Shown here one piece after another: positions 1 to 54,543 of a DNA stretch of 54,543 nucleotides. The stretch spans positions 1-54,543 of the forward strand of contig CAYHHK010000009.1 in assembly GCA_964356415.1 (NCBI GenBank). The letters run 5' to 3'. This DNA comes from an uncultured Flavobacteriales bacterium. GTDB lineage: Bacteria > Bacteroidota > Bacteroidia > AKYH767-A > 2013-40CM-41-45. The translations under genes and the position numbers were made by a program. The number at the start of each line of letters is the position of its first letter. Position 1 is the stretch's first letter. The notes under the pieces are model-generated. The model made no database searches. It was not told where the DNA came from and saw only the letters and a list, made by a program, of their open reading frames with translations.

Positions 1-1
1 T

Positions 2-151
2 GATTATTTTCAGATTGTATCCACCGGTAGAATCTCATGTTCCAAACCAAATCTGTTAAATATACCTTCACACGGTATTTTAGCAACTCAAATTCGTGCA
101 GCATTTGTTGCAAAACCCGGTTACAAATATGTAGGCGGAGATTACAGTGGT
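2..151 (+). CDS. Family A DNA polymerase, exon 1 (5' end truncated by window edge)
   Basis: Frame 2 translates to DYFQIVSTGRISCSKPNLLNIPSHGILATQIRAAFVAKPGYKYVGGDYSG. This matches the PolA TGRLSSxxPNLQNIP block and the first half of motif A (DYS). The frame then runs into a stop at 209-211. Confidence 0.85.
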
Positions 152-173
152 AGAAGAAAAATTGGCATGACTA

Positions 174-204
174 TTGGATTTTACAATGAAATGTTGTATC
201 TTTG
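174..204 (+). promoter_or_regulatory. Candidate promoter inside intron 1, upstream of the homing endonuclease ORF
   Basis: TTGGAT (174-179), a 17-nt spacer, then TATCTTTG (197-204), followed by TAA. The -7 box TATCTTTGTAA is identical to the one in the minus-strand promoter at 45167-45174. Confidence 0.3.
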
Positions 205-222
205 TAATTAAATATCAATAAC

Positions 223-1188
223 ATGCGTAAAGTAGACACACAACAAGTTTTAGACGATTACAGTAAAATTAAAAATTACGATAAGGTGGCAGTATTACAC
301 AACGTATCTCCAGGTGTTATAAAACGTCTTTTAAATAGTAGAGGAATTCAATTACAAGACTGCTATAAAAAACGTTATGACTGGGATTATATTCTTCAAG
401 AATATACCAAAGGCCGTACTATAAAAAGTATAGCATTGGAGTTGGGTACATTTAATACATCGATTCGTAGATATTTTTTAAGACATGGTATTATACCAAG
501 AGATTCTTCAGAAGCAACAGCAGTAGTGAAATTACCTATATTTTCGAATTTGACAGAAGAAGCCCAGTATTGGTTGGGTTTTATTATGGCAGATGGTAAT
601 ATATCTACTATTAATAATGCAATTGCAGTTACTACTGCTGAAAAGGATTTAGAACATCTTAAAAAATACGCTGCATTTGTAGGTGTAAAAGTCATGTCAG
701 TTTATAATAAACGATTTGATTTAACGGAATATAGAGTACAATTTGCTAACAAACGTATAAAAGAATGGATGATTTCTATTGGTATTACACCAAAAAAATC
801 TCATACTCTTAAATTAACTATTCCATTAACAACTCACATGTTTCGTGGAGTGCTTGATGGAGATGGTTACGTAAGCAAAAAAGGCCTTATAGAAATTGCA
901 ACAGCATCTCCGCATTTTCGATTACAGCTTCTAAATTTCTTAGCAGATCGCGGTATTCATACAACTGATAGTATTTATCCTGCAAAAAATCAGAGTTTAC
1001 TATTTATGATTCGTGTAAGTACGCGATCAGAATGTTTAAAATTATATAATTTACTTTACAAAGATGCCTCTATTTTTCTTGAAAGAAAGAAAAACAGATT
1101 ATGCCCCAAACCTGCGAAAACAGGTGTGTGCAACATCGTCAAAGTCGGTGAAACCTGGCACGGTAATACCGAACTAAGCCTTAGTTAA
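223..1188 (+). CDS. LAGLIDADG homing endonuclease (double-motif), intron-encoded
   Basis: Two LAGLIDADG motifs are present: WLGFIMADGNIS and FRGVLDGDGYVS. The N-terminal part has HTH-like repeats. The ORF is AT-rich compared with the flanking polymerase exons. Confidence 0.85.
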   Translation: MRKVDTQQVLDDYSKIKNYDKVAVLHNVSPGVIKRLLNSRGIQLQDCYKKRYDWDYILQEYTKGRTIKSIALELGTFNTSIRRYFLRHGIIPRDSSEATAVVKLPIFSNLTEEAQYWLGFIMADGNISTINNAIAVTTAEKDLEHLKKYAAFVGVKVMSVYNKRFDLTEYRVQFANKRIKEWMISIGITPKKSHTLKLTIPLTTHMFRGVLDGDGYVSKKGLIEIATASPHFRLQLLNFLADRGIHTTDSIYPAKNQSLLFMIRVSTRSECLKLYNLLYKDASIFLERKKNRLCPKPAKTGVCNIVKVGETWHGNTELSLS

Positions 1189-1278
1189 ATTTAAGGAAAG
1201 CGTAGAGACTGGACGGCGATGCCCTAAGTTCAATTTGAATATGGGTAAGGTACAGTCCAAAAGGAAGAAAACCTTTTG

Positions 1279-1980
1279 ATGGAACTTAGAATAATAGCAG
1301 AATTTGCTAATGATCCCCTTTGGGATCAGGTGTTTTTAGAAGATGGTGATTTACATTCAGTGCTTTGTTGTAAAGTTTTCAACATTGGGCTGGATCAGGT
1401 AAAAGATCCCTTTCCACTTAAACCTGATCTTAAATACAGAGACGTTCAGAAAACTTTAAATTTTGGCATAAGTTACGGAATGTCAAGGTTTAAGCTTGCA
1501 GACACTTTAGATATTACCGATAATGCGGCTCAAGTTATTATTGATGATTTCTTTGCGGTGGTTCCTAGAGTAAAGGGGTTTTTAACTCTACTCGGTAACA
1601 TGGGGAAAAGTCGCGGATTTATTAGAAGTGCGCCGCCTTATAGGCGTGTAAGATGGTTTCCAAAATGGGATCCGGATTATATGGATGATATCGTTTTAGG
1701 CGAAATTGAGCGCGCATCGAAAAATATGCCAATTCAGGGTTCAAATGCGGATGTAATCAAGTTGGCACTCTGCACGGTTCAGGATTACATCGAAAAGCAT
1801 AACTGCCCGGTTCAAATCAAACTTAGCATTTATGACGAGATTCAGACTGAATGCCGGGAAGATTTTGCTGAAGAGTGGAAGATTACCCTGGAAAGGTTAA
1901 TGATTGAATGCGCTGAAACGATTATTAAACGCATCCCGATTAAGGTGGATGTGAGTATTAACGATTTTTGGTGTAAATAA
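1279..1980 (+). CDS. Family A DNA polymerase, exon 2 (C-terminal palm and fingers)
   Basis: MELRIIAEFANDP completes motif A. RDVQKTLNFGISYGMS is motif B (K..NFG.iYG). PIQGSNADVIK and YDEIQTEC correspond to motif C (HDE). Confidence 0.9.
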   Translation: MELRIIAEFANDPLWDQVFLEDGDLHSVLCCKVFNIGLDQVKDPFPLKPDLKYRDVQKTLNFGISYGMSRFKLADTLDITDNAAQVIIDDFFAVVPRVKGFLTLLGNMGKSRGFIRSAPPYRRVRWFPKWDPDYMDDIVLGEIERASKNMPIQGSNADVIKLALCTVQDYIEKHNCPVQIKLSIYDEIQTECREDFAEEWKITLERLMIECAETIIKRIPIKVDVSINDFWCK

Positions 1981-1989
1981 ATTTGAAGT

Positions 1990-2472
1990 ATGAAAAAAAT
2001 TATATTAACGCAAAATAAAGTTGCTCTTATAGATGACGATATGTTTGATAGAGTAAACTATTTTAAATGGTGCGTAGATAAAACTAGAAATACTTTTTAT
2101 GCTAAATCTTCATTACCTGGGTATGTTTCATTGCGTATGCATCAATTAGTTATGGGAATGCCATCTTCTGATGTAGATATAGACCACGCTGATGGTAATG
2201 GTTTAAATAATCAAAAGTTTAATTTACGTCAAACTACTCGTCAACAAAATCAACGTAATCAAAATAAAGCAAAAGGTTGTTCTAGCCAGTATAAAGGTGT
2301 GTGTTGGCATAAACCTAATCAGTTATGGGTAGCACACATTAATATAAATTACAAGAGCAAACATTTAGGTTGTTTTGCACTTGAGGAAGAAGCGGCTTTG
2401 GCATATAATGAAGCCGCTTTAAAATTATTTGGAGAGCATGCTAAACTTAATACTCTTATAAACATAAACTAA
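1990..2472 (+). CDS. HNH-AP2 homing endonuclease (free-standing)
   Basis: An HNH_3-like block DHADGNGLNNQKFNLRQTTRQQNQRN is followed by an AP2 domain, YKGVCWHKPNQLWVAHININYKSKHLGCFALEEEAALAYNEAA. The ORF is AT-rich. Confidence 0.8.
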   Translation: MKKIILTQNKVALIDDDMFDRVNYFKWCVDKTRNTFYAKSSLPGYVSLRMHQLVMGMPSSDVDIDHADGNGLNNQKFNLRQTTRQQNQRNQNKAKGCSSQYKGVCWHKPNQLWVAHININYKSKHLGCFALEEEAALAYNEAALKLFGEHAKLNTLININ

Positions 2473-2676
2473 ATGAAAGCAGTAGCAATTTTAAGAAAAA
2501 TAGATAACGGAATAATTGTCGAAAATAAAGGCAAGTCAAATTATTACCCAACTATCCACGAGGCGATAAAAGGATTATTTGCTGTAACTGAAGAAATTGT
2601 ATTTCAGTTTGGTAATAAAACAGAGACTCTTATCGAAGTCGAATTATCGGAAGTTGTTCATAGCGAATCAAACTAA
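2473..2676 (+). CDS. Hypothetical protein (67 aa)
   Basis: The ORF abuts the upstream stop (TAAATG) and fits the tight plus-strand gene packing. No motif was recognised. Confidence 0.55.
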   Translation: MKAVAILRKIDNGIIVENKGKSNYYPTIHEAIKGLFAVTEEIVFQFGNKTETLIEVELSEVVHSESN

Positions 2677-2685
2677 AATTTAGTA

Positions 2686-3288
2686 ATGGAAACTCCAAAA
2701 ACTCTAATCGAAGAACACTTTACCTGGTATTTGGATGAATTGCAAGCTGGCGGATTTATTTCTGGCTATTTGTTTCACCCGGAAACCTTTGAACTAAACG
2801 ACGCACATTATTATAATGTGTCAACACCGAGGAAGCGGGGTGACGGGGTTATTACCAAATCATATTCGTTAATTCCAATCTTTCACTATACTCCGGATTT
2901 TAAAGTTTTTTGGACACCGCTGGGAGTTAACCGGTTTTGCAAGGATCTTTTTAATCCATCCATGGACAGAACCAAACCATTCTTTGCGCAAGGTTCGTTG
3001 TTAGACCTCACGGATCAGGTTTCCTGGATTGACACCAAAAGTGTTGTCTGTGCAAAATTTGCCAAGCAGGAAGGCATCTACAAATTTCCCATGAAGCAAA
3101 TGCTGATGTGGGATAGGCATCAAATCTTTATCAACAAAACGATTGTTCCTACTATTTTCAAGAACACGTTTACTCCGCAGCGGTATTTATTTACCGATGT
3201 TTCAATGAAGCCCCGTAAGGGCAAAGCCGTCGATTACGACATTCGTTCACTATTTCAATACACAACACCAATTACTACCAATGGATAA
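2686..3288 (+). CDS. Putative PD-(D/E)XK-fold nuclease
   Basis: HYTPDFKVFW (compare YTPDF of T7 endonuclease I-type nucleases) is followed about 50 aa later by WIDTKS, a (D/E)xK motif. The call rests on these motifs only. Confidence 0.4.
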   Translation: METPKTLIEEHFTWYLDELQAGGFISGYLFHPETFELNDAHYYNVSTPRKRGDGVITKSYSLIPIFHYTPDFKVFWTPLGVNRFCKDLFNPSMDRTKPFFAQGSLLDLTDQVSWIDTKSVVCAKFAKQEGIYKFPMKQMLMWDRHQIFINKTIVPTIFKNTFTPQRYLFTDVSMKPRKGKAVDYDIRSLFQYTTPITTNG

Positions 3289-3460
3289 CCTGATTATACA
3301 GTTCCCGGACAGTGAGCCTTGCCTGGAATGCATTCACGGCTTGAATATCGTTGAAGCTGAAGAACAGAAAGCCGGAATGAGATTCCCGGCCATCGTGTGT
3401 CGTAAAGATCAACGCGTATCATTTACCTGTAATTTATCTGAACCCCGGTTTAATGAATGA
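3281..3460 (+). CDS. Small Cys-containing hypothetical protein (59 aa)
   Basis: The ATG at 3281 overlaps the upstream stop, and the stop overlaps the next start. The sequence has CLEC...C...C spacing. It is below the ORF-track size cutoff and was translated by hand. Confidence 0.3.
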   Translation: MDNLIIQFPDSEPCLECIHGLNIVEAEEQKAGMRFPAIVCRKDQRVSFTCNLSEPRFNE

Positions 3461-3893
3461 AAGTGCGATACCCTGTAGTGTCTGGGTAGCATTGGGGCTG
3501 ACCCCTTATTGGAAGGGTGTATTTAGCAACAAAATCAAGATGATAAAAGTCATGGAGGATTTATGCCAGCTTTACAAGGTCGACACTACATTTATTTTAA
3601 ACACCAAGGCCAGGTCTGGCCAGGATGTTTCGGTTAGATACCTTATTATTTTTTTGCTCTTTATTACCACGGATGTAACATACGAAGAAACGGCAGCGTT
3701 GTTTAATTATACGACAATGGCGGGTGCTTATGGCGCAGTGCAGGCTGGCGCATCACGATTCAAATTCGCGAAGCAGAAGGCTGCCATTGCTAAACAGTAT
3801 GCTTACTACAATGGTATGAAGGTACATAACAGTAAAAGAGCGTTGAAAATAGGTAAGTTATTTATAACGGAAATGGATAACTATATAATATAA
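3453..3893 (+). CDS. Hypothetical protein, possible DnaA C-terminal-like HTH
   Basis: ARSGQDVSVRYLIIFLLFITTDVTYEETAALFNYTTMAGAYGAVQAG loosely resembles the DnaA domain IV pattern (R..a.yL.r.....s...ig..f....h..v). Confidence 0.5.
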   Translation: MNESAIPCSVWVALGLTPYWKGVFSNKIKMIKVMEDLCQLYKVDTTFILNTKARSGQDVSVRYLIIFLLFITTDVTYEETAALFNYTTMAGAYGAVQAGASRFKFAKQKAAIAKQYAYYNGMKVHNSKRALKIGKLFITEMDNYII

Positions 3894-3979
3894 AAAATTA
3901 CACTTTGTTTCGGATTTTATTCGTAAATTTGTTCTACGAATTACAAATAACATCCGTCACATTACAAACCACTTTTTCG

Positions 3980-4261
3980 ATGGATGATAACTCAAAAGAA
4001 ATATTGCTGGAAATCGCTGACCCCAAAGTTGCCAAAAGACAACCCGGGGATAACCGTCGCCAGAAAAGTATCCCGGAGCATATCCTTCGATTAGGGGATG
4101 TTTCCAAAAAGATACCAATCAGGCTGAATTCGAATACAATTGTCAGTGTCACCAGGTTTACCAGTACGACGCTTGCAGAATTGGCGCACAAATATAAGAA
4201 TCGTGTTTATAATCTCAAACCAGAACTCCTCGATGCAAAATTCACAGTTAAGCCTAATTGA
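3980..4261 (+). CDS. Hypothetical protein
   Basis: This ORF lies within track ORF 3905..4261. The first ATG (MDDNSKEILLE) is at 3980. No motif was recognised. Confidence 0.45.
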   Translation: MDDNSKEILLEIADPKVAKRQPGDNRRQKSIPEHILRLGDVSKKIPIRLNSNTIVSVTRFTSTTLAELAHKYKNRVYNLKPELLDAKFTVKPN

Positions 4262-5537
4262 TCTGCGCCAACAGGTTCATTCGGATGCGGCTTTTGCATT
4301 GGAAAAGAATTTTGGGATTGGCACCCTGAATATAGACACCGGTGTTGGAAAGAGTAAGATTGCTATTGACTTTATCAATCGGCATCCTGAAGTTAAACGT
4401 GTTCTGATCACATCCCCCAGGGAAAATCTGAAGGCTAATTGGGCAACAGAATTATCCAAATGGCTTGACGATATCCGGGAAGTGGTGATTGTGGTCGAAA
4501 ATATCCAAACCTGCTATCGGTGGGAAAATGAGAAGTTTGACTTGATCATCATGGATGAAGTTCACATGATTATGACACCGGAATACATTAAGATTCTGGC
4601 GAATAACACGTTTACTTACATCATCGGTTTAACTGCCACCCTGGATATTAAGGGTAAACTTGAAAAACGCCTGCTTTACTCTGCGCATTGTCCTATTATA
4701 TATAGGTATAATACCGCTGAAGAAGATGGTGTAGTCAATAAGGTGCGTGTGGTGATCATTGAACATACGCTGGATGATAATTTCAAGGTGCTTACCGGCG
4801 GCAAAACGAAGAAATGGTTAGCCGGAGAAGCAAAAACCTATGCCTACATCTCTGAAATGTACGACAGTGCCTTTCAGGGTATGCGCCAGGAAATGCAGCT
4901 TGCCGAATACATCGCCAGTGTAACCAGCGATGACCTTACCCCGGAATTGCAGAATCTTCGGAACCTTTCTGACAATGTTTATGAGATGGCAAATCAGTGG
5001 GGATACAAGGCGCTGGGCAATGTTGCACAAAAAGCTGCAGCAATGAAGTATATGCAGGCAATGATGATTCGCAAAAACTTCTTGCTTAATCTTTCTTCCA
5101 CGCAGGCAATTGCAACAAAGATTTGCCAACGCCTTTTGAAGAACCCGGCAAATAAAATTCTGGTTTTTAGTGAACTCACTGCGCAGGCTGATAAAATCTC
5201 GGCACACACAGTTCACAGTAAAAACCATCCACGAGTAAACACGAAGAACATCCAGGATTTTAATGATGGAGATATTCGCCAACTCGGATCCTGCTACTCA
5301 CTCACTCTCGGATTAAATCTCTCTGCTGCCAATATTGGGATTTTCGAAAGTTTTATGAGTAGTGACACCAAATCTATGCAACGCATAGGCAGACTACACC
5401 GATTACCAAACAGCGATGAAGCTATTTTATATGTCATCAAAGTCATGAATACCCAATCGGAATCGTGGTTCAGCCAATTGTTAAGCACGTATAGCGTCGA
5501 TAAAACTATTGATTCACTCTTAATTCTTAACGCATGA
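4233..5537 (+). CDS. Superfamily 2 (DEAD/DEAH-like) helicase
   Basis: Motifs seen are Walker A DTGVGKS, motif II IIMDEVH, motif III GLTATL and motif VI QRIGRLHR. The likely start is the ATG at 4233 (MQNSQLS) rather than the 4140 start given in the ORF track. Confidence 0.85.
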   Translation: MQNSQLSLIDLRQQVHSDAAFALEKNFGIGTLNIDTGVGKSKIAIDFINRHPEVKRVLITSPRENLKANWATELSKWLDDIREVVIVVENIQTCYRWENEKFDLIIMDEVHMIMTPEYIKILANNTFTYIIGLTATLDIKGKLEKRLLYSAHCPIIYRYNTAEEDGVVNKVRVVIIEHTLDDNFKVLTGGKTKKWLAGEAKTYAYISEMYDSAFQGMRQEMQLAEYIASVTSDDLTPELQNLRNLSDNVYEMANQWGYKALGNVAQKAAAMKYMQAMMIRKNFLLNLSSTQAIATKICQRLLKNPANKILVFSELTAQADKISAHTVHSKNHPRVNTKNIQDFNDGDIRQLGSCYSLTLGLNLSAANIGIFESFMSSDTKSMQRIGRLHRLPNSDEAILYVIKVMNTQSESWFSQLLSTYSVDKTIDSLLILNA

Positions 5538-5761
5538 GTAATGCCGACAGATTATCTCAACTTGACCTGATAATAGGCTTGGTTGAAGAGCAATTCGGAA
5601 AGCAGAATTCTTACGAGATTCTTTTGGAAAGAATTAATGAAGAATTCCCCCAGTACGAATTCACCATGGATGACATGACGGATTTGTTTTACTACAGCAT
5701 GGAAGTGGATGAAATAATTCGCATGAACGCAAACTCAAACATCTACCATGGAGAGCAATAA
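5534..5761 (+). CDS. Hypothetical protein (75 aa)
   Basis: It has an ATGA start/stop overlap with the helicase gene. The sequence is acidic. Confidence 0.6.
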   Translation: MSNADRLSQLDLIIGLVEEQFGKQNSYEILLERINEEFPQYEFTMDDMTDLFYYSMEVDEIIRMNANSNIYHGEQ

Positions 5762-6377
5762 AACACAGATCACCATCATACCTTTTCAAAAGGTAGTTGC
5801 AGCACGCTTAACCGTCACTGATTTTGTACTTCTTAACCTTATTTATGAGAAAAATTATGCCCTGCTGAAAGCGTATGTTGAATATGCCTATGCAGATACC
5901 CAGAGTGCCATTACTGATCTTCAGCAATTGGAACGCGATGGGTGGTGTAAAATCACCGGCAACAGCCCTCTGGAAACTGTACACATTCGCCAACCCTTCA
6001 TCGAATTGATCACTGAGCCTCTGGAAACAGTAAGCTGGATTGAAGCATATCGAAGATTGTTTGGAAAAGCACGTACTGGTTCCATGGGAGATTCCAAGGG
6101 TGTTACGCAGAAGATGCGCAAGTTCATGGCATCAAACCCGCAATATTCGCCGGATGAGATCATGACTGCAGCGCGTCTCTACATTCAGAAATGCAGCATC
6201 GACAATTACAAGTACATGCAACAGGCGGATTATTTTATCTCGAAGGAAGCTTCGGATAATACCACCAAAAGTAATTTGCTTTCGTATTTGGAACAACTCG
6301 ATGTCCATATTTCTGAAGCGGTAAATCCCGGCGATACAGTCACAAGCATTAACTCTTCCGGCGATGGGGCTTTTTGA
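5748..6377 (+). CDS. Hypothetical protein (209 aa)
   Basis: It overlaps both neighbouring genes within the replication block. No motif was recognised. Confidence 0.6.
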   Translation: MESNKTQITIIPFQKVVAARLTVTDFVLLNLIYEKNYALLKAYVEYAYADTQSAITDLQQLERDGWCKITGNSPLETVHIRQPFIELITEPLETVSWIEAYRRLFGKARTGSMGDSKGVTQKMRKFMASNPQYSPDEIMTAARLYIQKCSIDNYKYMQQADYFISKEASDNTTKSNLLSYLEQLDVHISEAVNPGDTVTSINSSGDGAF

Positions 6378-7539
6378 TGAAGTCATAGCCTCGGTGGACA
6401 GGGGCAGATCAGGACTGAATGAAGGACTTTCCCATGGATTACCCAGGCTGGTTCCGTATATCCCCAACATTCAGATGGGGAGTATCAATTTGATTGCGGG
6501 AATGCCGGGTAGCGGGAAGAGTGCGCTGGCCACATCATCTTTTGTCAATGCGCCTTATGAAGATTTCTTGGTAAATAAGTCCGAGACTTACAAGCTGAAG
6601 ATCATCATCTGGTCAATTGAGATTAACAAGGTGATGTTGTTCACCAAACTGATTTGCAGATATTTATTCTACAAGTACCGGATACTGGTGGACATTAACT
6701 ATGTTCTTTCCCGGGGTGAAAACCGAATCTCGCAGGAGATTTACGACAAGGTTATCGAGGCTCACGATTATTTTGAAGCCTTTGAAGATGTTGTCACGGT
6801 TCTTGGCCCGGATAATCCTACGGGAATCCGTAACACACTGCTAAATTACCTGCGTGAAAATGGGCGTGAAGAATACATTGAAGCCCACGTAGCGCGTAAA
6901 GATGCATTTGGTAATGTGATTCTTGTTGATGGAGAGCCGGTAACTGACGTCAGAATGGTTCACGATAAATTTACTCCTACTCATCCCAATCACTACGTCA
7001 TAGCAATGGTTGACCATGTGGGTATTCTCAAACGTGAACGAGGGTTCAATAAAAAGCAATCCATTGACAAGCTTACCGAATACATGGTAGAAATGGCCAA
7101 CATTCACCGGATCATCCCGGTTCTGGTTCAACAGGTGAACCGTAACAATGAAAACTGGGATCGCCAGAAAGCCGGTGGCACCGACATTCAACTCGGAGAC
7201 TTAAAGGAATCCGGGGATACTGTCGATGCTGCTCATAATGTGATTGCGCTCAACTATCCGCAACGCTTTAATTTACACGAATATCGTGGTTATAATCTGG
7301 ATCGTCTTGCTGACAGAGCCAGGTTTTTATCGGTACTGAAAAACCGCGATGGTAATGCCAACATTCAACTTGGTGCAAAATTTCTCGGTGAAATTGGCGC
7401 ATTTACTGAACTGCCAGATGCTTCGCACATGACAGAACAGGTGTATGCACAACTCGCCTCATATCAAAAATACATTGACCTAAACCAAACCATAAATGAT
7501 AACATTACCAACAGTACCAATAGCGCCAACCAGTTGTAA
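6364..7539 (+). CDS. DnaB-like replicative helicase (RecA-type C-terminal domain)
   Basis: Motifs seen are Walker A GMPGSGKSALA, Walker B VIAMVDHVG, and the blocks ESGDTVDAAHNVIAL and LKNRDGNAN, which are typical of DnaB/gp4-type helicases. Confidence 0.85.
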   Translation: MGLFDEVIASVDRGRSGLNEGLSHGLPRLVPYIPNIQMGSINLIAGMPGSGKSALATSSFVNAPYEDFLVNKSETYKLKIIIWSIEINKVMLFTKLICRYLFYKYRILVDINYVLSRGENRISQEIYDKVIEAHDYFEAFEDVVTVLGPDNPTGIRNTLLNYLRENGREEYIEAHVARKDAFGNVILVDGEPVTDVRMVHDKFTPTHPNHYVIAMVDHVGILKRERGFNKKQSIDKLTEYMVEMANIHRIIPVLVQQVNRNNENWDRQKAGGTDIQLGDLKESGDTVDAAHNVIALNYPQRFNLHEYRGYNLDRLADRARFLSVLKNRDGNANIQLGAKFLGEIGAFTELPDASHMTEQVYAQLASYQKYIDLNQTINDNITNSTNSANQL

Positions 7540-8014
7540 CCCAGCCAGGGTGGTGCTTTATTCTCCACCAAAAATGGGGAAAACAACTTTTGCTTCGCAG
7601 CTTGAGAACAATTTGATTCTTGACCTTGAGGATGGTAGCAACTTCGTTACCGCCCTGAAAGTTAAAATCACTTCTCTCGCTGAACTTGATGATACATGCA
7701 GAGCAATTCTCGCCGCCGGTAAACCATATAAGTATGGAACCGTTGATACCATTTCTCGTCTCGAGTTGTGGTGTGAAGGCGAAGCTACGCAGGATTATAT
7801 GAACAGCGGCATTGGCAAAAGTTTCAACAGAGTTAAATCAACAGGAGCGATTCTACCCAGGCACGAGTGGGAATCAGTACTGACTTTGCCAAATGGTGCC
7901 GGCTACTTTTGGCTTCGTAAATCGTTCAAAATGCGGATAGCACGCCTCCAAACTTGTTTCGAACATCTTATCCTCATCGGGCACATGAAGGATAAGACCA
8001 TTGAAAAACAGGGT
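7496..8014 (+). CDS. Sak4/AAA_24-like RecA-family ATPase, exon 1
   Basis: VVLYSPPKMGKTTFA (P-loop), LILDLEDG, GTVDTISRLE and HLILIGHMKDK match the AAA_24 pattern. Past 8014 the frame continues into intron-derived sequence and reaches a stop at 8054-8056. Confidence 0.75.
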
Positions 8015-9001
8015 GAACTTTTTGCCCTTACCTATCTAATTGCTGGAATATCCTAAAGACAATAAACTACAACGTAATTTGAAAAGATCAGCGTGAATGT
8101 TAAAAATTATTGTATGAAACAATGGACAATCAGCAGCCAAGACCCTAAAACGAAAGTAATGGGTAAGGTTCAGAGACTATCTCGTAAGAGAGTACACAAT
8201 TTAAAACTGTGGAAATGGTAGGAGTAACAATAAAAACAGTAAAAATATACACACTTGAGCATCCTATAACACAGGAAATTCGGTATGTAGGTAAAACAAC
8301 ACAGACTTTAAATCGTAGGTGTAACGGGCATATTAGTAAAAGATCAAATGCACACGTTACTTGCTGGGTTAAAAGTTTAAAAAAGCAAAATTTGTTTCCG
8401 AAAATACAATTACTTGATGAAGTAGATTATCAAATCTGGGCTGAAACTGAAAAATATTGGATTTCACAGTTACGCACTTGGGGATTTAATTTATGTAACC
8501 ATAGTGATGGCGGAGAAAGTGGAAGAGAAGGTGTTTCTTTGACTCAAGCACAGAAAGATTATTTATCTGTATTGAATACAGGACGCACCATGTCTGAACA
8601 ATCAAAACTAATTATTGCTCAAAAAGTTAGTGCTGCATGGCGACGTAAGCAACTGGCACAAGTGTTTAAATACCAACAACCAAAAATTGCAAAAGAACAG
8701 TATGTTTTTACACAAGACCATAAAACCAATATTAAAAACAGATTAGTAGGCAGGAAATTACCGCAATCAGTAATTGATAAAATGGTAGAAACTCGCAAAA
8801 AATCTATTCAACAGTGTGATAATAACGGATCTATTATAAAATCTTGGGATTCTGCAAAAACAGCATCTGAAGTTTTAAACATTAATAGTTCGACAATACG
8901 ACATTGTTTACGTGGCAGTAAGAAAACTGCCGGAGGTTTTAAATGGTCTTTTTGTTACTAAGATATAGTCCAGCCCCTTTAGAAATTTTGGGGAACAACT
9001 G
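8015..9001 (+). mobile_element. Group I intron (td-like) interrupting the Sak4-like ATPase gene, carrying a GIY-YIG endonuclease ORF
   Basis: - P1: exon AGGGT (8010-8014) pairs with GCCCT (8024-8028), with a U.G pair at the splice site.
- P10: TTTTT (8019-8023) pairs with exon 2 AAAGA (9002-9006).
- P7: GACTAT (8175-8180) pairs with ATAGTC (8965-8970), as in the T4 td intron.
- P9: hairpin CCCC 8974-8977 / GGGG 8990-8993.
- The terminal G is g9001.
- The junction is in frame and gives ...IEKQG|KEVNAVELDL. Confidence 0.7.
8215..8961 (+). CDS. GIY-YIG homing endonuclease (I-TevI-like), intron-encoded
   Basis: KIYTLEHPITQEIRYVGKTTQTLNRRCNGH is the GIY-YIG core, followed by EKYWISQLRTWGFNLCNHSDGG. 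The C-terminal NUMOD1-like HTH is IIKSWDSAKTASEVLNINSSTIRHCLRGSKKTAGGFKWSF. The ATG is at 8215; the ORF track starts at a GTG at 8209. Confidence 0.85.
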   Translation: MVGVTIKTVKIYTLEHPITQEIRYVGKTTQTLNRRCNGHISKRSNAHVTCWVKSLKKQNLFPKIQLLDEVDYQIWAETEKYWISQLRTWGFNLCNHSDGGESGREGVSLTQAQKDYLSVLNTGRTMSEQSKLIIAQKVSAAWRRKQLAQVFKYQQPKIAKEQYVFTQDHKTNIKNRLVGRKLPQSVIDKMVETRKKSIQQCDNNGSIIKSWDSAKTASEVLNINSSTIRHCLRGSKKTAGGFKWSFCY

Positions 9002-9214
9002 AAAGAAGTGAACGCTGTCGAGTTGGACTTAACCGGCAGACTAAAATCTATCACCTGCGCTGATGCTGATGCTGTCGGATACCTTTACCGGGACAGTGAA
9101 AGTAAACTGCGCATCAATTTTGCCGCCTCTGACAATGTACTTTGCGGAAGCAGGCCGGCACATTTAGCGGGTGCTGATGTCGAGGCCTTATGGTCAAACA
9201 TCTTCATAGATTAA
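9002..9214 (+). CDS. Sak4/AAA_24-like ATPase, exon 2
   Basis: KEVNAVELDLTGRLKSITCADADAVGYLYRDSESKLRINF matches the C-terminal AAA_24 pattern (l.gk....  .D.vg.l). It is in frame with exon 1 once 8015-9001 is removed. The spliced product would be 243 aa. Confidence 0.65.
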   Translation, partial: KEVNAVELDLTGRLKSITCADADAVGYLYRDSESKLRINFAASDNVLCGSRPAHLAGADVEALWSNIFID

Positions 9215-9256
9215 TTTTCAATTCAATTAATTATCAATCCTTTAAATTTTAATAGC

Positions 9257-9655
9257 ATGTCAACAGAAACAACAACAACCCCAGGCGTAGAAAAGAAAAT
9301 GGTTATTTTAAGCGTAGCCGGTCTTCGTAAAGACATCATGGAACTCGGACTTACCCGTGCAGAAATGGCAACCAAATACGATCTCGCCGCGCCTAAAATT
9401 CTTCAGGCACTGAAACAGGCTGGCCTTGACAAGATCAAAGCTGAACCTTTCCGTTTAGTGTTTGACGAAGCCACCGAAGCACCTGCAGTTGTTGCAGTAG
9501 CATCAGCACCGGCCCCAGTAATTGCTGCGGCACCAGCAGTTCGGATTGCATCACCAGCAGTACCGGTGACTGAAACAGCAGTGTTTGACACTGTTGCTGA
9601 TAACCCATGGCCAGTGATTGCTGCACCAGTAGCAGTTGAAGAAGCCATCGTTTAA
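9257..9655 (+). CDS. Hypothetical protein with Ala/Pro/Val-rich C-terminal half
   Basis: The ORF is preceded by an AT-rich spacer. The sequence has a low-complexity APAVVAVASAPAPVIAAAPAV tract. Confidence 0.6.
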   Translation: MSTETTTTPGVEKKMVILSVAGLRKDIMELGLTRAEMATKYDLAAPKILQALKQAGLDKIKAEPFRLVFDEATEAPAVVAVASAPAPVIAAAPAVRIASPAVPVTETAVFDTVADNPWPVIAAPVAVEEAIV

Positions 9656-9711
9656 TCGTCGGCGTTTTCAGTGCTGAAATTTCAATTTTTATTCATTTTT
9701 AAATTCTTATC

Positions 9712-10530
9712 ATGGCAAATGTAAAAGGTAATGTCGGCGAAGCCACAGTAGTAGGCGACAGGAAATTGTTTACCGGAATTGTACCGGTTCAGGTGATGAA
9801 ATTTAATCCTACCAAGGCGGAATTAGTTGCTGACGGGATTGATTTTCAGAACGAGATCGTGTACACCACGGATAAACAACTCGAAGGTGGCCTCGTTGTA
9901 AAGGCTACCCGTTTGGATATCTGGGTTGCAAACCCGAATTACGGGGTAAGCACCAAGATTTCCATCTTCCTGGAAGACAGGGCACGCACAAATAAGGATA
10001 ACACCAAGATGCAGTGGATCAATTCATTTGGTCAATGTACCTGGGGTTCCCTCACTGCCCCTCCTTCAGATCCTACGGTTCTGAAATGGTTCAGCTTGAA
10101 AGATGTTCGTCCTGCCTTCGTTGGCGAGGAAGAACTGATCAAGTTCCTGTCCAAATGGGCCAACGCTTCCCCGAAAGAGGAGTTGTTCCTTGACGCCTTA
10201 CCAGCGTTGATTCGCACCGGTAATGTATCGGAGTTGCGCAGTTTACTCCCGGTGTTCGGTGAGAAAAACCGTGTTCGCGTATTGCTTACCGTTACCCCAC
10301 AGGAAAAAGACGGCGTGACCAAGTATTACCAGAACGTGTTTCCACGCCATTTTGAGCGTTGGAACATCACCAGCAACACCAGTTGGGATAAGCAGTTTGC
10401 CAACCCGCTGGGAGAACCAAAAGGTGTGTGGACACTGGAACTGAAGGAATTCAAGGCTCCGGAAACACACCCTGATGCTGATCCTGCACAGACTGCAATG
10501 GCAGTGAACACTGAAGATGCACCCTGGTAA
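9712..10530 (+). CDS. Candidate single-stranded DNA-binding protein
   Basis: It lies between the Sak4-like ATPase and the primase. The C-terminus is acidic and aromatic (AVNTEDAPW), like the tails of T7 gp2.5 and bacterial SSBs. No direct fold evidence is available. Confidence 0.35.
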   Translation: MANVKGNVGEATVVGDRKLFTGIVPVQVMKFNPTKAELVADGIDFQNEIVYTTDKQLEGGLVVKATRLDIWVANPNYGVSTKISIFLEDRARTNKDNTKMQWINSFGQCTWGSLTAPPSDPTVLKWFSLKDVRPAFVGEEELIKFLSKWANASPKEELFLDALPALIRTGNVSELRSLLPVFGEKNRVRVLLTVTPQEKDGVTKYYQNVFPRHFERWNITSNTSWDKQFANPLGEPKGVWTLELKEFKAPETHPDADPAQTAMAVNTEDAPW

Positions 10531-10544
10531 ATAAACAGTAGCCC

Positions 10545-11549
10545 ATGATTACAGGTCATTTAGGCGTTTCAAAAGAAGATGTTCTTACGCGGGTAAGTGA
10601 GCGAGAGTTATTCTCTGCTTACTGCCCCGGGTTTGAACGCGTTGGTGAGTTTTTCCCCGGTAATTTAAGATCGTCGGATAGTTTAGCCAGTGCACATGTT
10701 GAAATGCTTAGTGGCAAACTTCGTTACAAGGATTTCGGCGATTCGAATAACGGGAGCATGGATATTTGGGCTTATGTAGGTGCAAGATACGGATTGAATT
10801 TCCTGGGAGTAGTTGATAAAATCTCCCAGGATTTCAATCTGAATCATAGTACTGTACCTTACCCGTCTTTACCGACACATTTTACCGGTGAACAGTTGCC
10901 AAAAAAGCAACGAATGATTAAACGTCTGCAAATCAAGCAGCGTCAGTGGCAGCAATGCGACAAAGAATATTGGAGTGACAGGTATTTCATCACCCGCAAT
11001 GAACTTGAATTGTTTAACGTGGCACCAATATCGGATTTCTGGATCGATTACAGGCATATTCGTGCAGAAAAACAATCATACTGCTATAATTACTACTACT
11101 TTGAAAACTACCTGTTAAGAAAAATCTATCAACCCCTGTCGGAAACATACAAATGGTACTCGAATATCAACAGTACTGTTGTTCAGGGAATTGATAACAT
11201 TCCAAAAACACATCCTTTGCTGATCATCACCAAATCAATGAAGGATTTAATCATCCTGCACAAACTTGGCTATCCGGCTATTGCCCCGAACAACGAAATG
11301 GGGTGGATACCGGATGCTGTTTGGGCAAAGTTTCTTCAGCGTTACCCAAAAATGGTAATACTGTTTGATACTGATCCCGCCGGCATTGCCAGTGCGCAGA
11401 AATTTTCACAAATCTACAATCTTCCTTACATCAATATCCCGGCGGCACCCGGGGTAAAAGATATAAGTGATTTTGTTTATCAATCCCGCAGCCTTGGTGA
11501 GACTGCACAATTAATGGAAGGATTATTGCGCGATGTTACAATCCGATGA
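10545..11549 (+). CDS. Toprim-domain DNA primase
   Basis: LLIITKSMKDLIILHKLGYPAIAP...MVILFDTDPAGIASAQKF matches the Toprim pattern (E/K..D...L...G........DxDxAG). Confidence 0.75.
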   Translation: MITGHLGVSKEDVLTRVSERELFSAYCPGFERVGEFFPGNLRSSDSLASAHVEMLSGKLRYKDFGDSNNGSMDIWAYVGARYGLNFLGVVDKISQDFNLNHSTVPYPSLPTHFTGEQLPKKQRMIKRLQIKQRQWQQCDKEYWSDRYFITRNELELFNVAPISDFWIDYRHIRAEKQSYCYNYYYFENYLLRKIYQPLSETYKWYSNINSTVVQGIDNIPKTHPLLIITKSMKDLIILHKLGYPAIAPNNEMGWIPDAVWAKFLQRYPKMVILFDTDPAGIASAQKFSQIYNLPYINIPAAPGVKDISDFVYQSRSLGETAQLMEGLLRDVTIR

Positions 11550-11719
11550 GTATTGCAGGGCCACTGTAACCGTGGTGGCCAATTGCATCAAGCGCAAATG
11601 TGTAGTGTCTGTAATCAAACCTGCAGACCAATCAGCGCAAGATTACATTCAAACACATTTGACAGGCAACGGTTTACGAGTTATTTCTATTTCTAATTTG
11701 ATTACTAAATCTTTGAATA

Positions 11720-12223
11720 ATGAGAACAATCATAATTGTATCAGCGAAAACAGGCGGCAGGTCAACAATCAACAGTGCAGCCTTGAATTGGTCTGAATTA
11801 CAGGCAGATTTAACCGCCGCAGGCATCGAGTTTGCCGGCATGACAGTCTTGGAAAAGGTTAATTACAGTTCACTGGAGCATGGCGAAGCCCGTATTCCTG
11901 AAGGAGAATTCACGCTTTATCTGATGCCAAAGAAAATCAAGGGTGGCAGCTTGATTTCCCTCGAAACCCTGGATGCTATGGTATCCAGCCTGGAGAGTAT
12001 CGTGGAAGATGCCCGTGGCCTCATCTCCGATGGTGATGGGGGTACTGATGAGAATGACGAACCATTGCCTTTCGACGAAGAAGAAGTCTTAACCGACGCC
12101 GGCTTCGATTTCAAGGCACGCGTTCAGATCATCAATGCCCAGTTGGAAGAGTTGCTGATCAACCCTACCAATGACCCTGAAGTTGCAGAAGCACTTGCAA
12201 TTCAGAAAATGATCAACGGATAA
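11720..12223 (+). CDS. Ubiquitin-like (beta-grasp) protein with an internal Gly-Gly at residues 75-76 and a 91-aa acidic C-terminal extension
   Basis: Residues 1-76 are MRTIIIVSAKTGGRSTINSAALNWSELQADLTAAGIEFAGMTVLEKVNYSSLEHGEARIPEGEFTLYLMPKKIKGG. This segment shows a ubiquitin-like strand/helix periodicity and ends in GG at exactly residue 76 (nt 11942-11947). It lies in the same gene block as the JAB and E1-like genes. Confidence 0.55.
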   Translation: MRTIIIVSAKTGGRSTINSAALNWSELQADLTAAGIEFAGMTVLEKVNYSSLEHGEARIPEGEFTLYLMPKKIKGGSLISLETLDAMVSSLESIVEDARGLISDGDGGTDENDEPLPFDEEEVLTDAGFDFKARVQIINAQLEELLINPTNDPEVAEALAIQKMING

Positions 12224-12245
12224 TTCCCGTAGTGTAGTTATTCAG

Positions 12246-12279
12246 ATTCCCGGCAGGTGGCAGCTTGTCGGGAATTTTT
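12246..12279 (+). terminator. Rho-independent terminator
   Basis: ATTCCCGGCA (12246-12255) pairs with TGTCGGGAAT (12266-12275), a 10-bp stem with one G.U pair, followed by TTTT. Confidence 0.6.
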
Positions 12280-12302
12280 ACTCACCTTAAATTTAATTTG
12301 TG

Positions 12303-14429
12303 ATGGAAGCAATGACCCCTGAAGACAGGGCTTTTATTGAAAGCTGGAGAGCAGGGGAGAGTTTACCACCAACCCCCACTGTTTGGCAAGATCCGGTAAC
12401 GCATAGCGAGGCCACTGAACCCGACGTAATTTTACTTGAAAATAATATTGATCCTGTTTCCTTAATCGATGCAGTGCGTCCTTTACAGGATGCTTATAAT
12501 GAAATGTCTTTTCGTACTGCTGTTTCAGCAGCGCGATTGGGTAGAGAATCAGAACGTATAGTAGTGGGAAGCGGTGGTGTAGAGTCTCCTATTGATACTC
12601 GCGAAAGACAGATACAGGAAGATGCTGCTGAATTAGCACGAATTCGTGGTAACATGCTTGACGGTCAAAGTACCCCGCCACCAGGATCAGTTTATCGCCC
12701 ACCGGCAGCACAAGTTGCTGATCCAGTTCAACATCCTTCAAGATTAGCTGCAAGGCGTGCTGAACAATTAGCAAGGAATCGTGAGCGAATTGACATGTCT
12801 CGAGAATTTCAGGAAAGACCGCCACTTGGCCCGACACCCAGTAGGCCAGGAATGAGTGGAGAACCTTTTACAGTAGAAATTCGCGCAAGACAATCAGGAT
12901 TAACAGATCGTTTAGCGCATTCTGGGCATATTGACAATGTTCCAGCGGACACCACATGGCAACCCGCTGTTTTATTTCAAACCCGGGATGACGCCAATGA
13001 TTTCTTTGATGCTTTATCGGCAGTTGTACAAGGTCAAGTGATTGATTTGACTCATGCTACTTTAATTTCGCGACTCACAGAGTACCTAAATTCCCCGGAA
13101 AATGTAACTGTCAGGCGTTTTGCATTGACTGCTGCAGATCGCGCAATGTTGGAAAGAGAAGGTGTTCGCCAATTATGGGATGCAGCAAGAGTTGCAAGAT
13201 TATCCCGGGAACGTACAATTCGCAATACTCCTCCTGTACCGCAAATTGACGACAGATCAATTGTAGTTCATCCAAATGGCAGGATGCAAATGATGTCTGC
13301 TGCTGAACTTGAAGTATTTTTATCACGCCCTGCACTGGCACCTGATGGGTTGGATTTTGTTTACCTTAACGGTATCACTAAAGAGCAACTTACACGCGAT
13401 GAACAGATGGTGGTTGAAGCACTGGGAGAAGTTTATCCTGGTAGGAGTGAGTATAGAAAATCGGGAACATCGCGACAGATTTTATTTCACATTCCTTCTG
13501 TAACTATTACTGATGGTAACGATGATCATGAATTGCTTTTACGCGATCTCTATACTGAAATTCACCTGGAGATGGATACGACAACCGGTAAACTGCTGAA
13601 TTTCAACAATTGTTTTCTGAAGCGCGCAACTTTCTCCTATGCCGAAGCTGTTGCTGATTATTCTTATTCACACGCTGCGAATGGTTCTTTATTATATAGC
13701 GAGGATTTTGGTAGCTTGTGTTTGGGAAATTCCATTATGTCTGCAAAGGCAGTAGAATTAAACAGACGCGTTACCAAAGATAATGTGGAAGCCTTTCTGA
13801 TTTTATTTTACTCTTACTATAGTTGGGAAAGTCTCGAAGGTGGGCCATATAAGCACATGACTGATGTTCAGGCCAGTGTACTGCTTAATGGTCACGCAAC
13901 ACTTAATAATGTTGAAATTCTCAACACCACCAAATCTATAATAAATTCTGAATCAATGATTCCGGGGCTTACTACAGACAAAATTGGTGATATATCGACA
14001 CTTTACATTGACAGTACACATCCCGGATTCCATCAATTACTTATAGACAGCGGCATACCCACCTGTTTTTATGAAGGTTCTACAGGTTCGTATAAAATAC
14101 TGTCAAGAGTCGGTAATGGTAATCCACAAACTTTTCCGGAAGGAAGCACTCTTCTGCGGTTTCGTAACCGAAATATTCGTTTGCATGTTGATTCGTCAGA
14201 TGTAGCAGACACATCTGTTTTAAAGACAGTTGTATATCCTGAACATGCTGATATGGTTGCCTCCAAACTTACACAAATTTTTAATAATCTGCTTTATAAA
14301 CATGTCCCTAATTCGGGATTTGATGCGCAAACAGTTATCAATCAGATTCCTCCAATTCAATTGCCTGTAGGAATTCCGGTACTCAATGTTGCAGAAACAG
14401 TTGAACAGTTCGAACTTCAATTTTCATAA
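12303..14429 (+). CDS. Large hypothetical protein with a candidate E2 (UBC)-like region
   Basis: The ORF encodes about 709 aa. See the domain feature at 13478-13860. It sits directly upstream of the JAB and E1-like genes. Confidence 0.75.
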   Translation: MEAMTPEDRAFIESWRAGESLPPTPTVWQDPVTHSEATEPDVILLENNIDPVSLIDAVRPLQDAYNEMSFRTAVSAARLGRESERIVVGSGGVESPIDTRERQIQEDAAELARIRGNMLDGQSTPPPGSVYRPPAAQVADPVQHPSRLAARRAEQLARNRERIDMSREFQERPPLGPTPSRPGMSGEPFTVEIRARQSGLTDRLAHSGHIDNVPADTTWQPAVLFQTRDDANDFFDALSAVVQGQVIDLTHATLISRLTEYLNSPENVTVRRFALTAADRAMLEREGVRQLWDAARVARLSRERTIRNTPPVPQIDDRSIVVHPNGRMQMMSAAELEVFLSRPALAPDGLDFVYLNGITKEQLTRDEQMVVEALGEVYPGRSEYRKSGTSRQILFHIPSVTITDGNDDHELLLRDLYTEIHLEMDTTTGKLLNFNNCFLKRATFSYAEAVADYSYSHAANGSLLYSEDFGSLCLGNSIMSAKAVELNRRVTKDNVEAFLILFYSYYSWESLEGGPYKHMTDVQASVLLNGHATLNNVEILNTTKSIINSESMIPGLTTDKIGDISTLYIDSTHPGFHQLLIDSGIPTCFYEGSTGSYKILSRVGNGNPQTFPEGSTLLRFRNRNIRLHVDSSDVADTSVLKTVVYPEHADMVASKLTQIFNNLLYKHVPNSGFDAQTVINQIPPIQLPVGIPVLNVAETVEQFELQFS
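13478..13860 (+). other. Candidate E2/UBC-like catalytic region (tentative)
   Basis: A beta-meander-like stretch ILFHIPSVTITDG...LYTEIHLEMDTTTGKLLNF is followed by YSHAANGSLLYSEDFGSLCLGNS. That second block compares with the E2 pattern HPN-x(6-10)-G-x-I-C-L; the Cys codon is at 13719-13721. Next comes VEAFLILFYSYYSWESLEGGPY, comparable to the E2 helix ending in a Pro-containing loop. Confidence 0.3.
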
Positions 14430-14444
14430 CCTTAAACCAAATTT

Positions 14445-15671
14445 ATGTCACATACAAAGCGTTTTTTAGAAGACCACCCGAATGCCAAATCATTTTCAGA
14501 TGTTGGCCACTGGCCCACAGGGTTATTTGATCAGGGGTCTTCACCAGAAGAACCAAGAACATACCCACGGCGCTTATCGGAAGTGCAGATTCCCGGAGTA
14601 CCGGAACTGGTTATATCCCATAAACTACAGGCACAAATCGATTATCTTCATTCCAATGTAGGCACAATGGAATGGTCTGGTATTCTTTTGTACAAAATAT
14701 TCTCCGGCACCCTGGCTGATCCTGCCAACATGAAAATTGTTGCAAAACAACTGTTTCTGATGAACATTGGTAGCAGCACTTACACAGAATTCTTTACCGG
14801 CGTAGGTGTTCTGAAGATGTACGACATGATTCCTGATGCAGAATATTGCAGAATGGGATTGATTCACTCACATCACAACATGGGTGCATTTTTCAGCGGT
14901 ACTGACATCCAGGAACTGCACGACAATTCACCATATCACGCGTTTTATCTTTCGCTTATCGTTGATTTTCAGGGTACTTACAAAGCCCGGATTGCAATCG
15001 AAGCTGAAGCTGCTGAAACAATTAAAATTAAAGATGTGGATTCACAACCTATCCAGGTTGCTCTTGAAACAAAATCAATGGCTTCCGGTAAAGTTCTCGG
15101 AATGATTGATATCAAAGTCATTAATCCGCCTTTGATTGATAATTTGTTCAAGGATCATTACCATAGTGTTGCGAATTTACTCAAGAAACCTGTTGCACCA
15201 ACACGGGTTTTATGGGGTGAGCAGACTATGTTACCTGCTCCGATTATTCCTGTTGCGCCGATAGTTGTGGGAAGTATTCCAATCGGTGTAAGCAAGCGCA
15301 TGGTCAACAAGATGACAGCGCTGTTGTTATCTAAAGGCGATTACCCTACATTACCGGAAGCATTCGCAAAGCATTCCCAGGCCATTGATCGCACTTCAGC
15401 ATCACAGGTTTGTCACGCTTTAAATGATAACTGGAGTTTCGATTTCATAATGCGTTGTTTAACCGATGTCTTTGGACTTCCTTGGGTTGAAAAATTCATA
15501 GATGGTGGCGCATCAACGCCTGATGGTATTGAAATGAATATGATGGTAACTGAACTGCTTCAACAATGTTCGGAGAAAGTTGCCAATCTTCTCAAACCCA
15601 CCAGCGGTAGTGTGCTTTTATCCAAAATGATTAGCGAATTAGACCTCGCTGAATTAGTAACACTCTCATGA
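14445..15671 (+). CDS. JAB/MPN (JAMM) metallopeptidase domain protein
   Basis: The sequence has a perfect JAMM signature, HSHHNMGAFFSGTD (H-x-H-x7-S-x-x-D, nt 14865-14906). The upstream Glu is present in MEWSGILLY. The C-terminal roughly 200 aa are unassigned. Confidence 0.85.
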   Translation: MSHTKRFLEDHPNAKSFSDVGHWPTGLFDQGSSPEEPRTYPRRLSEVQIPGVPELVISHKLQAQIDYLHSNVGTMEWSGILLYKIFSGTLADPANMKIVAKQLFLMNIGSSTYTEFFTGVGVLKMYDMIPDAEYCRMGLIHSHHNMGAFFSGTDIQELHDNSPYHAFYLSLIVDFQGTYKARIAIEAEAAETIKIKDVDSQPIQVALETKSMASGKVLGMIDIKVINPPLIDNLFKDHYHSVANLLKKPVAPTRVLWGEQTMLPAPIIPVAPIVVGSIPIGVSKRMVNKMTALLLSKGDYPTLPEAFAKHSQAIDRTSASQVCHALNDNWSFDFIMRCLTDVFGLPWVEKFIDGGASTPDGIEMNMMVTELLQQCSEKVANLLKPTSGSVLLSKMISELDLAELVTLS

Positions 15672-16396
15672 GCGTAGGTGTTGATGAAGCCCGATTGAGG
15701 TTTAGTAACCTTGATTGGGCACAACACGCCTCGGAGCATGTTGTTACTCTTGGTGGTGCAGGTGGAATCGGATCCTGGTTTGCACTACCCCTGGCACGGA
15801 TTGGTTATCAGGTTAGAATCTTTGATTTTGACAGAATTGATACAACCAATCTGGGTGGCCAGCTTTTTCGCACCACGGATGTCGGCAAATTTAAAGTCGA
15901 TGCCGTGAAAACCAACGTGATGATGTTCACCAGTGCCGGAACTGTGGTTGCTCTTAACCAGCGCATCAATTCCCGACTTGATACCGGTAACATCGTAGCC
16001 AGTTGTTTCGACAACATGGAAGCACGTAAAACTGTATACGAGTCCTGGAAAACGGGCTGGGCAATTCCCTGGTTAAATTTACCGGAAGCACAGCGTAAAG
16101 CAACATTCACACCACTGTTAATAGATGGACGTCTCATGGCAGAACAACTTCAGGTATTCTTTGTAACACCTGAACGCTTGTCGGAATATGAACCATATTT
16201 ATTTGCTGACAGTGATGTTGAAGATATGATCTGTACCAACAAAGCTACTTCGCACTTCGCGATGGGTATTGCTTATCAGATGACCCGGGGATTGAACAAC
16301 CATGTTCATAATCAACATTTGGGACACGATGACCGCGCAGTACCATTTCTGATTGAAGACGAAGGTTTCATGTTTACTCAAACTATTACACGATGA
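15668..16396 (+). CDS. ThiF/MoeB/E1-like adenylyltransferase (ubiquitin-activating-like)
   Basis: VVTLGGAGGIGSWFALPLARIGYQVRIFDFDRIDTTNLGGQLF matches the GxGGxG Rossmann motif plus D.D.v..sNL.RQ. Also present are GKFKVDA, FDNMEARK (DN..tR) and MICTNKATSHF (compare the E1 P-x-C-T motif). It has an ATGA overlap with the JAB gene. Confidence 0.85.
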   Translation: MSVGVDEARLRFSNLDWAQHASEHVVTLGGAGGIGSWFALPLARIGYQVRIFDFDRIDTTNLGGQLFRTTDVGKFKVDAVKTNVMMFTSAGTVVALNQRINSRLDTGNIVASCFDNMEARKTVYESWKTGWAIPWLNLPEAQRKATFTPLLIDGRLMAEQLQVFFVTPERLSEYEPYLFADSDVEDMICTNKATSHFAMGIAYQMTRGLNNHVHNQHLGHDDRAVPFLIEDEGFMFTQTITR

Positions 16397-17301
16397 TTTC
16401 CAGTAGTGTCACACACATAAATAATACACCAGGCAAAGTTGTTACAGTGCAAATGAATCCTACGCTTGATGTTATGTATGCTGGTGAATTATTTCATCCG
16501 AAATGGGGTTCAAACACTATGATGCTGGGGCCAGTACAGGGGCTTATTGTTGATCTTGTTCGTGAATTGCGTTATACTGAGCAGCAAAAAATTCTTATTC
16601 TGGATTTATGCGAAAACATGTCAGTAGTCAACAGATGTGCAGATTATATGACACGTTCAGCAGATGCGGCGAAACGATTCTTAAAGGAATACATTAAGCA
16701 AACGCTGGTATCCTGGATGAAGAATCCAAGTAGTAATTCGTTATCATTTTTGACATCAAATACTAACGAGATTCCAATTTTGACCAATCTAACCATACTT
16801 GAAAATAATCGCAAATTACGCCCATGCCTTCAACATGTACAGCTTCGATTACCAGGTATGTCGGCACAGCACGTAATGGTAAATTATTACACCGCATTTA
16901 CAATTAAAACAACTTTAGTCCCAATGGGTGTTTCGCGTGGTATTCAGGCTTGTTTCATGCTGATGGTCAAAAAAGAGGCTGTTAATCGTGTAAGACTGCG
17001 GCTTTTCTTTGAACAGGCGCAGGATTCAGATGATTTTGTATTGTATGTTGATAAGTTTTTCTTCGAAGAACGGCAAACACAATCCTTGCACGCGTTTTAC
17101 ACTTCAGTTCAACGGGAATGTTTTGATAAAGAAGTTCCTATTGCAGTTGTTGAAAATCTTTACGATCACTTATTTATCAATCCCCTTCAACCAGCGATAG
17201 AATTTCCTTCTGTTGCTGAAGTATCCAGGCACCAGGACACGGTGCTTACAAATCTCAAACGGCAACTACGCTTATCCACTAATGCACACTTAATTGTATA
17301 G
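16393..17301 (+). CDS. Hypothetical protein (302 aa), translationally coupled to the E1-like gene
   Basis: It has an ATGA start/stop overlap with the E1-like gene. No motif was recognised. Confidence 0.7.
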   Translation: MISSSVTHINNTPGKVVTVQMNPTLDVMYAGELFHPKWGSNTMMLGPVQGLIVDLVRELRYTEQQKILILDLCENMSVVNRCADYMTRSADAAKRFLKEYIKQTLVSWMKNPSSNSLSFLTSNTNEIPILTNLTILENNRKLRPCLQHVQLRLPGMSAQHVMVNYYTAFTIKTTLVPMGVSRGIQACFMLMVKKEAVNRVRLRLFFEQAQDSDDFVLYVDKFFFEERQTQSLHAFYTSVQRECFDKEVPIAVVENLYDHLFINPLQPAIEFPSVAEVSRHQDTVLTNLKRQLRLSTNAHLIV

Positions 17302-17303
17302 TT

Positions 17304-18329
17304 ATGACTATAGAAGAATATCGCAAAGTGCCTGCGATTCATTACAGCGCACTATCACAAATGGCAGATGACCCCCGTGGGTTGTTTGCCGAGAGGGAAG
17401 AGAAAGAATATTTCAACCTGGGAAGCCTTGTTGACTGTATGCTTTTCACTCCTGACAGGGTTGACTCGCAGTTTTTCATTCTCGACACTGTAAAGCCATC
17501 AGAGGGCATGGGGAACCTGCTGGATCAGTATCTGCTTATGGGTGGTAGCCAAGATGAGTTATCGAAAGATGTGCTCATAGCAGCCCGCGCAGTGACCGGA
17601 TATCAATCGGGATGGAAAGAAGAGACTGTTGCAACGAAATTCTGGGAAGCCTGCTCAACATACATGGCTTTGCTGATGGCTGCCGGAGATCGCACAGTTA
17701 TTGGTAGCCCAATGAAGGAGAAGGCTGACAGGCTTGTTAACCTGATTCTTACACACGATTTCACCGCTGCAATCTTTGATCCCTTGAGTACCCGGTATAA
17801 AATCTACCCGCAAGAGCCTATTTTCTGGGAAGACGAAATTCAACCCAGGTTCAAGGCGCAGTACAAGCTGGATGCTGTCGGGAAAGTTCCCTGTAAATCA
17901 TTGCCGGATGTCATTGTACACGATCTGAAGTACGATATCATTTTCAATATCGATCTCAAGGTCATTGGACAAAATCCAAAGTACTTCCCGTTCTCACATT
18001 TCATCAAATTCAAGTATTATTTGCAGGATTCTTTCTACCAAAAGGGGCTTGAAGCCTTCGTCAAACGTGAGAATATCACAGCACAACTCGGGTTACCGGC
18101 ATTTTTGGTTGTCAGCGAAGGTTATGCTCCCTACATCTGGAATGTTACAAGCAAATGGCTTGAAACAGGAAGACTTGGCGGCATGGGTACATCCGGTGTT
18201 TACCACAAAGGATACGAAGAACTCATGGCTGAATTCCTGTTCCACGAGAAAACCAACGAATACGGTGCACCTGCAGATTTGCAGATTAACAGTGGTCGTG
18301 TTGCAATTCCTGACGAACTGTTACGATGA
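17304..18329 (+). CDS. PD-(D/E)XK exonuclease (RecE/DUF3799-like)
   Basis: The N-terminal EEYRKVPAIHYSALSQM matches the Y....a.S.S.L pattern. KLDAV...NIDLKV gives D...(D/E)xK. YYLQDSFYQKG gives the QxxxY block. Confidence 0.55.
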   Translation: MTIEEYRKVPAIHYSALSQMADDPRGLFAEREEKEYFNLGSLVDCMLFTPDRVDSQFFILDTVKPSEGMGNLLDQYLLMGGSQDELSKDVLIAARAVTGYQSGWKEETVATKFWEACSTYMALLMAAGDRTVIGSPMKEKADRLVNLILTHDFTAAIFDPLSTRYKIYPQEPIFWEDEIQPRFKAQYKLDAVGKVPCKSLPDVIVHDLKYDIIFNIDLKVIGQNPKYFPFSHFIKFKYYLQDSFYQKGLEAFVKRENITAQLGLPAFLVVSEGYAPYIWNVTSKWLETGRLGGMGTSGVYHKGYEELMAEFLFHEKTNEYGAPADLQINSGRVAIPDELLR

Positions 18330-19105
18330 TAGCACGCCAGCACTACCCGCTACCCGACGGCAAGTTTCTTCTGATGGAAGCGACGAATGCCAGAACTGTT
18401 AAAATCACCACGGACTCTCTGCAAATTGTGGAGACTCCTGGTGATTCCAAGAAGCTTGCAGCACTTGAAATTGCAGACTTTCTCTTTCTTGATACCAAGG
18501 ATGATTCGTCCCAAATCACTTTTAACATCAAGGAAGGACATGCTTTAACCTACTCCACCAAATTTATTACCAAACAGTACGATGGTGTGTACCTGGTTGA
18601 TGCCTGCAAATTTCATAACTGCAACTATTTCATTCTTCCGATGTTAGGACTCACGCGTGAAGAATTTGCGTGGGATCACTACTTCATCAATTCTTTTTTA
18701 GTCGAAAGTTTCAGCGCACAGTTGAATCTTGTAGCCCTTAAATACAGATTCTATAGTTTTAATGGTTACCCCGAACTCGAAAAGCGTTTGTTGGAGAACG
18801 ATAATTTTCTCAAACGTATTGAAACTGACCCGCAAACTGTCACGTTTGTCTTCAAAGTTCCAGAGGAACATGAAACAGATTATGAACTATTGGGTCACAG
18901 CAAATACAGTCAGTTCAGCAAAGATTTTAAAGCTAAAATCATGCGGTTCCACCATTTTAACACCGACGGCGAAATGGATTGCATTTTGAATAAGCATCCG
19001 CGTCTTCAGGCTAAACTTGAACTGGAATTTGGTGTAGCAATTCCGGATCATGTTGAACTGTTTGAAAAAATCGGCGTTAACCAGTATCTTTTATTGGAAG
19101 ACTAA
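18326..19105 (+). CDS. Hypothetical protein (259 aa)
   Basis: It overlaps the exonuclease stop by 4 nt (ATGA) and is followed by a terminator. Confidence 0.7.
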   Translation: MIARQHYPLPDGKFLLMEATNARTVKITTDSLQIVETPGDSKKLAALEIADFLFLDTKDDSSQITFNIKEGHALTYSTKFITKQYDGVYLVDACKFHNCNYFILPMLGLTREEFAWDHYFINSFLVESFSAQLNLVALKYRFYSFNGYPELEKRLLENDNFLKRIETDPQTVTFVFKVPEEHETDYELLGHSKYSQFSKDFKAKIMRFHHFNTDGEMDCILNKHPRLQAKLELEFGVAIPDHVELFEKIGVNQYLLLED

Positions 19106-19112
19106 TTCACTA

Positions 19113-19140
19113 CCCGGAGGCATTCAGCTTCCGGGATTTT
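19113..19140 (+). terminator. Rho-independent terminator
   Basis: CCCGGA (19113-19118) pairs with TCCGGG (19130-19135), followed by ATTTT. Confidence 0.55.
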
Positions 19141-19160
19141 CACTCACTTAAACTATTTGT

Positions 19161-19529
19161 ATGCAAGATGAACTTGAAATCGCAGCAGAAACTATTCCGA
19201 TTGAGGAAACTACGGAGATCGTTGCTGACCAGCAATCCCCGCAGGTTGAAAGCCTGGAGGAAGGCCATATTCTTAAACCGTGCTACATCGTGGACAAAAC
19301 GATGACTGATTTGGTGTTAAGTATCTGGAAGCAGAAGAAGACCACAGCGTATCATAAACGCCAGCGTGAGAAATATGCAGCTTTTGAAGCGGCGGTTTTC
19401 GCTATCACCAACGCCAGCCCAATTATGAACGTGGAATTCGAACTCACTCCGGAAGAAATTGCACGCCAGCAAGAGGCTGTTGCCAATCTTACTGATGAGC
19501 ATAAAGCTAATTTAATCTCAAAACTTTAA
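19161..19529 (+). CDS. Hypothetical protein (122 aa)
   Basis: This is the first ORF after the terminator/ACTCAC motif unit. The N-terminus is acidic. Confidence 0.65.
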   Translation: MQDELEIAAETIPIEETTEIVADQQSPQVESLEEGHILKPCYIVDKTMTDLVLSIWKQKKTTAYHKRQREKYAAFEAAVFAITNASPIMNVEFELTPEEIARQQEAVANLTDEHKANLISKL

Positions 19530-19531
19530 CC

Positions 19532-19897
19532 ATGGAACTACAACAACTTGAAAAACTATTTGATTCCTTTTCCCAGCACCAAAAGGAGGTCATCTTCAGC
19601 AAAACCCAGGATTATGCCAACAGCGATTGTTTGTCGAATTTCAAACTCGCCGGCGGGATTACCGGATCAAATGCGCATCTGAACTGCCTGTCTCTGATTG
19701 GCACCAAAGTTGCAAGACTCGGTGTACTGTTGAACAAAAACGGGTTGCCAAACAACGAGTCCATTTCGGACACGCTTACTGATCTGGCCAACTACACCTT
19801 TTTGCTAACAGCCATCCTGGAAGACGAGATAAAACTTATGCAAACACCTGTTGAATGGCGGGGTAGAGAAGCGGTAAATACGCCTATCCGTGGCTAA
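19532..19897 (+). CDS. DUF1599/MazG-like all-alpha NTP-pyrophosphohydrolase-fold protein (tentative)
   Basis: SKTQDYANSDCLSNFKLAG...IGTKVARLGVLL...ESISDTLTDLANYTFLL matches the remembered pattern K..DYg...nF......KisRl..l...E...D...Dl.NY. Confidence 0.4.
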   Translation: MELQQLEKLFDSFSQHQKEVIFSKTQDYANSDCLSNFKLAGGITGSNAHLNCLSLIGTKVARLGVLLNKNGLPNNESISDTLTDLANYTFLLTAILEDEIKLMQTPVEWRGREAVNTPIRG

Positions 19898-20168
19898 GAT
19901 AAAACCTGTTGCTCCGGCGGCAGTGTTTACCGGTGCACAGAGTAGGTTGGATGCGATAATTTTAAGGATGCGCACCCGTAAACCAGAGCCTGAACAACTC
20001 GCCGGAGACGGTGAAATGTTGTTGAGTTTCAACGATGTAAAGCGAATTGTAGATCATCACCTGATGCCCAGTGATATTCTGCGACAAGCGATTCTAATCG
20101 ATTTGAAAGCCCTGGTACAATTAAATGTTAAACTTCGAACAGTTCACAATGAGAAAAACAAAAGTTGA
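19890..20168 (+). CDS. Hypothetical protein (92 aa)
   Basis: It overlaps the upstream stop by 8 nt. No motif was recognised. Confidence 0.55.
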   Translation: MAKIKPVAPAAVFTGAQSRLDAIILRMRTRKPEPEQLAGDGEMLLSFNDVKRIVDHHLMPSDILRQAILIDLKALVQLNVKLRTVHNEKNKS

Positions 20169-20313
20169 ATTTTGGGCATTGATTCCTGATGAGTGGAATT
20201 TTCTCCTTGGAATTGAAAAGACATCCGGCGAGGATGAAGATGGTGTATACGAAGCATTCAGTATGGGATGCTTGTTGTTTGGTTTCAGTATCATTAAATA
20301 CATGTCCCCATGA
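20149..20313 (+). CDS. Hypothetical small protein
   Basis: An internal ATG (MRKTKVEFWALIP) within track ORF 20125..20313 is used as the start. The stop overlaps the next start (ATGA). Confidence 0.45.
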   Translation: MRKTKVEFWALIPDEWNFLLGIEKTSGEDEDGVYEAFSMGCLLFGFSIIKYMSP

Positions 20314-20579
20314 TACTACCTCCATATCAAGATATACCTATCAAGCCGCGTGTCTCGGAAACTTGTGGAAAAGTAGCCTACACTTCACAACGGGAAGCGC
20401 AACGTGTGTTAAACACTGTGCGCACCAAAGTCTGGAGTAAGGGAATCGAGAGAAAGCGAAGAGGGAAAGATGATAAATTACCCAAACGCGCTTATAAATG
20501 TGAATGCGGAATGTGGCATTTAACAAGTCACCACGAACATCCTAATGATGAAGTTATTTTACACCGCAGGAAACATTAA
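20310..20579 (+). CDS. Small basic Cys/His protein, possible zinc-ribbon DNA-binding protein
   Basis: SETCGKVAY...YKCECGMWHLTSHHEH provides C...CxC...H ligand candidates. The central region is Lys/Arg-rich. Confidence 0.5.
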   Translation: MILPPYQDIPIKPRVSETCGKVAYTSQREAQRVLNTVRTKVWSKGIERKRRGKDDKLPKRAYKCECGMWHLTSHHEHPNDEVILHRRKH

Positions 20580-20584
20580 AAAGA

Positions 20585-20616
20585 AAAAGGGGTAGTCGTA
20601 ATGATTGCCCCTTTTT
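20585..20616. terminator. Bidirectional terminator between the convergent gene blocks
   Basis: AAAAGGGG (20585-20592) pairs with CCCCTTTT (20608-20615). An A-run lies 5' and a T-run 3', so the hairpin can work on both strands. It sits between the last plus-strand stop (20579) and the last minus-strand stop (20635). Confidence 0.65.
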
Positions 20617-20634
20617 GCTGTTACTGTGTCTTAC

Positions 20635-23600
20635 TTAGTTGTTCGATGGTTCTGGTTCAGGATCATCCTTGAGCATATCATCCAACCATTCATACTGACC
20701 CTGGCGATACTGTTTCGACGTAACGGTTTTTGCACGATTCCACATCTTCAATCCCGGGATCAGTGGCCTGGATTTAACCCAAACTCTGTTCTCTCCTTTG
20801 AAGGGGCCACTGTGCATTTTTGTATCACCACCCCAGGCTTTTGTAATAGCGTCAGCTAATGTAGCGATATCATTTACAATTGCAACGGCGGGTATAAAAT
20901 TTTTGTTCAATGACTGCAATTCTTGCGGGTTCGAGTAGAAGAAGACGTCAGTTTGAAGCCTGCTGTAAAGATTCAACATGAAATTCATCGACATAAACAT
21001 CGACGTTTTCTTTTTCTTTTCATCGTCTGGTAACATTTTCAATCCACGCAGTAACAGTACAGCCATGATGTTAATGGCAATCAATCCCATCATTTCGGTC
21101 ATATTCTTTCGCAAGTTGGCAGAATCTACATCCGAGTAACCTGCTTCGTTAAAGTGCGTTTTGCCTGTAAATACACGCAATGCTACTTGTTTCAGCATAA
21201 AGAACGATTCCTGCAACACATTCATGTCAGGTGAAACATCTTCTTTTGCCATCTTTTTTGATACAATTTTAGCAGCATATCCTGCGCCTAATCCTACGAT
21301 GCCTCCAATAACTGTCCCAACTCCCGGCAACATCGCGGTTCCTGCCAGCCCCAACGTCACTGCCAGTGTCCCGGGAGTGTAGCTGCGGTATCTTCCTTTG
21401 CGGGTTAATCCGGTGGTGTGGTAATCCTGCGTTCCACCAAATCGAGTATAGAATCCCATCAATGCCCAAGTACGAAACTGCAGGAATAGTTTACCAAGTA
21501 AATAACGACTTACCCGAGTCCGGGAATTTAATCGGTCATAGTTACCGTGACAAATCTGAATTAATTCATCAACAGCAGTGCCGGCATCCAGTAAAGTTTT
21601 ATTGGTACTATGGTTTTCAATGTCGGCAATGTTCTTTTCTGTGCGGTACTCTTCTTTTAAATGACCGTCTTTGCCCATGGCATCCCACAAACTGATTTCT
21701 CCGCCGTGGCCATCTTCCACTTTCGTGTTGCGAAGGATACAGATCATCAATGGCGCCTGGTTTAAATACTCAGTAGATGACTGCAATTTATACGGTGAAA
21801 TTTTATCTACCACTGGCATGAGTTTTTCTTTGAAACTACTCATTGTACCATCGCCTTTAGTTTTGTCGCTGATTTCGTATTGGGTTTCTTTCAAAATATC
21901 CATACGTTGCATCAAATTTCTGATCTTGATTGCATCATGGCTAAACTGATTTACACCGCCCATGGTTTTCCAGAGAATAGAATAAGCATAGGACATATCC
22001 CGGGTGGTGAAAAGTCTTCCATCAGACGCTTCAGTAAAATTTGAAATCAATCCAAATCCAAAGTTTGAGGCTCCTGATGTGAAATTATACCCCATATTCA
22101 GGAGTTGTACAAATCCAAGTAATCCGGTAACTGCAGCTTGCCCGGAGACACCATATTTCAGTTCATCCAATTGATTGGTAAGTACTTCGAAATTCTTTGC
22201 ATACTCTTCAGCGGTAATCTTTCCTTCACTGCGAGCCTGTTCATTGTCCTCGATGATCTGCTCCAATTCTTCAGCTTTCTTTCTTTCATCCTTGCTGGCC
22301 AGCTTTGTGGATTTAGCAACGGCTTTTTCAAAGGATGCCTTTTCTACTTTATATCCGTAGTAAATTTCCATCCAACTATCAGCACTTGCCAAAACGTGTG
22401 CAATTTTCGAAGACTTTTCGATAGCTTTCCTGTTACCCTGATTTCCTTTGGCTTCATCATCATTGGGATGCGTTGCGTACAGTAAATTTCTGCCAATACG
22501 CATGATCATATCAGTCTCCGCCTTGTGCTTGTAAATAACAGCCATGGATGTAAACCCCTTGATTACTTTGCCAACATCAAAAGACTTGCGCATTGCAATA
22601 TCATTGATGATATCCCTGCGCCAATTCTTTAATGTCTCAGTATCCGGATTTTCTTTTTCGTTGTCAATTCGATACTGAATTGTTTTGTACTCCAGGTAAG
22701 CTTTGATTTCCGGATTGTGATTAGCAATGAACTGGGTTTGCAATTTAAAATCCGCCTTTCCAGTGTAAACATCTTTGTGCTGGTAGCCTTCCGGATCCTT
22801 GTTGTCTTCTTTCATCCCGGCACGTACATTTTCCATCATCGAGGAAAACCCTCCGGAAATTCCACCGTCAATAAACTGCTCTGTCAAGTCTTTGTACATG
22901 AAAGGTAGTGTATTGGCGTGCAGTAAATTTGCTTTTTCCGCAGGCAATACTGATTTTAAATCATACATCAAGTCCATGATGTGGTCATACAACGCGCTTT
23001 GGTGAACATTCTGCCGCATTGCTTTGTATTTCTCGTCATAGAAACCGGTTTCCTTGCCATCAACAGATTTCCTGGCCACGGTGATTGAGTATTCTTTCGT
23101 AGGTACGATAAAAGAATCGTTAGTGGCCGCTGTTTGGGCACCATAAAAGATTCGAGCCTCGATGTACGGAGAGTTTTCATTCAGCCATGTATTGTAGGCC
23201 AGTGCAGATTCTGCTACATTATTATATTTCGCATCGAAGAAAACCTTCATGGCGCCAACACCCTCACGGAATCTTTCGATCTGCTCTTCAGCCTGTTCCA
23301 TGACCTTGGCATATTCCTCATCTCCAAGCGTGTTACGAAGCAAATCGTGATGTGCCTGGATTTCTTCCTGGGAAAACGAGATAGGATTCCCGTCTTTATC
23401 CAGTTCAGAATACAACGACGAATCCATAAACAACTTACGATAATCGAGCATCAGGGAGATTTTCTTAATCTTCTTGAAATACTCCTTATTAATTTTAGCC
23501 TTTTGTGACCGTCGTGTTGCGGGATTGGCATACGTTCTTTCCGCATGATCCAGTTTACTTTCACGTTCATTTTCCCATTCATTGAGCAAGTCATGGTAAT

Positions 23601-25056
23601 CTGAAGTGTACCGGGAAATCATGTTACCGGTTTTCCTGTTGTCGGTATTGCTGAATTCCTGCTGCATGAAACTGTACTCGGTGATGTGGCCTTCCTTGAT
23701 TAACTTGTCCAGGTCTTCATTCATCGCATCGAATTCGGCTTTTGCCCGCCGGTTTGCATCCTGGCCCTTTTTGTAAATCAGTTCAGTGATTCGATTATCA
23801 ATGTGGCTGATATCCAACATCAATGATTTTGTTACGCCAATATCTTTGAGCATACTACGCAAGTCTCCGATAATTGTATCCTTACCATACTGCTCTTTCA
23901 TTTCAGTTTTAAGGTAATGTTCTCCGGCCTGCAATAAATCATTCGTATAGTTGTCGCTGATTGTGCGCCAACTTGCAAACTTTGCCAACAAATCTGCGGC
24001 AGCCTGGGAAAATTCCTGGTTGGTATTCTTGGTTGCAGCAAGTTCTGTTGCAGTCCAGAATAATGATGCGCCGTCGTTGCCAACATCGGTTATAGTTTTC
24101 CACAAATTTGTGGTCTTGATCGCCCAGCGCATGTCTTCTTCAGAAATTTCATGGTGGCCTTCAGCATTCGGTGTGGTAAACAATTTCTGTAACCTGGTCA
24201 TGTCTGCTTCAGCAAAAGGAATGATTCCTTCCAGGGATGTGATCATGTTAATGGCGCCAACATCTGCACGAAGATCAGCAATGGTGGTTTTTAATGCGCC
24301 TACCTTACTAAGCATTGTTTCCCGGGCTGTGGCACTTAAATCTTTCTTGCGAAGTTGCAATTCCAGTGTATTCAATGCTGTCTTTAACCGGCTTACTTCC
24401 TGCATCTTCAGGTTGATAACTTCCTGGAATTTCGGTGTACCATTTCTGGGCATGTTCTCGGTCATCGGGGTATCCCAATCAACGACTTCCGAAAAGGTAA
24501 GAAACTCTTCATCGAGAAATTCTTCTTCATTGAAGTCCGGGGTGATGTCATAACTCCGACTTGTGGGATATGCCTGGATTTTATCGTATGGTAGGAAGTC
24601 CCCTTCTTCATTAAAATATCCAAGTGCAGATTCCGTTTCAAACCCCTTGTTTCTTTGACCTTCCGGTAAGCTATAATCGTCCATGGTCTGATACCACCGG
24701 TTTGTACCCGTAGGTGGTCTGGTTTGACTCTGACTTTTTGGAAGATAGTTCCAAGTAATCGTAGGGGTGTAGTTGTCACTCTCACCCACCTGCGCGAATT
24801 CGACTTTGTGATCAGTTCCCTGCGCTTTATTCAATGCAGTGACACGATCCTTTATCAGTCTGGTGTTGTACCCGGAGAATCTATTACCTGTCATTTTTAT
24901 TGCACGCCTGTATTCAAGTTCCGACATCACCGGTGGAATTGTGTACCCATGTGCAATGAAAGCGCGGTAAGCCTCCGTTTGGCTACCATTTAATTGCTTT
25001 ACCATCACACTCCATTGCGGCATCCGGCTATTTGGACAAACTCTCATGTTTCCCAT
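20635..25056 (-). CDS. Large virion/ejection-type protein (1473 aa) with C-terminal membrane segments
   Basis: It starts 5 nt after the stop of the giant ORF. The middle is a long helical or coiled-coil region. The C-terminal hydrophobic, Gly-zipper segments are LAVTLGLAGTAMLPGVGTVIGGIVGLGAGYAAKIV and MGLIAINIMAVLLLRGL. Confidence 0.75.
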   Translation of the reverse strand: MGNMRVCPNSRMPQWSVMVKQLNGSQTEAYRAFIAHGYTIPPVMSELEYRRAIKMTGNRFSGYNTRLIKDRVTALNKAQGTDHKVEFAQVGESDNYTPTITWNYLPKSQSQTRPPTGTNRWYQTMDDYSLPEGQRNKGFETESALGYFNEEGDFLPYDKIQAYPTSRSYDITPDFNEEEFLDEEFLTFSEVVDWDTPMTENMPRNGTPKFQEVINLKMQEVSRLKTALNTLELQLRKKDLSATARETMLSKVGALKTTIADLRADVGAINMITSLEGIIPFAEADMTRLQKLFTTPNAEGHHEISEEDMRWAIKTTNLWKTITDVGNDGASLFWTATELAATKNTNQEFSQAAADLLAKFASWRTISDNYTNDLLQAGEHYLKTEMKEQYGKDTIIGDLRSMLKDIGVTKSLMLDISHIDNRITELIYKKGQDANRRAKAEFDAMNEDLDKLIKEGHITEYSFMQQEFSNTDNRKTGNMISRYTSDYHDLLNEWENERESKLDHAERTYANPATRRSQKAKINKEYFKKIKKISLMLDYRKLFMDSSLYSELDKDGNPISFSQEEIQAHHDLLRNTLGDEEYAKVMEQAEEQIERFREGVGAMKVFFDAKYNNVAESALAYNTWLNENSPYIEARIFYGAQTAATNDSFIVPTKEYSITVARKSVDGKETGFYDEKYKAMRQNVHQSALYDHIMDLMYDLKSVLPAEKANLLHANTLPFMYKDLTEQFIDGGISGGFSSMMENVRAGMKEDNKDPEGYQHKDVYTGKADFKLQTQFIANHNPEIKAYLEYKTIQYRIDNEKENPDTETLKNWRRDIINDIAMRKSFDVGKVIKGFTSMAVIYKHKAETDMIMRIGRNLLYATHPNDDEAKGNQGNRKAIEKSSKIAHVLASADSWMEIYYGYKVEKASFEKAVAKSTKLASKDERKKAEELEQIIEDNEQARSEGKITAEEYAKNFEVLTNQLDELKYGVSGQAAVTGLLGFVQLLNMGYNFTSGASNFGFGLISNFTEASDGRLFTTRDMSYAYSILWKTMGGVNQFSHDAIKIRNLMQRMDILKETQYEISDKTKGDGTMSSFKEKLMPVVDKISPYKLQSSTEYLNQAPLMICILRNTKVEDGHGGEISLWDAMGKDGHLKEEYRTEKNIADIENHSTNKTLLDAGTAVDELIQICHGNYDRLNSRTRVSRYLLGKLFLQFRTWALMGFYTRFGGTQDYHTTGLTRKGRYRSYTPGTLAVTLGLAGTAMLPGVGTVIGGIVGLGAGYAAKIVSKKMAKEDVSPDMNVLQESFFMLKQVALRVFTGKTHFNEAGYSDVDSANLRKNMTEMMGLIAINIMAVLLLRGLKMLPDDEKKKKTSMFMSMNFMLNLYSRLQTDVFFYSNPQELQSLNKNFIPAVAIVNDIATLADAITKAWGGDTKMHSGPFKGENRVWVKSRPLIPGLKMWNRAKTVTSKQYRQGQYEWLDDMLKDDPEPEPSNN

Positions 25057-25061
25057 ACTTA

Positions 25062-28000
25062 TTATCGTTTACAATGTTTCATTAATTCTTCAACTGCTGA
25101 ATCGGAAATATCATACTGCACTGTAGGCCCACCTTCCGGTACCCATCCTGCTTTTTCGATATCGGCATCACTCCAATCAACGGCTACATCATTGGGGCCA
25201 TTCTCCATTCCGCTGGACATGTAGGAGTTTTCTTCTGTCACCCTGGCTCCGCCGGAGTAAAGAATCGCAACTTTCCTTGCCCGGGAAATGGCGGTGTACT
25301 TTAGATTTTGCCTTTCGTAAGACCAATCAGCACCTTTCCACTTTTTCATTTTCAGGTTGTTCTTGCTTTCCATATCCTTCCAATCAACCAAAGCATACTG
25401 AAATTCGGATCCTTGCGCCTTGTGTGAAGTGACGGCGTATCCGTAATCAATATTTTTCTTCGTTTCAGTAGCAGCACCGCTGAAAATAAGACGATCAAAT
25501 TCTGTTTCGCCATTGGCATCAGCTTTGAATAATTCAGCATTTGAAACTCTCCAGGCAGACATTGGTTTGACTTCATTCTTATAACCATAGATACTTTCCG
25601 GCAATTGAAGCACTCGCAAAGTATCGTCCAGAGTGTTTTTAAATGATTCGCGTAATCTCCAATCAACCTTTTTATCGTAGGCTTTCAGGGATAATTCATG
25701 AATCGCTTTAAACAATTCTGTATTCACCCCCGGAGAAGTTGTTGGTATAAACACTCTGAATTCTTCAACATTGTCGCCGGCCTCCATATCGGTTTCAATC
25801 ATACGAAGACTGTAACCAACTGCTTTGAAAACCTGCCCTGCTACTTTAACCGGTCTTTCTGTTTCAAATGTAGATTCAACAACCTGGTAATCTTGCCCAT
25901 TGGAAATTTGAGACTGATCAGTTACCTGATCATAACCCATGATAGTTTCACCAACCTGATACGGGATGCGGCCTTTGTCTTCCAAAAGCATTGCACGCAC
26001 CTGTGAATTGTAGTCTTGCACAGCCCTATTGGTATAGGCAATAATTTTAGCATAAGATTTATTTTCTGCATACTCTTTTGAAGTAAACAATTCACGGATT
26101 CTGTCGATGAATTTAACCTGGGTATTCAAGAATTCGACGCCTTCTCCTTTACTGTTAATAGTCGTGGTGTGTGCGAACTGATCAGCAATCTTTAACAGGT
26201 TCTGGCGAATTGTTGTTGCAATCTCCAAAATCGGATTACCATCTGTCTGCCGTTCAATTTTGGTTAGGTTCGCTGATTGTGATTGACTTAATGCACTGCT
26301 CAACGAATTGTCAAATTTACCCGGAGGTGGAATCTGTGCCGGGTCACCCATGAAGATAACCTGACAACCTTTTTGTGCGGCAGTTCTGATGATGGTATCG
26401 GCATCCTCGGTGTTAACCATGGAACCTTCATCAACAATAATCAATGAACCTGAAACGAATTTCTTGCTCCCGCCGGATATCCATTGTTTGTCAACCAATT
26501 GTTTACTTAACAGACTCGCAACTGTATTGACATCTTTCCCGGCCATGAATCCAATACCTTTTGCACGACGAATCATTCTACGCAAAACTTTTGCTGCGCG
26601 ATGTGTTGGTGCTGCAAGGATGATACTGGGCACACCCCGTTTGGCTTCATACAGTTTGACATACTGCAGTAAAAATTTCACAATAGTTGACTTACCTGTG
26701 CCGGCATAACCGGTTAAAGAGAATCCAACTTGTTTGTGATTTGTGTAAAAGTCTGCCATTGCTTGCAATGCGACTTTTTGTTCAGGATTCAGCGCGATGT
26801 TTTCAGTATCAATCTTGATTCCATCAGCAAACTCGAAGGAATTGGCAATGGGATTGTCCAGATTCTTTATACCCTCGTGGGTCATTGGCCCCAGTTCAGC
26901 ACTGGCTATTGCAAGAATCGCTTTACGATCACCATTGTTTTCATCCCAAGCCATAAGACGGTCAGTTTTTGAACTGAAAATTTTAATCCCGTTTTCTCTC
27001 GATGCAACAACTGTGTAACTACTACCACGATAATCAACAACAGTACTTTGATGATCGTTTGCAAATGACAAATCAGAACCTTTTACCCAATCTTTCTTCT
27101 CGCTGTTATTGTCGAGACTCATTAAAAAGTAATCACCATTGACGTCACTTCTTCCAGAAACCACATAAGGTTTACCCTGGTATGTTACTACTGATCCTTT
27201 TGGGTAAATATCTTTTTTCGCTTTTTCAGCAGCAAACGGTTTGATGGTTTTTATTGGATTACCGACAAGTTCAAATTGAAATTGTGTGTACCCGTCTCCT
27301 TTTATGCGATTATAACCTTCTGCATCCCACCCTTCCAGTTTGCTCCACTCTTCAGCAGTTACATTCTCTACGGGATATGAGTCTGAAGTAGCGCGAACCA
27401 TTGCTACTCTTCCATATTGATCTTCAAATTTGATCAATTCGCCAACCCGCACATCTTTTTGTGCTTGCCGGCTTCTGGAAGTTGCTGTTCTGTCTCCGGA
27501 TAAAATTAAATCCATTGTAGATGCTCCTGCAAATTCTGGACGCATTTTTCTACCACCGGTACCATCCGTAAAATTCATCGGCATGTGGTGCGCAATTTCG
27601 TTAGATGGTGCAACTTTCTTCTGAGCAAACTCACTTCTCAACTCCATGAGTATCCTGGAAAACTCTCTTGACCAGAAAGCGTCGTTACCACCGTGGGTAA
27701 TTTTCTTGTCACCGGTTTCCAGAAGTTCCTCAATCGCTGAAGAATTCGCTTCGAAGGACATCCTCATGGCCTCTTTCATCATCTTGATGTTGTAGCCATC
27801 AGCTTTGTTTACAGTCTTGCCGCTGATCTTTGTACCGGCTTTGCTCCAATCACCCTTGTAAGTTGTTTCGTCAAAGGCGCCGGATTTCCATGTCTGATAA
27901 TAATGCTCGACAGAGAAATATTTCTTTCCGTCTTTTCCAAAGAAAGGTCTGATTGCCAGATTGCTGAGATTTGCATTCTTCCCGGATGAGTGCCACACAT

Positions 28001-31000
28001 GGACTGCATCATCGTTGTTTACTGAATAGGTTCCGAACAGATTAATCGAATGTGTAAGTCCTTCCGCCAGTGCAGAATTGTGTCGGATATTCATTCCGAA
28101 TGATTCCATCAGGTCTGTGAACGCTTCTTTAACTTTTTCCCAGAGTGTTGTAGTAGTGCCGGGGATTGTAATCGTATTGAGAAATTCTCTGAACGTCGGG
28201 TCTGTCAACACCATTGTTGCAAACTCTTGAATATTTTGTATTCCGTAGAATTTCTTTACTGATTCCGGATCCATTTGTGCAATCAATTCTTTAGCGGCCT
28301 GGGTGTCAGTTTCTTTAATTACAGAGTATTCGTTCAATGTTTGCGCAAACTTTGCAAATGCTTTGGATAATTCAGCATCATTTGATATAACATTTCTTGC
28401 CTGATTCATTACATTGATAATACCCTGTACCGCCGTTGCTTGCGTTTCAGTCAAGTTGAACTGCTCAAGGGTTTTTCCTGGGGCCTTAGATTCAAGAAAG
28501 GCCATGTAATTCACAATACTTGTTTTGGTAAGTGCGTGAATTACTTCGTGTAACAGTGTTTTCTGAACGTCTCTTACTGATTTGGTTTCACCGAGTTTAG
28601 TCGTGTTGATAACCATTTGGTGATTATCTGAATGGTAACTTCCTGAAGACCGATAATCCTTAACAATTTCCAGCTTTAATCCTGGTTTGAGGCTGGATAA
28701 ATTCGGTAAAATCTTAATAGCAAGTGCTTTAAGTGAAGCATCTGAAGATGATGTTGCAATTTCCTGTACAATTTTAATCAACTGTGCATTGCCATCGATG
28801 GAGTTTACGAACCCGGCTTCAGCCAGGTACTCTTCTTTGGAGATAGGAATCTTTTCGGCGGATGGATTTACTTTCGGAGCCTCGAAGGTTGTCTTCGCCG
28901 GGGCTGTCGAGTATGTCATTCCAACCTTATTCTGCGCAATGTTCGAGACTGCAGGTACAGTTGCAGGAAGCGCGCTGTTGTATTCCTTCATTCCGAATGC
29001 ACCAAGAGTTTCAAGTCTGACGTATTCTTCACCATTGTATTTGAACAACAGGGCTTTGTTTCCTTTTACTCCTTGCGGATTGTAAAGTGTAACGAAGATT
29101 GGGTAAACAGTTTCGCTTACCTTGTGGTCTTTCAATGCCTGGACACTCAATTTAAAGCGGGTCATCAGCATTGGATTTGCATTATCTACATCATACAGGT
29201 TTGAGCGTTTCACAGAATTGCCATACGAATCTTTTTCAGTGCGTGATACGTCATGATCCGATAATTTGAACTTTACATCGGTGGCGTTGTGCTGAATGTA
29301 CTGGGTCACGAACTGGGAAACTTCCCAGTATTTTGAACCTTCTGCCGGCATTTTGAATATTCCCAAACTGTCTATGGTACTTTTATTCTGAAACAGGCTG
29401 TTGAGATTACTCAAGAATCCCATGGACATCAAATAGCTTTGTGGGATGTATTTTACAAACTGAACGGCCTCTTGTATTCCACCAGACAGATAAATACCGG
29501 CTATGAGTTCCTGTGCAAGTCTGCGGGTATCATAGGCTACACCGTTAAACTCCACACCCAGGTCAACGGGATTCAGAATCATGTCGGTAAAGGCGTTGAA
29601 AGTATCGTTGCTGAAGGCGGCATCTTTTGGAGCAGCCTGCGTTTTAATCATGGTTGGATAACCCTGGTTGCCATCCTTTACTTCAAGCATGGAGATAAAT
29701 GGATTGTTTTTGCCGTATTCGGTTTTCTTCAAAGCCATCACCAATTGTCCAAGCGGTTTGTGCAGATAGACATCCGGGGCCGGGGTAATAGTAAATCTAT
29801 CTTCGGCAACACCGTTTTCTGACATCTGCTGTTCCTTGCGGGTAATATTAAATATTTTACCATCCACAACAAATACACCGGATGCACCTTCAACTTTTAA
29901 TCCAATCCAATCAGTACCCTGTTTGTTTTTCCATACCTCGATAGAATTCCCGTTGGCTACCATTGCTTTTTGCTCCGGGGTTAAATTCACATTGGAGACA
30001 ATTGGTGCGCCATTGGAAGAGTATCTGAAGAATAACCTGCGACGTTCTGCGCCAGCATCGTCAGTGAACAGATGCATACTTGAAGATGCGAAAAGATAGG
30101 ACTTCATCGAGTTCCATAATTCAGTTCTTTGTTCAAGTTCCGCTGTGGTGGACTCGTTATCGATTCCAATTACTCTGGAAAACTCGGTAAAAATCTGCTG
30201 GATTGCAGGATGTTTGTAAGGAAACAAATCACTCCACAATCTGTTGTTGGTAGTGAGTGCGTAGGCAATAGCCTGACCATTCAGGGTTTCAGGTTTAAAT
30301 CTGATTCCGGTGGTATTCATTTCATCAACCTCACTCAAGTCTACAAAAGAATTTTGCTCATCTGGTGTCAACGCGTTGTAAGCATCTCTCTGTTCCTGAA
30401 TGGCAAGATTGTATGCGGTGCCAAGAAGTTTGCCGGCATTCTCTACTGTGGTCGAACCAAACAGACTCTCTGCTTTTTCTTGTTTCAGTATCGATTCAAT
30501 GATACTTTTACCCATTCCTTTTGAGTCAACATTAACAGCAACCTGCACATGTTGCAGTTGTTTACCGTACTCGTCAAGCATCTGAAACTTTTCCAGGATA
30601 GCAATTTGTGTAAGCACGTAGTCGGCGGATGCCTCACCGTTGGTGATCATGTCGATCATCCTGGTGTTGGAAAGTTCGCCTTCTGCTTTTCCCTGAAGCA
30701 TTAATGTACGCTGAAGGAAATCTGCTTCAACATATTCTTTGTTGTAATATTTACTTTTCGGATCCTCAATCAAATCTCGCATGGCCTGACCAACCTTATC
30801 TGGTGTGAACCCGGAGACTGTTGAACTCAACTGGGCAAGTCGTTTAACATAATCAATCAGGATATCCTGCTGGATAAAATTCAGCGTCTCTTCACCAAAC
30901 CCTAGCTGATTCATCAGCTTGACGGTTTTAAAAGTGTACTGATTGATATGGAGCAATCCGAGAATCTGCAATTTCTCGTTGTCAACAGATGCGGATTGGT

Positions 31001-34000
31001 ATCCGGCGATGACGTCGGAAATATAATACTCGCCATCAGCATGTTCCGAAGCGCCGAGTGTTCTTTCGCGGTTTAGAAACCCTTTGGAAGAAACTGAACC
31101 GAATGAAGTGTGCAGATAACGCAGCTTGTCAATGGTTTCTTTCGGGTCAACAATAACTCGTAATCCATCAACTCTCTGGGCCAACGCGTTGAACACGTTG
31201 TCGAGACTAAAAACAGAGATACCATCCTTGCCGGCTACAGCGTTTAAGAATTTAGTACGCTGGTAAGAATCTGAAAGCCCGCTGAAGAAAGGAACTTCTG
31301 CAACAGTCCCTGGTTCGGTGCCACGCGCACCACGTAAAGTTTGAAACTGCCCCGCCTTGTCAACAAGAATCCATTCCCCAAGAGGGTTGGCTACCTGGTT
31401 TTGCACAGCGGGATCAGAATTCTGCATGATGGCCATGTGGACATCCATGATATTGTTCTGCAAAGTTTCTTTCCCTGGTTTGGTTGACCTGGTGAAACTA
31501 TGCTGACCAGTTTCAGAATCGAAATTATGTGTACGATTGTACATGTAAGCGTACAATTTATCAATGTCGAAGTCCATCCCGGTTTGTGTAACCAAATCTG
31601 ATGGGCCTATGATTGTATTTCCGGATTGATTTGGAAGGAATCCGACGATTTCTGCCCAGACATGTGAATTCAATCCCTGGTTCGGGATACGCATCATCAG
31701 CGCCGTGAGAATATCTGACGGTAATTTTGCAGGATCAATTTTTCCATTGCTCATGAAGTTTTTAACATCGAGCAAATTCCCTTCTTTGTCATGGAAATTC
31801 CATGATACCAGAATCTGTGCCGGTAAAATTTTTCCAGTAGCGGGGTCTTGACGTTGTGGTTGTAGCACACCGCCTTTATAATTCTGTGTGTGGATTATTC
31901 CGGTGATTTTCGCAAGTTCTGCAGCACCGTCAGTAGTATCGGAAGCAATAATCTTTGTGGTATATCCGGCATCCGTGGTTGTAACCCAGGAATCTCCGAA
32001 CATTTTACTTTTACGAATCCTGTTATCCACGATGGAATTAAGCAGGGATTCGAATTTATCAGCAGAAGGTGAGAAAGCAATGGTGTCGATGTATTCGTTC
32101 AAACCAAGCATTTCAAGTTCCGGCAACGGATATCCCCGCATCTCGGCCTCGTCCTGGATAATCGTTTTGATTTTGTTTACATCAGGCTGGCCATCGGCGT
32201 CCAGGATTTCTGCAAGGAATTCCCTCTGATGCAGCTTGAAGAGTTCATCGTAATACTTAAAGTACTCGTTCTCGAGTTCTTCACCGGTATATTCTTTTGT
32301 CTGCCCCGGGATTTTAAATCCTTTGACGCGAAGAAGATTGACGAACAGGTTTTTCGAAGCCTGGGTTACACGATTGATTTCGTGCTCAAGCGCGTGGTAA
32401 GGTACTTCCTGCTGAATTCCAAAATACTTTCTCGGAAGAGTCATCACGGTGCCGGAGAAATCAATCTCTTTTGGATTCTTGATTGATCCATTTGCATTAA
32501 AAATCGTGGTAGGATTACGTGGCCCGCCAACCTTGATGGCTGACATAAAGGCTACGCGCTGTACACCCTGGTTCTTCATCGCTATGCGAAGGTTGTCCAG
32601 TTCAAGACCCTGCACCAGTTTAGGTAACAATGCCGTGGCTGAACTCTTGATATAGAATCTTTTGTAGATTCCATTGCTGAATATGTTCCCGGCGGATACC
32701 GGTTTCGATGGCTGGAAAATTATGTGCTGTAATTCTGCCGATAAATCTTCAGCATTTTCATTCACAAATCCCTGCTTGTCAAGCTGACGTTCCTGCTCGG
32801 TGAGGATTCTTGTAGCGGATGCAAATTCTGCATCGCTAAGTTTACCCTGTTTACGCATGATGTGCAACGCTTCCTGCCAGGAAACAAACTCCTGACCATC
32901 AGTGCTGGTAATACCCGCATATTTTTTAGCGAGTCCCGGGCTTAGTCTGGCTTTGTAAGCAGCAAGTTGTGAAGAATCAACACTGTAGTCTTCAACAATC
33001 GCCTGCGTGTAGGTTTCTTTCTGGCTATCTGCGATTTCATTGCGCGGGGCAATGTCTGCAGCAAGACGTTTACCTACGTTGGTAAACAAATCCTGCATTT
33101 CAGTGATCCGGTCTGTAGGTGTAAAGTGCTGACGATACAACTCCTCGGATGTCATCTGTGCAATTTCGACAGCATCAAATCTTTTACTTTCAATCAGGCG
33201 TTTAATAACAGCGTGTTCAGTTGCAGTACGCCCACCTTTTACCTTTGCGTAAGTCGCCGGGTCACCAATGTACATCATGTACGCGTTGGCATTGCCCACC
33301 AGATACTGAACAACCATATCCTGTGCTGCCATGCGAATCTTTTTGGATTCTTCCACGGATGCAACAGTCTTATTATCTTCAAGGAATTCCTTATCGATGA
33401 AAGCGTTCTTTGTTTTCTTGTCAGATTTGCCGATGCCAAAAGTATCCCATTCTGCAGATTTCTGATCAACCAGGGTATTGATGTGTCTGGCCAGAACCTC
33501 TTTGATTTTGGTTTTCATTTCGGTACTCTGCGCTTCGTCACTCAACATGCCATCTTCGGTGAACAACTCATTCATGTTGTTTAACTCCGGGATGAAATGG
33601 AACTTCGAGGCCATGGCTGCATACCCGTCAATATTGTAAGTTTGGTTTGCGTGGCCAGCCTTCAGTGCAGCCTGGTACTGAACTATGCGTTCAATTTCCG
33701 GAAGCACCATCACTTTGTAAAGATTCTCAAGAGCATTTTCAGTCAATGCTCCTTCAGGAGTAACATCAAACATGAATGCTGGCACCTGTAATCCCACGAC
33801 AGTTTTCTTGTCTGACGTCGTGGGGAAAAACAAACGGATAACCCTGTTGTTATTTCCGGACTGATCCGCACTCGGGGACTGCAGATAAGCAATTTTGATG
33901 AATTCGATATCAGCTTCCGGGAGTGTAGGCAGATCATTGTCCTTTTTATTGGGCATGTCGATATTCTTAACCGGTTCAATACTGTTGACCCAGTAATAAA

Positions 34001-37000
34001 AATTCGAAAATCCTGTTCCCTTGGTGGCGATGATGTACTCACCGTTCTCTGCTTTGATTGGTTTCCCGTCGGCGTCTTTCAGGAACATATCCTGGAGCCA
34101 GGTAGAGTGACGATTGAACATCGTCTTATCATATAGATTGGTAGTCAACGTGTTTGTGAATACTTCCTCTTTTGTTTTGACGTTTCTGGACTTATTCAGT
34201 CTGCGAAATTCCTGGGTTTGTGTGGAGATTAACCGGTTCCGGCTAAAAGTTTGAATCGTTTTGCCACGAACTCTGTGCGAATTACTTGCAACCTGATCAG
34301 TAAAACGTGAAGCAAACAAAGCCAGATCTCCGACAACCTTTTCTTTGGTGATTGGGTTGTTGTCTTCCAGGGTGCTTGCTGATCTGTTCTTTACGTTTTG
34401 GTTTAAGATGAAGAACAATCCGTTATTGTTGGTCAGCATGAAACTCAAACTCTGCGGTTGATTACCACGAATGAATCTGCCATCCATTAAGGCATCCAGG
34501 GTATTTGGCGAAAGTTCAATCCCAAACAGGTTTAAATATTCTGACACATCTTCCCTGCTCGGTAATTTCTTGTCTGTACCCTTATAGGCGTCCACCATGC
34601 GCTGATATGTTGCTTCGATGGCTACTCTGCCATCAGCAGAATAAACTGCGCTACCGGGGTTGTCAAGTGGTTCTATTACGAATTCTTTTGACATCAAATT
34701 GTCAGTCCAGTTGCTTTTCAGTGCAGCACCTTCGGCAAACGCATTGCTTGCAGTATCCCGAAGAACATACTTACCGGATTTATCAGTACTCCACATGATG
34801 AACCGAAGAGACATAAAGTGCCCGGTCATGGCATGAACAAACTGATTGCGCAATTGCGTGTCACCGCTTTCAAGCAACGCTACTACATCAGCAGCCCACG
34901 GGTGATGTACTGCCATTTCGTTTTTCAGGAAATCCCGCATGACGATATAATCCGAAGGCAATCCTTCAAGTACCTTTTGCAGTGTATTGAACACTTCATC
35001 AAAAGGTTTGAGTTCCTGGATTCCCAGATAGTTCAGTTTGGGTGAACCATCTTCTTTATACGCCTTGACGGTGGTAAGCATTCGCTTTACCAACACGCCG
35101 GCACTATCCTTTGCATCGTAGGAGAATTCACTGTATTCACTCCAATCATTTTGTTCAGTGCGTTGTGATTCTGCCTTCTCTTCCGAATCTTCAGAATTCA
35201 ATTCCGCAAGTTTCTGACGTTTCGTGGTCAGTTTGAAGTTGTGCGCTTCTTCTGATGGTTTGGAATCAAGATGCGCATTACCGAGTTTGCTTAATGATCC
35301 TTCAGTAAGCGTGACAAGTTGTGCCCAGTTGTCAAGTAATTCTTTATAAGTGGCAGCTTTCAATGTAAATTTATCCACTGAACCCCAATCCTCATTTTTA
35401 GTTGCAGCTTCAATATTGCGAAGCATCTTTGCATGAAGTTCAGTAAACTTTGCTTTGTATTCATCAAAGATTGCTGTAGCATTGATTGCTTTCTTTCCGC
35501 TTTTGAATAATCTGTTCAAGACTTCATTCATCATCATCCCGGTAACAGCCATCTGCTTACGTGCCCCTAATGCTTTAATCAGGTAGGTTCCAGTATTCTG
35601 GGCCATTTCCTGGCTATTCTGGTCAGTGTAATCAGGAATATCTTCCGTGATTGTCGCAGAATTATTGTCGGATCCGGCGTTAAATTCGCCTTCATCTTCG
35701 TATTCTATTTGGGTAGTAGCGGGTTCAGATGACTGTTCAGTTTCTTTGCCAACGACATTCACTTCCGTCAATGATTGCCCAGCAACGGGCTTTGCTGAAC
35801 TGGGAACAACAGTAGTTGCTGCTTCCGCAGGGTCTTCAAATGTGATAACTGGTTGCAGTGTGTATGACCAGACTTTCTTTTCTTCAGTACCCACGTTTGA
35901 CCCTACAACATTCGTTGTCGTCATCCTGGTTGCAAGTTCCCGGTATGGCATCATAGTCGGTTTATCCTCAAGAGTCATCAACACTACCGGAGTATTTTCA
36001 GAAACATGCGCAGTATTCATTGCAAAACGAACTCCTACGTGACTTTCGCTAACCAAGAAGCCTTCAGGTACAGAGGTAGTTACACCATTGGTAACTTTAT
36101 TAACCTTGACAAACAGTGCGTCAAGTGTTTTTTCATTATGCTCATCAGATGTATTGTGTGATGCAAATTTATGATCAAATCCCATACCTCGGGAGAATTC
36201 CAGATTACCATTCTTCATTACAACGACAGGAATATCACTTCCAATAGAGGCTCCACCACCATCTGTATTCAGATACCCAATTTTAGAAGCCTGTCCTAAT
36301 CCATTGGAACGCATCAACACATCGGAATTGCCGATGTTGTAATTGTTGATGAACATTTCCATGTACTGTGCAATACCTTTCTGGGTTAAGATATCGATCT
36401 TTGACTTTTCTCGTATGGCTTTTGCGAATCCGTTGATATCAGTCTTCGAAAGATAGCAGGCCATTGCTGCACGAATTGAATACGCGATAGTACGACCCAA
36501 TTTAGAATCTGCAAGTTTCGTGTTGGTGATTGCAATTGCAGCGTAGATGGGTTGTTTTGTTTCATCATTGAATCCAACAGGAACAACAACGTAACTCCAA
36601 CCATTTTTAATTTCGGTGTTCAACAATTGCCCATCAAAAAATTTATCCTGGCCACTACCCAGCGCAAGCCTGTCACCTTTACCTACGGCAAGAATTAAAT
36701 TCTCGTCTGGCATCAGATCGAATACTGATTTCTTTTCGCCACCAACGGTTTTGAAAAGGTATCCAATGGATTTTGATGTGACTTTGGTTTTAACCGTGTT
36801 GCCTTTGGATTTTTCTGCAAGGATATGACTGCGAAGATTTAAATTTTTCGCCCTGTCTTCTTTTACCTGATCTGTAGTGCCGGCAACATTCTCTGCTTTT
36901 ATCCAGCTTGACGCGTGAACTGCAGCTACTGCATTACCTTCCGGGCCAAGAATCTGTATGGGAACATTCTCTTTATACTCACGCAGTTGCGTGATGTCCT

Positions 37001-40000
37001 GTCCTTTGTAGGTATCGCGTAACCGATTTTTGTACTCTCCCCACTTGATAGTAACTTTACCATCAGTGCCAGGATCGTAAATATCTGCGGTATCGTCGTC
37101 CTTTACATTGAAGGAAATTTCAGTACCGGGTCTGAATTTGCTGATATCCATCAGTTCCCGGCTAATACTGTTACGCATTTCATTGGTATGCTCTTCACGT
37201 TTGAAGGAGAACCCTTCTTTGATTGTAGCGTAAGTACGTGCAAGGTAAGCCATGATGACAGAACCTTTCGAGACTCTTTTGTAGTCATAAGCTACGGTAC
37301 TGTTTTCGCTTTGGGGATCACCGGAATCCGCTGCTTCAATTACTGAACGCAAGTTTGCTTCCTGCTCAAGTAACGCGCCTTCATACTCTGGCCCCATTAC
37401 CTGACCATTGACGATGCCAGCAGCTAATCTTTCCTGGGTTTCAAGTTCCTGCTCTTCATCTTTGGTAGCAGTGAGAATTTCTGAATATTGTTTCCACCCA
37501 AGTTCCCCAAGCTGCTGCGAAGTTTCTTTAATCGCTGCACGATCTTTGTCGACAGTTTTCGCCAGGTAAGATGACTTGAATGACGGGAATAATTCCTGGG
37601 CTATTTCAACACCACGTTGTTCACCGTATTTGCTTTTATAATATGTTTCAGCCTGAATCATAATATCTGACAGCGAAACTGATCCATCACGTTTGATTAA
37701 ATGATCCATGATGGCAGACATCATTTTCCATGCAGCAAGCTGACGATCTTCTGCAGATGGTGGGACAGGTTGTGCAACAGTTTCACCTGGGTCAATGTCT
37801 TCGGTTATACCAGAGATTTCAGCAAACCCGTCAAACATCGTATTCAATTCTGCATCTGCTGCAAACATTGCGTGGATATCTCCGGCAGCTTCATCAGGTG
37901 TCACTGGTTCAACAACAGGATTAACAACTGGTGCCACTGGCGCCGCAGTCCCCGCTGGTGTTTGTGTCCCGGGAGTAGTTTGAGTGTTGACGGCTCTTGG
38001 TGCTGGTTGTCCAGTTTGTGCTGGTTGTGCAGCAGAAAATGGTGTGGATGCTTTAGTTACGGTAGATGCCGGAGTTGCTGTCGCTGCAGGTGTCGCTGTA
38101 TTATTCTTAGAATTCTTTTTGGCTTTGGTTGCAGCAGTACGTTGTGCTTTTTTATTTATAGTTCCGCTTTTAACACCTGCTAAACGAGTTTCAAGTTTAG
38201 TTTGTGCTTGCGAGATCATGCTTTTTAAATCTTCAAACGCTCTATAATCGTACCTTTCTTTATTCCCAAGTTTGGATAATTTTGCAATTTGTTTTTTAAT
38301 CGCAGATTCAGAAGTTGCTTTTTCTCCAGCTTCTAAAATTGTCTGCATTTGAAGTACTCCGTTTTGATACGCGTGACTGGATTTTTTACGCAATGTGTAC
38401 TTTAACTCGCTGGCTTGTTCACGAATTTCGTCAAAGTTTTGATTCGCCTGCAAGAACTCCTGGTATTCCTGTGACTGTTCAACCAAGTCTCCGGAAGTAT
38501 CTGGTAACCAGCTTAAAATTTCTTCAACCCGTGTTGATAAATCTTTCCACCCATAATGAACAGAGTTTTCAAGTTTACCCTTTTCCGCCATAATATCTTC
38601 GTGAAGTTCCACGAAAAGATTATTTACAGTTACCTTTTTGTCATCAGTGAGTAAACTACCTTCAAGCGTAGAATTCACAACGTCTGAAAGTTTAGAAACA
38701 GCTTGCTTCAGTTTAATAGACGACGGTTCCGCGTACTTTTTAATGATATGGATGGTTTCATCCAACAAGAACAACTCCTGGCTATTGGGTCTGCCAGAAT
38801 TGGCTACCCAGGCTTTCTTCATTCTCTGAACTTCTTTCGAAATTTCCCTGGCTTGCGCCGCTTTCTCACCACTTCCCGAACTCACATCTGCTAACAGGTT
38901 TTCAAAATTCTCGATGGTTCCTTTTTGCAAATTTTCTGCAATCAATGGAAGCAATGTCATGTGCTGTACCACTGTTTCCATATCGGAGTTACCTGAAGCA
39001 ACAGCTTCCTTCAGCATATCCTGGGACTGCTGATAAGAATCCATTTTATTCTCAAAGTAATCCTTGTTGATTTTAATCAAATCCTGTTGGGAATCGTAAG
39101 CTTCCTGTTCACGTTGTTTTGCTTTAGCTCCATATCCTTTACCAATAATTTTGGATACAACATGCTGCGGGTAACCTCCAAGTGCACCCATCAATCCTTC
39201 AGTCAATGCCTGTGGGGATGTCGCATATTTTGACATTCTGCCAAGTAAACTTTTACTATAGGTTCTGGGGTTAAGCAAATCAGATGATTCCCCTGATTGA
39301 GCAACACCATTTACCACGGGATGTTCAACTCCTGACCAACGCTGGCCCATAAATTCACCTTCATTCTGCATTACGTTTTGCGTGATTTCTTCTACACCCT
39401 CTTTACCAGCTTGAAGAAGAGCATTGTCTGCACTTAATTTTGTGAGATTCCTGCCAATTTTTTGAGCACCTTCGTAAAACCCTTTGGTTGGTTTTTCAAT
39501 CATCCCTGCCAACATATTCTTCCCGGAAAATACTCCGCGAACCTGGATCATGTCTGCCCACAGATTACTGGCATTTGCCAAACGAAAAGTAGTCGCGGCT
39601 TTCGCAGCATTGTCAGATACTTCCCGAAACCGCTTTTGTAAGGCTTCGTCTGCATCTTTGTTTATATCTTTAATCATACTCTGTAATTCTTCGGGAGTAT
39701 AATTATCAGCTACTTTCATTAACTCATCAACTCTTGCGCCAGCCTCCATCTTCATTTGCTCATCATAAGCTTTCAACTCCGGAGTCATTTCACGCATCAC
39801 GTTGTTGTACAATCCGTGAGCCATTGTACCGCCTTCTATGAAATTCATGGTAACACCGGCACCGACTTCTTTCGCTACTTGCTGGAACGCTGGACGCAAT
39901 GAATTAAAAGCCATTGCTCCTGCATTGCCTGTAAGCGCATTGATTCCTTTTCCTACAAGACCCGCTGCACCGGTCATCAAAGCCATTTGACCCATTACTC

Positions 40001-40607
40001 CACCAACGGATTCAAGCGTACCTTCTGCTGCTGTAAACATAAAGCCGGCACTAAACTCTGGCCCGCCATCAGAACCGGGTTTTTGACGTTGGGGTAAACC
40101 AGCATCAATATTTTCCCGCATTTTTCCCAATGCATTCATAGTAACTGTGCGAAGCCCGTTATTGTACGCCTCTTCTAACGCGCCTATTTTCAGTAGAGAG
40201 TTTACTTCATCATCACTTTTTGTTGCAAAATTTGGTACTATTTGCATCACACCTTCAGCAATAAAAATTGGTATTTTTAAGGCAAGCTGTCCAAACATGT
40301 TTCCAGTGCGATCCCACAATCCCTGCTTATCATACAATTCCTGTTGGTAGTCTTCTTCGGTTTTATCAGCAGACATTTTAATCCCATGCCCGGCTAAAAT
40401 TTCCGATTCCCAACTTCCACCAAACATTCCCGGTTTCCAATGGTCTGTGAAACTGCGTGTACCTTCACCGAGAGTTTGTACAAACTGATCACCGTTTGGC
40501 GCAACAGGTTGTGATGCTTGTCTTCTTGATACTTTAGGGTCTGCTTGAAAAGGGGCGGGGCCTGTTAAGCCGGTCATTGGGTCTATTTCCTGATATTCGT
40601 CAGCCAT
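25062..40607 (-). CDS. Giant multidomain protein (5181 aa): putative virion-packaged RNA polymerase-like core fused to polyvalent-protein-type domains
   Basis: This is an uninterrupted 15,546-nt ORF. Individual domains are listed as separate features. Its position after the tail and cargo genes parallels the ejected giant proteins of podoviruses and crAss-like phages. Confidence 0.9.
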   Translation of the reverse strand: MADEYQEIDPMTGLTGPAPFQADPKVSRRQASQPVAPNGDQFVQTLGEGTRSFTDHWKPGMFGGSWESEILAGHGIKMSADKTEEDYQQELYDKQGLWDRTGNMFGQLALKIPIFIAEGVMQIVPNFATKSDDEVNSLLKIGALEEAYNNGLRTVTMNALGKMRENIDAGLPQRQKPGSDGGPEFSAGFMFTAAEGTLESVGGVMGQMALMTGAAGLVGKGINALTGNAGAMAFNSLRPAFQQVAKEVGAGVTMNFIEGGTMAHGLYNNVMREMTPELKAYDEQMKMEAGARVDELMKVADNYTPEELQSMIKDINKDADEALQKRFREVSDNAAKAATTFRLANASNLWADMIQVRGVFSGKNMLAGMIEKPTKGFYEGAQKIGRNLTKLSADNALLQAGKEGVEEITQNVMQNEGEFMGQRWSGVEHPVVNGVAQSGESSDLLNPRTYSKSLLGRMSKYATSPQALTEGLMGALGGYPQHVVSKIIGKGYGAKAKQREQEAYDSQQDLIKINKDYFENKMDSYQQSQDMLKEAVASGNSDMETVVQHMTLLPLIAENLQKGTIENFENLLADVSSGSGEKAAQAREISKEVQRMKKAWVANSGRPNSQELFLLDETIHIIKKYAEPSSIKLKQAVSKLSDVVNSTLEGSLLTDDKKVTVNNLFVELHEDIMAEKGKLENSVHYGWKDLSTRVEEILSWLPDTSGDLVEQSQEYQEFLQANQNFDEIREQASELKYTLRKKSSHAYQNGVLQMQTILEAGEKATSESAIKKQIAKLSKLGNKERYDYRAFEDLKSMISQAQTKLETRLAGVKSGTINKKAQRTAATKAKKNSKNNTATPAATATPASTVTKASTPFSAAQPAQTGQPAPRAVNTQTTPGTQTPAGTAAPVAPVVNPVVEPVTPDEAAGDIHAMFAADAELNTMFDGFAEISGITEDIDPGETVAQPVPPSAEDRQLAAWKMMSAIMDHLIKRDGSVSLSDIMIQAETYYKSKYGEQRGVEIAQELFPSFKSSYLAKTVDKDRAAIKETSQQLGELGWKQYSEILTATKDEEQELETQERLAAGIVNGQVMGPEYEGALLEQEANLRSVIEAADSGDPQSENSTVAYDYKRVSKGSVIMAYLARTYATIKEGFSFKREEHTNEMRNSISRELMDISKFRPGTEISFNVKDDDTADIYDPGTDGKVTIKWGEYKNRLRDTYKGQDITQLREYKENVPIQILGPEGNAVAAVHASSWIKAENVAGTTDQVKEDRAKNLNLRSHILAEKSKGNTVKTKVTSKSIGYLFKTVGGEKKSVFDLMPDENLILAVGKGDRLALGSGQDKFFDGQLLNTEIKNGWSYVVVPVGFNDETKQPIYAAIAITNTKLADSKLGRTIAYSIRAAMACYLSKTDINGFAKAIREKSKIDILTQKGIAQYMEMFINNYNIGNSDVLMRSNGLGQASKIGYLNTDGGGASIGSDIPVVVMKNGNLEFSRGMGFDHKFASHNTSDEHNEKTLDALFVKVNKVTNGVTTSVPEGFLVSESHVGVRFAMNTAHVSENTPVVLMTLEDKPTMMPYRELATRMTTTNVVGSNVGTEEKKVWSYTLQPVITFEDPAEAATTVVPSSAKPVAGQSLTEVNVVGKETEQSSEPATTQIEYEDEGEFNAGSDNNSATITEDIPDYTDQNSQEMAQNTGTYLIKALGARKQMAVTGMMMNEVLNRLFKSGKKAINATAIFDEYKAKFTELHAKMLRNIEAATKNEDWGSVDKFTLKAATYKELLDNWAQLVTLTEGSLSKLGNAHLDSKPSEEAHNFKLTTKRQKLAELNSEDSEEKAESQRTEQNDWSEYSEFSYDAKDSAGVLVKRMLTTVKAYKEDGSPKLNYLGIQELKPFDEVFNTLQKVLEGLPSDYIVMRDFLKNEMAVHHPWAADVVALLESGDTQLRNQFVHAMTGHFMSLRFIMWSTDKSGKYVLRDTASNAFAEGAALKSNWTDNLMSKEFVIEPLDNPGSAVYSADGRVAIEATYQRMVDAYKGTDKKLPSREDVSEYLNLFGIELSPNTLDALMDGRFIRGNQPQSLSFMLTNNNGLFFILNQNVKNRSASTLEDNNPITKEKVVGDLALFASRFTDQVASNSHRVRGKTIQTFSRNRLISTQTQEFRRLNKSRNVKTKEEVFTNTLTTNLYDKTMFNRHSTWLQDMFLKDADGKPIKAENGEYIIATKGTGFSNFYYWVNSIEPVKNIDMPNKKDNDLPTLPEADIEFIKIAYLQSPSADQSGNNNRVIRLFFPTTSDKKTVVGLQVPAFMFDVTPEGALTENALENLYKVMVLPEIERIVQYQAALKAGHANQTYNIDGYAAMASKFHFIPELNNMNELFTEDGMLSDEAQSTEMKTKIKEVLARHINTLVDQKSAEWDTFGIGKSDKKTKNAFIDKEFLEDNKTVASVEESKKIRMAAQDMVVQYLVGNANAYMMYIGDPATYAKVKGGRTATEHAVIKRLIESKRFDAVEIAQMTSEELYRQHFTPTDRITEMQDLFTNVGKRLAADIAPRNEIADSQKETYTQAIVEDYSVDSSQLAAYKARLSPGLAKKYAGITSTDGQEFVSWQEALHIMRKQGKLSDAEFASATRILTEQERQLDKQGFVNENAEDLSAELQHIIFQPSKPVSAGNIFSNGIYKRFYIKSSATALLPKLVQGLELDNLRIAMKNQGVQRVAFMSAIKVGGPRNPTTIFNANGSIKNPKEIDFSGTVMTLPRKYFGIQQEVPYHALEHEINRVTQASKNLFVNLLRVKGFKIPGQTKEYTGEELENEYFKYYDELFKLHQREFLAEILDADGQPDVNKIKTIIQDEAEMRGYPLPELEMLGLNEYIDTIAFSPSADKFESLLNSIVDNRIRKSKMFGDSWVTTTDAGYTTKIIASDTTDGAAELAKITGIIHTQNYKGGVLQPQRQDPATGKILPAQILVSWNFHDKEGNLLDVKNFMSNGKIDPAKLPSDILTALMMRIPNQGLNSHVWAEIVGFLPNQSGNTIIGPSDLVTQTGMDFDIDKLYAYMYNRTHNFDSETGQHSFTRSTKPGKETLQNNIMDVHMAIMQNSDPAVQNQVANPLGEWILVDKAGQFQTLRGARGTEPGTVAEVPFFSGLSDSYQRTKFLNAVAGKDGISVFSLDNVFNALAQRVDGLRVIVDPKETIDKLRYLHTSFGSVSSKGFLNRERTLGASEHADGEYYISDVIAGYQSASVDNEKLQILGLLHINQYTFKTVKLMNQLGFGEETLNFIQQDILIDYVKRLAQLSSTVSGFTPDKVGQAMRDLIEDPKSKYYNKEYVEADFLQRTLMLQGKAEGELSNTRMIDMITNGEASADYVLTQIAILEKFQMLDEYGKQLQHVQVAVNVDSKGMGKSIIESILKQEKAESLFGSTTVENAGKLLGTAYNLAIQEQRDAYNALTPDEQNSFVDLSEVDEMNTTGIRFKPETLNGQAIAYALTTNNRLWSDLFPYKHPAIQQIFTEFSRVIGIDNESTTAELEQRTELWNSMKSYLFASSSMHLFTDDAGAERRRLFFRYSSNGAPIVSNVNLTPEQKAMVANGNSIEVWKNKQGTDWIGLKVEGASGVFVVDGKIFNITRKEQQMSENGVAEDRFTITPAPDVYLHKPLGQLVMALKKTEYGKNNPFISMLEVKDGNQGYPTMIKTQAAPKDAAFSNDTFNAFTDMILNPVDLGVEFNGVAYDTRRLAQELIAGIYLSGGIQEAVQFVKYIPQSYLMSMGFLSNLNSLFQNKSTIDSLGIFKMPAEGSKYWEVSQFVTQYIQHNATDVKFKLSDHDVSRTEKDSYGNSVKRSNLYDVDNANPMLMTRFKLSVQALKDHKVSETVYPIFVTLYNPQGVKGNKALLFKYNGEEYVRLETLGAFGMKEYNSALPATVPAVSNIAQNKVGMTYSTAPAKTTFEAPKVNPSAEKIPISKEEYLAEAGFVNSIDGNAQLIKIVQEIATSSSDASLKALAIKILPNLSSLKPGLKLEIVKDYRSSGSYHSDNHQMVINTTKLGETKSVRDVQKTLLHEVIHALTKTSIVNYMAFLESKAPGKTLEQFNLTETQATAVQGIINVMNQARNVISNDAELSKAFAKFAQTLNEYSVIKETDTQAAKELIAQMDPESVKKFYGIQNIQEFATMVLTDPTFREFLNTITIPGTTTTLWEKVKEAFTDLMESFGMNIRHNSALAEGLTHSINLFGTYSVNNDDAVHVWHSSGKNANLSNLAIRPFFGKDGKKYFSVEHYYQTWKSGAFDETTYKGDWSKAGTKISGKTVNKADGYNIKMMKEAMRMSFEANSSAIEELLETGDKKITHGGNDAFWSREFSRILMELRSEFAQKKVAPSNEIAHHMPMNFTDGTGGRKMRPEFAGASTMDLILSGDRTATSRSRQAQKDVRVGELIKFEDQYGRVAMVRATSDSYPVENVTAEEWSKLEGWDAEGYNRIKGDGYTQFQFELVGNPIKTIKPFAAEKAKKDIYPKGSVVTYQGKPYVVSGRSDVNGDYFLMSLDNNSEKKDWVKGSDLSFANDHQSTVVDYRGSSYTVVASRENGIKIFSSKTDRLMAWDENNGDRKAILAIASAELGPMTHEGIKNLDNPIANSFEFADGIKIDTENIALNPEQKVALQAMADFYTNHKQVGFSLTGYAGTGKSTIVKFLLQYVKLYEAKRGVPSIILAAPTHRAAKVLRRMIRRAKGIGFMAGKDVNTVASLLSKQLVDKQWISGGSKKFVSGSLIIVDEGSMVNTEDADTIIRTAAQKGCQVIFMGDPAQIPPPGKFDNSLSSALSQSQSANLTKIERQTDGNPILEIATTIRQNLLKIADQFAHTTTINSKGEGVEFLNTQVKFIDRIRELFTSKEYAENKSYAKIIAYTNRAVQDYNSQVRAMLLEDKGRIPYQVGETIMGYDQVTDQSQISNGQDYQVVESTFETERPVKVAGQVFKAVGYSLRMIETDMEAGDNVEEFRVFIPTTSPGVNTELFKAIHELSLKAYDKKVDWRLRESFKNTLDDTLRVLQLPESIYGYKNEVKPMSAWRVSNAELFKADANGETEFDRLIFSGAATETKKNIDYGYAVTSHKAQGSEFQYALVDWKDMESKNNLKMKKWKGADWSYERQNLKYTAISRARKVAILYSGGARVTEENSYMSSGMENGPNDVAVDWSDADIEKAGWVPEGGPTVQYDISDSAVEELMKHCKR
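25260..26800 (-). other. RecD/Dda-like SF1 helicase domain (C-terminus of the giant protein)
   Basis: Motifs seen are LNPEQKVALQ, Walker A GYAGTGKST, AAPTHRAAKVL, IIVDEGSMV, IFMGDPAQIPP, YAVTSHKAQGSEF and YTAISRARK. Confidence 0.85.
27265..27560 (-). other. ASCH/PUA-like beta-barrel domain (tentative)
   Basis: RPEFAGASTMDLILSGDRTATSRS...VGELIKFEDQYGRVAMVRATSD...EEWSKLEGW resembles the ASCH pattern (il.G.KT.E.R...... Gd.i.f). Confidence 0.35.
27625..28015 (-). other. NADAR (DUF1768/YbiA-like) domain
   Basis: VHVWHSSGKNANLSNLAIRPFFGKDGKKYFSVEHYYQTWK...LLETGDKKITHGGNDAFWS...SRILMELRSEF matches the NADAR pattern (fSNf...pF..dG..y.svEhyfQa.K ... Ll.Tg...l.E....D.yWG ... LmevR). Confidence 0.6.
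28400..28700 (-). other. Zincin-type metallopeptidase motif region (HExxH)
   Basis: The sequence is SYHSDNHQMVINTTKLGETKSVRDVQKTLLHEVIHALTK, with HEVIH at nt 28536-28550. It resembles the metallopeptidase modules of phage polyvalent proteins. Confidence 0.5.
31560..31697 (-). other. RNA polymerase beta-prime-like double-psi beta-barrel segment with a DxDxD metal motif
   Basis: MMRIPNQGLNSHVWAEIVGFLPNQSGNTIIGPSDLVTQTGMDFDIDKLYAYM aligns by eye with bacterial beta-prime [47 protein letters not shown]. The R-x-P to DFDxD spacing is 39 versus 35 residues. Confidence 0.45.
37885..38155 (-). other. Low-complexity Thr/Ala/Pro/Gln/Val-rich linker in the giant protein
   Basis: The tract is KKAQRTAATKAKKNSKNNTATPAATATPASTVTKASTPFSAAQPAQTGQPAPRAVNTQTTPGTQTPAGTAAPVAPVVNPVVEPVTPDE. 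It is locally GC-rich and produces several spurious antisense ORFs. Confidence 0.8.
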
Positions 40608-40617
40608 GTAAAATTAT

Positions 40618-42744
40618 TTATTGTTCTGATGAGTAAGCATTCATTCCGGTATTTGCACTAAACTCTGCTGCGCGTTTTGCTGTTAAAGCCTGCGCGCTTT
40701 CTGTGATAAACTGATCCGCTGACATGATAAGCGGTGCCTTACCAATTCTGTGTACAATGGCGCGGAAATTAGAAGGTGTGTTTACAGTACCGTTGTAATC
40801 GATTTCAACATTCGAGATATCCTCGTATCCTGGCCAGGTGCGCATATTTGCGAGTAACGTTGGGTCAAAGGTGTTCATGTCGAATTTTGTGGCACCGTAA
40901 TCAATTCCGGTTCCAACAAACGCGTTCATCTTGTTCACTGGAGAGTTTCTTAGAATTCCCAGAGTACGATTGTTACCCGCTGCTGCATCCATTGGAATTC
41001 TTAGATGTGCGCGTATGCCATTTTTATCACTAATCGTTACAATAAAAGTTTGCTGGCGTTTGCCATCATTACCCTTATCTGATGCAGTGGTAGTTAATCG
41101 GGAAGATACTTTATAGTTCATTGAACTGTTGTCTGTTTTTCCATCACCGATCTGCAATTTCTTTAGCATGTCAGCAACGCTCTGCGGTTTCCCTTCAGTA
41201 CCATCACCAGGGTCAGTGTTTTGTAGTTTTTTATCCGCATCATAAACGTATCCACGGATATCAGCACCGCCAGTTAAATTGGCCAGGCTAAGTGTCTGCG
41301 TTACAATTTCTGTTTGCGCATCTTCTTCAGCAGTTGTAGGACGTCCATTGGAATTGATAGCTGGTTCAATTGCCCAGGAATTAGTTTCCGTTGTAATTTT
41401 TCCCAGATCACGCAATTGTTTATTGATCTTAGTGCGTTCAGTGTCACTCCTACCATCGGTAGTTGATAAATCTCTGACCTTACTCCAATCTGATCCGGCA
41501 GCAGTAGCAACTTCTTTCATACCATCATCAATACGCTTCACATCATTCAGTGCTTCCACTGCAGAGCGCATCTTGGTATCGAACAATTGTTCTGACTCAT
41601 TATATCCTTGAGCGCGTAAAGTAGCGTAAAGCCCTGCTCTATCCGTTTTGTACTTCTCAACTAATTTATTTGAAGCCTGGAGATTTGCCTGTCGTGTTGC
41701 AATTTGTTCTTTGGTAGGCGAAGTTCCCCACGCTGTCTCTGGTACGATAAGTCCCGGAACATACTTTCCAAGATTTGCAGTAACATCCGCAACTACTTTA
41801 TTGTTATTCGAAATCTGCTTTTTGGCAGCATCCACATCCTTGTACATAACCGAAGTAGTTGCTACTGTACCATCTTTATTTGTGGCGTTAGGTGGAACTA
41901 CCGGTGTTGGTGGTGGTGTTCCTAAACCCGCTGACCAATTTGGGATACCTTGAAAATTCTGATCAATTAATTTATACTCATGTGCTTTTGCAATTTTTTC
42001 AAACTGGGATTTAATTAAACTTTCAGCATCCGTCTTACTCATTTTTTCACCGGTGGGTGTGTACTGTCCAAGTTCGGTGTAAGTGCGTAATTGCTGTTTG
42101 TAAGAACTTGATTTTTGGTAATCCTCAAAAGCCGCTTCCTTATTGACTTTTACACCACTGTATTCAGTTGTGGTGAATAATCCCGGAACCGGAGAACCGC
42201 TAACAGATTTACCAGTTTTTGTTGGAGTCATGTGCGCTTTTACATTGTCAAGCATACTCCCGTCCCAATTATCTTTCTTCTGAACTTCAGGGGTAAACGT
42301 ATCAATTCCGTTGTACTGCCCCTGATCATTCAGCAATTGCTGACTCCGGGCAGATTTAAAGTTCAAAGCATCTGCACCAAATTGTGAAACCAATTGGTCT
42401 TCCTGGGCAATAGCTTTCATCTTCGCTTCATTCAATTTCCAGAAAGGATCGCTCCGTGACTGTTGAATAAAATTGATGGCATCGTTATATCCGGCGGATA
42501 AATCCCCGTTGTGCTTTGTGTAAATCTGATCAAAACCTTGTCTGAGATTTTGCATCACAGCGTTGTAATGTTGTGGGTCAGCGGTTTCGACTTCGTTTAA
42601 TTTGGCCATCTGCGCGCCAAATCCTTGTACGGCAGCATCATTGCGCTGTTGCTTATCAGCTAAAGACTTCTGAATGACTCCCATATCGTAGGGAACAAAC
42701 ATGCTCTCGTATTTCGATGGTTGGTATTGTACGTAGTTTGGCAT
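40618..42744 (-). CDS. Virion/cargo-type hypothetical protein (708 aa)
   Basis: It is tightly packed upstream of the giant ORF, and its start overlaps the upstream stop by 1 nt. No enzymatic motif was recognised. Confidence 0.75.
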   Translation of the reverse strand: MPNYVQYQPSKYESMFVPYDMGVIQKSLADKQQRNDAAVQGFGAQMAKLNEVETADPQHYNAVMQNLRQGFDQIYTKHNGDLSAGYNDAINFIQQSRSDPFWKLNEAKMKAIAQEDQLVSQFGADALNFKSARSQQLLNDQGQYNGIDTFTPEVQKKDNWDGSMLDNVKAHMTPTKTGKSVSGSPVPGLFTTTEYSGVKVNKEAAFEDYQKSSSYKQQLRTYTELGQYTPTGEKMSKTDAESLIKSQFEKIAKAHEYKLIDQNFQGIPNWSAGLGTPPPTPVVPPNATNKDGTVATTSVMYKDVDAAKKQISNNNKVVADVTANLGKYVPGLIVPETAWGTSPTKEQIATRQANLQASNKLVEKYKTDRAGLYATLRAQGYNESEQLFDTKMRSAVEALNDVKRIDDGMKEVATAAGSDWSKVRDLSTTDGRSDTERTKINKQLRDLGKITTETNSWAIEPAINSNGRPTTAEEDAQTEIVTQTLSLANLTGGADIRGYVYDADKKLQNTDPGDGTEGKPQSVADMLKKLQIGDGKTDNSSMNYKVSSRLTTTASDKGNDGKRQQTFIVTISDKNGIRAHLRIPMDAAAGNNRTLGILRNSPVNKMNAFVGTGIDYGATKFDMNTFDPTLLANMRTWPGYEDISNVEIDYNGTVNTPSNFRAIVHRIGKAPLIMSADQFITESAQALTAKRAAEFSANTGMNAYSSEQ

Positions 42745-44243
42745 TATGGCGTTGTTTTTTCTGTTCCTATATGTTTTGCATCCTGATACTTACCGCGTTT
42801 CTGAAGAATCTTTTCAAACTTATCCGGGGTAACAGGTTTGTTGTCCACTTCCATTACTGTTTTACCTTTGACCTGATAAACAAGCATTCCGTAAGCTGGA
42901 GATTGTGCATTGATCATTCTGTTTCCAACACGTTTAGCAACATACCCTGGCTGGGAAGTAAATCCCATCGTGTCCATTTGCTGATTGTACGCCATCGTGT
43001 CTTTCATGGCACCCATTGCTGTGTCACCAAGTCCACCCATGTAATTGACAAGTGCTTGGGTTTTACCGGTTCTTGCGTTGGCATTGAGTTCGTCAATCTG
43101 CATTTTGCGTGCAGCTTCCTGTTGGAGTAATGCAGCATTGCGCTGATTGAACTCATTTGGATTGTTCATTTTATTCTCTTCCTGGGCAAGTTTGGCAACA
43201 CCTTGGGTGTAACCTAAACCGGCTTGTGCCGCATACGCTGCATAATTTGCAGGATCATTGCCACGAGCATTGCGCAGATAATTATTGGTTTGTTCACGCA
43301 GATCGCGTTTGTCACCGGTTAAATCAGTAGTCTGAAATTTCGGCATCTGAGTCTGATCATACGCAATCTGTTCCGGCTTCTGTAAAAGGAAAGGAAGTTG
43401 TGCGAGTGCACTTACACCTTTGCCAACCATTCCTGCGATCATTTCAGGAGGTAATGAATTATTTTCAGGAACCTGTTGCTGCTGCCCCGCTGAAGGTTTA
43501 TATAAAGTCGGTTTATTGTATGTTAATCCGGCAGGAGTTGCAGTGGTGCCGGGTTGTAATGATGTCCCCGGTAAAAATTTGGTGGACGTTGCTCCATTGC
43601 TAACCATGTTTACAGTCTGCGGAGCAACTCCATAAGCATTCGGCATTTGTCCATACATTTCGGATCCTGGTAAATAATCTCCCCAACCAAGTTGTGGAAG
43701 ACCGCCACCCATTGCTTTAACAGGAACCATTAAAGGATTAGTCTGAACATACTGTAATCCACCAACTTTTGTTTGGCCAGTGTCTGTACGAATAGTAGGA
43801 GCCGTTTTAAATTCAATTCCGGTATTGTTTAAATTCCCGGCAACTTGCCCAACGGCTTGCAGTACAGTGTTGTTGGTAGTTTTTGTAGTTACTCCATTGT
43901 CTGCAAGTAACTTACTGTTCAATACAGGATTGGAATATCTGCCCCATTTATTACGCTGATCGAGACTATAGTTTGCAGAATCTGCATTGGCAAAACGAAC
44001 TCTTGCTGTGGGATTTGCTGCATCAAACGGATCAACTGGGCCACCAAAGGCCATCTGTTGTCCAACCATCTGCTGTTGCATCTGTTGTTTTACCGCTTCC
44101 TGTTCTGCCTGGAGTTCTTGTAGTTCACGATCTTGTGATTTTTTGGACATGGCGTCGTATTTACCGTCACCTAATCTGGAAGAGTACCTTTTTATGATCT
44201 GGTTTGCTCTATCGGCAAACGTAAGTTGTTTATTTTTAGACAT
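42744..44243 (-). CDS. Gln/Gly/Pro-rich virion-type hypothetical protein (499 aa)
   Basis: It abuts both neighbouring genes. The N-terminus is coiled-coil-like and the middle has Q/G/P-rich low complexity. Confidence 0.75.
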   Translation of the reverse strand: MSKNKQLTFADRANQIIKRYSSRLGDGKYDAMSKKSQDRELQELQAEQEAVKQQMQQQMVGQQMAFGGPVDPFDAANPTARVRFANADSANYSLDQRNKWGRYSNPVLNSKLLADNGVTTKTTNNTVLQAVGQVAGNLNNTGIEFKTAPTIRTDTGQTKVGGLQYVQTNPLMVPVKAMGGGLPQLGWGDYLPGSEMYGQMPNAYGVAPQTVNMVSNGATSTKFLPGTSLQPGTTATPAGLTYNKPTLYKPSAGQQQQVPENNSLPPEMIAGMVGKGVSALAQLPFLLQKPEQIAYDQTQMPKFQTTDLTGDKRDLREQTNNYLRNARGNDPANYAAYAAQAGLGYTQGVAKLAQEENKMNNPNEFNQRNAALLQQEAARKMQIDELNANARTGKTQALVNYMGGLGDTAMGAMKDTMAYNQQMDTMGFTSQPGYVAKRVGNRMINAQSPAYGMLVYQVKGKTVMEVDNKPVTPDKFEKILQKRGKYQDAKHIGTEKTTP

Positions 44244-45113
44244 TTAGAAACGATTTGAGAAGACGTATGCTGATTTAGTTGTTGGATTTACCCAACTTAC
44301 CTCACCCTGTTCAACAGTAGCTACAGATTCTTTACTACTGATAGCTGAAGGATTTCCCAACGCATCGACTGGAATACCTTCATACCCTGAAGTGTTCTGT
44401 TCATGTGTTCCGCCCCCGGTATATTGATTGATCATTGGCATGATTCCGCCACCCGCATAGCGTGGTAACTTTCCACCCATCGCTGCCTGCGGTGTTTGAA
44501 AATTCCCGGCATCTGTCAGGCGAGAAGCGTTGATTGCATTTTGACTTTGGATTGCACTATCGCGACCCTTAGATTGGCGTGCCATTTCTTTAGCTTCAGC
44601 GGCTCTTGTAAGTCCGCCATAAACCGGAACCATCGAACCTAATCCTTTTCCCCACTGTCCTTGAGATATTTCACCAATGCCGCGTGTAAATCCATCCAAA
44701 GGATTTACAACATCATTTAGTAATTGTACGCCGATACTTGATTCATTGTTATTTGCAATGGCACCGATAGTTTCATCGACGATTGTATCTGCTATTGCAA
44801 TAGCAGTACCTACAACTGGGATGGCATTCAATCCTACACGGATAGTATTCCGTGCCAGGTTTTGCACACTTTCCCCACTGGAAAAATCTGTTGACATTGC
44901 ATCTGATAAAATGCCTACTCCGGCAGAAGCTACGCCGGCACCACTTATTCCCCCGGAAGATTTAACTGCACCTGATGTTGATGTCGCTGATCCATTGGGA
45001 TTTTGGAAAGTCAGTGTAGGTTCCAGCAAGGGATTGCCACCAGCAGCGAGTTTGTTTAATCCAGAATATTTGGTAAGAAGATGATTGAGGTATGGAGACT
45101 TATATTTTGTCAT
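44244..45113 (-). CDS. Gly/Ala-rich virion-type hypothetical protein (289 aa)
   Basis: This is the first gene downstream of the candidate promoter at 45167-45197. The composition is glycine- and alanine-rich. Confidence 0.7.
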   Translation of the reverse strand: MTKYKSPYLNHLLTKYSGLNKLAAGGNPLLEPTLTFQNPNGSATSTSGAVKSSGGISGAGVASAGVGILSDAMSTDFSSGESVQNLARNTIRVGLNAIPVVGTAIAIADTIVDETIGAIANNNESSIGVQLLNDVVNPLDGFTRGIGEISQGQWGKGLGSMVPVYGGLTRAAEAKEMARQSKGRDSAIQSQNAINASRLTDAGNFQTPQAAMGGKLPRYAGGGIMPMINQYTGGGTHEQNTSGYEGIPVDALGNPSAISSKESVATVEQGEVSWVNPTTKSAYVFSNRF

Positions 45114-45166
45114 TGCAGATATTACAAGTTTGAACTTCTGTGATTACACAACTAATCCCCACTTTA

Positions 45167-45197
45167 CAAAGATACTACAACTGACAACACTTGTCAA
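45167..45197 (-). promoter_or_regulatory. Candidate promoter (TTGACA-N17-TATCTTTG) on the minus strand
   Basis: The minus strand reads TTGACAagtgttgtcagttgtagTATCTTTGTAAAG. The -7 box fits the Bacteroidota TAnnTTTG consensus. The palindrome TGACAAcacTTGTCA (45182-45196) overlaps the -35 box. The element lies in the 119-nt gap between two structural genes. Confidence 0.45.
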
Positions 45198-45232
45198 GAA
45201 ATACTTGATTTATTTTGTCACACCGGATATTA

Positions 45233-48200
45233 CTAAATCTTACTACCTACGAAATGCGTGGTGATATCCTCAAGTCTGAATGTATCAGCATTCTCGGAAT
45301 TGATAAATTCCATGGTTATAAGCAATGCAGCACTACGCATTTTGTCGGTGCCGTTGATATTCCTGGGAATGTCATTGTGCCAAATTCTGAATCTTCTGCG
45401 AGTGTTAACAGGTTCAACCAGAGTTACTCTACCGGAATTCTGATACTCGTTCTCGACCTTGATGGTATCGAAGTTTCTCTGCACATCTTCATAAGCTGTG
45501 TTTTCTACCGTAAAGTTGTATTCGTTGGTAGCGTAAACTAACACGGTTTTGGAACCGCTGTTGACGATGTAGGTAAGACTTGAAGGGAAGAATTTATTGT
45601 AAAACCATCCCGGCTTACCAAATCCGTGTGCAGAAACTTCCGTGGATTTATCCAGTGCAGATAGAATGCACTGATCAATCTTATGATAAATGCCCGGAGT
45701 GAAGTCAAAGAAGGTTTCAAATGACTGCATTAATTCGTTGAAGGCAATCGTGAAGGATTGAGCATCGATGGCAACAGGAGGGCCAGGCTGGTCTGTGACG
45801 ATACCTGTAGCCAGGAAAGTAAACAACACCCTGCCATTTTTCGCATCTACTATCAAATGAACTCCGTTTCCGTTCAATGTATCATCCTGCTGAATACAAT
45901 CTACGTCCAAGGCGTTTAAGTCGCTTTGAATACTCTTCATGAAACTTAATGGGACAGTCTCGTTTTTTGCATAGGTTTTGCCGGAGATCGTGTACATCCC
46001 AATCTTGTTATTCAGGGCATCATAGTAATACAATGAATCTTTCGTCACCCCGGCAAGTACCATTGCAAACCGGTGCATACATCCACTCTTAGTGGTAATG
46101 TATTTGAAATCATCCAGTAATCCGCCCTTGCCAATGGTCATTGCGACCCCGAGTTCATCAGGAATTGTCAGCACTTTCTCGTTTACGGATACAACTCCCA
46201 GTGCCCTATCCTGGGCAAAGATCAGGGCATCTTCGAAAATCTGCAGATTGTTGATTGGGCCATGTGCACCATTGACGTCGATTTTTGTTCCCGCCAGAAA
46301 GTGTGTCCATGAATCAATTTCTTCATTCGCGCTTTTCACCAGGCTGGCCATGATCCGGCAATCAAAAACTCTATTGTCAGAAAATAACAACGGTTTTGGA
46401 AAATATTTTGTGAGATCAGCTTGTTTTGAATACACGGTGTTGTACAAATACAAATCCGTGGATTGCGTAAAATAGGTGGGGCCAGAACCCTGTATCCAAC
46501 TACCTGCAGTTTCCCGCATACAATCCCACCCAAGCCCGGAGGCGACTAAGCGGTGAGGAGATTTATCGTGGCGAAGAGCGAGATTGATTGTTGTCTCCAC
46601 TGGAATATTAACCACGCTGGCATTCAACGCAGAACCATCCGGGAATAATCTCAAATTCTCAAAGTAATCAATGAAGGTATCGCCACCAAAAACATTGATG
46701 TAGTTATGCAAAACTGTAGATGGCTGCATACAGGTTTGGTACATGCTGAATGTTCGAGCCTCACTGGTTTGTCCACCATAAGGGATGATTGCACGTTCAT
46801 AGTTTACAATCCTACTTTGCCGAAGTTCTGTTATTTCAGAAGTAAATGTGATCCAGGCTTTGTCCAGATTCGTCACAAGATTTGTGCAAAAATAGGCACG
46901 AGGATGCACATCATTATTTGTCAATGCGCCGTTCCATTCCCAACAGTAATTTATGTAGGGGATATTCGGGCCAACAATAATCTTTGTTTCACTGGATGGG
47001 GGAACAATCTTTGCGTCAATAACGGCAATCTTCTCCCAATTAGGTGAAGGTGTTAGTGTGTAAGCTTTATGATTATACTGTTGCGCATTACTTTCGGGAT
47101 AGTCTGAATGACATTGTGCCGTACCCTGAATTCTTAATGAGTCTCCGCCAACTGGTTTAAGATTCTTGAAAAAGCTGATCTCCGGGGATATAAAGTTTCC
47201 GAGTTTATTATTTTCCAGTTCGGTTATTCTGGGAACCCAGCAGTTCTTCGCAGAAGCTGTTGCATCATAGGCAGACTTCCAGTACCCTTGCGCAAGAATA
47301 GTTTTATCCCACTCCTCACGTTTACACCGTACTACCTGATAACTAACAGCATCCGGCGGCATGTTCTTTACTTTCACCTGAAGCGAAAGAATGTTAGCGT
47401 ACACATTATTATTAACCGCAGAGTTGCCATAAAAAGTAGAAAAGTCAGTGTAGTTTACACCATTAAATGAATATGTTGTGCGGGTATCGTTTTCATAAAT
47501 TGCCGGGAATTTGATATCACCAATCCATTTAACAAATGATGCACGTCCTTTTGTGTCTTTAAAAATGAGGCCTACTCTGTAAATCTCATCACGCATCCAT
47601 CCCATTTTATTCATCACATTAAATGGGCTGGCGTAGCTGGTGTAAGAAGGGTTGTCCACGGTATTTTCCCGTGGTACGCCAAGTCTGGTTAAATTTGATG
47701 TGTTTGCTACAATTCCTGTATTGTCAATTAGCATCGGAGTCAGCTTGAATCGATAAGATGTATTGGGGCCTTCTCCTCCCAGTTCATTCGCCAGGTTATA
47801 GGCGAATCCCGGGTCAAGAATTTCTGAAGGACGTTGAAGTTCTTTCGACAATCCGCAGTCATGATTCTCCGGTATTACTTGCCCGGTGATTTTGAAATCA
47901 GTTGTAACCGTGTCAGAAACGCCTGAAGAATTAAGTACACGCGCATATTGTCCAGCGCCTTTGTTTCTTGTAAACCGGTATGCCCTGGCATCGAAGATCG
48001 GGTCATAAAAATCCTGGGTAATGTTTGCAGGAAACAGCATATTGTCCTTAATCTCAAATGTCTTACAAGTGAAATCCGTTAATCCAAGACTTACAAATTC
48101 AGCAGAAGTAATCGATCCCAAGGAATCCCCGGTGTCGTTAAATCGAATTGTACCCATTGGCGGAATGGCACACTCCTTTACAATATTGATTGTCGGAGTA

Positions 48201-49327
48201 CCTTCAAAGGCATTATACCAAATCGAAACAACTCTGATAAAATCAAAAGTGCGATCTAGGTTGTTAATCTCCACCGTGATAAACTTTCCGCTTAACTGGT
48301 CAATGGCGCGTCCTGTGTAAAGCTGCGAGTCTGTGAGTTTATCGTTATCTGCAGTGATGTGTACGAATCCGGTAGGAGTGCTGTATGAAGATTGATTGCC
48401 GTGCAAATTGAACATGGAGTATGCATATTGCACAACACCGGTTTGATATCTTCCGCCAGCGCCAATGTCAATTGGTTTTATTGTGGCAAAATTACTGTTG
48501 GGTACAATCTCCAGTTTACACATCGGATACCCCAGTAACCGGGAATCAAAAATGTTTACGTGACGGAATGTGTTTATGGTATCTGTAAAATATACTTTAC
48601 CAATTTCCGGTGATTCGTAATTAGTTTTTGCCAATACACGGTGAGACATGGAAAAGTTAAACGCATTGTGGCTGGCCAAATGCGCTCCCGGAACCAAAAA
48701 GTTCTCAACAGTGTCCAGGGCTTTTCCGGTTTTCTTGCTGATCTTCATCTTCCAAATCTGACCATATTCACCGGTGGTTGAAAAGATTATCAACCAATCA
48801 CGTAGATTGGCACTTCCCACAATCTGTGGATTGGTTTGCGTGGGAACTGTTTTTGAAATACTGGTGCGTGGGCTGGGGCCGGTTTCTGTCAAATTGGTTA
48901 CAGTAACCGTAAGCGTTTCACCTAATCCTACGATTTTTATGAAGTCCTGGCAGTTGAAAATTCGGAACTCATTGTTTACAATATGGCTATTGTATGAACT
49001 AATCAGTTGATTGTACAAAGCACCTACGCTGGTATCGACATTAATCGGCCCTGATGCAAACCCATTGATGCGAATCATGGTAGAAATTCCAGAAGGATGA
49101 TTCGGGTCTTCAGGTGTTACACGCAACTCATACATGCCGGCGATAGAGGAAGGTAGTTTAAAACTAAGATTCATGCCATTCTCATTCATCACATTCCCGG
49201 TAGATAAACCGTGGTTAGTGAGGATCCGAATATTCTTTGCATGATAATACTTAGTGTTCGAGTATTTATTTCGAGCAGTGTCCCTGTCCATCCCACCCAT
49301 GTAGGTGTTAACCGTTGAGTTTGTCAT
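45233..49327 (-). CDS. Large tail-associated structural protein (1364 aa)
   Basis: The call rests on its size and its position before the cargo genes and the giant ejected protein. The N-terminus is MTNSTVNTYMGGMDRDTARNKYSNTKYYHAKNIRIL. No enzymatic motif was recognised. Confidence 0.75.
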   Translation of the reverse strand: MTNSTVNTYMGGMDRDTARNKYSNTKYYHAKNIRILTNHGLSTGNVMNENGMNLSFKLPSSIAGMYELRVTPEDPNHPSGISTMIRINGFASGPINVDTSVGALYNQLISSYNSHIVNNEFRIFNCQDFIKIVGLGETLTVTVTNLTETGPSPRTSISKTVPTQTNPQIVGSANLRDWLIIFSTTGEYGQIWKMKISKKTGKALDTVENFLVPGAHLASHNAFNFSMSHRVLAKTNYESPEIGKVYFTDTINTFRHVNIFDSRLLGYPMCKLEIVPNSNFATIKPIDIGAGGRYQTGVVQYAYSMFNLHGNQSSYSTPTGFVHITADNDKLTDSQLYTGRAIDQLSGKFITVEINNLDRTFDFIRVVSIWYNAFEGTPTINIVKECAIPPMGTIRFNDTGDSLGSITSAEFVSLGLTDFTCKTFEIKDNMLFPANITQDFYDPIFDARAYRFTRNKGAGQYARVLNSSGVSDTVTTDFKITGQVIPENHDCGLSKELQRPSEILDPGFAYNLANELGGEGPNTSYRFKLTPMLIDNTGIVANTSNLTRLGVPRENTVDNPSYTSYASPFNVMNKMGWMRDEIYRVGLIFKDTKGRASFVKWIGDIKFPAIYENDTRTTYSFNGVNYTDFSTFYGNSAVNNNVYANILSLQVKVKNMPPDAVSYQVVRCKREEWDKTILAQGYWKSAYDATASAKNCWVPRITELENNKLGNFISPEISFFKNLKPVGGDSLRIQGTAQCHSDYPESNAQQYNHKAYTLTPSPNWEKIAVIDAKIVPPSSETKIIVGPNIPYINYCWEWNGALTNNDVHPRAYFCTNLVTNLDKAWITFTSEITELRQSRIVNYERAIIPYGGQTSEARTFSMYQTCMQPSTVLHNYINVFGGDTFIDYFENLRLFPDGSALNASVVNIPVETTINLALRHDKSPHRLVASGLGWDCMRETAGSWIQGSGPTYFTQSTDLYLYNTVYSKQADLTKYFPKPLLFSDNRVFDCRIMASLVKSANEEIDSWTHFLAGTKIDVNGAHGPINNLQIFEDALIFAQDRALGVVSVNEKVLTIPDELGVAMTIGKGGLLDDFKYITTKSGCMHRFAMVLAGVTKDSLYYYDALNNKIGMYTISGKTYAKNETVPLSFMKSIQSDLNALDVDCIQQDDTLNGNGVHLIVDAKNGRVLFTFLATGIVTDQPGPPVAIDAQSFTIAFNELMQSFETFFDFTPGIYHKIDQCILSALDKSTEVSAHGFGKPGWFYNKFFPSSLTYIVNSGSKTVLVYATNEYNFTVENTAYEDVQRNFDTIKVENEYQNSGRVTLVEPVNTRRRFRIWHNDIPRNINGTDKMRSAALLITMEFINSENADTFRLEDITTHFVGSKI

Positions 49328-49333
49328 CGTAAA

Positions 49334-50089
49334 TTATTTTCTGGTATGCGTGTAGTATCTGGCACGTTGAGTTAATCCTTTGAATCCTGTTGAATGCATT
49401 CCGAGTTTGATGATTGGTGAATTAACCAACCTGGCAATATTCTCCATGCGATCCAAGTCCGGCATCTTTGCGCTGTTGGAGCCTGAAGGAATTCCCCATA
49501 AGGATTCTTTCTCAAAGTATTCTTTCTTTTCCCGGGAAAGCTTGTCTTGAACCCACATTGCGGTGGCGATTGCTGATGCGCAGAATGCCACGACTCCGCG
49601 AAGGACGCGAACATCATCGGGAACCAATGGGCAATTTCTGTTGTCAACTGGAAAACCGTTGTATGCAATTCGTACAGTTCCCTGCTGGAATCCGGTGTTG
49701 ATGAATCCGTTTACAATTTTGTAGGTAGGGTCGCCGCTAAATGGTGTTGAATCAATCAGGGTTGGTGCATCACTTATACCATCTTCAGGGTCTTGATAAG
49801 TTGCGCCGGAAGGAATTTGGTCAGTATAGAGAGCAGTTTGCTCAGTCAGTGTGACACCGTTCTCCAGACAAATTACTCCGCTGGCTTTACCACGAAAGTT
49901 CACCGGGAGTAAACCCTGGAAATCTACAATGTCAATATTTGCTTCGCAGGGAATCATAATTTCTTTGGCTCCCATCAGCGATAATGCATCGAAGATTAAT
50001 TCTTTTGTGTCAACATCGTCGATAAATTGTGGTGCGAGTCCTGTCTTGTACAGTCTCTCCATTACAGTTTCGTAGGCTACGTAGTTCAT
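49334..50089 (-). CDS. Structural-module hypothetical protein (251 aa)
   Basis: It is tightly packed, with 6-nt gaps on both sides. No motif was recognised. Confidence 0.7.
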   Translation of the reverse strand: MNYVAYETVMERLYKTGLAPQFIDDVDTKELIFDALSLMGAKEIMIPCEANIDIVDFQGLLPVNFRGKASGVICLENGVTLTEQTALYTDQIPSGATYQDPEDGISDAPTLIDSTPFSGDPTYKIVNGFINTGFQQGTVRIAYNGFPVDNRNCPLVPDDVRVLRGVVAFCASAIATAMWVQDKLSREKKEYFEKESLWGIPSGSNSAKMPDLDRMENIARLVNSPIIKLGMHSTGFKGLTQRARYYTHTRK

Positions 50090-50095
50090 TGGTAA

Positions 50096-50644
50096 TTAGG
50101 TTGAAGTGCAAAAATCTACAGTGATATCCTCATTTTTTAATACCTCACTCAATTTACGCGAATGAGAGCGTGCAGGAAGAAATGAGTAAACCGTTTGATT
50201 TTGAATATTACTGGTTCGTTTATCCCAATAAAATCTGTAACGGAACCCATCAGTGTGGCTGTTGACCAGCCTGACCACTTTCTTCTCTTCCCGGGTTTTG
50301 GGGTCTTTCAACCAAAGCAGTTTGGTTGCCTTAAAGTCAATGGGCAAATGCGCAGTCTTGAGTGAACCGTCATCCAGAAAGAAAGCATTGCATTTATATT
50401 TGCGAATTCCCAGTGTACCCATGTGTGCCGGTAAGAAGATATCGCATCCTGTTGTAATACTTTCCACCATCAACTGCTCATTGATCTGTTGACAGACTTT
50501 GGCAAAGACACCGTAAGGAACAGCCTTGCCATGCTTTGCCACGTAATACTTGTAAATATTTCTTAAAACAAAATCAGTTCGATGCTTACCCTTGCCCCTG
50601 GTTGGGATCTGCAACTGGTTGTTTACCCGCGTCATCTCTTGCAT
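50096..50644 (-). CDS. Hypothetical protein, possible HU/IHF-like DNA-binding fold
   Basis: VPYGVFAKVCQQINEQLMVESITTGCDIFLPAHMGTLGIRKYK...LPIDFKATKLLW resembles the HU/IHF pattern (G..v.L.g.G.f.v..r......p.F.a.k.L). The start could be 50644 or 50635. Either way it overlaps the upstream gene by 50-59 nt. Confidence 0.6.
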   Translation of the reverse strand: MQEMTRVNNQLQIPTRGKGKHRTDFVLRNIYKYYVAKHGKAVPYGVFAKVCQQINEQLMVESITTGCDIFLPAHMGTLGIRKYKCNAFFLDDGSLKTAHLPIDFKATKLLWLKDPKTREEKKVVRLVNSHTDGFRYRFYWDKRTSNIQNQTVYSFLPARSHSRKLSEVLKNEDITVDFCTST

Positions 50645-51317
50645 TGTTCTGTGTGTCAGATTGTGAGCCGAACATGTAACGTATGTCGGATTGAATTAAA
50701 ATATCTTTCATGTAGGTCACCAGGTTCTCGGTGATAGGATATTCGCTGGCATCAGTATAGCAAGGTGTGCCATCAGCTTTAGTAAATTTCGAGGCTTCTT
50801 CCGGGTTTGCCAGAATCGGTTTGATGTTTAGTTTTCCCAAACCGGCATACTCAAGCGATGTTCCGTGGGTCAGCAAGTAAACTCTTTCATTCCAGAGAAA
50901 TGCAAAGATTGCATTCTGGTTAAACTTACCGTGACCGATGTAAGGGACGCGCTCAAAAGGAATAAATGTGTATTTGGCAGAGTGAATCATTGCCGGGCCA
51001 ATCCGGGTAAATGTGGGTTCGCCATAAACTTCTATTGTTGATGGGATATCCTGCACTGTTCTTTTGATCTTGTAGTCGGTATTCAGACCACACAGGGACG
51101 CATCTACTACTTCAAGGTCAATACACCCCAGGTCTTGTGTAAAACGCGGCGAGAGGGGCTTAAATTTAGCCAACTCGTTTCGAATCCATGTTGCTCTGGA
51201 GTTTTTGATCCAATACTTCATTTGCCGAATATCAATGTTGCTATCATCATGCGTTTGTTTGATGGTAGTCAACAGATCATACGCGATTACATCCAGGGTT
51301 AATACAAGTGGGGCCAT
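50586..51317 (-). CDS. Structural-module hypothetical protein (243 aa)
   Basis: The ORF is packed 3 nt after the upstream stop. No motif was recognised. Confidence 0.7.
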   Translation of the reverse strand: MAPLVLTLDVIAYDLLTTIKQTHDDSNIDIRQMKYWIKNSRATWIRNELAKFKPLSPRFTQDLGCIDLEVVDASLCGLNTDYKIKRTVQDIPSTIEVYGEPTFTRIGPAMIHSAKYTFIPFERVPYIGHGKFNQNAIFAFLWNERVYLLTHGTSLEYAGLGKLNIKPILANPEEASKFTKADGTPCYTDASEYPITENLVTYMKDILIQSDIRYMFGSQSDTQNNARDDAGKQPVADPNQGQG

Positions 51318-51320
51318 TGT

Positions 51321-51983
51321 TTAGAATATAAAGATGAAGTTAACATTTGCCAGTGGTTTCTTATCCACCCATAATGCCCCCGCTTGTAATGCCCACGCCT
51401 GTTTATGTAAATATAATCCCCCAACATTGAAGCCGGTAATAGATTTCAAATCCTGGGAAAGCACACCGCCATAAATTCCGAATTTGCTTTTGAGTTTCAG
51501 TGGTACATCCCGGTAAACAGTGTCGTGAATAGTTTTGGTTTTGGTTACAATCTTTTCAGCACCGATAACTTCAGGGAATCGTATCCAATCAATTACACTG
51601 ACTCCGAATTCCGTGGTGGTTTGCGCTTCCCAGTGAATCTTGTACCCGGCACCGCTGTACATTTCTGAATAATACTGCCCGGTAATTTCCGGTGTTTTAG
51701 CAGTGTCGGGTTTAACAGCAGGTGGTTCATTGTAAACAACGTGTTTTGGAACTGGTTTATACTTGACAGAATCTTTACTGATTACCGGAACATACACGGT
51801 GGTTATCAGTGGTTGAGCATGTTCACAGGCATAATTCCTTTCTACCAAAAGTTTATTCTCCTTCTTGTAGGAATCGATAAATGTCGAAAACATGAAGTGG
51901 GTTCCGGCGATAATGAACAGGAGTAAAATATTTACCCCTATTAGCAATTTGTTTAGTAAACTCATCTGTTGTACTTGCGTCAT
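51321..51983 (-). CDS. Membrane-anchored protein with a beta-rich C-terminus ending in Phe
   Basis: The N-terminal transmembrane segment is LLNKLLIGVNILLLFIIAGTHFMF. The C-terminus has alternating hydrophobic residues, GFNVGGLYLHKQAWALQAGALWVDKKPLANVNFIFIF, and ends in a terminal aromatic residue. Confidence 0.7.
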   Translation of the reverse strand: MTQVQQMSLLNKLLIGVNILLLFIIAGTHFMFSTFIDSYKKENKLLVERNYACEHAQPLITTVYVPVISKDSVKYKPVPKHVVYNEPPAVKPDTAKTPEITGQYYSEMYSGAGYKIHWEAQTTTEFGVSVIDWIRFPEVIGAEKIVTKTKTIHDTVYRDVPLKLKSKFGIYGGVLSQDLKSITGFNVGGLYLHKQAWALQAGALWVDKKPLANVNFIFIF

Positions 51984-51988
51984 ATTAG

Positions 51989-52870
51989 TTATGTTATGAA
52001 AACTGGATTGAATTTTATGATCTCTTTTTTATCGTGGGAAAAAGAGAACATGTAATGACCAACTGGCCTGGGAAACTTGTTAGTTCGGTGCCACCAGTTA
52101 CTGCGTGTGGGGTCTTCCCACTCTGCTTTGTACGATGGTAGCTGAAGAAACCATTTTAATCGCCACGAAATTCTTGCCTGATCCGACAACTGTTCAATGT
52201 TGATTGGAATCATGTAAGCATCGTGGTTGTGTTCGGTGATAATAATGTCTGCATCAGGATATTTCCCGGCAAGAATATCAGCACTTAAAACTCCTTTGGA
52301 GCGTAGCCCCATTGATCCTGAAGAGTGGCTGTGCATGATGTTGTAGGACACATAATTTCCGGGTCTGCCACCAACGGTGTAAACACGCTTAAACAAAATC
52401 TTAATCCAGTTAACATAAGCACCATCCATAATCCGATGGTCACTGGTGATGGAGGAATTCAGTTTATCAATAGCCAGGGCTGTGAGGTCAATTCCCATGC
52501 GTTCAAGCATGGCAGTTTCGTGATTACCACGAAAGATGAATAGAATCCGTTCCTTGTAAGGTTCGAAAAACTCTACAAAATCTTCAATGATCGCGTTAAT
52601 GTAATCATTGCGCTGGCTGTACTGCGCAGCTAAATCGCTTTTATTCGCTCTTGGATCATTTTTAGACTGCATTAAATCGAAACAGTCAGAGCCAAGAACA
52701 ATATAGGCATCCTGTTTCACAGCATCATCAAGATGCTTCTTCAAGATGTCGCGTTTACAGTAAGGGGAGTCGAAATGTAAATCAGAAAACCAGGCAATCT
52801 TAAAGGTGCTGGTCTTGGTATAATCAACTCGAATGATAAAACTTGCGGATGATGTCCGTTCTATTTGCAT
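51989..52870 (-). CDS. Calcineurin-like metallophosphoesterase
   Basis: AWFSDLHFD (DxH), LGSDCFD (GDxxD-like) and FRGNHE (GNHE) are present, together with the downstream His clusters MHSHSS and ITEHNHD. Confidence 0.75.
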   Translation of the reverse strand: MQIERTSSASFIIRVDYTKTSTFKIAWFSDLHFDSPYCKRDILKKHLDDAVKQDAYIVLGSDCFDLMQSKNDPRANKSDLAAQYSQRNDYINAIIEDFVEFFEPYKERILFIFRGNHETAMLERMGIDLTALAIDKLNSSITSDHRIMDGAYVNWIKILFKRVYTVGGRPGNYVSYNIMHSHSSGSMGLRSKGVLSADILAGKYPDADIIITEHNHDAYMIPINIEQLSDQARISWRLKWFLQLPSYKAEWEDPTRSNWWHRTNKFPRPVGHYMFSFSHDKKEIIKFNPVFIT

Positions 52871-52902
52871 CTGGTAGTATTAGTGAGTATCTGGTAGTTA
52901 GG

Positions 52903-53301
52903 TTAGATACATCGGCTAATATGCTGGTGGGTGCTGCATAGTTTGTCAATGGTTGCTTTTAAAACTGCAATGTTTGAGAATGTATCGAGTAAAGGTTTTT
53001 GTACGTAAGCGTCTGCTGGCCCTGAAGCGTAATGACAACAACTCTTTTCGCAGGTGATTGCAATTACCGGAATACCGTACTGGTGTGCTTGCTGAACCAA
53101 ATCTACCCAGATAGGTTCAAGAGATTTTATATCCACAAACAGCAGTGTGATTCCGATTTGACTGACCAATAATTCAGACGCCTTTGAACAGGTGGCGACT
53201 GTTATTGTGGTTGTGTTTAATTTTTTGCATATATCAGATGCTACGCTAATCTGAAAGTCCGGGTCTGAAGAAACAAGTAGGATACGTTGTGGTTGCGCCA
53301 T
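52903..53301 (-). CDS. Stand-alone CheY-like receiver (REC) domain protein
   Basis: RILLVSSDPD...ITLLFVDIKSLEP...IPVIAITCE...AYVQKP aligns by eye with CheY. The acceptor Asp (VD), the Thr (AIT) and the Lys (QKP) are retained. The N-terminal acidic pair is partly degenerate (SSD). Confidence 0.6.
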   Translation of the reverse strand: MAQPQRILLVSSDPDFQISVASDICKKLNTTTITVATCSKASELLVSQIGITLLFVDIKSLEPIWVDLVQQAHQYGIPVIAITCEKSCCHYASGPADAYVQKPLLDTFSNIAVLKATIDKLCSTHQHISRCI

Positions 53302-53303
53302 AT

Positions 53304-53573
53304 TTATTGTGGATAGGTGTCAAGACGCCGTTCAATCCTATCTGTCCGTTTATCAATCTGTTGCAAGTAGGTGTTCATACTTTTCAACGCTTCAATTATA
53401 ACCTCTTTATCCGCCTTCTCTTGTTCAAGTTGTGCTATGCGCGCAGTGTTTTGCGACATTGTTTCCTTTAAACTACCTGCCATGAAAATGAAGGTGATTA
53501 AGATTATCAAACCTTCTGTTGCCAGGAAGGTAAGAACGTTATTTTTGAATTTTTTGAAGTCGAGATCAGACAT
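53304..53573 (-). CDS. Type II membrane protein with coiled coil (Rz/i-spanin-like candidate)
   Basis: The N-terminal transmembrane segment is LTFLATEGLIILITFIFMAG. It is followed by the heptad-like stretch ARIAQLEQEKADKEVIIEALKSMNTYLQQIDKRTDRIERRL. The gene is adjacent to the holin and endolysin genes. Confidence 0.5.
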   Translation of the reverse strand: MSDLDFKKFKNNVLTFLATEGLIILITFIFMAGSLKETMSQNTARIAQLEQEKADKEVIIEALKSMNTYLQQIDKRTDRIERRLDTYPQ

Positions 53574-53602
53574 GGGAGTAGTGTAACGTAGTCAAGTATT
53601 TA

Positions 53603-53634
53603 CAAAGTTACATAATAAACAGTAGGCATGTCAA
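53603..53634 (-). promoter_or_regulatory. Candidate promoter (TTGACA-N18-TAACTTTG) on the minus strand
   Basis: The minus strand reads TTGACAtgcctactgtttattatgTAACTTTGTAAAT. It shares TTGACA and the CTTTGTAAA box with the promoter at 45167-45197. It lies in a 175-nt AT-rich gap. Confidence 0.45.
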
Positions 53635-53748
53635 GGGTATAAACAAATTAATTATATAATCCATCTATATACCACATTATAAACACTATGAATATTTATT
53701 TTACGGAAATCCGCAGTCTAAAATTTTCATTGGTCGTAACACGGAGTG

Positions 53749-54042
53749 TTATGCTGGTGATTGAGGTTTTATTAAACCGTTGTCTGAAAGCGATTTAAAA
53801 AATTCACTTGTGACGTATCCACCAAAAGTGATGATTGCTCCAAGGTTGCCCCAGAACATCATCATGTTCACCTGGTCTGCAGGTCTTCCAAAATACACAA
53901 TGATCTGAAAGTTAAAGAGCATCAGCAGGTTTAACAGCACCACTCGTTTACTCGATGCCTGGTTTCCCTGGTCTGCAAGTATCCCGGACATGTATGCCCA
54001 GAAGTTACACCAGCCTTTTGCGAAAGTTAATTTAGTTTCCAT
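53749..54042 (-). CDS. Holin-like small membrane protein (97 aa)
   Basis: It has two to three hydrophobic segments, including VVLLNLLMLFNFQIIVYF and MMMFWGNLGAIITFGGYV. It lies immediately downstream of the endolysin gene. Confidence 0.55.
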   Translation of the reverse strand: METKLTFAKGWCNFWAYMSGILADQGNQASSKRVVLLNLLMLFNFQIIVYFGRPADQVNMMMFWGNLGAIITFGGYVTSEFFKSLSDNGLIKPQSPA

Positions 54043-54055
54043 GATTTGATTTGTG

Positions 54056-54388
54056 TTAGTATTTCATTTCTAAATGTTGCGCGTCCCAGCCCCAATCATA
54101 TCCGGAGATATTTTTGGGGTGAAGGGACTTCCAATATTCAGACATTTTTCTGTAAGATTCTTTGCCAGTGGCATAAGTACCGTCAACAAAAAGATTGATA
54201 TCAGCAGCAAGTTTTTTCAAATGTCCGCTGTTCATGGTCTTGCTTTTACCGTTCTTCAGATAAATTGCCTGTTGTTCCGTGGTGCGCAACACTTCTCCGA
54301 GTGTACATTCCATTCCCTGCTCATAAATCCAAAGGATTAGTTTGGCAAGATTCAGACTGAAAATTCGTTGAGATTGGGAAAGTGTCAT
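54056..54388 (-). CDS. Peptidase M15 family endolysin (L-alanyl-D-glutamate / D-Ala-D-Ala peptidase type)
   Basis: FSLNLAKLILWIYEQGMECTLGEVLRTTEQQ, NSGHLKKLAADINL (SxHxxxxAxD) and GWDAQHLE (D..H) match the VanY/M15 zinc-ligand pattern. Confidence 0.8.
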   Translation of the reverse strand: MTLSQSQRIFSLNLAKLILWIYEQGMECTLGEVLRTTEQQAIYLKNGKSKTMNSGHLKKLAADINLFVDGTYATGKESYRKMSEYWKSLHPKNISGYDWGWDAQHLEMKY

Positions 54389-54389
54389 G

Positions 54390-54542
54390 TTAGTTCTTTA
54401 TGCATCTAACGGATAACTTACTTGCCTTGGCACCTTCTTTCCAAGCCCCGTATTCACCGAGGTTTACTTTAAAGAAACTTGCCACTCTCATCCATGCACC
54501 TTCACCGTTGTACATTGAGGTGGAAGTCCAGAAATAGCCTGC
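54390..54542 (-). CDS. C-terminal fragment of a protein ending in a DUF1566/FISUMP-like domain (5' end outside the window)
   Basis: The hand translation is AGYFWTSTSMYNGEGAWMRVASFFKVNLGEYGAWKEGAKASKLSVRCIKN*. The pattern yWtSt....aw.v.f..g.......k....svRC(v/i)k is typical of these lectin-like domains. Confidence 0.5.
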   Translation of the reverse strand, partial: AGYFWTSTSMYNGEGAWMRVASFFKVNLGEYGAWKEGAKASKLSVRCIKN

Positions 54543-54543
54543 T

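Follow-up and report, generated by a model that had tools for sequence, protein, structure and literature searches.

A short NADAR domain in a crAss-type virion RNA polymerase and its possible role against ADP-ribosylating host defences

Introduction

Could a phage bring an enzyme that removes ADP-ribose from nucleic acid into its host as part of an injected polymerase? The question is raised by a 54,543-nucleotide window (the whole stretch of DNA analysed here), in which a sequence-only reading had placed a NADAR domain at nt 27625–28015 of a virion-delivered protein and proposed that it counters DarT-type toxins. Phage NADAR counter-defence (AdfN, 2025, PMC11825919) and virion-packaged NADARs (2022) have already been published, and a 2022 survey describes viral NADARs as "typically standalone". 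The enzyme type and the counter-defence idea are known, while delivery inside an injected polymerase is little described.

Results

The carrier protein and its gene neighbourhood

The domain lies in a giant ORF, which was placed by domain searches and gene order among the following features:

25062..40607, minus strand: giant ORF of 5181 aa (uninterrupted frame; domain hits)
31536..32753, minus strand: RNA polymerase core, aa 2619–3024 (phmmer against PDB 6VR4, E = 1.3e-19; homologous to phi14:2 gp66)
40618..45113, minus strand: three ORFs of 708, 499 and 289 aa, from the muzzle gene to the giant ORF (gene order)
45233..49327, minus strand: crassvirus muzzle protein gene (PF25731 crAss_MUZ, 1.2e-178)
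49334–50089, minus strand: tail ring protein 1 gene (PF24228, 6.8e-23)
50586–51317, minus strand: tail ring protein 2 gene (PF25702, 1.5e-28)

The giant ORF matches PHROG 16227 ("virion structural protein", 6e-70), and its polymerase core contains the catalytic DFDID motif (aa 3012–3016, nt 31560–31574). phi14:2 gp66, which carries the motif 1361-DFDID-1365, is a virion protein that is translocated into the cell (bioRxiv paper), and in PhicrAss001 virions RNAP-associated giant proteins were detected as cargo by mass spectrometry (PMC10172136). The muzzle and ring genes lie upstream of the giant ORF; the muzzle gene is transcribed in the same direction, which assigns the giant ORF to the block of virion and cargo genes. 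Family searches gave no hits for the three intervening ORFs, which by position are the probable counterparts of gp45/gp46, cargo proteins of PhicrAss001 (gene order in PMC10172136). The carrier is a crAss-type virion polymerase, to whose C-terminal side a series of accessory domains is fused in the style of polyvalent proteins. The virion-delivered protein of the sequence-only reading is therefore a virion polymerase homologue; its packaging and ejection are predicted by homology and gene order only.

Identification of the NADAR domain

The interval nt 27625–28015 on the minus strand corresponds to residues 4198–4328 of the giant ORF. The domain and its active-site codons were located as follows:

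27600..28028, minus strand: NADAR domain, short His-type, aa 4194–4336 (Pfam, phmmer, family profile, AlphaFold2, structural matches in the PDB and BFVD)
27906–27908, minus strand: codon of Glu4234, catalytic residue
27885–27887, minus strand: codon of Lys4241, catalytic residue
27693–27695, minus strand: codon of His4305, the phage-type NADAR His
27672–27674, minus strand: codon of Trp4312, active-site residue

A 251-aa piece matched Pfam NADAR (PF08719) with E = 3.4e-6 (27.8 bits) and the 149-aa segment with 9.6e-7 (29.6 bits), both under the curated gathering cut-off of 35.1 bits. With phmmer, the segment found YbiA (2B3W, 1.1e-4) and a Phytophthora NADAR (8BAU, 3.6e-3) in the PDB. All 15 aligned relatives match Pfam NADAR (best 1.9e-20), and seven of the 15 match PF08010 (Phage_30_3), a model that the giant-ORF segment itself does not reach. 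The profile built from this alignment recovered E. coli YbiA (2B3W, 7.2e-17) and the Phytophthora protein PnNADAR (8BAU, 2e-13). An AlphaFold2 model (pLDDT 82.5, pTM 0.79) matched only 2B3W (E 8e-6, TM 0.66) and 8BAU (3e-4, TM 0.60) in the PDB, all other matches having E > 1, and in BFVD it matched giant proteins of crAss phages and proteins annotated as viral NADARs. The segment also contains the motifs SNLAxRPF, SVEHYYQTWK and THGGNDAFW. The single-sequence evidence is thus weak but specific, the family-level evidence is strong, and together they are far beyond chance. The segment is a divergent, short NADAR domain, and both the position and the family named by the sequence-only reading are borne out.

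Catalytic residues and the substrate loop

The segment has both catalytic residues, Glu and Lys, and also the His typical of phage NADARs. Glu4234 and Lys4241 are spaced by seven residues, as are E43/K50 of PnNADAR and E36/K43 of T4 AdfN. In a set of 93 unique related modules, this Glu and Lys never vary, and His4305 and Trp4312 are conserved in 99% and 96%, respectively. A His ending the last strand is a published hallmark of phage gp30.3-type NADARs (PMC11125620; PMC11543638), and the domain belongs to this phage His-type, as does T4 gp30.3/AdfN.

In PnNADAR a loop binds ADP-ribose at its adenine and pyrophosphate; here about 20 residues of that loop are missing, W89 and R93 have no equivalents, and the shortened loop is the least confident part of the model (pLDDT about 61). 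This shortening counts against the sequence-only reading. The domain also deviates from the family consensus at N4203H, A4236Y, Q4287A, P4289S and P4317S. The short form occurs free-standing as well, as proteins of about 131–152 aa in 17 viral contigs, and is therefore a self-sufficient fold under selection.

Other domains of the accessory tail

The tail runs from a zincin-like HExxH segment through NADAR, ASCH and a beta-rich segment to a Dda-like helicase:

28527..28655, minus strand: zincin-like HExxH segment (LLHEVIHAL), aa 3985–4027 (motif read directly; weak Pfam SprT-like match)
27252..27599, minus strand: ASCH (PUA-like) domain, aa 4337–4452 (AlphaFold2, Foldseek, weak Pfam)
26811..27251, minus strand: beta-rich segment, aa 4453–4599, between ASCH and helicase
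25257..26810, minus strand: Dda/RecD-like SF1 helicase, aa 4600–5117 (Pfam, PHROG, motifs)

The SprT-like match of the HExxH segment is below cut-off (E = 0.0015–0.009). It may be a metallopeptidase of the sort fused to N4-type virion polymerases (MPTase-RNAP fusions, PMC5512222), and a zincin-like motif upstream of NADAR could mean that the protein gets cleaved. The ASCH domain, directly after NADAR, was modelled with a pLDDT of 93.8; Foldseek matched the YqfB ac4C amidohydrolase (9KYF, 8e-5) and the ASCH structures 3S9X and 5GUQ, all with probability 1.0, and 5 of 11 relatives have a weak Pfam ASCH match. For the beta-rich segment, there was no significant Pfam match and no homologue among 31 giant proteins. 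The helicase matches AAA_30 (3.8e-26), AAA_19 (1.6e-19), UvrD_C_2 (4.5e-7) and the Dda-like helicase PHROG 325 (3e-71), with intact motifs (GTGKS, VDEGSM, GDPAQIPP, TSHKAQGSE, YTAISRAR).

Related NADAR modules in other giant proteins

Related modules sit mostly inside giant proteins. Among the best 150 representatives from 1.84 billion proteins, 86 have a length of 1000 aa or more and only 13 are shorter than 300 aa; in viral contigs, the module lies inside ORFs of at least 700 aa at 59 of 80 loci. The same ORF contains a DFDxD motif at 27 of these 59 large-ORF loci, and in 26 of the 27 phmmer finds the crAss polymerase core as well. The modules most similar to this domain (43% identity) lie in virion polymerases of the N4 type, injected enzymes that belong to an unrelated class. 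The neighbours recur too: NADAR and ASCH adjoin in P0005 and L060, and at least 11 other giants combine NADAR with an SF1 helicase in one ORF, NADAR coming before the helicase in eight (P0017, P0018, P0023, L008, L010, L046, L047, L081). In L042, an AlkB-like oxygenase follows 48 residues downstream of the module.

DarT in the host group

Phage NADARs have since been shown to rescue phages from DarTG1 (PMC11825919), which agrees with the proposal that this domain counters DarT-type toxins. However, a search of the binned genome found no DarT, and in 25 DarT-positive Bacteroidia genomes DarT never adjoins a NADAR. DarT1 as the specific target is therefore unsupported. The only DarT among 54 host-family genomes is paired with a macrodomain DarG, that is, the thymine-type DarTG2. 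The link between phage and host rests on binning only, and no spacer or sequence match was found between the phage contig and the rest of the binned genome.

Discussion

Most likely, this NADAR domain serves as a pre-made enzyme that takes ADP-ribose off guanine in single-stranded DNA or RNA of the phage. The 5181-aa protein would be made late, packed into the capsid and pushed through the tail partly unfolded, before or with the DNA, to refold in the host; a NADAR module packed and injected in this way would be in the cell ahead of any phage gene expression. There it would split ADP-ribose from a nucleobase at their N-glycosidic bond, most likely in N2-ADP-ribosyl-guanine, and undo the damage of host ADP-ribosyltransferase defences at the site where single-stranded nucleic acid of the phage first becomes exposed. 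Its neighbours in the tail, ASCH and the Dda-like helicase, probably assist in binding or exposing this nucleic acid. Every tested NADAR, including T4 gp30.3, removes ADP-ribose from guanine in single-stranded DNA and RNA (PMC11125620, PMC11833690). ADP-ribosyl-thymine, the other substrate named by the sequence-only reading, is not supported: every tested NADAR fails to cleave it (PMC11125620; PMC11825919). T4 AdfN alone fails to rescue E. coli from DarT1 (PMC11825919, PMC11125620), suggesting that NADAR activity in cells can depend on context. We give about an even chance to the proposal as a whole, a compact ADP-ribosyl-glycohydrolase pre-delivered as a virion polymerase module to strip ADP-ribose from nucleobases. 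The crAss-like phage would then probably carry a preformed antidote to ADP-ribosylating defences into the cell.

The injected domain might instead destroy small ADP-ribose-derived molecules, such as immune signalling molecules or toxic by-products that contain an N-glycosidic ribosyl bond (e.g. cyclic or histidine-linked ADP-ribose, TIR/Thoeris-type systems). The remodelled loop would permit a different substrate, and SLOG-type nucleotide-binding domains lie near NADAR in some related giants (e.g. cpYpsA in L035). However, all NADARs assayed so far act on base-linked ADP-ribose in DNA or RNA, phage NADARs counter DarTG1, and the neighbours here are nucleic-acid enzymes (ASCH, SF1 helicase, RNA polymerase). 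Few copies per virion are also expected (PhicrAss001 has estimated room for about 6 of each RNAP-associated protein; PMC10172136), which favours local action on the entering DNA, and we consider a small-molecule substrate rather unlikely. It is unlikely, too, that the domain serves the polymerase's own RNA work, cleaning ADP-ribosylated guanines or unusual 5' ends of early transcripts or repairing RNA. In RNA, NADARs including T4 gp30.3 free guanosine of ADP-ribose (PMC11833690), two unrelated kinds of RNA polymerase carry the fusion, ASCH domains bind RNA or nucleosides, and the literature links NADAR to RNA processing, with an RNA-repair role proposed for some NADARs linked to RNA-repair genes. 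Yet NADARs do not process phosphate-end RNA ADP-ribosylation (PMC11833690), and Pfam/PHROG scans of the window found no RNA ligase, KptA or 2H repair partner; were the RNA damage host-inflicted, this explanation would overlap the main one.

A dead or purely structural remnant, e.g. a spacer or packaging element, would be consistent with the sub-threshold Pfam score, the trimmed loop and the consensus departures. We regard it as quite improbable given that this domain retains the active-site Glu, Lys, His and Trp, as do 96–100% of the 93 modules, and that the short form also stands alone in viral contigs. Finally, NADAR could be the safety partner of a phage-injected ADP-ribosyltransferase, reversing modification that hits phage DNA or RNA off target, or curbing the transferase's products. 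An ART-PolyVal-like region was found by phmmer in eight related giants, six of which (P0020, P0024, P0025, P0028, P0029, P0164) hold NADAR in the same polypeptide. Most NADAR-bearing giants lack an ART, though; Pfam finds none in the giant ORF, and no ART-PolyVal-like segment occurs in any frame of the 54.5-kb contig at E up to 10, making such a partnership very improbable here.

Among known systems, AdfN (T4 gp30.3, AdfN-Bas32, AdfN-Bas60; Johannesman et al. 2025, PMC11825919; Toxins 2024, PMC11125620) is likewise a phage-encoded NADAR with E36/K43-type spacing and a last-strand His; seven of 15 relatives of the giant-ORF domain match the Pfam gp30.3 model, and guanine de-ADP-ribosylation is predicted to be common to both. 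However, AdfN is free-standing and separately expressed, whereas the domain described here is a covalent module of a late-made and probably virion-packed protein; it has about 130 aa with a trimmed ADP-ribose loop, versus 208 aa in gp30.3, and AdfN counters DarTG1, which is not known in the host group of this phage. The NADAR antitoxin DarG1 of the DarTG1 system (Schuller et al. 2023, PMC11543638) shares this fold and the catalytic Glu/Lys pair, and its hydrolysis of guanine-linked ADP-ribose is the model for the proposed activity. It differs in having Asp (D171) in place of His, a basic N-terminal DNA-binding extension, K115 and an adjoining DarT1.

Polyvalent proteins (Iyer et al. 2017, PMC5512222), among them fusions of N4-type virion polymerases with zincin peptidase, ART and lysozyme, similarly join an early-acting polymerase, HExxH and several conflict-type enzyme domains in one polypeptide, in a virion-gene setting and with modules shuffled among unrelated carriers; NADAR, ASCH and crAss-type polymerases have no occurrence in that catalogue. 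Another Crassvirales genome also encodes a NADAR within a giant protein of its transcription block: QOR59539.1 (2402 aa, "DUF1768 domain-containing protein") of uncultured crAss-like phage cr126_1, encoded beside an RNA polymerase subunit gene and known by annotation only, with no discussion of its function found. Its module, of the long type (30% identity to the domain described here, 44% to a long-type relative), is N-terminal in a separate protein, outside the polymerase ORF. The crAss-like virion polymerases phi14:2 gp66 (PDB 6VR4) and PhicrAss001 gp47/gp49/gp50 share with the giant ORF the DFDID motif, giant size and a position after the muzzle and cargo genes. gp66 has 2180 aa with no NADAR, ASCH or helicase reported, whereas in the giant ORF several blocks are fused in a single 5181-aa frame that includes an accessory tail of ~1200 aa.

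Identification of the NADAR domain

The minus-strand frame 25062..40607 is uninterrupted and encodes a protein of 5181 amino acids. Window positions 27625-28015, where the sequence-only reading had placed a NADAR domain, correspond on this strand to giant-ORF residues 4198-4328 and bracket a genuine domain almost exactly (segment sequence: ...VHVWHSSGKNANLSNLAIRPFFGKDGKKYFSVEHYYQTWKSG...ETGDKKITHGGNDAFWSREFSRILMELRSEF...). Profile searches recover the family at the level of family profiles, although not for the single sequence, which stays below the Pfam cut-off. PF08719 scored 27.8 bits (E=3.4e-6) against a 251-aa piece, which is specific yet below the gathering score of 35.1; it scored 29.6 bits (E ~1e-6) against the 149-aa segment, again below 35.1, and 22.9 bits against a 1781-aa piece. 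When the segment was compared with PDB sequences by phmmer, YbiA (2B3W, 1.1e-4) and the Phytophthora nicotianae enzyme PnNADAR (8BAU, 3.6e-3) were the only credible matches.

A word-based search with the isolated 146-aa domain returned one protein (P0002) alone. A search with the whole giant protein as query, restricted to this region, was far more productive and yielded 31 proteins of 2976-6937 aa, of which 21 contain a segment homologous to the window NADAR by phmmer. Fifteen of these segments were aligned (alignment A1). All 15 match PF08719 (best 1.9e-20), and seven also match PF08010, the T4 gp30.3 family (best 6.4e-6); PF08010 did not match the window segment at E up to 0.01. The profile made from A1 matches 2B3W at 7.2e-17 and 8BAU at 2e-13 across the whole domain, and an AlphaFold2 model built from A1 reached a pLDDT of 82.5 and a pTM of 0.79. 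Foldseek comparison of this model with the PDB gave 2B3W (TM 0.66) and 8BAU (TM 0.60) as the sole matches with E<1, the next having E=1.6. In BFVD, the model matched giant proteins of the crAss-like phages cr131_1, cr272_1 and cr130_1 as well as annotated NADARs of phages and giant viruses; none of the PADLOC models matched the NADAR segment. Assignment of the segment to the NADAR family is secure despite a single-sequence Pfam score under the threshold.

Catalytic residues and the ADP-ribose loop

Mutagenesis and structures have identified three key NADAR positions: a Glu, a Lys seven residues on, and a residue in the last strand (PMC11543638, PMC11125620, PMC11825919). The Glu/Lys pair is E43/K50 in PnNADAR, E88/K95 in DarG1 and E36/K43 in T4 AdfN (PMC11543638, PMC11825919), and the last-strand residue differs by group: YbiA-family members have Glu, the BC4488 family and the NADARs linked to DarT1 have Asp, and phage gp30.3-type NADARs have His (PMC11543638, PMC11125620). 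In the window domain, Glu4234 and Lys4241 lie at the same spacing of seven within SVEHYYQTWK, and the last predicted strand closes with Thr4304-His4305, after which come Asp4309 and Trp4312. Conservation was assessed over 93 unique related modules drawn from giant proteins and IMG/VR loci. The Glu and Lys are invariant, as is Asn4216 of an SN motif (93/93), while the His is kept in 92 of 93 and the Trp in 89 of 93. The conserved catalytic residues expected of the enzyme that the sequence-only reading had proposed are indeed in place. Pairing of His4305 with Glu125 of PnNADAR is uncertain in register by one residue, with Thr4304 aligning with the YbiA Glu.

The window copy belongs to a short subclass, in which 68-79 residues separate the Glu from the His, versus 81-101 in a long subclass. 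The loop that binds adenine and pyrophosphate in PnNADAR (K75, G78, R79, Y84, W89, R93) is about 20 residues shorter in the short subclass and has no equivalents of W89 and R93; a Gly (G4258, present in 82 of 93 modules) and nearby lysines are kept. AlphaFold2 confidence is lowest at this trimmed loop.

Domain architecture and virion context of the giant ORF

The giant ORF matches PHROG 16227 at 6e-70 and combines a polymerase core with a series of accessory domains.

Features of the giant ORF
aa 2619-3024, minus strand: RNA polymerase core, matching gp66 of Cellulophaga phage phi14:2 (6VR4) at 1.3e-19
aa 3012-3016, minus strand: DFDID motif, located in the polymerase core
upstream of NADAR, minus strand: zincin-like HExxH segment with weak SprT-like matches, a weakly supported module
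aa 4194-4336, minus strand: NADAR domain, between the HExxH segment and ASCH
27252-27599 (aa 4337-4452), minus strand: ASCH (PUA-like) domain, from AlphaFold2 (pLDDT 93.8) and Foldseek
26811-27251 (aa 4453-4599), minus strand: beta-rich segment of ~150 aa, between ASCH and the helicase
C-terminal, minus strand: Dda/RecD-like SF1 helicase with intact motifs (AAA_30 3.8e-26, PHROG 325 3e-71)

DFDID marks the virion polymerase throughout crAss-like phages (bioRxiv paper on gp66). Within the last 1200 residues the order is HExxH, NADAR, ASCH, beta-rich segment and SF1 helicase. Foldseek gave the E. coli ac4C amidohydrolase YqfB (9KYF, 8e-5) as the best fold match of the ASCH model, along with other ASCH structures. 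The beta-rich segment (aa 4453-4599) has no family match and no homologue among the 31 related giants. Residues 1-2618 (32754-40607, minus strand) gave no significant match to Pfam or to solved structures, and the first 1800 aa none to PHROG; a T/A/P-rich low-complexity stretch is present at about aa 820-900.

The crassvirus muzzle gene (PF25731, 1.2e-178) and the genes for tail ring proteins 1 and 2 are upstream of the giant ORF and co-directional with it. Next come three ORFs without assignment, at the place where PhicrAss001 encodes its cargo proteins. The phi14:2 virion contains gp66, which passes into the host cell and there transcribes the early genes (bioRxiv paper on gp66). The RNAP-associated giants gp47, gp49 and gp50 of PhicrAss001 are detected in virions by mass spectrometry and have been modelled as crossing the tail partly unfolded (PMC10172136). 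Homology, together with the position after the muzzle and ring genes, gives good grounds to infer that the window's giant protein is likewise packaged and delivered.

Distribution of the module in viral giant proteins

The number of relatives recovered by an exhaustive profile search of 1.84 billion representative proteins was 13,896 with an E-value limit of 1e-3, falling to 1,984 with 1e-10 and to 511 with 1e-30. In the top 150 relatives, 86 are at least 1000 aa and 47 at least 3000 aa long, and just 13 are shorter than 300 aa. At least 151 IMG/VR loci encode the module. In the 80 that were fetched, it is part of an ORF of at least 700 aa at 59 and of a small ORF, mostly ~131-150 aa, at 21. 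At 27 of the 80 it is in frame with a DFDxD motif, and 26 of these 27 ORFs match the crAss polymerase core too. Its position is variable: in many crAss giants the NADAR follows the DFDxD motif by 800-1200 residues, and in others it is N-terminal.

The N4-type virion RNA polymerase (vRNAP) is of the T7-like single-subunit kind and has no relationship to the crAss polymerase. The nearest module to that of the window, 51% identical, is at an IMG/VR locus (L002), and modules with ~43% identity occupy the N-terminal third of N4-type vRNAPs from metagenomes (P0007, P0008 and P0011, with the locus L009 grouped with them). These carriers were identified by the Pfam families N4_RNAP_helical (3e-35) and vRNAP_dom (3e-26). 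In a quick FastTree tree, the window module clusters with three other short-type crAss copies (L002, L008 and L010), and this group adjoins the N4-type and free-standing copies; the long-type crAss copies form a large clade elsewhere in the tree. Since this tree separates short-type from long-type crAss copies, it suggests that crAss polymerase genes may have captured the module at least twice.

A megablast search of 50,697 phage records with 7.9 kb spanning the site gave no match, and an IMG/VR pattern search based on the C-terminal 1032 aa turned up no close relative; the window phage has no close sequenced relative. Among cultured phages, the best match to the NADAR is in the jumbo-size Bacillus phage AgentSmith, where gene 46 (MW749006.1 46094-46807, L190), annotated 'putative toprim domain-containing protein' and located just before a tRNA cluster, has a C-terminal NADAR 40% identical to the window's.

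The accessory domains also recur in other giants. Homologues of the ASCH domain occur at varied positions in 12 other giant proteins, and in two (P0005 and L060) the NADAR is directly beside ASCH, in the reverse of the window's order. An SF1 helicase and a NADAR share one ORF in at least 11 other giants, with the NADAR before the helicase in P0017, P0018, P0023, L008, L010, L046, L047 and L081 and the helicase first in L076-L078. Two further carriers have no detectable polymerase: a 4043-aa ORF (L042:144-12272) with an AlkB-like 2OG-Fe(II) oxygenase (3.8e-11) 48 residues downstream of the NADAR, and a 2775-aa ORF (L035:4523-12847) that combines a cpYpsA SLOG domain (1.8e-28) with the NADAR.

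Candidate function and targets

Every NADAR type assayed, T4 gp30.3 included, removes ADP-ribose from guanine in ssDNA and not from thymine (PMC11125620). NADARs act on guanosine in RNA too (PMC11833690), and cytidine is also a substrate of some. The NADARs of T4, Bas32 and Bas60 restore phage growth on DarTG1 hosts (PMC11825919). From its fold, residues and context, from which we infer all the rest, the window module is best read as a pre-made, injected base de-ADP-ribosylase that would guard the entering genome or the first transcripts. A role in riboflavin metabolism, as for YbiA, was rejected: it would make little sense in a module carried by an injected polymerase, and His here replaces the Glu of the YbiA family.

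The sequence-only reading had named DarT-related toxins as the source of the modification, and the genomes surveyed argue against DarT as the target. The binned genome that holds the window (contig C9) comprises 4.09 Mb in 211 contigs, and its RpoC, 88% identical to those of Bacteroidia and Flavobacteriales MAGs, places it in Bacteroidia. A search for spacers and repeats found no sequence shared between the window and the other 210 contigs, leaving binning as the one link to this host; the genome is also unusual for the phylum in lacking a match to SusD_RagB (PF07980) at E up to 1e-5. DarT (PF14487) was not found in it, but control genomes also gave no signal. DarT is present in one of 54 genomes of the host's family (L082, G024:C5), where the DarT gene (ORF 1489-2046, 7e-53) overlaps the start of a DarG gene (2046-3101; 5M31, 2e-44); this predicted pair is of the macrodomain-DarG, thymine-specific DarTG2 type. 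Across the class, 24 of 401 sampled genomes carry DarT. A Pfam NADAR within 10 kb of DarT was found in none of the 25 DarT-positive genomes, the nearest lying 11 kb away (G440).

In Bacteroidota the domain may instead be directed at a different, possibly unknown, ADP-ribosyltransferase. Another candidate is a small molecule derived from ADP-ribose, following the argument made by the Aravind group for phage NADARs. The NADAR could also be an antidote to a transferase of the phage's own; ART-PolyVal and NADAR do occur together in a giant protein (P0020) and its relatives. A self-made ART-PolyVal profile matched nothing in the window, so the probability of this explanation is rated low.

As for where an injected base de-ADP-ribosylase would act, the N4 virion polymerase uses ssDNA hairpin promoters. 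In vitro, gp66 transcribes ssDNA (bioRxiv paper on gp66), and PhicrAss001 is estimated to have room for ~6 copies of each RNAP-associated protein (PMC10172136). Local action in cis at the entering DNA is favoured, because both types of virion polymerase use single-stranded or melted templates and few copies would be injected. A more specific version, in which the NADAR-ASCH-helicase tail is a template-cleaning device acting in cis for the injected polymerase, we consider rather unlikely. Polymerases of the crAss and N4 types begin transcription on DNA that is single-stranded or melted, exactly what ssDNA-specific ADP-ribosyltransferases modify. Under this version, the helicase would expose the strand, the PUA-like reader would find the modified base, and the tethered de-ADP-ribosylase would carry out the repair in place, on the DNA transcribed first or on the nascent RNA. 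If true, template cleaning would explain why two unrelated injected polymerases independently captured the same small NADAR.

The human gut virome is dominated by crAss-like phages, which are also common in environmental settings. To our knowledge, little is known of how they evade host immunity. If the NADAR is active and injected, the phage would bring in a counter-defence protein along with its genome, attached to the enzyme responsible for the earliest transcription. The census indicates that the His-type NADAR is mostly built into giant, probably injected proteins, in two unrelated virion-polymerase lineages, which suggests that an ADP-ribosylating threat is widespread in Bacteroidota.

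Comparison with known systems

NADARs of the AdfN/gp30.3 type are free-standing, whereas that of the window occupies aa 4194-4336 inside a virion-gene product of 5181 aa. The DarG1 gene is adjacent to that of the DarT1 toxin, whereas the neighbours of the window NADAR are phage virion genes. DarG1 is also defined by an Asp at D171, a conserved K115 and a basic N-terminal extension (PMC11543638), and the window domain has His at the place of D171. The hallmarks of a crAss-like virion polymerase, a DFDxD motif and homology to gp66, are both present in the window ORF. Its layout is the same as that of N4-type polyvalent proteins, with an RNAP, a zincin peptidase and effectors (PMC5512222), although the peptidase is weakly supported here; as in a polyvalent protein, RNAP, NADAR, ASCH and SF1 helicase are in one ORF beside the muzzle and ring genes. 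In the Steigviridae phage cr126_1 (MT774391.1 5509-12717, L191), the NADAR is instead N-terminal in a separate 2402-aa protein beside an RNAP subunit gene, labelled 'DUF1768 domain-containing', VOG0154, in GenBank. E. coli phage anhysbys has a free-standing 180-aa protein with the VOG0154 label as well.

Phage NADARs were published as anti-DarTG1 factors in 2025 (PMC11825919), and frequent packaging of NADAR, Macro and Nudix proteins into virions was proposed by the Aravind group in 2022. The same paper terms viral NADARs 'typically standalone', and the 2017 catalogue of polyvalent proteins names none of NADAR, ASCH and crAss polymerases (PMC5512222). Our literature search found no paper discussing a NADAR fused to a crAss-like or N4-type (Schitoviridae) vRNAP. 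Thus, the enzyme class, the use of NADAR by phages, the idea of virion-packaged NADARs and the DUF1768 label on a crAss giant are already known. What is newly added is the incorporation of a known counter-defence enzyme into a predicted injected polymerase, and the occurrence of one short module in two unrelated virion polymerases, recurrent beside ASCH and SF1 helicase.

Follow-up and report, generated by a model that had tools for sequence, protein, structure and literature searches.

The segment at 31560-31697 on the minus strand of the window (the whole stretch of 54,543 nucleotides analysed here) very probably encodes the metal-binding loop at the catalytic site of a DNA-dependent RNA polymerase with two barrels in one chain, a member of the virion RNA polymerase family of crAss-like phages that has gp66 of phage phi14:2 as its prototype. 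The segment corresponds to residues 2971-3016 of a 5181-residue reading frame, the product of which is a fused cargo polyprotein with a virion RNA polymerase module. Roughly 800 residues around the DFDID motif are homologous to gp66 (PDB 6VR4). A giant protein bearing DxDxD is a published hallmark of crAss-like phages, and the prototype has both a crystal structure and mutational proof; the find therefore serves mainly to assign the window to a divergent crAss-like phage and to correct the annotation of its largest gene, the relatives of which are labelled 'structural protein' or 'DNA helicase' in databases. Published work describes this feature well, and the 5181-residue protein is a divergent new example of it. 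The added value is modest: cultured phages are distant relatives (gp66 and Flavobacterium phage Fpv1 share about 25% identity with it, while the nearest metagenomic cluster reaches 45%), and the family is very large.

The probable catalytic loop and its relatives

Translation of 31560-31697 on the minus strand gives MMRIPNQGLNSHVWAEIVGFLPNQSGNTIIGPSDLVTQTGMDFDID, while the plus-strand translation contains stops. A first-pass annotation of the window had placed an RxP...DFDID catalytic loop inside the giant protein at this position. The peptide is real, and the last six residues quoted there (KLYAYM) are encoded at 31542-31559. Within the loop, the spacing from the RIPNQG strand to the first Asp of DFDID is 39 residues (R2973 to D3012), and DFDID is the sole DxDxD in the protein. 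At 5.7% Asp and a length of 5181 residues, about 0.97 DxDxD and 0.04 DFDxD are expected by chance. The motif alone is thus not beyond chance, and its significance comes from homology and conservation.

In a phmmer search with the single sequence, 6VR4_A is matched at E 2.8e-20, and RIPNQG...DFDIDK pairs residue for residue with YRIPNQG...DFDIDK of gp66. BLASTP against gp66 gives E 1.9e-21 with a core identity of only about 25%. The family profile matches 6VR4_A at E 2.5e-64 over chain residues 1010-1702, an interval that takes in both barrels, the Connector, the bridge helix and the trigger loop (limits from bioRxiv 10.1101/2020.03.07.982082). Neither phmmer nor BLASTP aligns the protein to gp66 upstream of gp66 residue 955. 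No Pfam, NCBIfam or named PHROG polymerase family recognises the polymerase part, the only PHROG match of this half being PHROG 16227 ('virion structural protein'), and megablast against phage genomes gave no match.

A word-indexed protein search gave only two matches, and an exhaustive HMMER search was used for the family. It yielded 2841 homologue clusters at 50% identity, 751 of them at E<=1e-30, including many proteins of 4000-7385 residues; identity to the closest metagenomic relatives is only 45%. Conservation was read from an alignment of 152 sequences with pairwise identities of no more than 50%. R2973, D3012, D3014 and D3016 are invariant (100%) in this set, and I2974 and P2975 are conserved at 99%, as are K2635, K2654, K2692 and G2694 in the upstream barrel; the three lysines are invariant in alignments A1 and A2. 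The pattern R[IVL]P[TNS]...D[FY]DxD is present in 144 of 151 homologues, with the span to the end of DFDxD fixed at 44 residues. Six of the remaining seven keep DFDxD; the last one, P0002, is a fragment and stops short of the loop.

The fold points the same way. An AlphaFold2 model of residues 2600-3300 (pLDDT 77, pTM 0.76) matches the solved two-barrel core of 6VR4_A in Foldseek (E 2e-25, TMq 0.68). Beyond 6VR4 the Foldseek matches are weak (E 0.01-0.14) and almost all are to two-barrel or multisubunit RNA polymerases: the largest subunits of RNA polymerases I and II, QDE-1, P23-45 gp96, P74-26 gp62 and AR9 beta-prime, with QDE-1 (5FSW) and P23-45 gp96 (8H2M) at E of about 0.08-0.11 and TM 0.13-0.14. 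In BFVD, 45 matches were found at E<=1e-3, nearly all of them crAss-like or uncultured phage proteins. Membership in the two-barrel RNA polymerase superfamily follows from the published crystal structure of gp66.

The first-pass annotation had likened the segment to the double-psi beta-barrel loop of cellular beta-prime. That it is such a loop is borne out by the gp66 homology, the motif invariance and the superposition of the model on 6VR4. The two findings that the annotation had named as refuting, a modelled region that is no double-psi beta-barrel and a DFDID that varies among homologues, did not materialise. The likeness to beta-prime itself holds for the spacing (35 residues against 39), but not for sequence similarity, and position 4 of the motif is Ile, not Gly. 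A demonstrable sequence resemblance to beta-prime was rejected: the family profile gave no significant hhalign match to RpoC or RpoB of E. coli (probability 0.1-0.5), the Smith-Waterman score of the loop with RpoC 331-520 was equalled or exceeded in 295 of 500 shuffles, and the protein has no Pfam RNA_pol_Rpb1 match. It is therefore through the crystal structure of gp66 that the loop is tied to beta-prime. A chance origin of RxP...DFDID in a very long protein would agree with this shuffle result and with the single DxDxD expected from composition, but it is refuted by the in-register 6VR4 homology, by the motif residues that do not vary among 152 homologues and by the fold, and its probability is negligible.

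Parts of the polymerase core

Coordinates of the features discussed here, all on the minus strand of the window (limits of the barrels, Connector and trigger-loop region are approximate)
Feature	Residues	Position	Strand	Basis
Giant ORF, 5181 aa, no internal stops	1-5181	25062..40607	-	ORF list, translation
Beta-like barrel (DPBB-B)	~2625-2755	32343..32735	-	alignment to gp66 ~996-1094, N-terminal to Connector
Helical Connector	~2775-2865	32013..32285	-	model helices
Beta-prime-like double-psi beta-barrel (DPBB-A)	~2866-3025	31533..32012	-	model strands, profile alignment
RIPNQG, Arg-x-Pro strand of DPBB-A	2973-2978	31674..31691	-	conservation
DFDID, predicted Mg2+-chelating triad D3012/D3014/D3016	3012-3016	31560..31574	-	alignment to gp66 1361-DFDID-1365
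Bridge helix	3113-3143	31179..31271	-	single 31-residue model helix (model positions 514-544), aligned to gp66 1529-1559
Trigger-loop region (ISDVIAGYQSASVDNEK...)	~3196-3235	30903..31022	-	aligned to gp66 1598-1636
SprT/zincin-like metalloprotease region, HEVIH at aa 4020-4024 (28536-28550)		28518..28655	-	weak Pfam match
NADAR-like region, weak	4225-4317	27657..27935	-	Pfam NADAR (PF08719)
SF1B (RecD2/Dda-like) helicase, C-terminal	~4601-5120	25248..26807	-	Pfam, PHROG, NCBIfam and PDB matches
1473-aa ORF downstream of giant ORF		20635..25056	-	BLASTP E 6e-19 to gp076 residues 978-1421
Crassvirus muzzle protein, upstream, same gene block		45233..49327	-	Pfam crAss_MUZ E 1.2e-178, crAss_MUZ_C
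Ring protein 1		49334-50089	-	Pfam CrAss_Ring_1
Ring protein 2, same contig		50586-51317	-	CrAss_Ring_2

The two-barrel core spans about residues 2625-3235, so that the earlier placement at about 2700-3200 was roughly right. The beta-like, Lys-containing barrel, which had been missed, is located by gp66 homology about 280-390 residues upstream of the DFDID loop. Near-invariant residues in it are K2635 (32703-32705), K2654 (32646-32648), K2692 (32532-32534), G2694 and Q2749. An isolated AlphaFold model of this barrel (residues 2622-2768, pLDDT 83) retrieved no polymerase from PDB (best E 1.1), and its identification therefore comes from the gp66 homology and the conserved lysines. Since the gp66 alignment starts near residue 2563, the N-terminal boundary of the isolated barrel may be cut too late, and the barrel may begin further upstream, near residue 2560.

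The Connector of gp66 comprises residues 1095-1238, its bridge helix 1529-1559 and its trigger loop 1598-1636 (bioRxiv 10.1101/2020.03.07.982082). The profile alignment starts the Connector near QQ (residues 2732-2733), and the boundary between barrel and Connector is thus uncertain by about 45 residues. In the profile alignment, the beta-prime-like barrel comes after the gp66 Connector; G2871 is invariant in it, and the model has strands at residues 2868-2878, 2930-2935, 2968-2972, 2982-2991, 2998-3001 and 3017-3022. In the trigger-loop region, D3209, N3222, T3225 and G3236 are conserved at 92% or more.

By this layout, D3012, D3014 and D3016 on the loop of the beta-prime-like barrel would chelate the catalytic Mg2+, and the loop would face the upstream beta-like barrel, which would give K2635, K2654 and K2692 to the active site. 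The helical connector would join the two barrels, with the bridge helix and then the trigger loop downstream. The prototype is virion-packaged, Mg2+-dependent and active in vitro (bioRxiv 10.1101/2020.03.07.982082; Drobysheva et al., Nature 2021), and mutating any Asp of its DFDID to Ala inactivates it (bioRxiv 10.1101/2020.03.07.982082).

The same fold and motif might also be kept in a purely structural or ejection cargo, a pseudo-polymerase that has lost RNA synthesis. The labels 'structural protein' or 'virion structural protein' carried by relatives would fit such a protein, as would the Ile at the fourth motif position and the DFDID loop of the gp66 crystal, which has a conformation incompatible with Mg2+ binding (bioRxiv 10.1101/2020.03.07.982082). 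However, no family-invariant residue is missing here, be it one of the three Asp, R2973 or one of the three Lys; their strict conservation across sequences this divergent argues for selection on catalysis; and gp66 with the identical DFDID is active in vitro. We therefore consider an inactive cargo most improbable.

Gene neighbourhood and fused modules

The surroundings of the giant reading frame are those of a crassvirus. Upstream in the same gene block are a muzzle protein and two ring proteins, together with a weak CARG1 match on the same strand, and the order ring 2, ring 1, muzzle, cargo-like reading frames and giant reading frame is the gp43-gp50 order of crAss001 (PMC10172136). The 1473-residue reading frame downstream is related to the C-terminal part of phi14:2 gp076 (GenBank; gp65 in the paper), which is encoded beside the RNA polymerase, and its product is a probable co-packaged cargo protein. 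Scans of the window for tRNA and Rfam families found nothing. The convergent intergenic region at 19105-20635 has a terminator-like hairpin at 19113-19135 and is otherwise unremarkable.

Virion packaging, Mg2+-dependent RNA synthesis and rifampicin-resistant early transcription are known from phi14:2 and crAss001 only (bioRxiv 10.1101/2020.03.07.982082; PMC10172136). By analogy with these two phages, an active polymerase of the gp66 type would here be made late, packed into the capsid as cargo and ejected with the DNA through the tail and muzzle. The ejected enzyme would then transcribe early phage genes independently of the rifampicin-sensitive host polymerase. Cleavage may divide the 5181-residue polypeptide into separate proteins.

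Besides the polymerase core, this polypeptide contains an N-terminal region of about 1600 residues and three further modules. The zincin-like region is matched by Pfam SprT-like at E 0.011 and 16.0 bits, under the curated cut-off of 25.6, and is common to 70 of 151 homologues; a zincin-like domain has also been reported in phi14:2 gp65, the protein neighbouring gp66. The NADAR-like region, a tentative assignment (PF08719, E 5.7e-5, 23.9 bits, under the gathering cut-off of 35.1), was picked up in just 4 of 151 homologues. The C-terminal helicase has intact motifs (Walker A GTGKS at 4636, Walker B VDEGSM at 4725, GDPAQ at 4754 and HKAQG at 5062). It matches Pfam AAA_30 (5.9e-26, above the cut-off), AAA_19, PIF1 and UvrD_C_2, the Dda-like PHROG (1.2e-70), NCBIfam RecD2 (9e-30) and the PDB structures of Dda (3UPU) and RecD2 (3E1S).

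Of modest added interest is the fusion of the polymerase to the zincin-like, NADAR-like and SF1B modules, as it offers a testable explanation of how a polymerase with a preference for single strands starts on injected double-stranded DNA. It is possible, as a tentative proposal, that the helicase opens the incoming double-stranded genome and hands a single-stranded template to the polymerase, as in the pairing of QDE-1 with the QDE-3 helicase, and that the zincin-like and NADAR-like modules are co-injected processing and counter-defence activities. Fusions of helicase and RNA polymerase also occur in cr118_1 and other uncultured crAss-like phages, in giant proteins annotated 'DNA helicase'. 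Literature searches found no paper describing or testing this coupling.

The helicase also lends itself to another reading, in which single-stranded DNA or RNA would be the main template of the polymerase, much as for QDE-1 or a primase, and the enzyme would not be an early-gene transcriptase; it might, for example, prime replication together with the fused helicase. In vitro, gp66 transcribes single-stranded or denatured DNA only (bioRxiv 10.1101/2020.03.07.982082). Its closest structural relative is QDE-1 (bioRxiv 10.1101/2020.03.07.982082; PMC10770324), which is both DNA- and RNA-templated and requires a helicase and RPA. Yet early transcription of phi14:2 is rifampicin-resistant in vivo and has been linked to gp66 (bioRxiv 10.1101/2020.03.07.982082), and the replication block of the window has a separate primase and DnaB-like helicase of its own. 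Moreover, the SF1B fusion occurs in just 21 of 151 relatives (about 14%), so that it is not integral to the role of the enzyme. A role of this kind is very unlikely, and a virion polymerase for early genes is preferred.

Comparison with known polymerases

The closest characterized system is gp66. Both proteins have two double-psi beta-barrels in a single chain joined by a helical connector (about 140 residues in gp66), an identical DFDID, the RIPNQG strand and the 39-residue spacing. Their bridge helices and trigger loops can be aligned, and both proteins are encoded in a crassvirus cargo and transcription block. In gp66 a Cleft-blocking domain (196-233) fills the hybrid-binding groove; it lies upstream of the part to which the 5181-residue protein aligns. 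Besides the low core identity, the gene organization differs: gp66 is a protein of 2180 residues on its own, with neighbouring genes for proteins of 1797 and 1421 residues, whereas here one reading frame of 5181 residues joins the polymerase to the upstream partner and to zincin-like, NADAR-like and SF1B helicase modules.

Giant fused RNA polymerase proteins also occur in other crAss-like phages. The 4401-residue 'structural protein' of Fpv1 (PHROG 16227) aligns over about 1000 residues (26% identity, E 6e-59), and the 4946-residue 'DNA helicase' of uncultured phage cr118_1 has the same order, with an RNA polymerase core followed by a C-terminal SF1B helicase. In these two proteins, as well as in p-crAssphage gp44 and crAss001 gp50, D[FY]DxD is preceded by R[IV]P[TN], as here. 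The motif is DYDID in Fpv1 and DFDVD in crAss001 and p-crAssphage, compared with DFDID in the window, and the domain complements of all four giants differ from that of the 5181-residue protein. Two fused barrels with a connector are also the architecture of QDE-1, from a family of eukaryotic RNA-interference polymerases, and of the single-chain enzymes P23-45 gp96/gp64 and YonO, but these have no detectable sequence similarity to the protein and belong to another biological context.

Cellular beta and beta-prime are two subunits, whereas both barrels are here in one chain without alpha or omega partners. The pattern R-x-P-T/N...D-F-D-x-D of beta-prime (RpoC/Rpb1) is common to both, with 35 residues from R425 to D460 in E. 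coli and 39 from R2973 to D3012 here. The beta-prime motif NADFDGD corresponds to GMDFDID, which lacks the Asn-Ala, and the fourth residue, universally Gly in cellular beta-prime, is Ile in both this protein and gp66. The predicted catalytic logic is shared with the cellular enzymes, in that three Asp on one barrel would face Lys on the other.

A catalytic loop shared with a phage RNA polymerase

The peptide that the first-pass annotation had described as a beta-prime-like catalytic loop (RxP...DFDID) is real: the minus strand of window positions 31560-31697 translates as MMRIPNQGLNSHVWAEIVGFLPNQSGNTIIGPSDLVTQTGMDFDID, which forms amino acids 2971-3016 of an uninterrupted 5181-residue open reading frame (25062..40607, minus strand), and the plus strand of the same interval contains stops. 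DFDID (aa 3012-3016) is the sole DxDxD in this giant protein, for which composition alone predicts about 0.97 DxDxD and 0.04 DFDxD in 5181 residues. The motif by itself is statistically unremarkable, and its meaning must therefore rest on homology.

[quoted passage not shown] In this match, LTALMMRIPNQGLNSHVWAEIVGFLPNQSGNTIIGPSDLVTQTGMDFDIDKLY aligns without gaps to LRAIGYRIPNQGQSSNDPLQIVGILPEAMGDTIVAYTEIPTKTGSDFDIDKMY of gp66. The aligned stretch is 1361-DFDID-1365, in which replacement of any of the three Asp by Ala abolishes Mg2+-dependent RNA synthesis (bioRxiv 10.1101/2020.03.07.982082). A profile built from 16 family members aligns with chain residues 1010-1702 of 6VR4 (E 2.5e-64). By the published gp66 boundaries (bioRxiv 10.1101/2020.03.07.982082), this span takes in the Connector (1095-1238) together with the barrel N-terminal to it, the DFDID barrel, and both the bridge helix (1529-1559) and the trigger loop (1598-1636). 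All phage-database records with a match to the polymerase core, 124-133 in number, are crAss-like phages. The giant protein is a member of the crAss-like virion RNA polymerase (vRNAP) family.

The predicted structure agrees with this assignment. An AlphaFold2 model of aa 2600-3300, based on the 16-member alignment (mean pLDDT 77, pTM 0.76), was compared with the PDB by Foldseek, as the first-pass annotation had proposed, and 6VR4_A was the sole match below 1e-3 (E 2e-25, TMq 0.68, 769 columns). Weak matches (E 0.01-0.14) were nearly all RNA polymerase I/II largest subunits, QDE-1 (5FSW), P23-45 gp96 (8H2M), P74-26 gp62 and AR9 beta-prime. Among predicted viral structures, Foldseek found 45 matches at E<=1e-3, nearly all of them crAss-like or uncultured phage proteins, several with 'DNA helicase' as their sole annotation.

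Conservation, the second barrel and cellular beta-prime

In an exhaustive HMMER search, aa 2550-3450 matched 2841 clusters at E<=1e-3, of which 751 reached E<=1e-30; the top match other than the protein itself is 45% identical, and homologues reach 7385 aa. The pattern R[IVL]P[TNS] followed by D[FY]DxD, with a fixed 44-residue span, occurs in 144 of the 151 retrieved sequences; of the remaining seven, six keep a DFDxD and one (P0002) is a fragment ending before the loop. Across 152 core regions aligned with MAFFT, including phi14:2, cr118_1, Fpv1 (which has the variant DYDID), crAss001 and p-crAssphage, R2973, D3012, D3014, D3016, Q2749 and G2871 are invariant, and K2635, K2654, K2692 and G2694 are 99% conserved. 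The motif, whose absence from homologues would have counted against the catalytic reading, is thus conserved.

The second barrel, which the first reading could not locate by eye, is placed by homology to gp66 at about aa 2625-2755, a putative position that contains the motifs QPSKPV, YIKSS, IKVGG and GIQQEVP and three near-invariant lysines. When aa 2622-2768 were modelled in isolation (pLDDT 83), the search of the PDB gave no match (best E 1.1); the N-terminus of this model may have been set too far downstream, since in the BLASTP alignment gp66 residue 955 already pairs with aa 2563 of the giant protein. This search being uninformative, the barrel is located by homology and conservation and not by an independent fold match.

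The likeness to cellular beta-prime holds in the form and spacing of the pattern, since R425-A-P-T-L-H to D460-F-D-G-D spans 35 residues in Escherichia coli and R2973 to D3012 spans 39 here. As sequence similarity it is undetectable: comparison of the family profile with RpoC or RpoB by hhalign gave probabilities of 0.1-0.5, the Smith-Waterman score of the loop against RpoC 331-520 was equalled or exceeded by 295 of 500 shuffles, and the fourth motif position is Ile rather than the Gly of cellular beta-prime. The giant protein thus lies outside the beta-prime family. The two-barrel superfamily placement of crAss-like vRNAPs comes from the gp66 crystal structure (bioRxiv 10.1101/2020.03.07.982082; PMC10770324).

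Additional modules and gene neighbourhood

Features of the giant protein and its neighbourhood
Feature	Amino acids	Window position	Strand	Remarks
Beta-strands	2634-2654, 2691-2693, 2729-2745			AlphaFold2 secondary structure
Helical block	2775-2865			AlphaFold2 secondary structure
Strands enclosing the DFDID loop	2868-3022			AlphaFold2 secondary structure
Single 31-residue helix	3113-3143			AlphaFold2 secondary structure
Zincin-like region, HEVIH (HExxH)	HEVIH at 4020-4024	28518-28655	-	inside weak SprT-like match
NADAR-like region		27657-27935	-	weak; under Pfam threshold
SF1B RecD2/Dda-like helicase	about 4601-5120	25248-26807	-	clear match, all motifs intact
Crassvirus muzzle protein		45233-49327	-	Pfam crAss_MUZ E 1.2e-178; upstream of giant ORF
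Ring protein 1		49334-50089	-	upstream of giant ORF
Ring protein 2		50586-51317	-	upstream of giant ORF
Three ORFs (289, 499, 708 aa)			-	upstream of giant ORF; one with weak cargo-protein-1 match

When the corresponding segments were searched with phmmer, 70 of the 151 relatives matched the zincin region, 21 matched the helicase and 4 matched the NADAR-like region. The N-terminal ~1600 residues (aa 1-1650, window 36108-40607, minus strand) have no family match and no BLASTP similarity to phi14:2 gp078; near aa 830-900 they contain an Ala/Pro/Thr-rich stretch of low complexity, and they are detectable by phmmer in only 20-39 of the 151. Downstream of the giant ORF, a 1473-aa ORF resembles the C-terminal part of a phi14:2 RNAP-neighbour protein (BLASTP, E 6e-19). 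Four public metagenome assemblies or runs (ENA ERZ4201063 and ERZ4201064; Logan ERR3856787 and SRR24858483) contain contigs with an identical muzzle protein, so sampling has repeatedly recovered the same or a near-identical phage.

A replication block makes up the plus-strand half of the window; it encodes two helicases (one SNF2/DEAD-type, one DnaB-like), a primase, an exonuclease and a PolA fragment. The fragment's ORF (1276-1980, plus strand) matches just the C-terminal portion of the Pfam model for family A DNA polymerase (positions 162-379 of 381, E 3e-41), and immediately upstream lies a LAGLIDADG-type homing endonuclease ORF (223-1188, plus strand; Pfam LAGLIDADG_3, 2.3e-9). The gene looks as if it were split by an intron or homing-endonuclease insertion, an arrangement reported for crAss-like phages, and the window begins too late for the N-terminal exon; an Rfam scan of the window gave no group I intron match at the gathering score. 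The window's second mobile endonuclease, a GIY-YIG and NUMOD-like (I-HmuI-like) ORF, lies within the block (8209-8961, plus strand). A 408-aa ORF (14445-15671, plus strand) has a weak, below-cut-off match to a prokaryotic JAB domain (E 2e-4) and matches PHROGs of unknown function. Directly after the last long plus-strand ORF is a strong terminator-like hairpin (19113-19135, plus strand; 9 pairs, 7 GC), just inside the ~1.5 kb of short ORFs at which the replication and cargo blocks converge.

Comparison with known crAss-like phages

The giant protein has the catalytic residues, fold and genomic context of a crAss-like vRNAP. By analogy with phi14:2 and crAss001, it would be expressed late, packaged as capsid cargo, ejected partly unfolded through tail and muzzle, and would transcribe early genes independently of the host polymerase; D3012, D3014 and D3016 probably bind Mg2+, and the upstream-barrel lysines may contact nucleic acid or NTP. 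More speculatively, the fused helicase could supply single-stranded template, the zincin could process the polyprotein and the NADAR-like region could act in counter-defence.

The gene order is that of crAss001, with R1 gp43, muzzle gp44, cargo gp45 and gp46, and RNAP-associated gp47, gp49 and gp50; these counterparts are detected by virion mass spectrometry and assigned to the capsid cargo zone (PMC10172136). According to the phi14:2 paper, the RNAP and its two neighbours, one of which bears a zincin-like protease in phi14:2, are in some phages fused into one huge, probably cleaved polyprotein, and the Crassvirales review lists as a hallmark RNAP genes that reach about 6000 aa. The first-pass interpretation is supported, as a new, divergent member of an already published hallmark of crAss-like phages. 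Only the recurrent RNAP-helicase fusion might repay further work. In cr118_1 (4946 aa) the RNAP core is followed by the helicase, as in the giant protein, and the fusion accounts for the label 'DNA helicase', in place of RNA polymerase, on database relatives such as cr118_1, cr50_1 and cr124_1.
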